Shown piece after piece: positions 1 through 49,096 of a DNA stretch of 49,096 nt (position 1 is its first letter; every line of letters starts with the position of its first letter). The notes beneath the pieces were generated by a model. That model did not search any database. It had not been told where the DNA came from and saw nothing but the letters and a program-made list of their open reading frames with translations. Origin of the DNA: Nemertoderma westbladi (taxonomy: Eukaryota > Animalia > Xenacoelomorpha); the NCBI GenBank assembly GCA_032718475.1, contig JAUCBJ010008642.1:1-49096 (forward strand). The letters are read 5' to 3'. A program made the translations under genes and the position numbers.

Positions 1-70
1 TATTCCAGCGCCTGGGGGGGAACTGGCCAGCAAAGGCAAACGTATCAGTTATCCCACAAAAGCTTTTACA
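1..70 (-). mobile_element. 5' end of a BEL/Pao LTR (third family member), truncated by window edge
   Basis: Reverse complement reads TGTAAAAGCTTTTGTGGGATAACTGATACGTTTGCCTTTGCTGGCCAGTTCCCCCCCAGGCGCTGGAATA, clearly homologous to the LTR starts at 7228 and 28242. No PPT lies next to it and the flank is Helitron-unit sequence. Confidence 0.85.
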
Positions 71-1009
71 GCATTATTCTGCAGTTGTTTTGTTATCGGA
101 GAAATTACTGATCAGCAAGCAGGAAATTGTAACAGCAGTTATTGCATCATCGTAATTCGTAACCACTCTGCTGACACTTTGCAGAATAAATTCTACCTGA
201 CCATAGCTGCGTGTTGGGAGGACGCCGACCAGTTTGCGGTTCTTCAGTCTGCCACTAGGAGGCGAAATGTCTGAAAGTGAAAATCTTATCCTATTTTGTT
301 ATTAATAATGATTTTTAGCTGATACTTAGGTCCTTTACACAATATGTTTATAATGTTTTTTGCTGATACCAAGCAGAGTATACTACACCGTAGGGTGTGT
401 ATTTGGGCTTGGGGAGACGATGACTAATCTACAGTTCCCCATTCTGCCGCTATTAGGTGATGAAATGTCTGAATGAGGAAACCTACAATTTTGTTATTTA
501 TGAATGCTTTTTTGCTGATACTTGGCACTTGGCAGAGGACTACTACACCATAGTCGTCATGTTTGGGGAGGACGCTAACCAGTGCATAATTATGCAGTCT
601 GCCACTAGGGGGCGAAATGTATGAAATTAAAACCTTCCATTTTAATACGATAGAGTTGCTGCAGTGACCTACTGCACTATAGATTATGTTTGCGAGGACG
701 CTAACCACTACTCTGCAGTTATACAGTTTTCCACTAGGGGAAAATATCACACACAGTTTAAACCTTTTCACATTTTATTATTTGTAATCCATTGGAGGTG
801 TTACTTGGAAGGTATCTACTACAACATAAAGCCTTATGTTTATTATTGTATGTAGCTGCAACTAAAACGGGATCAGTCTGTTAGTCGTATGTAAAGTTTT
901 GTTAAGTTAATTAATTTATTTATTTATGTTTGATATTGTCCATTGATTGATTGATTGTATAGAAGCTTGTGAACTAGAAAGCCGTGGCCGAAGGCCACGG
1001 GCTTTCTAG
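71..1009 (+). mobile_element. Non-autonomous Helitron-like unit 0 (3' part)
   Basis: Contains diverged 147-bp-type monomers, the shared subterminal AAGTTTTGTTAAGTTAATTAAT block, and a GC hairpin ending in CTAG at 1009. Confidence 0.7.
180..790 (+). repeat. Degenerate ~147-bp monomer array (about 4 units) with CTCF-like cores
   Basis: Cores CCACTAGGAGGCG (~252) and CCACTAGGGGGCG (~602), plus the recurrent CTACTACACCATAG and GAAATGTCTGAA motifs. Confidence 0.75.
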
Positions 1010-1010
1010 T
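973..1010 (+). other. Helitron-type 3' terminal palindrome/hairpin and head-to-tail junction
   Basis: ACTAGAAAGCCGTGGCCGAAGGCCACGGGCTTTCTAG followed directly by TCTATATATATAAAT. Confidence 0.8.
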
Positions 1011-1028
1011 CTATATATATAAATATCC

Positions 1029-1090
1029 TCTGTCTGTCTGTGAGTCTGTGAGTCTATGAGTCTGTGAGTCTATGAGTCTGTGAGTCTGTC
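1029..1090 (+). repeat. TCTG / TGAGTCTG microsatellite near the unit 5' end
   Basis: Directly visible; equivalent TCTG/TTTG tracts at ~5157-5192 and ~26216-26243. Confidence 0.85.
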
Positions 1091-1849
1091 CAAGCTATAC
1101 GCTCCGACACACATGCACCAATCTGAGCAAATGATACATCGATCGAAAGCTCTCGTCCTGAGCACGTAAACTATCGCAATCTTGAGGCTAATTTTACGCG
1201 TTTGCTTGCGTGAATGCGTATTTTGTGTTCGTTCGGGCGAAATGTATCGAATTATTTCGGTTCTTCTATCGGTAATTAATTATTTAGAGGGGTAACATTT
1301 ATCCCATCTGGTATAAAATTAACATGAGTAGATTCGCCGTGTCCCATTCTCACAAAGTATTTATTTTATTCGAGTGTTTAATATAAATATGTATGATTAT
1401 TTATTGATTAAAAATCAAATAGTGTATAAATATGTCATATTCCCCAAGCACGATCGAATTGGCCTATTCTTAGTGCTGTAGTGAATAGGGAAGGATTTTT
1501 TTCTGTATCATAGCAACGTTAAGGTAATTATTGAAATCGCAGCTAGCTGGCTGGGCACAGATAAGGAGCAAGCAGGCTGGAGTGTTGATTGGGGTGGGTT
1601 TGGGTTGTCTGTTGCGAATTGCTCAAGAGTAATTCTGCTTTCTCAATCATTGGCTGCATGGAAGGAGAGGTTTATAACATTTTTGTTTTACTGTTATGAA
1701 TATTAAAAGTAAAATAATTATTTCTGTAGGCCTATACTTACTGTATTATTATTTTATCTAATATTATACATCTAATCTCGATGAAATCTCGCTTACTATA
1801 GCTCGTTAGATAGGTCTCGCCCTAACTCGTTGCAACGTAATACTCAGAG

Positions 1850-3130
1850 CCGTCTGAAGTTCCCCCATCTGCCGCTAGAGGGCGAATTGTCCGATAGTGA
1901 AAACCTGATCTCATTGGGTTGTTTTTAATGCTTTTGAGCTGAAACTTGGTAGCTATATACTGCAGCATAGGCTGTATATTTCCGGAGTCACTGAGTTGTC
2001 CACAGTTCCCCAGTCTACCGTTAGAGGGCTAAATGTCTGAGAGTTAACATCTTCTCCAACTTTGTTATTTATAATCCATTTAGACTGAACTTGGTAGGCA
2101 TCTACTACAGCATAGGCTATATCTTTACTGAGTCGCGCAGAGTTGTCTACATTACCCGCGTCTGCCGCTAGAGGGCGAAATGTATGAAAGTTAACATCTC
2201 CTCCAACTTTGTTATTTACAATCCTTTTAGACTGAAACTTGGTAGGCATCTACTATAGCATAGGCTATATCTTTGCGGAGTAGTAGAGTCGTCTACAGTT
2301 CCACAGTCAGCCGCTAGAGGGCGAATTGTCTGAAAGTTAACATCTTCTCCAACTTTGTTATTTACTAACGGTTTAGACTGAAACTTGGTAGGCATCTACT
2401 ACAGCATAGGCTGTACCTTTACGGAGTTACAGAGTTGTATACAGTCCCCCCATCTGCCGCTAGAGGGCGACATATCTGATAGTGAACACCTCATCCCATT
2501 TGGTTCTTTTTAATCATTTTGAGCTGAAACTTGGTTGGTATCTACTACATCATAGGCTGTATCTTTACGGGGTTGCAGAATCCTATTCACTTCCCCAGTC
2601 TACCGCTAGAGGGTGAAATGTCTGAAAGTTAACATCTTCTCCAACTTTGTTATTTACTAACGGTTTAGACTGAAACTTGGTAGGCATCTACTACAGCATA
2701 GGCTGTACCTTTACGGAGTCACAGAGTTGTATACAGTCCCCCCATCTGCCGCTAGAGGGCGACATATCTGATAGTGAACACCTCATCCCATTTGGTTCTT
2801 TTTAATCCTATTGAGCTGGAACTTGGCAGGAATCTACTACAGCATATTCTGTATCTTTACGGAGTCCCAGAGTCGTCCACAGTTCTTCAGTCTACCGCTA
2901 GAGGGTGAAATGTCTGAATGTGAACATCTACATCAATTTTGTTATTTACAATCTGTTTAAGCTGAAACTTGAAAGGCAGGCATTTTACTTCACCATAAAC
3001 CCCATCTTTACCAAACTGCAGCGCCGTCTGCATTTCACCAGTCCGCAGGTAGAGGGTGGATCTGAAAGTGATCATTTTCTGGAAATTTTGTTATTTACAA
3101 TCTGCCTAAAGTTGAAACTTGACAGTTATC
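1850..3130 (+). repeat. ~146-bp tandem monomer array (about 9 units, variant subfamily)
   Basis: CCGCTAGAGGGCG core recurring at ~1872, 2018, 2165, 2311, 2456, 2603, 2748 and 2895; a ~292-bp dimer is duplicated (~2320-2610 vs ~2612-2900). Confidence 0.85.
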
Positions 3131-3260
3131 TCTTATGGGGGTGGTGTTTTATTTAATGATGGTGTCTGTTCCGTATGCAGTTCTCAAATCTCCCACACAT
3201 ATTCATATATCATCTGCACGTGCACTAGAAAGCTGTGGCCCGAAGGGCCACAGGCTTTCC

Positions 3261-5135
3261 AATACATCGAATGAAAGTTCTCGTCACGAGCACGTGCACT
3301 GTCGCTATCTCGGGTCTTATTTTACGCGTTTGTTTGCGTGAATGCAGATTTCGTGAATTTGGTACCGGTAGCGCAGTAGGCCTAGCAGTTCATTCTGTAG
3401 GAAACTCTATAACAGCGGTTGCACCATCAGACTCAATCTGTTCTAAATGATACTTTGCAGATACGTTCCTGACCATAGACTGTGGGTTTGGGAAGACACT
3501 GATCAATCTGCAGTTCTCCAGTCTGCCACTAGGGGGCGAAATGTCAGAAACTGAAAACCTTCTCCCATTTCGTTATTATTAATGCCTTTTAGCTGATACG
3601 TGGCAGAGGTCTACTACACCATAGGCTGTGTGTTTTCGGACGATGCTGACCAATCTGCAATTCCCCAGTCTGCCGCTAGGGGGAGCAATATCTGAAAGTG
3701 AAAACCTTATCCCATTTCGTTGTTTATAATGCTTTTTTGCTGATACTTGGCAGAAGTCGACTACACCATAGACTGCGTGTTTGTAGAGAACTCTGAATAA
3801 TCTGAAATTCCTCTCTGTCTGCCGGTAGGGGGCGCAATGTCTGAAAGTGAAAACCTTCACCCATTTCGTTGTTTATACTGCTTTTTTGCTGATACTTGGC
3901 AGAGGTCTACTACACCGAGACTGCGTGTTTGGGGAGGAGCTAGAACCAGTCTGCATTTCTCCAGTCTACCGCTAGGGGGCCAAATGTCTGAAAGTGAAAA
4001 CCTTATCCCATTTCGTTATTAATAATGCTTTTAGGCTGACACTTGGCAGATTTGTATTACACCATAGGGTGTGTGTCTAGGTAAGACGCCGAACATACTG
4101 CAGTTCTCCATTTGGCCGCTAGGGGCGAAATGTCTGAACGTGAAAACCTTATCCCATTTTGATGTTTATAATGTTTTTAGGCTGATACTTGTCAGAGGTC
4201 TACTACATCAAAGACTGCGTGTTTGTGGAGAACTAAGACCAATTTGCAATAGCTCTGTCTGCCGCTAGGGGGCGCAATGTCTGAAAGTGAAAACCTTCAT
4301 GCATTTCATTGTTTATAATGCTTTTTTGCTGATACTCGACAGAGGTCTACTACACCATAGACTGTGTGTTTGGGGAGGAGCTAGAACCAGTCTGCATTTA
4401 TCCAGTCTACCGCTAGGGGGCCAAATGTCTGAAAGTGAAAACCTTATCCCATTTCGTTATTAATATGCTTTCAGGCTGACACTTGCCAGATGTGTAGTAC
4501 ACCATAGGGTGTGTGTCTAGGTAAGACGCCGAACAAATTGCAGTTCTCCATTCGGCCGCTAGGGGGCGAAATGTCTGAAAGTGAAAACCTTATCCCGTTT
4601 CGTTGTTTCTAATGCTTTTAGGCTGATAATTGTCAGAGGTCTACTACACCATAGACTGCGTGTTTGTGGAAAACTCTGACCAATCTGCAATTTCTCAGTC
4701 TGCCGCTAGAGGGTGAAATGTCTCATGTGAAATCCCTCTCCCATTTCGTTGTTTCTAATGCTTTTTTGCTTATACTTGGGAAAGGTATGCTTGACCATAG
4801 GCTGTTTGTATGGGGAGGACGCTAACCGGTCTCTGGATTTCCAGTCTACTGCTAGGGTGCGAAATATCTGAATCTGAAAAGTAAAAACATTCTCACATTT
4901 ATTTATTAAAAATGCTTTTACGCTTATAATTGTCAGAGGTCTACTGTACTACATCATGTGAAGGACGTTGACCAGTGTAGATATCTGAAAAAGTAAAACA
5001 GCATCAGTCTTTTGTTTGAGAGAACACTCTCAATCATATGAAGTTTTGTTAAGTTAATTAATTAATTAATGTTTGGAATGGTGAATACGCTTGTGAACTA
5101 GAAAGCCGTGGCCCGAAGGGCCACTGGCTTTCTAG
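3261..5135 (+). mobile_element. Non-autonomous Helitron-like unit 2 (5' ~100 bp missing)
   Basis: Starts at ATACATCGA of the conserved 5' block and ends in hairpin GCCGTGGCCCGAAGGGCCACTGGCTTTCTAG at 5135. Confidence 0.75.
3450..4990 (+). repeat. ~147-bp tandem monomer array (about 10 units)
   Basis: TCTGAAAGTGAAAACC-type motif at 3691, 3840, 3987, 4133 and 4280, i.e. a period of 146-149 bp. Confidence 0.9.
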
Positions 5136-5439
5136 TCTATATATATAAATATCATTTGTCTGTCTGTCTGTTTGTTTGTTTGTTTGTCTGTCCAAGCTAT
5201 ACGTTTCTACACACAAGCACCAATCTGAGCTCGCGATACATCGAACGAAAGCTCTCGCCACGAGCACGTGCACTGTCGCTATTTCGAGTCTTATTTTACG
5301 CGTTTGTTTGCGTGAATGCAGATTTCGTGAATTTGGTACCGGTAGCGCAGTAGGCCTAGCAGTTCATTCTGTCACTCTACATGTTGGGTCTCGACTATTA
5401 TGCTACTTTTTGATACCAGACTTAATCTGTTGTAAATGA

Positions 5440-7227
5440 TACTTTGCAGATCTATTCCCGACCATAGACTGTGTGTTTGGGAGGACACCGATCAATCTGC
5501 AATTCTCCAGTCTGCCGCTAGGGGGCGAAATATCCGAAACTGAAAACATCTCCCATTTCGTTATTATTAAAGCCTTTTAGCTGATACATTGCAGAGGTCT
5601 TCTACACCATAGGCTGTGTGTTTGGGGAGGATGCTGACCAATCTGCAATTCCCCAGTCTGCCGCTAGGGGGAGAAATATCTGAAAGTGAAAACCTTATCC
5701 CATTTCTTTGTTTATAATGCTTTTTTGCTGATACTTGGCAGAGGTCTACTACACCATACAGCGTGTTTGGGGAGGAGCTAGAGTCAGTCTGCATTTCTCC
5801 AGTCTACCGCTAGGGGGCGAAATGTCTGAAAGGGAAAACCTTATCCCATTTCGTTATTAATAATGCTTTTAGGCTGACACTTGGCAGATGTGTATTACAC
5901 CATATGGTGTGTGTCTGTGGAGGACGCCCAACTACCTGCAGTTCTCCATTCGGCCGCTAGGGGGCGAAATATCTGTAAGTGAAAACCTTATCCCCTTTCG
6001 TTGTTTATAATGCTTTTAGGCTGATACTTGGCAGATGTCTACTACACCATAGACTGCGTGTTTGTGGAGAACTCTGACCAATCTGCAATTCCTCTGTCTG
6101 CCACTAGGGGGCCAAATGTCTGAAAGTGAAAACCTTATCCCATTTCGTTATTAATAATGCTTTTGGGCTGACACTTGGCAGATGTGTATTACACCATATG
6201 GTGTGTGTCTGTGGAGGACGCCCAACTACCTGCAGTTCTCCATTCGGCCACTAAGGGGCGAAATATCTGAAAGTGAAAACCTTATCCCATTTCGTTGTTT
6301 ATAATTCTTATAGGCTGGTACTTGGCAGAGGTCTACTACACCATAGGCTGCGTGTTTGAGGAGAACTCTGACCAATCTGCAATTCCTCTGTCTGCCACTA
6401 GGGGGCCAAATGTCTGAAAGGGAAAACCTTATCCCATTTCGTTATTAATTATGCTTTTAGGCTGACAATTGGCAGATGTGTATTACACCATATGGTGTGT
6501 GTCTGTGGAGGACGCCCAACTACCTGCAGTTCTCCATTCGGCCGCTAGGGGGCGAAATATCTGTAAGTGAAAACCTTATCCCATTTCGTTGTTTATAATG
6601 CTTTTAGGCTGATACTTGGCAGATGTCTACTACACCATAGACTGCGTGTTTGTGGAGAACTCTGACCAATCTGCAATTCCTCTGTCTGCCACTAGGGGGC
6701 CAAATGTCTGAAAGTGAAAACCTTATCCCATTTCGTTATTAATAATGCTTTTGGGCTGACACTTGGCAGATGTGTATTACACCATATGGTGTGTGTCTGT
6801 GGAGGACGCCCAACTACCTGCAGTTCTCCATTCGGCCACTAAGGGGCGAAATATCTGAAAGTGAAAACCTTATCCCATTTTGTTGTTTATAATTCTTATA
6901 GGCTGGTACTTGGCAGAGGTCTACTACACCATAGGCTGCGTGTTTGTGGAGAACTCTGACCAATCTGCAATTCCTCTGTCTGCCACTAGGGGGCCAAATG
7001 TCTGAAAGTGAAAACCTTATCCCATTTCGTTATTAATAATGCTTTTAGGCTGACACTTGGCAGATGTGTATTACACCATAGGATGTGTGTCTGAAGAGGA
7101 CGCCGAACAACCTGCAGTTCTCTATTCGGCCGCTAGGGGGCGAAATGTCTGAACGTGAAAACCTTATCCCGTTTCGTTGTTTCTAATGCTTTTTTTTAGG
7201 CTGATACTTGTCAGAGGTCTACTACAC
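5440..7227 (+). repeat. 147-bp monomer array (12 units) with 294/588-bp higher-order structure
   Basis: Cores every 147 bp from ~5515 to ~7130. A and B monomers alternate, and the diagnostic variant GAAAGGGAAAACC recurs 588 bp apart. Confidence 0.9.
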
Positions 7228-8434
7228 TGTAAAAGCTTTTGTGGGATGACTAGCTCGTTTGCCTTGCTAAACAGTTCCCCCCCCCAATCGCTGGAATACT
7301 CTCAAAGGGATCTGGCTTGAATGGCAAGCTGCCTGTTGGTTGGCTAGATTGCTCTTCCCTGGATGAAAGCTCTTAATAAGCCTACCGGACATATCTGCCA
7401 ATAAGATTGGAGCTAGTTCTGATTTTGTCCAATACCACGCTACTGAACTGAAAATCCCATCTGTATGCTCTTTCTCTGTGTTGAACGGGAGCCTGTTCCA
7501 CGTAGTTAAAGTTCTTAGTATTTCATCATTCAGTAGTCACGAGTTTACCTCTAAGCCAGAAAGAACGGCATTAGAATTGTTTTCCCTAATTTTTATACGA
7601 AATATTAGTGGGCATAGATTATAGAAAGTATAACTGTTATCGATTCACATATCATTACGATCTTATGTCACATATCACAACAACTTAACAATTCACGGCC
7701 TACAATTCGGTTCATATCTTTTATATCATATCTTAACCTACCGTCTTACTGCTTTTATTGTTTGTAATTATTTGTATCAGTTGGTTTGATGTTATTATTT
7801 GGAAAATATCAACGAACATCCCAAATTTCCCAATTTTCTTGATGCACTACAGCTTAGAGAGACAGTTTACTTATAACGATTGCGACTTTATTATTGTGGT
7901 TTGTATTGAATCTAATGTTATTTGATAGCCACTACAGGAGTCAATTGCTGATCTCTTTATGTGTGATCAAAGTCAGTAACTGTCGGCAAACCAGTGAGCA
8001 GTATTGTGCGGTACCGGTAGTGCGTGTGATCGTGATTGTGATTGATAACTAAGCATTCCTAAAGAATGTGCCTCATACTTGAATTCTAAGCCATATAGTT
8101 GTGTGTAGTATAAGTCACAGCTCTGTTTACATAGATAGAGCGCCACGTCCTAAAGGAACTGCTAATATTTCCCGAAAGTGAATAATATTTGTCAGAGATT
8201 ATATATTACTGATCAATCGAATAATATACGTAGGCTTCACTGCAATAAATCTAAGCCATCCAAATCCAGTCTCCCGGGCGTAGCCATCGGGTGAATGAAC
8301 GCGCACAGGCTGGCTTCGGCTAATATTGTGTTTGTTTTATATTAAATCTTGTCATTCGTATAAAAATTAATTTATCAACAAAAACATATAAATTTTGGCA
8401 GGTTAAACTGCTGAAGGTCTAAAAAGCGCGTACA
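7228..8434 (+). repeat. 5' LTR of element 1 (1207 bp)
   Basis: TGTAAAAGC...AAAAAGCGCGTACA. The end is defined by homology to the TSD-bounded end of element 2. By eye it differs from the 3' LTR by 4 substitutions and 1 C-run indel. Confidence 0.9.
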
Positions 8435-8446
8435 ATAACAGTTATA
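8435..8446 (+). promoter_or_regulatory. Non-tRNA primer-binding site candidate (ATAACAGTTATA)
   Basis: Abuts the LTR terminal CA, lacks TGG, and is the exact reverse complement of TATAACTGTTAT at 7629-7640 inside the LTR. Confidence 0.6.
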
Positions 8447-8734
8447 GATCTTATTGCAGTAAGCAATAAGGTTGCCAAGTACCGGTCGACCGGTAAACCT
8501 GAACCGATACTTCGGTAGGTCGGTAGGCCTAACTGTCGGAACCGGTACTGCTGTACAAGTACATTTAGTATTATTCGATTTGATTGTTGTATACCGGTAG
8601 GTCTCGATATTAAATCGGGGACGCCTGGTTTTTATTGGGATTTTACTTAGGTCTATTTCTGTCAGTTTTATTTACTAGTAAGTTAATATTGAGTTGAAGA
8701 CGTGTAAGTCTGCTCAGATTGTTCAGATCATTAT

Positions 8735-9300
8735 AGGCTGGACTGTTGTCTGACTGTTGTTAGGCTTGAAGATTACAGCGTGTGTAGAGTAGGTCTGATA
8801 AAGTGCCAGTTAGTAAGTTGGGGCAGCTCGTAGCAATAAGGTCAACCCCCTCTTAAAGAGTAAGTCGCACTACCGTATTAGCGCGCATACTAACTAATAA
8901 TTTCAGAATCTGCATATACTGTAGTTTATTTAGGCTTGATAGTAGTCCGTCAGTGTTTATCCTGTATTGTTTTGAATAGTCTGTTCAGGTACCGTAATAT
9001 TATTCGGATATTTTGTAGGCTGGATTGTTGTCCGTCTGTTGTTGGGTCTGAAGGAATTGCTGCGTGTGTAGAGTAAGTCTGATAAAGTGCCAGTTAGTAA
9101 GTTGGGGCAGCTCGTAGCAATAAGGTCAACCCCCTCTTAAAGAGTAAGTCGCACTACCGTATTAGCGCGCATACTAACTAATAATTTCAGAATCTGCACA
9201 TACTGTAGTTTGTTTAGGCTTGATAGTAGTCTGCTAGCATTCTGGTTTGTATTTTATTTGGGTATTCTGTACGGGTAGCGTAATATTTATTATTCAGAGT
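8735..9300 (+). repeat. Two-copy ~284-bp tandem repeat in the 5' leader
   Basis: CTGATAAAGTGCCAGTTAGTAAGTTGGGGCAGC... at 8795 and 9079. Confidence 0.85.
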
Positions 9301-10466
9301 TTATGCGATTACTCGCAACATTCATGTCCCTAAGTTATTCCTACAGTAATTGTGTTTGTTATACATACCGTTATAGTTAAATTAACCCCGGTACTACACG
9401 GGCTGCTTGGCGTAGGTAAAGACTGGTGACATTGTGCTCTGGTCACTCCAGCAGATGCTGTGGTTCTTTTAACTGTTCAAGTATATTTAACTACTGGTTA
9501 TCTGTTTTACAAGTACTTGTACCTAATTTAGGGTTTAGTGTACAGTGCTTTCCGAGAGTAATTGGTGTAGGCATTATATTTGTGTTGTAAAGTGGTTGGT
9601 AGGCACATTCGTTAGCTCTATTAGCTTCTAGGTAGGAACACTCCGTGATACATAACGTAGTACCTATAGCGATACGGCTGTAGGTCGTCAAGCGGTGGTA
9701 TTTTCCTATCTGGACAACGCAGTATGGTACTTCTGCTTATTATTTTCAAATACTGTAGTATCCTGTCCGTGGTAATAATCAGCAGTTCTAACCCTTTGTT
9801 AGACTAGTTCGTAGTTTCCCTGTTAAATTACCCTAAAATTTTGTACGTATTGTTTTTTCTTGTGTTTAATAGAGATTGTAATCTCATCCTTATAGTAAGT
9901 AATTAGTAGATAAGTAACATAGGCCAGTAGAATTATTCCTTTTAGTGTCAATAATTAACACTTCACTGAAAGCGCACCGCTTCTGTGTAGTGATTATTTC
10001 CTAGAAATAGTAACATCTATTTCAGCATCGTAACAAAAACCCCTTATCATCAGGGTATATATATATAAATATTATAAATCAACTTAAAAGATTTATAAAT
10101 TAGTAGGCCTGTCATACAACAAATAGGTCTTAATATCAGTTGGGCTATTGCTAAAATAACGGTAATAGAGTAAACTCAAGTAACTAAGTAACATTATAAT
10201 TTCAGAAATTCAATTATCCTAAATAATTGATATACCGGTATCTGTAATAGACTTATTATATAGTTGTATATATTTGCACTGAAATTATATACCGGTATTC
10301 TGTGACAAACCTAGTCTGCAATACTTATTGTTATATACTATAAGTGTATACCGGTATCCTAATATATTGTAATTAATTACCGGTACTAGGCCAACAGTTC
10401 TACTGAGTTACTAGATTTGTTTTAACTGTAACTATAGCAGTAGGCATTCAACTGTATAACTAAAAT

Positions 10467-13400
10467 ATGTCTGACACACCACAAAACCTATCAGATAGTC
10501 TACTTGACATAACCATCTGTGATACAGATAGGACTGTGGAACGATTAAGAGAGGAGTTCCGTTCACCTCCTGCTAAAAGAAAGGTCACTCCTCCAGTAGT
10601 ATCAGACCCTAGGCTAATCCACCATAGGTCAATTATAGGCACTCGAGCCCAGGTCAAACGGGACCAAGAGGCAGCTGTCCTATCACAGCAACGTCTTGGT
10701 CAAGAACCTGATTCCAAGCGACACGATAGCTCCAGTAGCTCGGATACTGTAGAGCTGAATCCCGAACGTGGAGTGAAGATGGTGGATACAGCTTACTCAG
10801 ATCCTCTTCTCACTCTTCCAGCCGCAGTACTAACTATGATCTTGATTGCGGTGGAGGAACACCTAAGCGATTGGGCGAGAAATAAGCGATCGACCCAGGA
10901 TAATTATGCGGGATACGCAAGGGAAGAATTGATGTCTATTGTTGAGTCACAATGGAACTTTCCCGGACCAGGATTCCCGCTGGATTTGTCAGAAGCTACT
11001 TGGGAAGACATATACCGGATGGGAGTGGCTAAGGAGACAACGGATCCAGCTGTCTGGAAGAGGTCGGCAGCGGGGTATGTGCAGGGATTCTTCGGCTCCT
11101 TAGAGAGACTAGAAGAACAACTGTTTAGACAACCAAAAGGACCTCAAGAGCAGGAAGAGCTGCTTTATCAAGTACGCGAAAGAACTCTACGCATCAGACT
11201 GATCCTATCGGCCTTTGAGGAAACTTCCAAAAGAAAGCAGGACACGTCGCTGCAAGTTGCTGTCAAGACTTGGTTCCATCGGGTAGGTCTCAAAGTTCAA
11301 GAAACAGCCCAGTGGAAATCCCGGTTGGCGGAGCGACCCACCTACGAAGAATCAACCGATGCCACTTTTTCTCAAGTGGAAAGTGAAGTGACAGCAGAGA
11401 AACCGCGACCGAGAGACGACATTGATATCTATCTGTCAGACTATCAGAGATTCATAGGAGACGAGGAGTTGAGAAGACGGCTGGCTGGACTTTCCCCTAA
11501 TAGTGAAGGAACCAAGCATGTGTTGGACGCACTCGATACTGAAATGTTAGCCGCAAAACAAGCTGAATTTGATGAACAACTCCGCATCGCTAGAGCCCAG
11601 GAAGAACAAGTCAAGAAAAAACAGATAGAGGACCGAAAGGCAGAAGCAGCGGCAAAAGCGGCAGCGGCAATGGAAGCAGAAAGAAAGGTGACAGAAGTAG
11701 AAAGAAAGGCGGCAGAAGCAGAAAGAAAGACACAAGTGGCAGTGGCAGAGGTAGAAAGAAAAGCGGCAGAAGCAGAAAGAAAGACACAAGTGGCAGTGGC
11801 AGAGGTAGAAAGAAAAGCGGCAGAAGCAGAAAGAAAGACACAAGTGGCAGTGGCAGAGGCAGAAAGAAAAGCGGCGGAAGCCTTGGCAGAAGCAGAAAGG
11901 AGAGCATCTGACGAGATCGCCCAGCTAGCGTTGGAAAATATTCAGGAAAGTCAAGATAGTATAAATAAACGGTTAACGGATAGCCGAATGCAATTGATGA
12001 GTCGATCTACTTCCAAACGCCAAGGCTATACATCATCGGAGGAAGGAGACACCACCGACCCTGAAGGTGAAGGAAATAGATCTCGTCTAAGTAGGCGTAA
12101 AAGAATGTCCCCTCGCCAGAAATTGCCTGATTTACCTCCAGCTGTTAGAAGACAACTAACTAGCACAGTCGTAAGTGGTACCGGACCCACAGACCGAATT
12201 GTTACTGTAAGTAGACTCCCTACTATAACAGATGAACCTGAAATAATTAGGCCTGTTCTCGAAGCCACCACTTCTGTGCTAGAGACACCTGTATTCCAGG
12301 GAGCAACCTCTAAATTCCCTTTACACAGCACGAAACTATCAGTGTCTAGTAGAACAGCCCCTGAAGTGGTTCCTGTCATGGACTCCGAGCGAATGGATTG
12401 GTCGCCCGTAGTCCCTCGTCCGCCCGCCACATCGTTGGCGACTCCCGCTTCGGCGGTCGAGTGGGTGGAGGAGAGACGGAGGGGGATGGATGTCCTGCTC
12501 GGACAGATGCAAGAGACAGTCCACCAGTTCAGGGGAACTGTCAGGGAAAGTAGGTTAGAGCTGCAAGAAGTGCAGCAAAGTATCGCGCTAGAACGCGATA
12601 AATTAGTAAATGTAAAAAAGGGCATACCAACACCCCCTGTAACAATGTGTCAACCTGTTAGGCCTGAAGGATTTCATGCGCAAGGTGTGGAGCCTACACG
12701 CATCTATACTGCTAGTGAAGTAGAAACTCCTATAGCAAACCCTATTAAGGGTGATTATAAACCTGTTTGTAATGATATACCCTATAGACCTGATAATAAT
12801 CCTAGAAATTTATATACCGATAATTCGATATTAAATAACACGATGGCCCAAGAAAGCTTTACGCGTCAGATGGCTAGAACAGAAGCCCGCCAAGCGGTAA
12901 AAGTGGGAGAAATCGTCAAATTTAATGGAGATGAGATGAAATGGTTACCTTTTAATGAATATTACGAAGATAGCATACAGAATTCTGTACTATCTAGCGG
13001 AGAAAAACTGAGATTCCTCATCAAATGTTTGGAAGGACCTCCCAAGTTAATGGCGTTGAAGTTTATTGGACATCCAAGTGGATTAAGACAAGTGTGGGAT
13101 ACATTAAACACCAGGTATGGTAATAAGGATAATATCGCTAAGTATTTGTACGCAAAATTAGTAGCTCCCCGAAAATTCCTTAGTAACGAGATTATAGAGT
13201 TTTCAGATGAGATTCAAGAGATCTGCCGACAATTGGATTGGTTAGGTAAGTCGCAGGAATATCAGAGTTCTATGGTTATTGGAGCCATAGTCTCTACTTT
13301 ACCAAAAGGTGGAGTATGTACTCGCTGGGACAAGAAAGTGTTGTATATGATGGAGCAACAACGACGGAGCCCTACCATGGCTGATCTCATGTCATTCCTA

Positions 13401-15590
13401 GACGGTGAAGTCAAACTACAACTTATAAAGCAGTCCCGAGAAAAAACATCGGAAAATAAGGTAAGTGAGAAACCAGTTACTAGGAGAAGAGTAAATCCAG
13501 TATGTTATACTGACGACGGCGAAAGCCAAGCTTCTCAAGAAGAGGACAGCGGAAAAGACACTGACCACTCTTACTATGTTAATAAAAATCAGAGAGATGT
13601 AAGTAAATATAAGCCTCGAACGAATGATAGGAGAGACAAGGTTACCAAGACCCCTCCTCAGTCTCCCAACAGAATTCAGATAAGAAAGCCCGAAGAAAGA
13701 GCGAAAGTACATAACATAACCCAAGGTAAGGTGAGCAACATCAAGCCAAACTGTTTGCTGTGCGATGGGCCCCACCGTTTGAGTGCGTGTGCTGAATTTC
13801 TTAAGAAATCTCTAGTATCCAGACGAGAAGTCGTGTGGGATAAGCGGTTATGTTATAATTGTCTCAGACCAGGACACCAACGGCGAACTTGTTACTCTGA
13901 CATAAAGTGTGCAAAGTGCGGTGCGAAACATCACGTCTTGTTACACAGTGAATTCGAACGAAACCACCCGAGTCAGGTAAGTGAGCCCAAATTACATGTC
14001 CCATTCAGTGATGTGAACGACACTGACCAAGGTTCTGAGTGGGAAGGATTCTATACAGATGAATTCTCCGACGCCAACGAATCCTGTTATCTGATAAATA
14101 CCGCAGTGTATCGAGCACTTACATATGAAGAGGACACCGATACTGAGTTCCCCCTAACCACCTTTGACAAGAAACCATCTTGGAAAGCTCCAACTTCCAA
14201 CGTAGGAATACGAGAATTTCCGGTAGTACAGGTAAGAGTTCACGGTCCTAATAAAAGTTATATAGTGAACGCCCTCCTTGACTCCGGAAGTACCGGAACA
14301 TTCATCGACACAGAACTAGCCGAGGATATCTTTGCTGGACAACCCAAATTCCGAACTAAGTTAAATATGTCCGGAATTATGCAGGTTTGGAAATCTACCA
14401 TAGCAGTAGATTATTACATAGGCGCGTTGTCCACCCCACAGGATACATTAGGAGAACAAAGTATAAGGTCAGTAAAAATGGTGGCAATAAAGAACTTCGC
14501 CACTACCCAAGTGGAACCTTATAACTGGGACGAAGACGAGAGCATCCAACATTTGGAGATACCTCGATTCCCAACAGATTATCCTGGAGTGCAAATTCTC
14601 ATCGGCCAAAACGCTCATGAAGCGCTAGAAACATTGGAGAAACGACCTGCTCAACCGCAGCCATTACAAACTTATGCGGTAAGAACTAGAGTAGGTTGGT
14701 ACTTTACTGGCCCTTCCCGCAGAACTCTTGAAGAAAGATTGCCACAAGATCGGCTACTTCAAGTAAAGGATTGGGAAGAGGAGAACAGTGAGGTTGACGA
14801 ACCCACTGAGGGAATACCATACTCCTCAGACAATGACGACATATATCAACTCTTCGAGGAAGAGAACACGATCGACTTATTAACTGAAAATAAATCCTGG
14901 AACAATCAGCTAACTTTATGTCATCTGATTCACCCATCGGGACCCATGGAATACAACGATGAACTCAATGAGGAAATAGAGCGTTACAACGCTAGAATCC
15001 GGGATGAACTCGCTGTACGATTCTTTACACAAGAGTTGGTAGAACCAAATTCATACGATAAGGCTCTATCAATAGAAGAGGAAAGAGCCAAGCAAATCCA
15101 GGAGACAACTACACGTTTTCTGAAGGATCAAGGAAGATATGAAATTGGTCTACCATTTCGAAAGCGAGAACCTAGATTTATAAACAACCGACCATTAGCA
15201 GAGAAAAGAATTGCTCAATTACATCGACGCCTCACGGCAAATGCTTCAGCTAAAGAAATGTACCAAACGCAGTTGAAGAAATTTATAGATAAAGGTTATG
15301 CGGAAAGAGTACCGGAAGAAACACCCATAACCGAAAGAACATACTATCTAACGCATCATTACGTTCCCAAACCCGGTAAACCACATGAAGTAAGAGTTGT
15401 ATTCGATGGCTCCGCTCTATATATGGGTCAATCTCTCAATTCCGAGTTGTTACCAGGACCCAACTTGCTTCAATCTTTGTTGGGAATACTTCTCAGATTA
15501 AGACAATATTCCATCGCGTTCGCCTCTGATATAGAAGGCATGTTCTTACACGTTCGTGGGGCCTTCGCGCAGCACGAGGTCCAGTTATGA
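10467..15590 (+). CDS. BEL/Pao gag-pol polyprotein N-terminal part (Gag, zinc knuckles, aspartic protease, start of RT); authentic frame ends at 15550 where the insertion begins
   Basis: 1707-aa ORF with CLLCDGPHRLSAC / CYNCLRPGHQRRTC / CAKCGAKHHVLLH knuckles, LLDSGS protease site, and YYLTHH...RVVFDGS...SLNSELLPGPNL...SDIEGMF RT motifs. Confidence 0.92.
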   Translation: MSDTPQNLSDSLLDITICDTDRTVERLREEFRSPPAKRKVTPPVVSDPRLIHHRSIIGTRAQVKRDQEAAVLSQQRLGQEPDSKRHDSSSSSDTVELNPERGVKMVDTAYSDPLLTLPAAVLTMILIAVEEHLSDWARNKRSTQDNYAGYAREELMSIVESQWNFPGPGFPLDLSEATWEDIYRMGVAKETTDPAVWKRSAAGYVQGFFGSLERLEEQLFRQPKGPQEQEELLYQVRERTLRIRLILSAFEETSKRKQDTSLQVAVKTWFHRVGLKVQETAQWKSRLAERPTYEESTDATFSQVESEVTAEKPRPRDDIDIYLSDYQRFIGDEELRRRLAGLSPNSEGTKHVLDALDTEMLAAKQAEFDEQLRIARAQEEQVKKKQIEDRKAEAAAKAAAAMEAERKVTEVERKAAEAERKTQVAVAEVERKAAEAERKTQVAVAEVERKAAEAERKTQVAVAEAERKAAEALAEAERRASDEIAQLALENIQESQDSINKRLTDSRMQLMSRSTSKRQGYTSSEEGDTTDPEGEGNRSRLSRRKRMSPRQKLPDLPPAVRRQLTSTVVSGTGPTDRIVTVSRLPTITDEPEIIRPVLEATTSVLETPVFQGATSKFPLHSTKLSVSSRTAPEVVPVMDSERMDWSPVVPRPPATSLATPASAVEWVEERRRGMDVLLGQMQETVHQFRGTVRESRLELQEVQQSIALERDKLVNVKKGIPTPPVTMCQPVRPEGFHAQGVEPTRIYTASEVETPIANPIKGDYKPVCNDIPYRPDNNPRNLYTDNSILNNTMAQESFTRQMARTEARQAVKVGEIVKFNGDEMKWLPFNEYYEDSIQNSVLSSGEKLRFLIKCLEGPPKLMALKFIGHPSGLRQVWDTLNTRYGNKDNIAKYLYAKLVAPRKFLSNEIIEFSDEIQEICRQLDWLGKSQEYQSSMVIGAIVSTLPKGGVCTRWDKKVLYMMEQQRRSPTMADLMSFLDGEVKLQLIKQSREKTSENKVSEKPVTRRRVNPVCYTDDGESQASQEEDSGKDTDHSYYVNKNQRDVSKYKPRTNDRRDKVTKTPPQSPNRIQIRKPEERAKVHNITQGKVSNIKPNCLLCDGPHRLSACAEFLKKSLVSRREVVWDKRLCYNCLRPGHQRRTCYSDIKCAKCGAKHHVLLHSEFERNHPSQVSEPKLHVPFSDVNDTDQGSEWEGFYTDEFSDANESCYLINTAVYRALTYEEDTDTEFPLTTFDKKPSWKAPTSNVGIREFPVVQVRVHGPNKSYIVNALLDSGSTGTFIDTELAEDIFAGQPKFRTKLNMSGIMQVWKSTIAVDYYIGALSTPQDTLGEQSIRSVKMVAIKNFATTQVEPYNWDEDESIQHLEIPRFPTDYPGVQILIGQNAHEALETLEKRPAQPQPLQTYAVRTRVGWYFTGPSRRTLEERLPQDRLLQVKDWEEENSEVDEPTEGIPYSSDNDDIYQLFEEENTIDLLTENKSWNNQLTLCHLIHPSGPMEYNDELNEEIERYNARIRDELAVRFFTQELVEPNSYDKALSIEEERAKQIQETTTRFLKDQGRYEIGLPFRKREPRFINNRPLAEKRIAQLHRRLTANASAKEMYQTQLKKFIDKGYAERVPEETPITERTYYLTHHYVPKPGKPHEVRVVFDGSALYMGQSLNSELLPGPNLLQSLLGILLRLRQYSIAFASDIEGMFLHVRGAFAQHEVQL
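11680..11895 (+). repeat. 54-bp coding tandem repeat in gag (AEVERKAAEAERKTQVAV x3)
   Basis: Visible in both the DNA and the translation. Confidence 0.85.
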
Positions 15591-18025
15591 GATACAAATT
15601 AAAATTAAGCGACTGTATCACAAAATCAGGTTTTGAGAAATTTACCCACACCACCAATCAATCAAAGAAAGGGGGACAGTACGTGTTCACCCCTTTTAAT
15701 CCCCCCCCCCCCCCCCACCCTTCTCAACCACCAATACATAACCATGACATCTACCACCCACAGAAGGGTAGAACGAACTTATTTCCAATCACACGTTAAA
15801 TATGCAAAGCCAGGTGGTGTATATGAATATAATCAACGCCGTACTCGTCTTAATTATTATAAGCGTCGTTCAATCGTTGCGCTCGTCCAGAGTAAGTCCC
15901 CCCCCCCCCCCCCCCCCCCCCCTATCAGAAAGATTTACTCAACAAAAAATAGTGTAAATAAATAAACAACTACAAGGATAAGAGGTCATGTGTAGGAAAG
16001 CTAATCAGACGATACCTTTACTAATATATTGAGCTGCATTGATCTATACATAGTAATGTTGGGTGATGGGGGGGGGGGGGGGGGGGGGGGTGAGGGGTAG
16101 GGGGTGTCTGGGTGGGTTGTTAGTATTAGAGTGCACAATATCGACGCACGCGCAGGAATGTGTTGATGTTTAATAGCACCGCATTCCCGCGTTAGAAAGC
16201 ATCCCCAATTGGAATAAATAAATTAATTAAACGCGTTTCGTTATGTTCCTCGACTTATATTATTCTCTCCACGGACGAGATATTAGCTGCTAGACAGGTA
16301 GACCTAGTCCCCCACAACAACGGTCATACCTTCAATCAATCAATCAATTGAGCTCATATGAGCTCGTATATTAGTTTTATTTATAAATTGAAATCTCACG
16401 AATTAATAGGCCTATTAGCTGATTAGTGAACTATCATATGTTAGACCATATATATATATTATATATTGGACCTTATCAAAATAGCGGTTGTACTGGGGCG
16501 GTATATGTTGTTCTCTAACCCACTGCAAGCGCATTTGAGGGGCCGGTATGTTTTAATAACTTCTGGTACAACGGGATGCAGTATTACAGCGCCAAGTAGA
16601 TTTAATCTGATCAGAATATTCCGGACGCTAAGTTCATGTCATTCCCGATAAGTCGGGACTTTACAAAACTCGTGGATAAAACCGCGTGTAGCAGAGAGCA
16701 GATAAATTGGGTTGAATTGCAAAACAGAATAATATGGAACTGTAAGTGGAACTGCGGCGATTTGGGTTTTTTTGTTATGGTGAATAGTCAGCCTGTCCGC
16801 GATATGTTCAGCTGCCCTTTTTAATGGGTTGCAGGTACAAATGAAATACACATTGCAGTTACTAAAATAAAAGTGGCGCATATTATTGTACATTTACAAC
16901 AACAATTATATAAATGCAATATGCCTGATCCCTATTAATGTACTTTGTACCGCCAATTCTGTAATTCAATAACGCAAAGCCGCGTTTACTGTACAGCAGC
17001 ACGTAATATATTTGATACTTATTATACTAACTAAACTAACAAACCGCAAGGCCTACTTACCGAAATAAATTAACTTTCAGTTAAATACAATATACTTGTT
17101 TGCTCTGTAAAAATTTTAATTAAAAACAATCCTGCCATTTAATATACCTAATTAGCATGGTTGCGTAAGCAGTATGAATTGGAATGAAATTGTGAAATAA
17201 TTTATTTAAACTATTATGTACATTTAGATTAAATAATAATACAGTAAGTTGGCCTACAGAAATAAACATTGATATTCGGAACAGTAAAACAATTATTTAT
17301 TTCATTCATTCAACTAACCAGAGAGACTCATAGCTCCAGTGAATATTAACATCCCGACGTTACTTTAGTAATAATATTAATGTCATTGAACCCGATACAC
17401 ACACACCTCCAATCAGCCAGTTCAATGGAGAGTGAGTGAATGGATGGCTACTAGCAGCAGCAGCAGTCTGCCTCTTACAAGCAAGGCTGACTGAATACCT
17501 CAAGTGTTGCTGGGAATCAAGCCAACTTGGATGTTAACCAATAAATGAGCAGTATTTAATGAGAATACATTTTTTATGCCGGTTTAATTACTTTAGATCA
17601 ATTAAAGACACGATTATTAAAGCAAATCACTTGAACTAATTAAAAACTATAATAGAATGGAGTATGCGGATTACATCTGTATATTTTTTAAGTATAATTA
17701 TTGAAGTCTTATACTGTAAAACAATTAATTTCCTTTAAAAGGCAGGTTGAAAATGGTGTTTTTACCGTAATCAACTTAATTAACTAATTAACTGCTATTA
17801 TCTTAGCTTCTCGAAGGCCACACGGAAATTCTACTTGGAAAATTTCTAAACTTTTGCCATACAACATGTGTACCAAGTTTGGATAGATTTCATCAAAGAT
17901 TGGCCGAGTTATTAACGTTTAAAATTGAACACGACAGAACGACAGAACGACAGAACGACAGAACGACAGGTTGATTAATGGTACCACTGACGCTAAGGCT
18001 CACTCACTTCGTGGCTCGCCCCACA
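15551..18025 (-). mobile_element. 2.5-kb non-coding insertion, Helentron/DINE-1-like non-autonomous element
   Basis: Removing it restores TTA-CAG-GTC-AAG (L-Q-V-K-ALDRDRDSLRFLWW) in frame. It has short inverted ends GTGGGGC/GCCCCAC, ACA on both flanks, a terminal GAA-loop hairpin, a (GACAGAAC)n microsatellite, and an AAACTTGGTACACATG core on the minus strand. The family assignment is inference. Confidence 0.75.
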
Positions 18026-18923
18026 GGTCAAGGCGCTAGACAGAGATAGAGACAGTCTAAGGTTTCTATGGTGGCCTGAAGGCGACCTCGAACAGAAACC
18101 AGTGGAGTACTGGATGACCATCCAGGCCTTTGGGATCATATCCAGTCCTTCGAACGCCTGCTCCGTAGTGCGAACTACTGCAGATGACAACAGAGACGCC
18201 TTCTCCAAAGAGGTGATTGATAACATCAAAAAGGACATCTATATGGACGACAATTTAAAGTCCCTTCCATCGGTAAAAGAAGCCATTGATGTCGCAAAGG
18301 GAACGATAGAGTGTTTGAAAAGAGGTGGATTTCGACTGACGAAATTCACTAGCAACTCCCGTGAGTTTCTGGAAGCGATACCAGTAGAAGACCGAGGAAC
18401 AAAAGACCTCGACCTAATAAAAGATGATCTTCCAGAAACCAAGACACTTGGCTAAAAATGCGACACAGAGAAGGATATCCTGTTTTTTCAGCTAAAACAG
18501 CGAGAGAATCCAGTTCGGACCAAACGGATTTGTTTAAGTATTTTGAGCACCTATTTCGACCCATTGGGATTTATTAGCCCAGTTATATTGATTGCTCGGA
18601 GTTTAGTACAACAAATGTGGCTTGAAAACCACTCATGGGACGATCCACTTACGGGAGAACTGTTGAAGAAATGGATGAAATGGGAAGATTCTCTACCCGC
18701 CATCGAGGGTTTTCTAATTCCCCATTCATATTTTGGCCATGTTCTCCCTACGTATTCCTATCAACTCCATGTGTTTGGAGATGCTAGCGATATGGGAATA
18801 GGAATAGTAGCATACCTTAGAGTCGAAACCCCGGATGGAATCAAAGTCGCCTTGGTTACCTCTAAGGCATTGATTAACAATAAGTTGAAGGTTCCTCGAG
18901 CGGAGTTAAAAGCGGCTCTCTAG
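18026..18923 (+). pseudogene. BEL/Pao pol continuation: RT core and RNase H, with in-frame stop at 18453-18455 and 1-bp frameshift at ~18921
   Basis: LRFLWW, YMDD catalytic motif, GGFRLTKFTSN, FDPLGFISP, HVFGDAS, PRAELKAA. Confidence 0.9.
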
Positions 18924-18997
18924 CTACTGCCATCGGACGTAATGTCACAGAACAGATCGATTATCCACTGGAGAAAACTGTTTATTGGACCGATGCT

Positions 18998-21124
18998 TTG
19001 CTCGTGTTGGAGTATATAACCAATGAAGTCTGTCAGTTCAGCGTCTTTGTTACCAACAGAGTGGCCATTATCCTTAGTCGAACAACGATAGATCAATGGA
19101 GACATTGCCCTGGTACGATTAATCCAGCCGACATCGCATCCAGAGGAGCAACTCCACAGGAGCTGATAGATACTCCCGACTGGTTGGGTGGACCCGACTT
19201 CTTGAGCAAAGAAGAAGATGAATGGCCTCCTCACCTTACTACAGCGGAGATCAGACAGGCCAAGGGAGCGGAAAAGGTAAAACCTAAAACCCGAGCGAGC
19301 AAATCGAAACTATTTAAACCGACAATCGATCTATCTGTATTACATGCTTCCGGAAACGATGCTTCGGATCTACCATCCCTCGTCACAAACAAATCTGTTG
19401 TTGAAATTAAGAATAGAGATTGGAAATCTGGAATACCAGACGTCTCGCAAGGAATCTCACCTCTGATACAGAGAGCAATACATCATTACAGTTCCTGGAA
19501 TCGGCTCTGTAAGGCCGTCGCCTATTTAAAGCGGTTTTTTCATCATCGATATTCCAGGACGAAGACCACTGATGAGACTGCTCCATTAACATCAGCCCAG
19601 GTTCATGTCATTAAAGACCTACCAAAATATAAAATACCCGAGAGGTTTCTAAAAGAAAAGATCACTTACCAGGAGCATGACGAAGCCAATAAACAGCTAC
19701 TGCGACTCCTGCAATGCTACGAGGATTCCGATAAGTATTTCCTGTTGTTAAGAAATCCACAGATGCGCTTAAGGGATCGCTTCTCGAGCACCATGATAGA
19801 TGGGTTAATACGTGTTGGAGGAAGATTGACCAATGCGCCAATATCCTTTGACACTAAATTACCCATACTCATTAGAAATCTTGAAGTACAAATCAAGATG
19901 ATTGTAGATGTTCACAGTAAACTGTATCATGCTGGTAGAGAACGAGTTCTTAGCGAAATTCGAACTCGCTATTATTTCTATAAACCCCGTAGAGCTCTGA
20001 ACCAAATTCTTAGGAATTGCATACCTTGTAGGAAAGCATTCAGTAGGCCTTTAACTCAGCGAGAGGCAGAATTACCTAGGGAACGAGTAAGCTTCTATGA
20101 ACCACCCTTCACTAATACTGGTGTGGATTTATTTGGCCCTATTGAAGTATATCGTGCTAGGACTATAGTCAAGAGATGGTGTGTCATCTTCGTATGTATG
20201 ACTTGTAGAGCCATCCATCTTGATATGGTGAACGATCTATCTACTAACAGTTTTGTCTTAAGTTTACGACGACAGATCGCTCGCTTCGGAACTAGTAATA
20301 CCATGCGATCGGACAAAGGAACGAACTTCATTGGTGCCAACAACGAAATCCAAGCTTACATGAGGGACTGGAACCAGAGACAGGTGGACGATCAGCTAAG
20401 AATAACTGCATCTAGCTGGACCTTCAACGCCGCCGACGCCCCCTGGTGGGGAGGAAGTTGGGAGAGATTAATCCGAAGTGTTAAGACCGCATTTCACTTT
20501 ATAGTGCCGTGTCGTGCGTATCTCACCGATGAACTTTTGCGGACGTTAATGGAGGAAATAGCTGCCTATCTCAATGAGAGACCGCTCATGCCAGTCTCCT
20601 CGAGTCCCGATTCCCTGGAAGCGCTAACACCAGCGCACTTCCTACTAAAGAAACCTGTAGCCATGCTCCCACGACCCGAGATTGCCGACGGAGACGAATA
20701 TTGCCGTCGAACTTGGCAACTTATACAATTGCTATCCCGTCGTTTCGCTGACCATTTTGAGAAGCATTATCTGCCCACGCTACAACTTCGAACTAAGTGG
20801 TTTGCGCAGCAGGAGAATGTCAGCGCCGGAGACATGGTGCTTATTGTGGATCCCGACCTCCCACGTAAGCGTTGGCAGACAGGTCGCATCATCGAGACAC
20901 ATGTCTCAAATGATGGTTTGGTGCGCTCGGTAGAACTCGTCGTCATGCGGCGTAACTTCAAAAAACCGGGTATAATCTTTGAGACGCAACAACTCAATCG
21001 CCCAGTCGGTCGTTTATGTTTGCTGGAACGAGATCGGGAACTCTCCGGAAACTATGGAAGACAAGAAACCCTTCCCACGACCACTTCCCTAATTCCTCAA
21101 ACATCTAGGGACTCCCCGCCGTAA
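18998..21124 (+). CDS. BEL/Pao pol C-terminal part: RNase H end, linker and DDE integrase (frameshifted continuation of gag-pol)
   Basis: FVTNRV, WRHCPGTINPADIASRG, HSKLYH...CIPC zinc finger, VDLFGP, SDKGTNF, PWWGGSWERL, LTPAHFL, LRTKW, DGLVRSV, RPVGRL. Confidence 0.92.
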   Translation: MLVLEYITNEVCQFSVFVTNRVAIILSRTTIDQWRHCPGTINPADIASRGATPQELIDTPDWLGGPDFLSKEEDEWPPHLTTAEIRQAKGAEKVKPKTRASKSKLFKPTIDLSVLHASGNDASDLPSLVTNKSVVEIKNRDWKSGIPDVSQGISPLIQRAIHHYSSWNRLCKAVAYLKRFFHHRYSRTKTTDETAPLTSAQVHVIKDLPKYKIPERFLKEKITYQEHDEANKQLLRLLQCYEDSDKYFLLLRNPQMRLRDRFSSTMIDGLIRVGGRLTNAPISFDTKLPILIRNLEVQIKMIVDVHSKLYHAGRERVLSEIRTRYYFYKPRRALNQILRNCIPCRKAFSRPLTQREAELPRERVSFYEPPFTNTGVDLFGPIEVYRARTIVKRWCVIFVCMTCRAIHLDMVNDLSTNSFVLSLRRQIARFGTSNTMRSDKGTNFIGANNEIQAYMRDWNQRQVDDQLRITASSWTFNAADAPWWGGSWERLIRSVKTAFHFIVPCRAYLTDELLRTLMEEIAAYLNERPLMPVSSSPDSLEALTPAHFLLKKPVAMLPRPEIADGDEYCRRTWQLIQLLSRRFADHFEKHYLPTLQLRTKWFAQQENVSAGDMVLIVDPDLPRKRWQTGRIIETHVSNDGLVRSVELVVMRRNFKKPGIIFETQQLNRPVGRLCLLERDRELSGNYGRQETLPTTTSLIPQTSRDSPP

Positions 21125-22768
21125 TGCGTATGGAGTGGGTGTATGACTATTATTTTATCGATTTTATTACATTTTATATGTAAATATTATTATGTACTTT
21201 ATTATAATCGTTTTATTTAATTTTATTTAGTGGAATGTTATTTAGATTATTTAGTAGATTAGTGCAATATATTAGTGTTTATTACGTCCGTAATTACTTA
21301 TAATATATATTTAGTGCGACGGCGAGAAATAATTATTTTTCTCTTTCCTTACTGTCCGTATTATATTATAAATGCGAGACTATAGTAAGATGACATGTCC
21401 GTACTTATTAAAAGTACAATAAAGCCACTACTATATTTAAGTATTATTGGTAGGCAGAGTATTAGGAATGCAAAGTTCAGATCCTCGTGTCTCGGCTAAA
21501 CCAAGCTCTGGGTAGACCTTGGAAACGACTTGCCTCTTCACACTGACATTGCTTCGTGCGATATTGCTCTTCTACCTTATATTAAATAATACATATAGTA
21601 GCGTGATGTCCCTCTAACAGTAGCGTAAAACGCAAATAAATCTGTTAAACCTTTGACCATCTGCAATTCTAGTCGATTAAGATATCGTGGCACCCACCGA
21701 TATACTTGAAAGACAAATTCTAGAATCAGTGGTTAACGTCCCCAGACAAGTTCTGGAACAAAATTGGTGCCCATCTCAAATATTAATTAATTTATATTTA
21801 TAAATCTATAAATCAAAATCTGTAAAATTCAGATCCTTTAACAATTCTAGTCGATTAAGATATCGCAGCACTTACCGATACTCTTAAAAGACAATTTTAT
21901 AGAATTAAGGATCCTATGTCCCCAGACAAGCTCTGGAATCAAATTATGTCAATTTACCATCAAATAATAAAATTCACGGGAATAAATTTGAATTCATATC
22001 TTTAAATGAATTTAATAAATTGTCATTTTGTGCAATTTATAACATTCCCAAAATTCCCTTAATTAATAGGTCACGGGAGCGGAGATTCATCCCATTGAGT
22101 GTGATAGAGTGTGAGAATCTCCAAGATATAGTCAATAGCCGATAAAATTAATAAAATCATGCATAAAGAGGATATTGACAATCAAAGAATTACTATTAAA
22201 TAACATCCCAGATCTGTATGCATGAGAATTACTCTAATTCTACCGCTAGCTTTCCATAATGTCACCATGGCAACACCCACGCTAGAATTAGAAACGAGTT
22301 AAAGGAGCAATAGAAAGCTTGTCCCATTGCCTAGTATAGAGATTACATAGCACTGTTTAGTATCCAAGGATACGCAATAACAACGTGACATTCTAGAAGG
22401 CATTGACTAACAGACAAATGGCCTGTATGTTTGTAATTAGTGACAGTTGTGTGGAGTTTGTGTGGAGTTTGTGCGTTTGTAGGTGAATGCTGCTACTAAA
22501 GTGTGTTTACAGTAGCTAGTCGCAATTGTAAAGTAGACCTAACTCTCATATAAAGAACCTTAAGTAATTTCAAGACTTTGGGACGGACAGTGGAGTGACT
22601 TGTGCCGGTTACCGTGTCGTACTGTTGCCACAACGTTGGCGTAAACACCGCGACAACGGTGCATCGGCGCTGAGGATCCCACTGTCCGGGGTTAGAGAGG
22701 GTTAGGCAGCAACGCCCGCTCGCCTAAAGCTAAACTCATTATAATATTAATAAACTCATATAACAGAT

Positions 22769-24123
22769 ATGACGGAGTTGATAGAAGATGATCTTAGTAT
22801 TAGAGAGAGATATACTCTACCTTTACAAGCGTTTGTGGATAACTTGATACGCGGTGAAGCTGATCCAACTACTACGGAGGACGATGGTAGTTATATCGAA
22901 CCGCCTATGTCCCAGGAACAACTTACGCGTGAATTGGATTATAGCAAATTTACCGCTCGCTATACGCATTGTGATAGTACGTATATGGACTTCTTAACTA
23001 CCAGTCATTCTATCGATTTACACGATATGGGCTACGTCAACTCCCAAAGGGAAATGGCACTATTTACATATCCTACCCAGCGGAGGTGGAACGATAAACT
23101 GTAATTCGAATGCGAAAATTCTATTCGAAATCGACTCGAACGAAAAGACGTTCAAGAAGCGGATAAACGTGGTAACTCCAACGTATATTTAGAATTCTTG
23201 GGGGAAGCATTGTAACACCGAATAAATATCACCCGCTTCTCCTCTACAGGACGTACGTCTTTGATATTATTGTGACACATGCCCTAGACCTAACCAACAA
23301 ACGGAAAGACGTAAACATCCGCGGAGACGTTGCGCTAAACACAGTTTTACGCGTTATACTTACGGGAGTTTCGAGCGAAACCTGTTCGACGTATCACCTA
23401 CGATCGCCCGTCTCAAATGATCGCTAGATGGACCCATGATCAGAGTTCCAGAATACTCGGTCAGACCTCCTCCTTCCCTGGTGAGACCTCGGACTCTTGA
23501 TCCTATTAGTGTTACGGATCCTCCCGAGCTGTATTCACTGTTCAAAGATCTAGTGTTACCCTAACAATTAATCGGTAACACTCCAGCAGTGAGCTCTAGC
23601 TGGTCACCCATCTTACCTAGCCGTATTGGGAAGCGGACACCTAATATCGCCATTAAACTGTGTAGTCGCCCAGTTTAACGCGATACAACCCTTCATCAAG
23701 GCGGAGGAGAGCGTTGTACGAAAAGAGTTAAACGCTATTCTACACAGATCAGAAGGGAAACTTGCATTTGTTCAGATGAACGTAAGTTGTAACAGCAAGT
23801 CCAAGCGATAAACGAATTGGCTTTATCCCAGTTCGATTGGGAAATCCAGAATCTATAGGACGATATCGAGCTTGGATGACTCTATTCTCAGCGAGAGTTT
23901 TGGACGAGCGTATCCAACTATGAGCGGAGGAAAATCAGCTCGAGGAGAAACATATCGAAACGGCGGATACCCCGACTATAATCCTATACCTTCTGATGCA
24001 ATTATATTGCACCCTTTACCTAGGAGTTATAGCCCTCCTTGTAAAGTGGCTCGCCCCAAAGAGAAAAAGACTCTGGCCAGCTTTAAAAAACTGCGTAAAC
24101 GCCGTCCGCGCAAGAAAGACTAA
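22769..24123 (+). pseudogene. Degenerate extra ORF(s) between pol and 3' LTR, product unknown
   Basis: ATG at 22769 opens a 148-codon frame (to 23215) with one internal stop, conserved in element 2 with a different internal stop. Downstream open stretches end in basic KKLRKRRPRKKD* at 24123. Confidence 0.55.
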
Positions 24124-24192
24124 CTGTTTAGAGTATTTTGTATGTTAGAAACTGTGATTTTGTATATTTTATAGACTTAAATCCCATTTTCT

Positions 24193-24200
24193 GGGAGCGG
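24193..24200 (+). promoter_or_regulatory. Polypurine tract
   Basis: GGGAGCGG immediately before the TGT of the 3' LTR. Confidence 0.7.
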
Positions 24201-25406
24201 TGTAAAAGCTTTTGTGGGATGACTAGCTCGTTTGCCTTGCTAAACAGTTCCCCCCCCAATCGCTGGAATACTCTCAAAGGGATCTGGCTTGAATGGCAAG
24301 CTGCCTGTTGGTTGGCTAGATTGCTCTTCCCTGGATGAAAGCTCTTAATAAGCCTACCGGACATATCTGCCAATAAGATTGGAGCTAGTTCTGATTTTGT
24401 CCAATACCACGCTACTGAACTGAAAATCCCATCTGTATGCTCTTTCTCTGTGTTGAACGGGAGCCTGTTCCACGTAGTTAAAGTTCTTAGTATTTCATCA
24501 TTCAGTAGTCACGAGATTACCTCTAAGCCAGAAAGAACGGCATTAGAATTGTTTTCCCTAATTTTTATACGAAATATTAGTGGGCATAGATTATAGAAAG
24601 TATAACTGTTATCGATTCACATATCATTACGATCTTATGTCACATATCACAACAACTTAACAATTCACGGCCTACAATTCGGTTCATATCTTTTATATCA
24701 TATCTTAACCTACCGTCTTACTGCTTTTATTGTTTGTAATTATTTGTATCAGTTGGTTTGATGTTATTATTTGGAAAATATCAACGAACATCCCAAATTT
24801 CCCAATTTTCTTGATGCACTACAGCTTAGAGAGACAGTTTACTTATAACGATTGCGACTTTATTATTGTGGTTTGTATTGAATCTAATGTTATTTGATAG
24901 CCACTACAGGAGTCAATTGCTGATCTCTTTATGTGTGATCAAAGTCAGTAACTGTCGGCAAACCAGTGAGCAGTATTGTGCGGTACCGGTAGTGCGTGTG
25001 ATCGTGATTGTGATTGATAACTAAGCATTCCTAAAGAATGTGCCTCATACTTGAATTCTAAGCCATATAGTTGTGTGTAGTATAAGTCACAGCTCTGTTT
25101 ACATAGATAGAGCGCCACGTCCTAAAGGAACTGCTAATATTTCCCGAAAGTGAATAATATTTGTCAGAGATTATATATTACTGATCAATCGAATAATATA
25201 CGAAGGCTTCACTGCAATAAATCTAAGCCATCCGAATCCAGTCTCCCGGGCGTAGCCATCGGGTGAATGAACGCGCACAGGCTGGCTTCGGCTAATATTG
25301 TGTTTGTTTTATATTAAATCTTGTCATTCGTATAAAAATTAATTTATCAACAAAGACATATAAATTTTGGCAGGTTAAACTGCTGAAGGTCTAAAAAGCG
25401 CGTACA
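24201..25406 (+). repeat. 3' LTR of element 1 (1206 bp)
   Basis: Near-identical to 7228-8434. Confidence 0.92.
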
Positions 25407-25691
25407 ATAACAGTTATAGATCTTATTGCAGTAAGCAATAAGGTTGCCAAGTACCGGTCGACCGGTAAACCTGAACCGATACTTCGGTAGGTCGGTAGGC
25501 CTAACTGTCGGAACCGGTACTGCTGTACAAGTACATTTAGTATTATTCGATTTGATTGTTGTATACCGGTAGGTCTCGATATTAAATCGGGGACGCCTGG
25601 TTTTTATTGGGATTTTACTTAGGTCTATTTCTGTCAGTTTTATTTACTAGTAAGTTAATATTGAGTTGAAGACGTGTAAAAAGCGCGTACA
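25407..25691 (+). repeat. Extra copy of PBS + leader (8435-8707) capped by a second LTR terminus
   Basis: Matches the 5' leader up to GACGTGTAA, then continues AAAGCGCGTACA and the TSD. Confidence 0.85.
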
Positions 25692-26050
25692 TACACCATA
25701 GACTGCGTGTTTGTGGAAAACTCTGACCAATCTGCAATTTCTCAGTCTGCCGCTAGAGGGTGAAATGTCTCAAGTGAAATTCTTCTCCAATTTCGTTGTT
25801 TCTAATGCTTTTTTGCTTATACTCGGGAAGGGCATGATGACCATAGGCTGTTTGTATGGGGAGGACGCTAACCAGTCTGCGGATTTCCAGTCTACTGCTA
25901 GGGTGCGAAAAATCTGAATCTGAAAAGTAAAAACATTCTCACATTTATTTATTAAAAATGCTTTTACGCTTATAATTGTCTGAGGTATACTGTACTACAT
26001 CATAAGGCTGCATCTATGTGAAGGACGTTGACCAGTGTAGATATCTGAAA
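25692..26050 (+). repeat. Resumed 147-bp monomer array (last ~2 units of unit 3)
   Basis: Continues TACAC-CATAGACTGCG and matches 4645-4990. Confidence 0.85.
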
Positions 26051-26669
26051 AGTAAAACAGCATCAGTTTTTTGTTTGAGAGAACACTCTCAATCATATGA
26101 AGTTTTGTTAAGTTAATTAATTAATTAATGTTTGGAATGGTGAATAGGCTTGTGAACTAGAAAGCCGTGGCCCGAAGGGCCACTGGCTTTCTAGTCTATA
26201 TATATAAATATCATGTGTCTGTCTGTCTGTCTGTTTGTCTGTCCAAGCTATACGTTTCTACACACAAGCACCAATCGGAGCTCGCGATACATCGAACGAA
26301 AGCTCTCGTCACGAGCACGTGCACTGTCGCTATCTCGAGTCTTATTTTGCGCGTTTGTTTGCGTGAATGCAGATTTCGTGAATTTGGTACCGGTAGCGCG
26401 GTAGGCCTAGCAGTTCATTCTGTCACTCTACATGTTGGGTCTCGACTATTATGCTACTTTTTGATGCGCATCTACGTGATGCAGACTGCCCCGAGCACAT
26501 GGACGCGAAACGTCGTTATATCGAGGCGAATTTTATGCATTATTTATGTGTGAATGCGTATTTGTGGTCAAATTTGGCTATTATTCCATAACCATTTTCA
26601 GCCAAATTTTTCAACCAGCAGGAAGCGTTATAACAGCGGTTGCACCAACAGACTCAATCTGTTCTAAAT

Positions 26670-28230
26670 GATACTTTGCAGATACGTTCCTGACCATAGA
26701 CTGTGTGTTTGGGAAGACACTGATCAATCTGCAGTTCTCCAGTCTGCCGCTAGGGGGCGAAATGTCAGAAACTGAAAACCTTCTCCCATTTCGTTATTAT
26801 TAATGCCTTTTAGCTGATCGTGGCAGAGGTCTACTATACCATAGACTGTGTGTTTTCGGAGAATGCCGACTAATCTGCAATTCCCCAGTCTGCCGCTAGG
26901 GGGAGAAATATCTGAAAGTGAAAACCTTATCCCATTTCGTTGTTTATAATGATTTTTTGCTGATACTTGGCAGAAGTCGACTACACCATAGACTGCGTGT
27001 TTGTAGAGAACTCTGAATAATCTGAAATTCCTCTGTCTGCCGGTAGGGGGCGCAATGTCTGAAAGTGAAAACCTTCACCCATTTCGTTGTTTTCACTGCG
27101 TTTTTGCTGATTCTTGGCAGAGGTCTACTACACCAAGACTGCGTGTTTGGGGAGGAGCTAGAACAAGTCTGCATTTCTCCAGTCTACCGCTAGGGGGCCA
27201 AATGTCTGAAAGTGAAAACCTTATCTCATTTCGTTATTAATAATGCTTTTAGGCTGACACTTGGCAGATGCGTATTACACTAAACAAGGTGTGTGTCTGA
27301 AGAGGACGCCGAACAACCTGCAGTTCTCTATTTGGCCGCTAGGGGGCGAAATGTTTGAACGTGAAAACCTTATCCCATTTTGATGTTTATAATGTTTTTA
27401 GGCTGATACTTGTCAGAGGTCTACTACATCAAAGACTGCGTGTTTGTGGAGAACTAAGACCAATCTGCAATAGCTCTGCCTGCCGCTAGGGGGCGCAATG
27501 TCTGAAAGTGAAAACCTTTATGCATTTCATTGTTTATAATGCTTTTTTGCTGATACTTGGCAGAGGTCTACTACACCATAGACTGTGTGTTTGGGGAGGA
27601 GCTAGAACCAGTCTGCATTTATCCAGTCTACCGCTTGGGGGCCAAATGTCTGAAAGTGAAAACCTTATCCCATTTCGTTATTAATATGATTTCAGGCTGA
27701 CACTTGCCAGATGTGTAGTACACCATAGGGTGTGTGTCTAGGTAAGACGCCGAACAAACTGCAGTTCTCCATTCGGCCGCTAGGGGGCGAATTGTCTGAA
27801 AGTGAAAACCTTATCCCGTTTCGTTGTTTCTAATGCTTTTAGGCTGATACTTGTCAGAGGTCTACTACACCAAAGACTGCGTGTTTGTGGAAAACCTGAC
27901 CAATCTGCAATTTCTCAGTCTGCCGCTAGAGGGTGAAATGTCTCAAGTGAAATCCTTCTCCCATTTTGTTGTTTCTAATGCTTTTTTGCTTATACTTGGG
28001 AAAGGCATGCTTGACCATAGGCTGTTTGTATGGGGAGGACGCTAACCAGTCTGCGGATTTCCAGTCTACTGCTAGGGTGCGAAATATCTGAATCTGAAAA
28101 GTAAAAACTCTCTCACATTTATTTATTAAAAATGCTTTTACGCTGATAATTGTCAGAGGTCTACTGTACTACAACATAAGGCTGCATCTATGTGAAGGAC
28201 GTTGACCAGTGTAGATATCTGAAAAAGTAA
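26670..28230 (+). repeat. ~147-bp monomer array (about 10 units)
   Basis: Monomer-by-monomer similar to 3450-4990. Confidence 0.9.
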
Positions 28231-28241
28231 AACAGCATCAG

Positions 28242-29420
28242 TGTAAAAGCTTTTGTGGGATATAACTGGCCCTTTTGCTCCGCAATCCAGTTTCCCCCAA
28301 TGCGCTCAAATACTCTAAAAACTCCCTAACTCAAATGATACGATCTACCAGCTGATTGGCTGATTTGCTGTACGCATGGCCTCTTTGTTCTGTTCGATCA
28401 ACCAATCAGAACAACGATCAACCAAGCAGAGTGATTCATCCTTGTGTTGGCGAGGGGGTGCAAACGCTAGGGTGGTTTGGCATTTTGGACCATTTGGGAC
28501 CTGTAGAATCTGGAGCTCTGCCAATGAGAGCTATTTCTTTTTGTGTTGAAAGCTACCTGCAACAGCCCACAGGGATCAGTGTGTTGGTTTTCCTAGCCCA
28601 GAACATCGGCTGTGGAATGATTCTGTGTTTCAGACTTTAGCCAACATTAGTACGGCTTTAATTATAGGAACACATAACTGTTATCGGGCAAACTCAAACG
28701 ACACAAACTCAAACTCATATTGTCAAACCTTTCACCGCATTATTGTACTGCTATTTACTGTTGGTTATTAATTGTATCAGTTGATTGAATATTGTTATTT
28801 GGAGAATATCGATAATTGATCATAAAACCCCAATCTTCTTGATACACTAAAGGTTAGAGAGACCGGTTACATATAGCAATTGCGACTTACATTATATTGG
28901 TTTGTAGTGAGTTGAATGCTATTTCATAGGCCCTACAAATGTCGGTTGCTATTCTCTTTATATATGATTAAAATCAGTGAAGATCGGCAGATTAGTGTGC
29001 AGTATTGTGCGGTAGTGTGTATGAGCTTGACTGATAACAAAGCATCTCCTAAAGAATGCGCCTTATGTGTAAATCCTAAGCCATCCCGTTGTGTTTAGTA
29101 TAAGTAACTCTGTTTACATATTTAGAGCGCCACGTCCTAAAGGAACTGCTAATATTTCCCGAAAGTGAATAATATTTGTCAGAGATTATATATTAATGAT
29201 CAATCGAATGGTACAGTAGGCCTACACCGCAATAAGATTAAAGCTTCCGAATCCAGTCTCCCGGGTATATCCAACGGGTAAATGGTCGCGCATAGGCTGG
29301 CTTCGGCTAATGTAGTGTTTATTTGTATCAAATACTCGTCATAGGCTAAAGTCGATTTATAACCTAGAAGACATCTAAATTTGGCAGGTTAAACTGGTAA
29401 AGGTCTGAAAAACGCGAACA
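28242..29420 (+). repeat. 5' LTR of element 2
   Basis: Its 3' ~765 bp recur at 39463-40231. It ends ACGCGAACA and is followed by ATAACAGTTAT. Confidence 0.88.
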
Positions 29421-29431
29421 ATAACAGTTAT
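29421..29431 (+). promoter_or_regulatory. Non-tRNA primer-binding site candidate (ATAACAGTTAT)
   Basis: Abuts the LTR and is the reverse complement of ATAACTGTTAT at 28674-28684. Confidence 0.6.
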
Positions 29432-29705
29432 CGTTTCTTTATTGCAACGTAGGCAATAAAGCACAAAAGTACCGGTCGACCGGTAACCTGTAGGCCTGAC
29501 TACCTAACCACCCGAACCGGTACTTACTTACTGTACAGGTACAGCAGTATTATTCGATTTTGATAATTATATACCGGTAGGTCTTGATATTAAATCGGGG
29601 ATGCCTGGTTTTTATTGGGATTTTACTTAGGCCTATTTCTGTCAGTTTTATTTACTTGTAAGTTAATATTGAGCAGAAGACGTGTAAGCCTGCGCAGATT
29701 GTACA

Positions 29706-30285
29706 GATAATTTGTAGGCTGGATTGTTGTCTGGCTGTTGTTAGGTCTGAAGAGATTGCAGTGTGTGTAGAGCATCTGTCCGATAAAGTGCTAGTTAGGA
29801 ACGTAGGGGCATCTTGAGTTGTAAGGTAAACCCCCCTGAAAGAATAAGTCGTACTACTAGGTTAGAACGCATACTAACTAACTATTTCGGAGACTGCATA
29901 TACTGTAGTTTGTTTAGGCTTGATAGTAGTCTGCCAGCGTTTAGTCTGTATTTTGTTTGTGTAGTTTGTACGGGTAGCGTAATATTTCTTATTAGGATAA
30001 TTTGTAGGCTGGATTGTTGTCTGGCTGTTGTTAGGTCTGAAGGGACTGCCGTGTGTGTAGAGTATACGTCCGATAAAGTGCTAGTTAGGAACGTAGGGGC
30101 ATCTTTGAGTTGTAAGGTAAATCCCCTGAAAGAATAAGTCGTACTACTCGGTTAGAACGCATACTAACTAACTATTTCGGAGACTGCATATACTGTAGTT
30201 TGTTTAGGCTTGATAGTAGTCTGCCAGCGTTTAGTCTGTATTTTGTTTGAATAGTCTGTACGCGTAGCGTAATATTTATTATTCA
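29706..30285 (+). repeat. Two-copy 290-bp tandem repeat in leader of element 2
   Basis: CGATAAAGTGCTAGTTAGGAACGTAGGGGC at 29781 and 30071. Confidence 0.85.
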
Positions 30286-31622
30286 GAGTTTATGCGATTA
30301 TTCGCAACATTCATATCCCCAAGTTTATTCCTACAGTAATTGTGCTTGTTATACATACCGTTATAGTTAAATTAACCCCGGTACTACATCAGGGCTGCTC
30401 GGCGTAGGTAAAGACTGGTGATTTTGTGCTCTGGTCACTCCGGCAGATACTGTGGTTCTTTTAGCTGTACAAGTATTTTTAACTGCTGGTTATTTGTTAT
30501 ACAAGTACTTGTACCTAATTTAGGGTTTAGTGTACAGTGCTTTCCGAAGATAATTAGTGTGTAGGCAGTATATTTGTGTTGTAAAGTGGTTAATAGGCAC
30601 GTTGGCTCTGGTAGGCCGCGGTAATTAACTTCTAGGTAGGAACACTCCGTGAAACATAACGTAGTACTTATAGCGATACGGCTATAAGTCATCAGACGGT
30701 GGTATTTTTCCTATCTGGACAACGCAGTATATTTACTATTGCTTTATTATTCTCAAATACCGTAGTATCCTGTCCGTTGTAATAACCAGAAATTCTAACC
30801 CTTTGTTAGGCTGGTTTGTAGATTCCCTGTAAAATTAACCCTAAAAATTCGTACGTGTAATTTTTTGTGTTCATTTAGAGATTGTAATCTCACCCTGTAT
30901 TGTACGTAATTCGTAGATAAGTAACTTAGGCCAGTAGAATTATTTGTTTTAGTGTCCAATAAGTAGCACTTCACTGAGAGCGCACAGCTTCTGTGTAGTG
31001 ATTACTTCCCAGAAATAATAAATCTATTTCAATATTGTAACAAAACCCCTCATACGGGTATATATATTATAAATCAACCCAAATCGATTTATAAAATAGT
31101 AGGCCTGTCATACAACAATTAGGTCTTAATATCAGTTGGACTACTGCTTAAATAACGGTAATAAAGTAAAGTAAAGTAACTAAGTAACCCTTAAAATTCA
31201 GAAATTCAATTATTCTAAAATAATTGACATCCCGGTATTTACAATAGGCTTATTATATTTATTCTATAAATCTAAGCTGAAATTATATACCGGTACTGGT
31301 ATTCTGTAATTAATTCTAGTCTATAATTATACTTATATATACTATAAGTGTAAGCTGTATACCGGTATTCACGATAGGCTTATTATATATTTATATATAT
31401 TTGTGCTGAAATTATATACCGGTATTCTGTGACAAACCTAGTCTGTAATAATACTTATATATACTATAAGTGTATACCGGTATTCTAAAATATTGTGTAT
31501 ATATATCACGTTACACTGAGTCACGGTATCGATAATTAATTACTAGGCTAACAGTCATACTGAATTACTAGACTTGCTTTAACTGTATTTATAGCAGAAG
31601 GCATTCAACTGTATAAACAAAC

Positions 31623-34600
31623 ATGTCTGACACAAAGCAAAACCTGTCAGACAGTCTACTAGATATAACCATCAATCAGTTTTCTCCAGTGGAAAGCGAA
31701 GTGACAGCAGAGAAACCGCGAACGAGGGACGCTATTGACATCTATCTGTCAGACTATCAACGATTCCTAGGTGACGAAGAGTTGAGGAGATGGCTGTCTG
31801 GACTTCGCCCTAATAGTGAAGGAGCCAAGCTTGTGTTGGACGCAATAGATGTGGAAATGTTAGCTGCAAACCAAGCTAAATTTGAAGAACGCCTCCGCAT
31901 CGCTAGAGTCCAAGAAGAACAAGTGAAGAAAAAACGTATAGAAGACAGAAAGACAGCGGCGATGGCAGCGGCAGAAGCAGAAAGAAAAGCAGCAGTAGCA
32001 GTGGCAATGGCAATGGCAGAAGCGGAAAGAAAGGCGGCGGAGGCAGTGGCAACTGCCGAAGCGGAAAGAAAGATAGCAGTGGCAGAAGCAGAATGGAGAG
32101 CATCGGAAGAGACCACCCAACTGGAGTTGGAAAATCTTCAAGAGATGCAAGACTGCATAAATAAACAGTTAACAGCTAGTCAAATGCAGATGATGATTCG
32201 ATCTACTCCCAAACGACGAGGATATACATCATCTGAGGAAGGCGATACCACCGATCCTGAAGGCTGAGGAAATAGATCTTGTCTAAGTAGGCGTAGAAGA
32301 ACATCTCACCGTCACAAATTGCCTGATTTGCCTCCAGCTGTTAGAAGACAAATAGCTAGCACAGACTTAGGTAGTACAGAACCCACAGACCAAATTATTA
32401 CTGTAGAAAGACTCCCTACTATAGTAGATGAGCCTGAAATAATTAGGCCTGTTCTCGAAGCCACCCCTTCGGCGATAGAGACACCTGTACTCCCCGAACC
32501 TACCTCTAAATTCCCTTTGCATAGCACTAAATTGCCTGTGCCCAGCAGAACCGCCCATGAGACAGTTCCTGTCCTGGACTCCGAGCGAAATATCCGAGAT
32601 TTGTCGCCTGTTGTTTCCCGTCTGCCCGCTACTATGTTGGCGACTCCCGCTTCAGCGGTTGAGTGGGTGGATGAGAGACGGCGGGGGATGGATCTCCTGC
32701 TCGGGCAGATGCAGGAGACTGTTCAGCAGTTCAAGGGCACAGTAAGGGAAAGTAGGTTAGAGTTGCAAGAAGTGCAGCAAAGTATCGCGTTAGAACGCAA
32801 TAAATTAGTAAATATACAAAAGGGTATACCACCACCACCTGTAACCATGTGTCAACCTGTTAGGTCTGAAGTATTTCATGCGCAAGGTGTGGAGCCTACA
32901 CGCATCTATACTGCTAGTGAAGTAAAAACTCCTATAGTAAACCCTATTAAGGGTAATTATAAACCTGTTGATAATAATATTCCATATAGACCTGATAATA
33001 ATCCGAGAAATTTATATACCGATAACTCGATATTAAATAACACGATGGCCCAAGAAAGCTTTACGCGTCAAATGGCTAGAACCGAAGCCCGTCAAGCGGT
33101 CAAAGTGGGAGAGATCGTCAAGTTCAATGGAGATGAGATGAAATGGTTACCTTTTAATGAATATTACAAAGATAACATACAGAACTCTGTACTATCTAAC
33201 GGAGAGAAACTTAGATTCCTCCTCGAGTGTTTGGAAGGACCTCCCAAGTTAATGGCGTTAAAGTTTATTGGACATCCAGATGGATTAAGACAAGTTTGGG
33301 ATACATTAAACATCAGGTATGGTAATAGGACAAATATAGCTAGGTATTTGTATGCGAAATTGGTAGCGCCTCGAAAGTTTCTTAGCAGCGGGATTATAGA
33401 ATTCTCCGATGAGATCCAGGAAATCTGTAGACAGCTAGACTGGCTAGGTAAGTCTCATGAATATGAGAATTCTATGGTTGTAGGAGCCTTAGCATCAGCT
33501 TTGCCAAAGGGTGGAGTGGGTACTCGTTGGGACAAAAGAGTACTATATATGATGGAACAACAACAAAGAGACCCTACCATGGCTGATCTCATCTCATTCT
33601 TAGATGGAGAGGTAAAATTACAGCTCCTAAAGCAGTCCCGAGAGAAGACCCTGGAGAACAAGGTGAGTGAAAAACCCGTTTCTAGGAGAAAAATAACACC
33701 AGTGTGTTATACAGACGAAGGCGAAAGCCAGACCTCCCATGAGGAGAACAGCGGGAAAGACACAGCAAGATCTTACTATGACAACAAAATCCCTCAAGAC
33801 ATAAGTAAATTTAAGTCTCGAACCAGTGACAGGAGAGAACAGGTAACAACAACTCCTCCTACGTCTCCTAAGAGAATTCATAGAAGAAAGCCCGAGGAAA
33901 GAACAAGTGTGCACCACACAGCACAGGTTAAAGTAAGTAACATCAAGCCCAAATGTGTATTGTGTGACGGGCCCCATCGCTTAAGTGGATGTGATGAATT
34001 CTTAAAGAAATCCCTAAAGGATAGACGTGATGTCATGTGGGATAAGCGGTTGTGTTATAATTGTCTCAGACGCGGACACCAACGGCGAACCTGTTACTCA
34101 GACACGAGGTGCGCTAAGTGCGGTGCGAAACATCATATCTTGCTGCACACAGAATTTGAAAGAAAAAACCCGAGTCAGGTAAGTGAGCCCGAATTACATG
34201 TCCAATTCAGTGATGTGAACGACACTGACCAAAGTTCTGAGATGGAAGGATTCTATACGGACAAATTCTCCGACGAAAACGAATCCTGTTACGTAATAAA
34301 TACCGCAGTGTATCGAGCACTTGCGTATGAAAAAGACACTGACAGTGAGCCCCCCCTAACTACTTCTGGCCGACAATCGTCTTGGAAAGCACCAACTTCC
34401 AATGTAGGAATCCGAGAATTTCCTGTAGTGCAGTTGAGGATCCACGGGCCACGAAAAAGTTTCATAGTGAATGCCCTTCTTGACTCCGGCAGCACAGGAA
34501 CATTCATCGATAAAGAACTAGCCGAGGACATCTTTGCTGGACAACCCAAGTTCCGAACTAAGTTAAACATGTCAGGAATTATGCAGGTTTGGAAATCTAC

Positions 34601-35387
34601 AGTAATTGCAGATTACTATGTAAGTGCGTTGTCCACTCCCCAGGATGAATTAGGAGAACACAGTATAAGGTCAGTAAAAATGGTGGCGATAAAGAACTTC
34701 GCTACCAGCCAAGTGGAACCTTATAACTGGGACGAGGACGATTGCGCCCAGCAGCTTAAGATACCTCGATTTAACACAGACTATCCTGGAGTACAAATAC
34801 TCATCGGCCAAAATGCGCATGAGGCGCTTGAGACATTGGAGAAACGGCCTGCTCAACCGCAACCACTACAAACCTATGCGGGAAGAACTAGAGTAGGTTG
34901 GTACTTTACTGGACCTTTCCGTCGAACTCTCATGGAAAGGCTGCCCAAAGATCGCGTCTACCAGGTGAGTGAATGGGAAGATGAGACCAGTGAGGTGGAC
35001 GACCCAACTGAGGGAACACCATACTCCTCAGATAATGACGATATTAACTCTAATGTAGATCAATGGAGACATTGCCCCGAGACGATTAATCTAGCCGGCA
35101 TCGCTTCCAGAGGAGCAACTCCTCAAGAACTGATAGATACTCCAGGCTGGTTAGGTGGATCCGACTTCTTAAGTAAAGAAGAAGAAGAATGGCCTCCTCA
35201 TCTTACCACGGCGGAGATTAGACAGGCCAAGGGAGCGGAGAAAGTAACACAACAACTCAATCGCCCAGCTGGTCGTTTATGTTTACTGGAAAGAGACCGA
35301 AAACTGTCCGGAAACTATGGAAGGCAAGATACTCTTCCTACGACCACTTCCCTAATCCGACAAATATCTAGGGACTCCATAACGTAA
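31623..35387 (+). pseudogene. BEL/Pao gag-protease with one in-frame stop (32265-32267) and in-frame deletions removing RT, RNase H and most of integrase
   Basis: ORFs 31623-32267 and 32319-35387 are in the same frame. They contain the triple zinc knuckle and LLDSGS, jump SSDNDDI to DQWRHCP, and jump KGAEKV to TQQLNRP. Confidence 0.9.
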
Positions 35388-36524
35388 CACCATACGGAGT
35401 GGGTGTGTGACTATATTATTTTATATTTGTTTTTATTATTTTATATTTATGTATGTATTATTATGTAATTTTATTATAATCGTTTTCTTTAATTTTATTT
35501 AGTAGAATGTTATTTTTGCGATTATTTAGTAGATTAGTGCAATATATTAATCTTATTACTTAATTACTTATATATTATATATTTAGTGCGACGGCGAGAA
35601 ATAATTCTTTTTCTCTTTCCTTACTGTCCGTATCATATTATAAATACGTGACTACAGTAAGATGAAATGTCCGTACTTATTAAAGTACAATAAAGCTCCT
35701 ACTATATTCAAGTATTATTGGTAGGCAGAGTATTAGGAATGCAAAGTTCAGATCCTCGTGTCTCGGCTAAACCAAGCTCTGGGTAGACCTTGGAAACGAC
35801 TTGCCTCTTCACACTGACATTGCTTCGTGCGATATTGCTCTTCTACCTTATATTAAATAATACATATAGTAGCGTGATGTCCCTTTAACAGTAGCGTAGA
35901 ACGCAAAATAAATCTGTTAAACCCTTTGACCATCTGTAATTCTAGTCGATTAAGATATTGCGGCACCCACCCATATACTTGAAAGACAAATTCTAGAATC
36001 AGTGGTTAATGTCCCCAGACAAGTTCTGGAATAAATTGGTGCCCATCTTAAATATTAATTTAATATTTATTAAAATCTGTAAAATTCAGATCCTTTAAAA
36101 TTTCTAGTCGATTAAGATATCGCAGCACTTACCGATACTCTTAAAAGACAATTTTTCTAGAATTAAGGATCCTATGTCCCCAGACATGCTCTGGAATAAA
36201 ATTGTGTCAATTTTACCATCAAATAATAAAATTTACGGGAATAAATTTAGATTCATATCCTTTAATGAATTAAATAAATGGTCATTTTATGCAATTTATA
36301 ACATTCCCAAAATTCCATTAATTAATAGATCACGGGAGCGGAGATTCACCCTATTGAGTGTATTAGAGTGCGAGAATCTCCAATATATAGTCAATAGCCG
36401 ATAAAATTTATAAAATCATGTATAAAGAGGATATTGACAATTAAAGAATTACTATTAAATAGCATCCCAGATCTGTATGCATGGGAATTACCCTAATTCT
36501 ACCGCTAGCTTCCCATAATGTCAC

Positions 36525-37338
36525 GGATAAGGAAACGAATTTCATTGGCGCCAACAACGAAATTCAAGCTTACGTAAAGGACTGGAACCAAAGACAGGTG
36601 GACGATCAGCTAAAGGTAACAGCGTCTAGCTGGACCTTCAACGCCGCCGACGCCCCTTGGTGGGGAGGAAGTTGGGAGAGATTGATTAGGAGCGTGAAGA
36701 CCGCATTTCACTTTATAGTGCCGTGTCGCGCTTATCTCACCGACAAACTCTTGCGGACGTTAATGGAGGAAATCGCCGCCTATCTCAACGAAAGACCGCT
36801 TATGCCAGTCTCCTCGAGTCCTGATTCCCTGGAAGCGCTAACACCCGCGCACTTTCTACTGAAGAAACCCGTAGCCATGCTCCCACGATCGGAGATCACA
36901 GATGGAGACGAGTACTGCCGTCAAACTTGGCAACTTATGCAGTTGCTATCCCGTCGTTTCGCTGACCATTTCGAAAAACATTACCTGCCCACACTACAAC
37001 TTCGAACTAAGTGGATTGCGCAGCAAGAAAACGTCAGCGCCGGAGACATGGTGCTTATTGTGGATCAAGATATTCCACGTAAGCGATGGCAAACAGGTCG
37101 TATCATCGAGACTCACATCTCGAGTGATGGTTTGGTGCGCTCGGTAGAACTCGTTGTCATGCGGCGTAACTTCAAGAAACCGGGAATTGTCTTTGAGACA
37201 CAGCAGCTCAATCGCCCAGTGGGACGTTTATGTTTACTGGAAAGAGATAGAGAACTCTCCGGAAACTATGGAAGACAAGATACCCTTCCCACGACCACCT
37301 CCCTAATCCAACCAACATCTAGGGGCTCCCCAACATGA
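36525..37338 (+). pseudogene. BEL/Pao integrase C-terminal fragment (second copy of pol end)
   Basis: DKETNFIGA...PWWGGSWERL...RPVGRL, fused behind 3' UTR sequence. The ORF-track start at 36481 is UTR-derived. Confidence 0.9.
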
Positions 37339-38989
37339 TATCGTTTGGAGTTGGTGTGTGACTATATTATTTTATATTCGTTTTATTATTTTTATATTTA
37401 TGTATGTATTACTATGTAATTTTATTATAATCGTTTTATTTAATTTTATTTAGTAGAATGTTATTTTAGTGATTATTTAGTAGATTAGTGCAATATATTA
37501 GTGTTTATTACGTACATAATTACTTATAATATATATTTAGTGCGACGGCGAGAAATAATTCTTTTTCTCTTTCCTTACTGTCTGTATCATACTATAAATA
37601 CGTGACTACAGTAAGATGAAATGTCCGTACTTATTAAAGTACAATAAAGCCACTACTATATTCAAGTATTATTGGTAGGCAAAGTATTAGGAATGCAAAG
37701 TTCAGATCCTCGTGTCTCGGCTAAACCAAGCTCTGGGTAGACCTTGGAAACGACTTGCCTCTTTACACTGACAATGCTTCGTGCGATATTGCTCTCATAC
37801 CATATATAATAATACATATAGTAGCGTGATGTCCCTCTAACAGTAGCGTAAATGCAAATAAATCTGTTAAACCCTTTAACCATCTGTAATTCTAGTCGAT
37901 TAAGATATCGCGGCACCCACCGATATACTTGAAAGACAAATTCTAGAATCAGTGGTTAACGTCCCCAGACAAGTTCTGGAATAAATTGGTGCCCATCTCA
38001 AATATTAATTATTTAATATTTACAAATCTATAAATTAAAATCTGTAAAATTCAGATCCTTTAAAAATTCAAGTCGATTAAGATATCGTAGCACTTACCGA
38101 TACTCTTAAAAGGACAAATTCATAGAATTAAGGATTTTATGACCCCAGACATATTCTGGAATAAAATTGTATCAATTTTACTATCAAATAATAAAATTTC
38201 CGGGAATAAATTTGAGTTCATATTTTAATGAATTTAATAAATTGCAATTTTATGCAATTTATAACATTCCCAAAATCCCATTAATTAATAGATCACGGGA
38301 GCGGAGATTCATCCTATTAAGTGTGTTAGAGTGTGAGAATCTCCAACGTATGAGTCAATAGCCGATAAAATTTATAAAATCATGTATAAACGAGATATTG
38401 ACCATTAAAGAATTACTATTAAATAGCATCCCAGATCTGTATGCATTGGAATTACCCTAATTCTACCGCTAGCTTTCCATAATGTCACCATAGTAACACC
38501 CACGCTAGAATTAGAAGCAAGTTAAAAAGAACAATAGAAAGCTTGCCCCATTGCATAGCATAAGAAATAAATCTCGCACTGCTAGTATCCAAGGATACAT
38601 AATAATAACGTGACATTCTGGAAGGCACTGACTAACGGACAAATGGCCCGAGTGTGTGTAATTTGTGACAGTTGTGTGTGTGGCATTTGTGAGTTTATAG
38701 GCGAATGTTACTACTAAGGTGTGTTTACAGTAGCGAGTCGCAATTGTGAAAGTAACCCTAACTCTGCAGTAAAAACCTGAAGTGAATCTAAGCCCTTGGG
38801 ACGGACAGTGGAGTGACTCGTGCTGGTTGTCGTTGTCGTTGTGTAGCTACATGTTGGTGAAAAACACAGCGACGACGGTACATCGGCGCTGAGAATCTCA
38901 CACTGTCCGGGGGCAGAGAGGGGTAGGCAGCGACGCTTGCTCGCCTAAATCTAAACTTATTATAATATTAATAAACTCATATAGCAGAT

Positions 38990-39436
38990 ATGACGGAGTT
39001 GATAGAAGATGATCTTGGTATCAGGGAGCGATATACTCTACCTTTACAAGCGTTTGTTGATAGCTTGATACGCGGCGACGCTAGTCCAACTACTACGGAG
39101 GACGATGGTCATTATATCGAACCGCCGATTTCCTAGGAGCAACTTACGTGTGAATTGGACTATAGAAAATTCACCGCTCGCTACACGCATCGTAATGGAA
39201 CGTATATAGACTTCTTAACTACTGGCCATTCTATTGATTTACACGATACGGACTATGTCAACACCAAAAGGGAAATGGTACTATTTAAATATCCTACCCA
39301 GCGGAGTCGGAACAATAAACTGAAATTCGAATGCGAAAATTCTATTCGAAATCGACTCAAAAGAAAAGACGTTAAAGAAGCGGATAAACGTGGTAACTCC
39401 AACGTATATTTGGAATTCTTGAGAGAAGCATTGTAA
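38990..39436 (+). pseudogene. Extra ORF homologous to 22769-23215, with internal TAG
   Basis: MTELIEDDLGIRERYTLPLQAFVD... in frame with the 39155-39436 ORF. Confidence 0.6.
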
Positions 39437-39462
39437 CACCAAATAAATTTAGCTTTAAAAAA

Positions 39463-40231
39463 GCTTTAATTATAGGAACACATAACTGTTATCGGGCAAA
39501 CTCAAACGACACAAACTCAAACTCATATTGTCAAACCTTTCACCGCATTATTGTACTGCTATTTACTGTTGGTTATTAATTGTATCAGTTGATTGAATAT
39601 TGTTATTTGGAGAATATCGATAAATGATCATAAAACCCCAATCTTCTTGATACACTAAAGGTTAGAGAGACTGGTTACATATAGCAATTGCGACTTACAT
39701 TATATTGGTTTGTAGTGAGTTGAATGCTATTTCATAGGCCCTACAAATGTCGGTTGCTATTCTCTTTATATATGATTAAAATCAGTGAAGATCGGCAGAT
39801 TAGTGTGCAGTATTGTGCGGTAGTGTGTATGAGCTTGACTGATAACAAAGCATATCCTAAAGAATGCGCCTTATGTGTAAATCCTAAGCCATCCCTTTGT
39901 GTTTAGTATAAGTCATAACTCTGTTTACATATTTAGAGCGCCACGTCCTAAAGGAACTGCTAATATTTCCCGAAAGTGAATAATATTTGTCAGAGATTAT
40001 ATATTAACGATCAATCGAATAGTACAGTAGGCCTACACCGCAATAAGATTAAAGCTTCCGAATCCAGTCTCCCGGGTATATCCAACGGGTGAATGGTCGC
40101 GCATAGGCTGGCTTTGGCTAATGTAGTGTTTATTTGTATCAAATACTCGTCATAGGCTAAAGTCGATTTATAACCTAGAAGACATCTAAATTTGGCAGGT
40201 TAAACTGCTAAAGGTCTGAAAAGCGCGAACA
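39463..40231 (+). repeat. 5'-truncated 3' LTR of element 2 (lacks first ~410 bp and PPT)
   Basis: Starts GCTTTAATTATAGG (=28655), ends GCGCGAACA + TSD. Confidence 0.88.
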
Positions 40232-40562
40232 ATCAGTCTTTTGTTTGAGAGAACACTTTCAATCATATGAAGTTTTGTTAAGTTAATTAATTAATTAATG
40301 TTTTGAATGGTGAATAGGCTTGTGAACTAGAAAGCCGTGGCCCGAAGGGTCAATGGCTTTCTAGCAAAATTGCAAAATTGCAAAAAATGCAAAATTTTAA
40401 TTAAAAATAATTTTATTATAATTAAATTATAATTATATACATTTCTTAAATATTGTGCTAAGTGTTGTGGGTTTCTATATATAATCTATGCTATCTATAT
40501 GGCGAATTAAAACTTAATAATAATAATAATATAGTTAATAGTTAACAATAGTAGTAGATTCG

Positions 40563-40810
40563 CTAAACTCTGATCTTCATTTCTATTTTCTCAATCGGTA
40601 CGAATCTCTCAGGGTCAGTGAATGTGTACCAACTAGGTCCATCCCAACCCTCCCTTCTGTAGACGCTGTTTAGATTGGAGTTGCTGCACCTCCGATACCA
40701 CCAAGCCCCTTTGCGGTAGTCGGCGGCGCAGTTTAGGGGCGAGGCCTCGTTGTCGCGATCATAGGTTGAGAACGGTTGTCCATTAAGGTACCAATTCTCA
40801 CTGGGACTCC
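40563..40810 (-). pseudogene. C-terminal fragment of fibrinogen-related (FReD/FBG) gene
   Basis: Own translation: SPSENWYLNGQPFSTYDRDNEASPLNCAADYRKGAWWYRRCSNSNLNSVY...EKIEMKIRV*. The 3' flank is shared with the 45899 copy. Confidence 0.85.
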
Positions 40811-42946
40811 GGATTTTGATGCATCTGAAAAGCTATGTAATTGATAAACATTACCGTTTATTCTACAAGGGAAGAATGCTCTTGTTATTGAGATTTGATC
40901 AATATCCTGTAGGTTCTTGACCCACTTATTCCACTCTTGTTGAATAGGTTGGGGAAGAATTTCATCCCAAGGGATCTTATTTATCCACATGGATTTTATG
41001 ATATTCATGCCTACCAGAAGTACACGTGCTAGGAAATTTATTGGATCAAAAACAGAATTTCGTATGGACAGGCATCCGCCGCGCTTAGTGCAAGGTTTTC
41101 CTTTAGGCACATATTTAAAATATAAACTATCCTTCTGGAGGTCCCATTGAATCCCTAATGCTTTATGATCTGCAGTTTTCCCAAACATTTCTTCTCTTGT
41201 GAGTTTAATATCGTCAGGAAGATTAGACATCACCGTTTTATCATTTGATCTAAACTTCACTAAGTTGAAACCCCCTCGTTTGAGAAGAGCCTTTAGGTCT
41301 AGGGCTAAACGAATTGCTTCTTCAGGATTATCTGTACTTATCATTCCATCTTCTACATAGAAGCATCGTTTGACTGTTTCCTCAGTTATGGGATCAAAAT
41401 TCTTTCCAAACTTTGTTGCTGTCCTCTTCAAGGCATCACTACAGACTACTGGTGAATCTCTGACTCCAAATATATGCACTAACATGCGAATAATTACAAT
41501 ATCGTTTGGAGAACGATTTTCTATTTCTTCAATTTCAATGGTTAGGTTTAGGTCACACCAGAATATCCTAAGGCTATCAGAGTCTTTCTTGGTTGTGCGA
41601 ACTTGATGAAACATTGCTTTAATGTCACATGTCATTCCAACTTGTCCTTCCCGAAATCTAAAGAGTACACCAACCAATGAACTATATATATTTGGACCAG
41701 TATATAGCTGTGTATTTTGGGATTCCCCTTTATATGTTGCTGCTGCATCATTCACAACACGAATCTTTCCCTTTTTTCTGGGTTCAAGCACATAATGCGT
41801 TGGAAGGTAATATGTACGCTTTCCTTGACCCAACTCATCTTCTGGTATTCGAGATGCAATTCCATCTTCTAAATAGCCCTGAATGATTTCGCTATATCTC
41901 TTCTTTATTTCTGGTTTACCATGAAATCGGTAGATTTAAGGCGACTAAATGCCATAGAGAAGTTGTTATCCATTATTTTGGCTAGGTTACTCCAGAGCAG
42001 TGGTGATACCCAGTGCCCATCTATGAATTCAGATTTATCTAACATCTCAATACACTTTATATCCTCCTCGGAATGCGCTTTATTGTGATCATCAAGTTCG
42101 TGAGACTCCTGATTGAAGTACTTCGTTATAGCCCCTGTGTTCTCTCTGACTCAAGTACAAGTTCATGGTCATCTCCATTGATCTCACAGAACTTCACTCC
42201 AGGATGAACGCAATCGCTTGGTTTAATCTCCAGCTTTCTTATGTCAACTCCAGTGATATTCCAATTGCCAATCTTACCGATAATACTCTACTCTTTTGGA
42301 CATGGTTAATCCTGATCTCAAACAATTCATTATGGTTGATTGTATCAACGGATTCATTTTTGACACCACTGAGAGTCCAGCCTAATAATGTTTTTTCTGC
42401 ATAAGGTTGTGTATTGATGTCCTGTGGACGCGCTACTTCACCAATAGGTATATGTAATGCAGGTACATCATGTCCAATAAGAATATTCACAGTATCTATA
42501 TCTAGTTCTGGGTAGCTTAGGTCCACATCAGTTCGTTCCCACTGAAAATCATATTCAGGATAATAGTCAGCTGGTCGTTTATACTTGATGTTCAAATTTG
42601 GGAAAATCAGTGCTGATTCAATTTTTACATTCACATTTTCATATCCTTTCATAATACCTTCTATTGTGAATGAAACTTCACCTGACTCAATCATACCATT
42701 TCGATCATTCACTGTACTAAAGGAAACCTTCTTTGCTTCATAATCTAAATTTAACCATCTGCTCAAATCTGCATCGATCAAAGAGCAATCCGACCCATTA
42801 TCCAAAAAAGTTGTAATTGATCTCCCATTTTGGGATTTTATTCTAACTGGAATGATCTTTGAAAACACAGTCTTACGGCGCATTATAGAGTTCGTAGATA
42901 CTTCCTGAAATCCTGATAGATTTTCTGTAACTATCGTAGCCAACAA
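40811..42946 (-). pseudogene. Fragment of a different BEL/Pao pol (protease, RT, start of RNase H)
   Basis: FLDNGSD protease; YYLPTH...KIRVVNDAA...GPN...DIKAMFHQV...YVED...GGFNLVKF...FDP...HSFSDAS; frameshifts lie between the two ORFs; no LTR visible. Confidence 0.88.
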
Positions 42947-44047
42947 CTTATTGTTAGTTGGGGTAGTTATAACTCTGATAGATTTTCTGTAACTATCGTA
43001 GCCAACAACTTATTTTTAGTTGGGGTAGTTATAACTCTGATAGATTTTCTGTAACTTTCGTAGCCAACAACTAATTGTTAGTTCGGGTAGTTATAACTCT
43101 GATAGATTTTCTGTAACTATCGTAGCCAACAACTTATTGTTAGTTGGGGTAGTTATAACTCTGATAGATTTTCTGTAACTTTCGTAGCCAACAACTTATT
43201 GTTAGTTAGGGTAGTTATAACTCTGATAGATTTTCTGTAACTATCGTAGCCAACAACTTATTGTTAGTTCGGGTAGTTATAACTCTGATAGATTTTCTGT
43301 AACTATCGTAGCCAACAACTTATTGTTAGTTGGGGTAGTTATAACTCTGATAGATTTTCTTTAACTATCGTAGCCAACAACTTTTTGTTAGTTGGGGTAG
43401 TTATAACTCTGATAGATTTTCTGTAACTATCGTAGCCAACAACTTATTGTTAGTTGGGGTAGTTATAACTCTGATAGATTTTCTGTAACTATCGTAGCCA
43501 ACAACTTATTGTTAGTTGGGGTAGTTATAACTCTGATAGATTTTCTTTAACTATCGTAGCCAACAACTTATTGTTAGTTGGGGTAGTTATAACTCTGATA
43601 GATTTTCTTTAACTATCGTAGCCAACAACTTATTGTTAGTTGGGGTAGTTATAACTCTGATAGATTTTCTGTAACTATCGTAACCAACAACTTATTGTTA
43701 GTTGGGGTAGTTATAACTCTGATAGATTTTCTGTAACTATCGTAGCCAACAACTTATTGTTAGTTGGGGTAGTTATAACTCTGATAGATTTTCTTTAACT
43801 ATCGTAGCCAACAACTTATTGTTAGTTGGGGTAGTTATAACTCTGATAGATTTTCTTTAACTATCGTAGCCAACAACTTTTTTAGTTGGGGTAGTTATAA
43901 CTCTGATAGATTTTCTCTAACTATAGTAGCCAACAACTTATTGTTAGTTGGGGTAGTTATAACTCTGATAGATTTTCTCTAACTATAGTAGCCAACAACT
44001 TATTGTTAGTTGGGGTAGTTATAACTCTGATAGATTTTCTTTAACTA
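42915..44047. repeat. 62-bp minisatellite, about 18 near-identical units
   Basis: Unit GATAGATTTTCTGTAACTATCGTAGCCAACAACTTATTGTTAGTTGGGGTAGTTATAACTCT; starts at 42915, 42977 ... 44029. Confidence 0.95.
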
Positions 44048-44280
44048 ATGGTACCAAACAAAGCGGTATTCTCAGCCCTTACATATACAATTTATACATA
44101 GATGATTTAATCAAAGCTTTAAATAGATCAGGTTATGACTGTGTAATTAAAGTTAAACCCATTAATCACTTAGGATGCTGACGATCTGTCGCTCTTATCT
44201 AACACTGTCTATGGGTTGCAACTACTAATAAATAGTTGCAAAGAATCCGACCTTTTTTTTCAATTAAATTCAACGTTAAG
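44047..44280 (+). pseudogene. Non-LTR retrotransposon (LINE) reverse transcriptase fragment
   Basis: Own translation: NGTKQSGILSPYIYNLYIDDLIKALNRSG...HLG(fs)ADDLSLLSNTVYGLQLLINSCKE, matching the GVxQGxxLSPxLFNxYIDDL...YADD motifs. Confidence 0.75.
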
Positions 44281-45330
44281 GGGAGTAGTACAGGCACTCA
44301 AATTTATTTTCTGTCTCATCTAGAGCAGATTTTTATCAAGATTCCAAATTTGAAAACTGTTTAGCCAGATCTGTTTTACTTCTCAAGATATGGCTGTCTG
44401 ACCGATTGACTGTCGGTTTGTCCGTCAGTATGTCTGTCCGTCAATAAAAAGTAAATTATCTGCCTAAAATAATTCCCTATATGGGTTTTTGTTATATGGG
44501 TTGACTTCATTTCTGATATGTATTCAAATTTGGCCTCGTCGTTTCTGTCTGTATGCCTGTAAGTCTGTACGTCAAAATATAACCGACAGACTGACTGCCA
44601 AACAGACAATTTGGAGGTCATCAAATGTTGAAACTGTCACTCGAAATGAATTCCGCGACCAGGAAAACCCCGCTAGTTAAACTTTTAACTAGATTGTTTG
44701 CTCTTTTCTTATTTTTGACGGACAGATTGTCGGATAGTCAGAAAGACCGAAAGACTACCTACAGAAAATCAATATTTAATTTTAAGTGAAAACTGACATC
44801 AGAAATGAAATCAGCGACCAGGAACACCCCCATAGCAAAAGTCGTAGCTTAGTTTAATGCTTTCTATTTGCTAGGTATATATTGACAGACGTTATTTCAT
44901 AATAACAGACAGTTTTTGCGCGGGAAGGTTCAAATTTTAACTGAATTTTTCTCAAAATGCGTTTTTAGAATTTTTTTGGTACATGTTTCTCAGCTGCCAT
45001 TTGAGTTATAGAGTTAAAATGTCTCACTAGGAACATTTTTTACCGTAGAATAACGTAAACAAATTAGTTTATTTTATATTATGTAAGAATAAGTACCGAA
45101 CTGCGATTGTAATGTTTGTGATACTAATTATTTGGCTAAATTTTTTTAAAATTAGGACAATTTTTAAAAAAATAAGCTAATTCTATGAAAAAAAAATTGA
45201 AATTCAAAAAACCAATTAGTCTACCTGAAAGCCCGTTAATTTCTGGTTGGAATGCAAGAACAGTTGGCCTATAAAGTAATCTGATGCGTTCTAAAAGTGT
45301 ACTGAGACAGTAGTTTGTATTGATATCCCT
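44281..45330. mobile_element. Possible non-autonomous DNA transposon remnant
   Basis: Begins after TTAA with GGGGAG; internal direct and inverted GAAATGAA...GCGACCAGGAA motifs (44502, 44640, 44797) and GACAGAC tracts; no matching second TIR found. Confidence 0.3.
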
Positions 45331-45898
45331 CTCTATCTATTTTTCATGTGCTCCAGCTGGTGTTTTATCATTGGGCCTATGGCGTTTTTTCGTTTATGAC
45401 TATTTTTCGAGCCCACATTCTATGGACAGACATGGGACCAGCGGGAAATCGTTAACGAAATCGTTAGAGCCGTTTTTATATTATTTCGCCTCAAAATATT
45501 ACTATTATTACTATTATATAATAATATTATATTATTAAAATTATTTATTTGTTATTATATTATTATTTATTTATTTTATTAAATTTATTATCAAATTCTT
45601 ATTACAGAAAGTAACCTTCGGTTCCTACTATGATAATTATATCGTTTGTGCAATAAATTATTTTTGCCTGTCGTCTAGGATACGGCAAATGCTCTCGCTT
45701 TTGTCAGTTCATGATTTACTTTACTATATATTATATAAATACGTTATTGTGTAATTATAATTATAATTATATAGAGTACATTACTTAATTATTGTACTAA
45801 GTGTTGTGGGTCTCTATATATAATATATGCTATCTATATGGCGAATTAAAATTTAATAATAATAATAATATAGTTAATAGTTAACAATAGTAGATTCG

Positions 45899-46956
45899 TT
45901 AAACTCTGATCTTCATTTCTATTTTCTCCATCGGTACGTAGCTGACAGGGTCAGTGAATGTGAACCAATGAGGTCCCTCCTGACCCCCCCTCCCGTAGAT
46001 GCCGTTTAGATTGGACCGGCTGCACCTCGATACCACCAAGCCCCTTTGTAGTCGGCGGCGCAGTTATCGGAAGAAGCATCGTTGTCGCGATCCTAGGTGG
46101 AGAACGGTTGTCCATTGAGGTAGCCAACCCCACCGGGACTCCCGTAAAGTATCGAATCACCAGCTGTACCGCTGTATCCGGATATCTGTAGCGTGTAATT
46201 ACTATTAGAATCACCGATACTGAAGTTATTATACTCGGCGTACTTGTGTTCTCCTCGGTACCAAAGATCGATCCTCAGTTTGACTCCGGCTTTGGTAAGT
46301 TTGTGGATGTTATCCAAACCTAGAAAAAACTCGCTCTCCACAAGACCAAATCCCGTAGTATACTGGCTCCATCCACGATAGAAATCTATTGATCCATCTA
46401 CCCGCCTCTGTATTACTATCCACGGACCTCCAGGGACTGAGTTGTCGCATCTAATGACCCCATTTAGTCCATTAGTATGGTTGACGAAGGTGATGGAACC
46501 TACTTCGAGTATTTAAACAAACCAACACGGGATGAAGCTGCGACAACATTTCCTCTAACTCGTTATTTCTTTCCTTTAGATCCCCAATACTTTCCACTGA
46601 CACTCGATTATTTTGAATTGTAATCTGGTCTTTTACTTTCCTTTATTATGATTATTTTGAATTGTAATCTGGTCTTTTATTTCTTTATTGTTCTTGTTAG
46701 ACATCATAACAAACAATGTTGCTAGTGCCGCTGTTACTAACACCACTACCAAGATCCCTCCAACAACCCCGACCCACCATCTCCTAACTGAAACAACTCG
46801 TCTCTTAGTAACTGATTTATTGTCACCTTCACTATTCTGTGACGGATTAGCAGGAATCACGTTCTCTGGAATAACTTCATAGACACCTTCCGTCGTCCCT
46901 GGAAATTCTTCCAGTCGGATTTCTGAATTAATATAACCACCGCCTTGTTGATCCAT
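45899..46956 (-). pseudogene. Intronless type II transmembrane fibrinogen-C-domain (FIBCD1-like architecture) pseudogene
   Basis: N-terminal tail, TM WWVGVVGGILVVVLVTAALATLFVMM, 14-aa stalk repeats, then IRCDNSVPGGPWIVIQRRVDGSIDFYRGWSQYTTGFG...EFFLGLDNIH...YSGTAGDS...PFST*DRDND...GAWWY...SNLNG...EMKIRV. About three frameshifts and one stop. Confidence 0.85.
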
Positions 46957-47714
46957 GTTGTAGATGAGTTAATGATTGATTGATCAGATAGTACAATGGC
47001 AAAGTTATAGCTTAAACTAGTCGACTTTAATAATCTTGATTTAAAAAAAACTAATAAATGTTTCGATAGTTTTATGAATTATAATAAGTCCTGTATTCTA
47101 ACTTTACAATAATTAGTAATAAATTACAACTTGTTCGTTAACTGTATGACCAAAAATATGAAGGATTCTTGTTTTGTTGACTAAGTAACCACCGCCAAAC
47201 CGCTGACCTAATCCTTCAGTTTTATAAGCCTTTCATATAATACAGTTAAATATTGGCAGAAATTATATTTAATACCAATGGAGGTGAATTACATTATTTT
47301 ACTGGGGCCAACAAACGTATACCATTACTATAGAATTGATCCCTACTATAAAATTATAACTAACTACTAACTAACATACGAGAGGGAATTCACAATAATG
47401 TTACTGGAGCCAAGAACTTGCCCATCTTTGTAAATACTTTTCTAATTCTTAGTAGGTGAACAAACATTCTTAATGGATAAACTAGCGGCCCCAATAATAC
47501 GTGATATAAACTAATTAATATAACAAAAATGTTAGTGGTTCATATAGGAAGGAAATAAAATTAATGTCGATTTATCAATGAAAAATTTAGAAAAGTTACA
47601 ATATATGTCGATATTCAATTGCCTGAGTTTCAGCAGCATCTTTCTAATACTTATTTGCCAATAAATAACACGAGTGGGTCCTTCGTCCTGCAAGCGAACA
47701 AATATTATTACTAG

Positions 47715-47890
47715 CTGGAATATCCGAAACTTTTGCCGAAACGCAACTTTTTACCAAAACGCATCTTTTTTCCCGAATCGCGACTGTTGCCGAAACGAAA
47801 CTTTTTGCCGAAACGGAACTTTTTAGCCGAATCGCGGCTTTTTTTGCCGAAACGCGACAGTTGCCGAAACGCGAAGTAACCTTTCGGCAA
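47715..47890. repeat. Short degenerate (TTTTGCCGAAACG)n array, MITE-subterminal-like
   Basis: About 9-10 copies at 16-19 bp spacing, with one inverted copy TTTCGGCAAC at 47882. Confidence 0.6.
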
Positions 47891-48569
47891 CTGAGCAACT
47901 TTGGATTGTAGAAACTCCACGAATTGTTCTTATCTGAGCGAATAGGTCAATTTTATCATGGACACAAGCTGTATTAACTTGTCTTTACGTACCACATCTG
48001 AATTATGATTCACTTTCCTTATAGTGTATTTCTATCGTCCCCTGGAAGTTCTACTCATGTGAAATAGTTGGGGATTAGTATGTACATCAGGTCTACCCGC
48101 AGATGTTTAAACATTGTGCCAAATCATCTCGAAACGGACGGATATATTCGTTCCATCCTGGTGGTATAATGGGCTACTGTCTATCGGTAGTTTTATTAGA
48201 TTAGTGGCTTCGTACAAAGCTAATGGTACAGTATAACCATCAATACAACTTATTAATTTCAATCCAGTTAAAGAAATCCCATAAATTCACATAAATTCAG
48301 ATGTGGATTTCAGTTGTTGCTTATATATCATACAATATATCTTGACTTCTTTCTGAACGGCTTCATGTACATAGCTTCAGCTGTAGATAAATAGATTTTG
48401 TGGAATCAGAATATTATATATATATGATTATATTATAATCATAAATTGGTTTGAATCTTGAAATTTTTGATTTTTTACACACTTGATATTTTCTCAAGTG
48501 TGTATTGAATACACCATGTCCTGGAATATAGTGTCGTTATTCAGATACCTGCCCCCCCCCCCCCCCCCT

Positions 48570-48890
48570 TTTATCTGGTCTTTTATTTCTTTATTGTGAT
48601 TATTTTGAATTGTAATCTGGTCTTTTATTTATTTATTATGATTATTTGGTATTGTAATCTGGTCTTTTATTTCTTTATTATGATTATTTTGAATTGTAAT
48701 CTTGTCTTTTATATCTTTATTATGATTATTTTGAATTGTAATCTTGTCTTTTATTTCTTTATTATGATTATTTTGTATTTTTATCTGGTGTTTTATTTCT
48801 TTATTATGATTATTTTGAATTGTAATCTGGTCTTTTATTTCTTTATTATGATTATTTTGTATTGTAATCTGGTCTTTTATTTCTTTATTG
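48570..48890 (-). repeat. 42-bp coding minisatellite (KEIKDQITIQNNHN)
   Basis: Period of 42 bp directly visible; about 2 units in the 46600-46690 paralog. Confidence 0.9.
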
Positions 48891-49096
48891 TTCTTGTTAG
48901 ACATCATAACGAACAATGTTGCTAGTGCCGCTGCTACTAACAACACTACCAAGATCCCACCAACAACCCCGACCCACCATCTTCTAACCGAAACAACTCG
49001 TCTCTCAGTAACGGCTTTATTGCGTCCTATAACATTCTGTGACGTATGTTGTGGAATCGTATACTTTTCGGTCGAAATTCTATTGGAATTTTATAT
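48570..49096 (-). pseudogene. Truncated paralog of the TM-FReD gene (TM plus expanded stalk, no FBG domain)
   Basis: RRVVSVRRWWVGVVGGILVVLLVAAALATLFVMMSNKN followed by ~7 x 42-bp repeats, an in-frame TAA, and an abrupt end at a poly-G tract. The start is not visible in the window. Confidence 0.75.

Follow-up and report, generated by a model that had tools for sequence, protein, structure and literature searches.

A BEL/Pao retrotransposon family of Nemertoderma westbladi that probably primes reverse transcription with its own LTR RNA

Two related BEL/Pao elements

The window, by which we mean the whole 49,096-nt stretch of contig JAUCBJ010008642.1 (Nemertoderma westbladi, GCA_032718475.1) that was analyzed, holds two related BEL/Pao (Belpaoviridae) retrotransposons, both of them broken and both recent insertions (Table 1). 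Their LTRs run from TG to CA and are accompanied by 5-bp target-site duplications and a purine tract. Pfam domains DUF1759, Peptidase_A17, Integrase_H2C2 and DUF5641 occur in protease, reverse transcriptase (RT), RNase H, integrase order, and the homologues listed carry PF18701, mostly together with PF05380. The Pfam search of the elements found no chromodomain, and hence no Ty3/gypsy pol with chromodomain. Because the LTRs of each pair are nearly identical (1202/1207 positions in element 1, 756/769 in element 2), both insertions are young. The pol gene is broken in each, by an insertion in RT and frame breaks in element 1 and by the absence of RT and RNase H in element 2.

An earlier note on this DNA had fixed the LTR 3' end by the target-site duplication of element 2. 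That placement holds, and it is given by two duplications (ATCAG and TACAC), not one. Element 1 reads TACAC, LTR, internal region, LTR, 273 nt of leader, about 15 nt of the end of a third LTR, TACAC; the stretch 25407-25691 is the remnant of a tandem unit, and element 1 is a collapsed tandem. In element 2 the purine tract has been lost together with 413 nt of the 3' LTR in a deletion (39448-39463) whose ends were rejoined 19 nt upstream of the motif described below. As the target-site duplications are intact, this deletion probably postdates insertion. Element 2 also has an internal duplication of 1.3 kb (35247-36524 and 37198-38488, 91% identical) that spans the integrase end and the region following it. 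A post-pol region of about 3 kb (21125-24200 and 37339-39448) is 86-89% conserved between the elements and contains short open frames (22754-23101, 23812-24120 and 39137-39433) with no Pfam match; it is possibly a decayed third gene.

Table 1. Features of the two elements, in positions of the window.
Feature	Position	Strand	Remark
Element 1, target-site duplication (TACAC)	7223..7227	+	left copy; right copy 25692-25696
Element 1, 5' LTR	7228..8434	+	1207 nt, TG...CA
Element 1, candidate self-primer	7629..7640	+	exact complement of first 12 nt past LTR
Element 1, LTR segment of candidate flanking helix	8233..8253	+	predicted pairing with leader 8446-8466, just 3' of PBS
Element 1, primer-binding site (PBS) position	8435..8445	+	non-TGG; adjoins LTR end
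Element 1, gag-protease frame	10464..15590	+	DUF1759 match; extends to RT start; stops at insertion
Element 1, insertion inside RT	15590..17997	.	about 2.4 kb; dissimilar to remaining element; edges approximate
Element 1, broken RT, RNase H and integrase frames	17997..21124	+	Peptidase_A17, Integrase_H2C2, DUF5641
Element 1, purine-rich tract ahead of second LTR	24193..24200	+	
Element 1, second LTR	24201..25406	+	motif at 24602-24612
Element 1, PBS copy and 273 nt leader, then final ~15 nt of third LTR	25407..25691	+	
Element 2, target-site duplication (ATCAG)	28237-28241 and 40232-40236		
Element 2, 5' LTR	28242..29420	+	1179 nt
Element 2, candidate self-primer	28674..28684	+	
Element 2, PBS position	29421..29431	+	
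Element 2, broken gag-pol	31617..37338	+	without RT and RNase H
Element 2, 3' LTR	39463..40231	+	first 413 nt absent; motif at 39482-39492

A non-tRNA site matched inside the LTR

The sequence ATAACAGTTAT directly abuts each complete LTR with spacer 0, following the 5' LTRs at 8435 and 29421 and the second LTR of element 1 at 25407. Its complement ATAACTGTTAT lies within the LTRs at 7630, 24602, 28674 and 39482 (LTR position 403 in element 1 and 433 in element 2), and these seven places are the only ATAAC-N-GTTAT sites in the whole window. Element 1 has a 12-nt match and element 2 an 11-nt one, and the pairing ends precisely at the LTR's terminal CA. Both elements thus have what is taken as the mark of self-priming, an LTR complement of at least 10 nt lying 0-5 nt past the LTR. 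Among dinucleotide shuffles of LTR 1, 0/2000 reach 12 nt, and 0.1% of those of LTR 2 reach 11 nt (P about 0.001). When 1000 leader offsets were compared, element 1 had one equal match elsewhere (offset 134-135) and element 2 had none. TGG is absent from the first 151 nt of either leader, as is the 18-nt site for tRNA-Arg or tRNA-Gly. The earlier note had described both the non-TGG site and its exact complement, and both observations stand. ARAGORN found no tRNA in the window, and Rfam gave no match on 7200-10500.

With two adjoining bases, the motif is identical between elements 1 and 2 (13/13) and forms an isolated island. Identity upstream of it is 51% (48% when shuffled; 62% in the nearest 30 nt), and downstream it is 40% (shuffled 40%). 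The earlier note placed the start of resemblance between the two LTRs at about the motif, which proves incorrect: continuous similarity (78%) starts at about 7747, and the first 80 nt are also 75% alike. The earlier caveat that the motif is an interrupted palindrome is well founded, as 10 of its 11 positions are self-complementary. Because the two elements have one common motif, the pair carries no covariation information, and because that motif is also so nearly palindromic, the window by itself does not allow pairing of RNA to be told apart from duplication of a DNA site.

Covariation in related families

Relatives were sought by scanning metagenomes with an integrase alignment, which found 527; we kept 80 loci and tested 34 of them. 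The other kept loci mostly lack the LTR-leader region, and some are duplicates. Each test allowed a contiguous match or a match across a GT-AG junction, and the controls were given equal freedom. For seven relatives the LTR end was fixed independently by both LTR copies, and 27 further loci were scanned without a preset LTR end.

Six of the seven relatives with fixed ends match their own LTR over 10-12 nt, in different letters, each with P of 0.003 or less (300 shuffles). The match is contiguous over 11 nt in L001 and L034 and runs across a junction over 10-12 nt in L006, L017, L073 and L023. L033, the remaining one, belongs to the TGG type: its TGG comes after 5 nt, and it has no self-match. 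The LTRs of L001 (911) and L023 (91) end in TA, not CA, in both copies.

In the blind scan, 11/27 loci reach 11 nt under strict splice filters. Relaxed filters, under which the L024 region was lengthened by 40 nt, bring 14/27 loci to at least 11 nt, where 2.4 are expected and a reversed-not-complemented control gives 5; the other 13 fall short. Two loci, L007 and L044, repeat the L006 and L017 families. The top match of L012 is a different site and probably due to chance; L015 has a junction match by eye that failed the acceptor filter and was counted as a miss, and L056 was a miss as well. In a 21 x 21 cross-matrix, own pairs reach at least 10 nt in 20/21 families and foreign pairs in 7/420, six of these between sister families; the diagonal is partly circular, because 14 of the 21 LTR ends were chosen by eye with the match known.

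Match length is 11 in most families, with spacers of 0-4 nt. The paired site begins with GT in 17/19 matched relatives and with AT, as in the window, in the other two. The PBS 11-mers of six relatives are palindromic at just 0-2 of 11 positions. Across families the complement is kept while its letters differ. The earlier note had proposed a self-priming BEL/Pao lineage together with a covariation test on related families, and that test supports the proposal. The primer-to-LTR-end loop is 794 nt in element 1 and 736 nt in element 2, against 46-234 nt in relatives; the earlier note had named the length of the R and U5 regions (~800 nt) as a caveat.

A pattern search of viral contigs gave 97 matches, with no relative among them. 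In L025, positions 1-15884 repeat one element head to tail in 6138-bp units that are 100% identical, either a tandem array or an assembly of a circular form.

Predicted splice-built primers

Of the 19 matched relatives, 14 have a primer only if a predicted GT-AG junction is joined. The donor is GTAAGT in 8/11 spliced matches of the relaxed scan, compared with 12/521 candidate donors in the library. In L034 the 5' LTR part contains an intron-like stretch ahead of the acceptor, and the 3' LTR a joined, contiguous primer. The plain Tf1 layout assumed by the earlier note is therefore unsupported for most of these families. We propose that removal of an LTR intron by splicing would create the primer in most relatives, whereas the window family would carry a ready-made primer. 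If the 3' LTR copy in the RNA were spliced, intron-free LTRs might result, such as the 3' copy of L034 and perhaps those of the window family. If transcription began exactly at the primer, the first exon in the spliced relatives would be just 4-10 nt long.

In the window LTRs, no junction exceeded the contiguous match. Both elements conserve a donor-like GT (8291/29278) and, 33 nt short of the LTR end, an acceptor-like site (8291-8401 in element 1); this is a possible LTR intron of about 110 nt, not one that builds the primer.

Transcription start and RNA folding

Transcription had been suggested to start at about 7630, and for this we found no support: neither window LTR has a TATA box on the 5' side of the motif, and only one of 21 families has one at -24 to -36. 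Boxes in these families lie at -31 in one (L073), at -48 to -49 in two, at -122 to -167 in four and at -222 in one. Run X1 consists of contigs only, and its RNA origin is a guess. Two of these contigs differ at two PBS positions, the LTR motif falling outside them. Against element 1 and the element 2 LTR, the X1 matches listed include no GT-AG joint and leave the element 2 motif uncovered.

The primer:PBS duplex is weak (-10.1 kcal/mol). In a pseudoknot-free model, RNA that begins at the motif has a predicted pairing for this duplex of 0.24-0.68 in element 1 and of 0.01 in element 2; the value is 0 when the RNA begins at the LTR start, and a stem with 8037-8049 competes. Downstream of the motif the RNA is more stably folded than its shuffles (z -2.3 and -2.8); upstream it is not (z +0.9 and +0.7). 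Stems folded from the motif onward shorten the 794-nt primer-to-LTR-end distance, one of them competing with the primer.

The candidate helix between LTR and leader in element 1 (8233-8253, which includes the sole AATAAA of the 5' LTR at 8244) has a predicted stability of -20.2 kcal/mol, and 0/200 shuffles were as stable. Its counterpart in element 2 gives P 0.002 with a hand-picked window and P 0.74 in an unbiased scan. An LTR-end helix gives P 0.13 in element 1 and 0.42 in element 2, and among the relatives each of the two helices reaches P 0.05 or less in 3/19. Two further candidates were rejected: covariation of the long stem after the motif between elements 1 and 2 fails without the common core (P 0.04, 0.49), and a compensatory A:U/U:A pair near the LTR end is present, yet swapped pairs are about as stable.

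Phylogenetic placement

An unrooted tree was built from 802 columns of RT, RNase H and integrase. With support of 100/100, it divides all 20 self-matching rows from a group made up of the four TGG-type rows and L043. Outside this TGG group, the window element occupies a long unresolved branch; it is at most 42% identical to any row, and is divergent, not nested among the self-matching rows. An arrangement that joins the window element to the TGG types is not rejected (p-AU 0.395) when only integrase is used. Because the tree is unrooted, it does not show a single origin of self-matching.

Proposed mechanism and alternatives

The complement, its conservation and the matches in different letters among relatives make self-priming likely. 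Judging from sequence, we hold that the window elements probably prime reverse transcription with their own LTR RNA and not with a host tRNA. The transcript would start at or upstream of 7630 and fold, and the motif would pair with 8435-8445. A cut just 3' of the motif, perhaps by the element's own RNase H as in Tf1, would free a 3' end, from which RT, beginning at the terminal CA of the LTR, would make about 790 nt of minus-strand DNA. During synthesis of the plus strand the still-attached primer would then be copied and the PBS rewritten from it, which would keep PBS and motif in step. A primer at the very 5' end of the RNA would not be required. No RNA end, cut or splice was observed; all steps are inferred from what is described for Tf1 in the accessible parts of PMC7175516, PMC4600332 and bioRxiv 2022.12.06.519325, and from general knowledge of plus-strand synthesis.

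The motif could instead be a palindromic DNA-binding site or a direct duplication, with one copy inside the LTR and another following it, and its complementarity a by-product of the palindrome. The ATAACTGTTAT/ATAACAGTTAT motif presumably resembles Myb- or Ovo-type sites, its near-complete self-complementarity fits such a site, and read as a direct repeat it agrees at 13/15 positions in element 1 and 12/13 in element 2, so that the central base alone separates the two readings. That base, however, is complementary in both subfamilies, and the second copy begins exactly at the LTR edge. The PBSs of the six relatives are hardly palindromic, splice-split primers cannot be DNA sites, and the element would be left without a primer, all of which makes a DNA site improbable. 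We also give little credence to priming by a host RNA (a tRNA half, an unusual tRNA end or another small RNA), with the LTR complement serving as a regulatory hairpin or persisting as a relic. Host tRNA-Arg or tRNA-Gly is the recognized primer of Belpaoviridae (PMC8742986), tRNA halves prime several Copia lineages according to the portion of PMC6317226 available, and in element 2 the predicted primer:PBS duplex is out-competed. But neither leader has a TGG in 151 nt, and PBS sequences are diverse among the 19 matched relatives, every one finding its match in the LTR of its own element, a pattern for which a few host RNAs do not account.

Within self-priming, a special case is the strict Tf1 layout, in which 7630 is the precise start of transcription and the initial 11 nt serve as the primer. 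The prevailing match length of 11, the TATA box of L073 at -31 from its primer, the better folding after the motif than before it, and the predicted pairing in element 1 only with RNA starting at the motif are consistent with it, but the absence of a TATA box in the window LTRs and at -24 to -36 in 20/21 families, and the first exon of 4-10 nt that it would impose on spliced relatives, leave it rather doubtful. Returning to self-priming in general, we lean toward the view that a large BEL/Pao branch dropped tRNA priming for its own RNA; that most of its families splice an LTR intron to build the primer, so that host splicing gates replication; and that the window family is a deep, intron-free branch bridging about 790 nt.

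Relation to known priming systems

In Tf1 and Tf2 of Schizosaccharomyces pombe, Tj1 and the Tf1/sushi group (Ty3/gypsy chromoviruses), an LTR stretch of about 11 nt complements a non-tRNA PBS beside the 5' LTR (accessible parts of PMC7175516, PMC4600332 and bioRxiv 2022.12.06.519325), and Tf1 priming is described in them as needing two further helices beside the PBS. The window elements likewise have an LTR complement of about 11 nt to a non-tRNA PBS next to the 5' LTR, and so appear to resemble Tf1 in complement and in covariation, the latter drawn from relatives. Unlike that group, they are BEL/Pao with a loop of about 790 nt, and most of their relatives would need splicing to form a primer.

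The ICTV account (PMC8742986) has Belpaoviridae primed by tRNA-Arg or tRNA-Gly at an 18-nt PBS and their replication as poorly understood. The window elements agree with it in gag-protease-RT-RNase H-integrase order, Pao-specific Pfam domains and purine tract, and their LTR size is at the top of the 0.2-1.2 kb range; they differ in having no 18-nt tRNA PBS and in their long leader and 3-kb post-pol region.

Self-priming outside Ty3/gypsy, as the earlier note framed its candidate, is not new as such. For the Copia TAR lineage (Houba, Osr-1) and Tcn1 it has been predicted from an LTR complement of at least 10 nt situated 0-5 nt past the LTR (accessible part of PMC6317226), a definition that also takes in the window elements. 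Those are plant Copia and Gypsy lineages, however, and the same part of that paper describes no splice-built primer for them. In the literature searched, which included PMC554778 and PMC3286476 in the parts available, with subscription papers and Repbase/GyDB entries outside its scope, no report of BEL/Pao self-priming was found. A term look-up in the accessible main text of the Sinbad, BEL/Pao survey and GyDB network papers found no PBS or priming passage, and the available portions of PMC3118150 and PMC2774666 gave no match to such terms.

If our reading is true, self-priming extends to a third LTR superfamily, where it is common, and this bears on the published idea, set out in the part of PMC3601003 available, that tRNA priming came after self-priming. 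Where the primer is formed at a splice junction, reverse transcription would be coupled to host splicing. An annotation rule would also be gained for BEL/Pao elements without a tRNA site.

Surroundings of the elements

Both elements are inserted into or beside a tandem array of 146-147-bp units with higher-order periods of 294/441 bp (1845-7227 and 26693-28100). Every unit has a conserved GC-rich core, which may resemble a CTCF site. A third, unrelated BEL/Pao pol fragment lies on the minus strand (40733-44047), preceded by 18 copies of a 62-bp repeat and bracketed by a 390-nt direct repeat (40419-40810 and 45752-46142, 86%); no LTR-PBS junction is recognizable for it (40733-43009, minus strand). 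Also on the minus strand, 48573-49090 holds a 153-aa open frame in which a hydrophobic stretch is followed by 14-residue repeats (a 42-bp array); it has no Pfam match at cut-off, and a related piece lies at 46606-46689. At the opposite end of the window, positions 1-70 (minus strand) are an LTR start of the same family, 76% alike over 71 nt and running off the edge.
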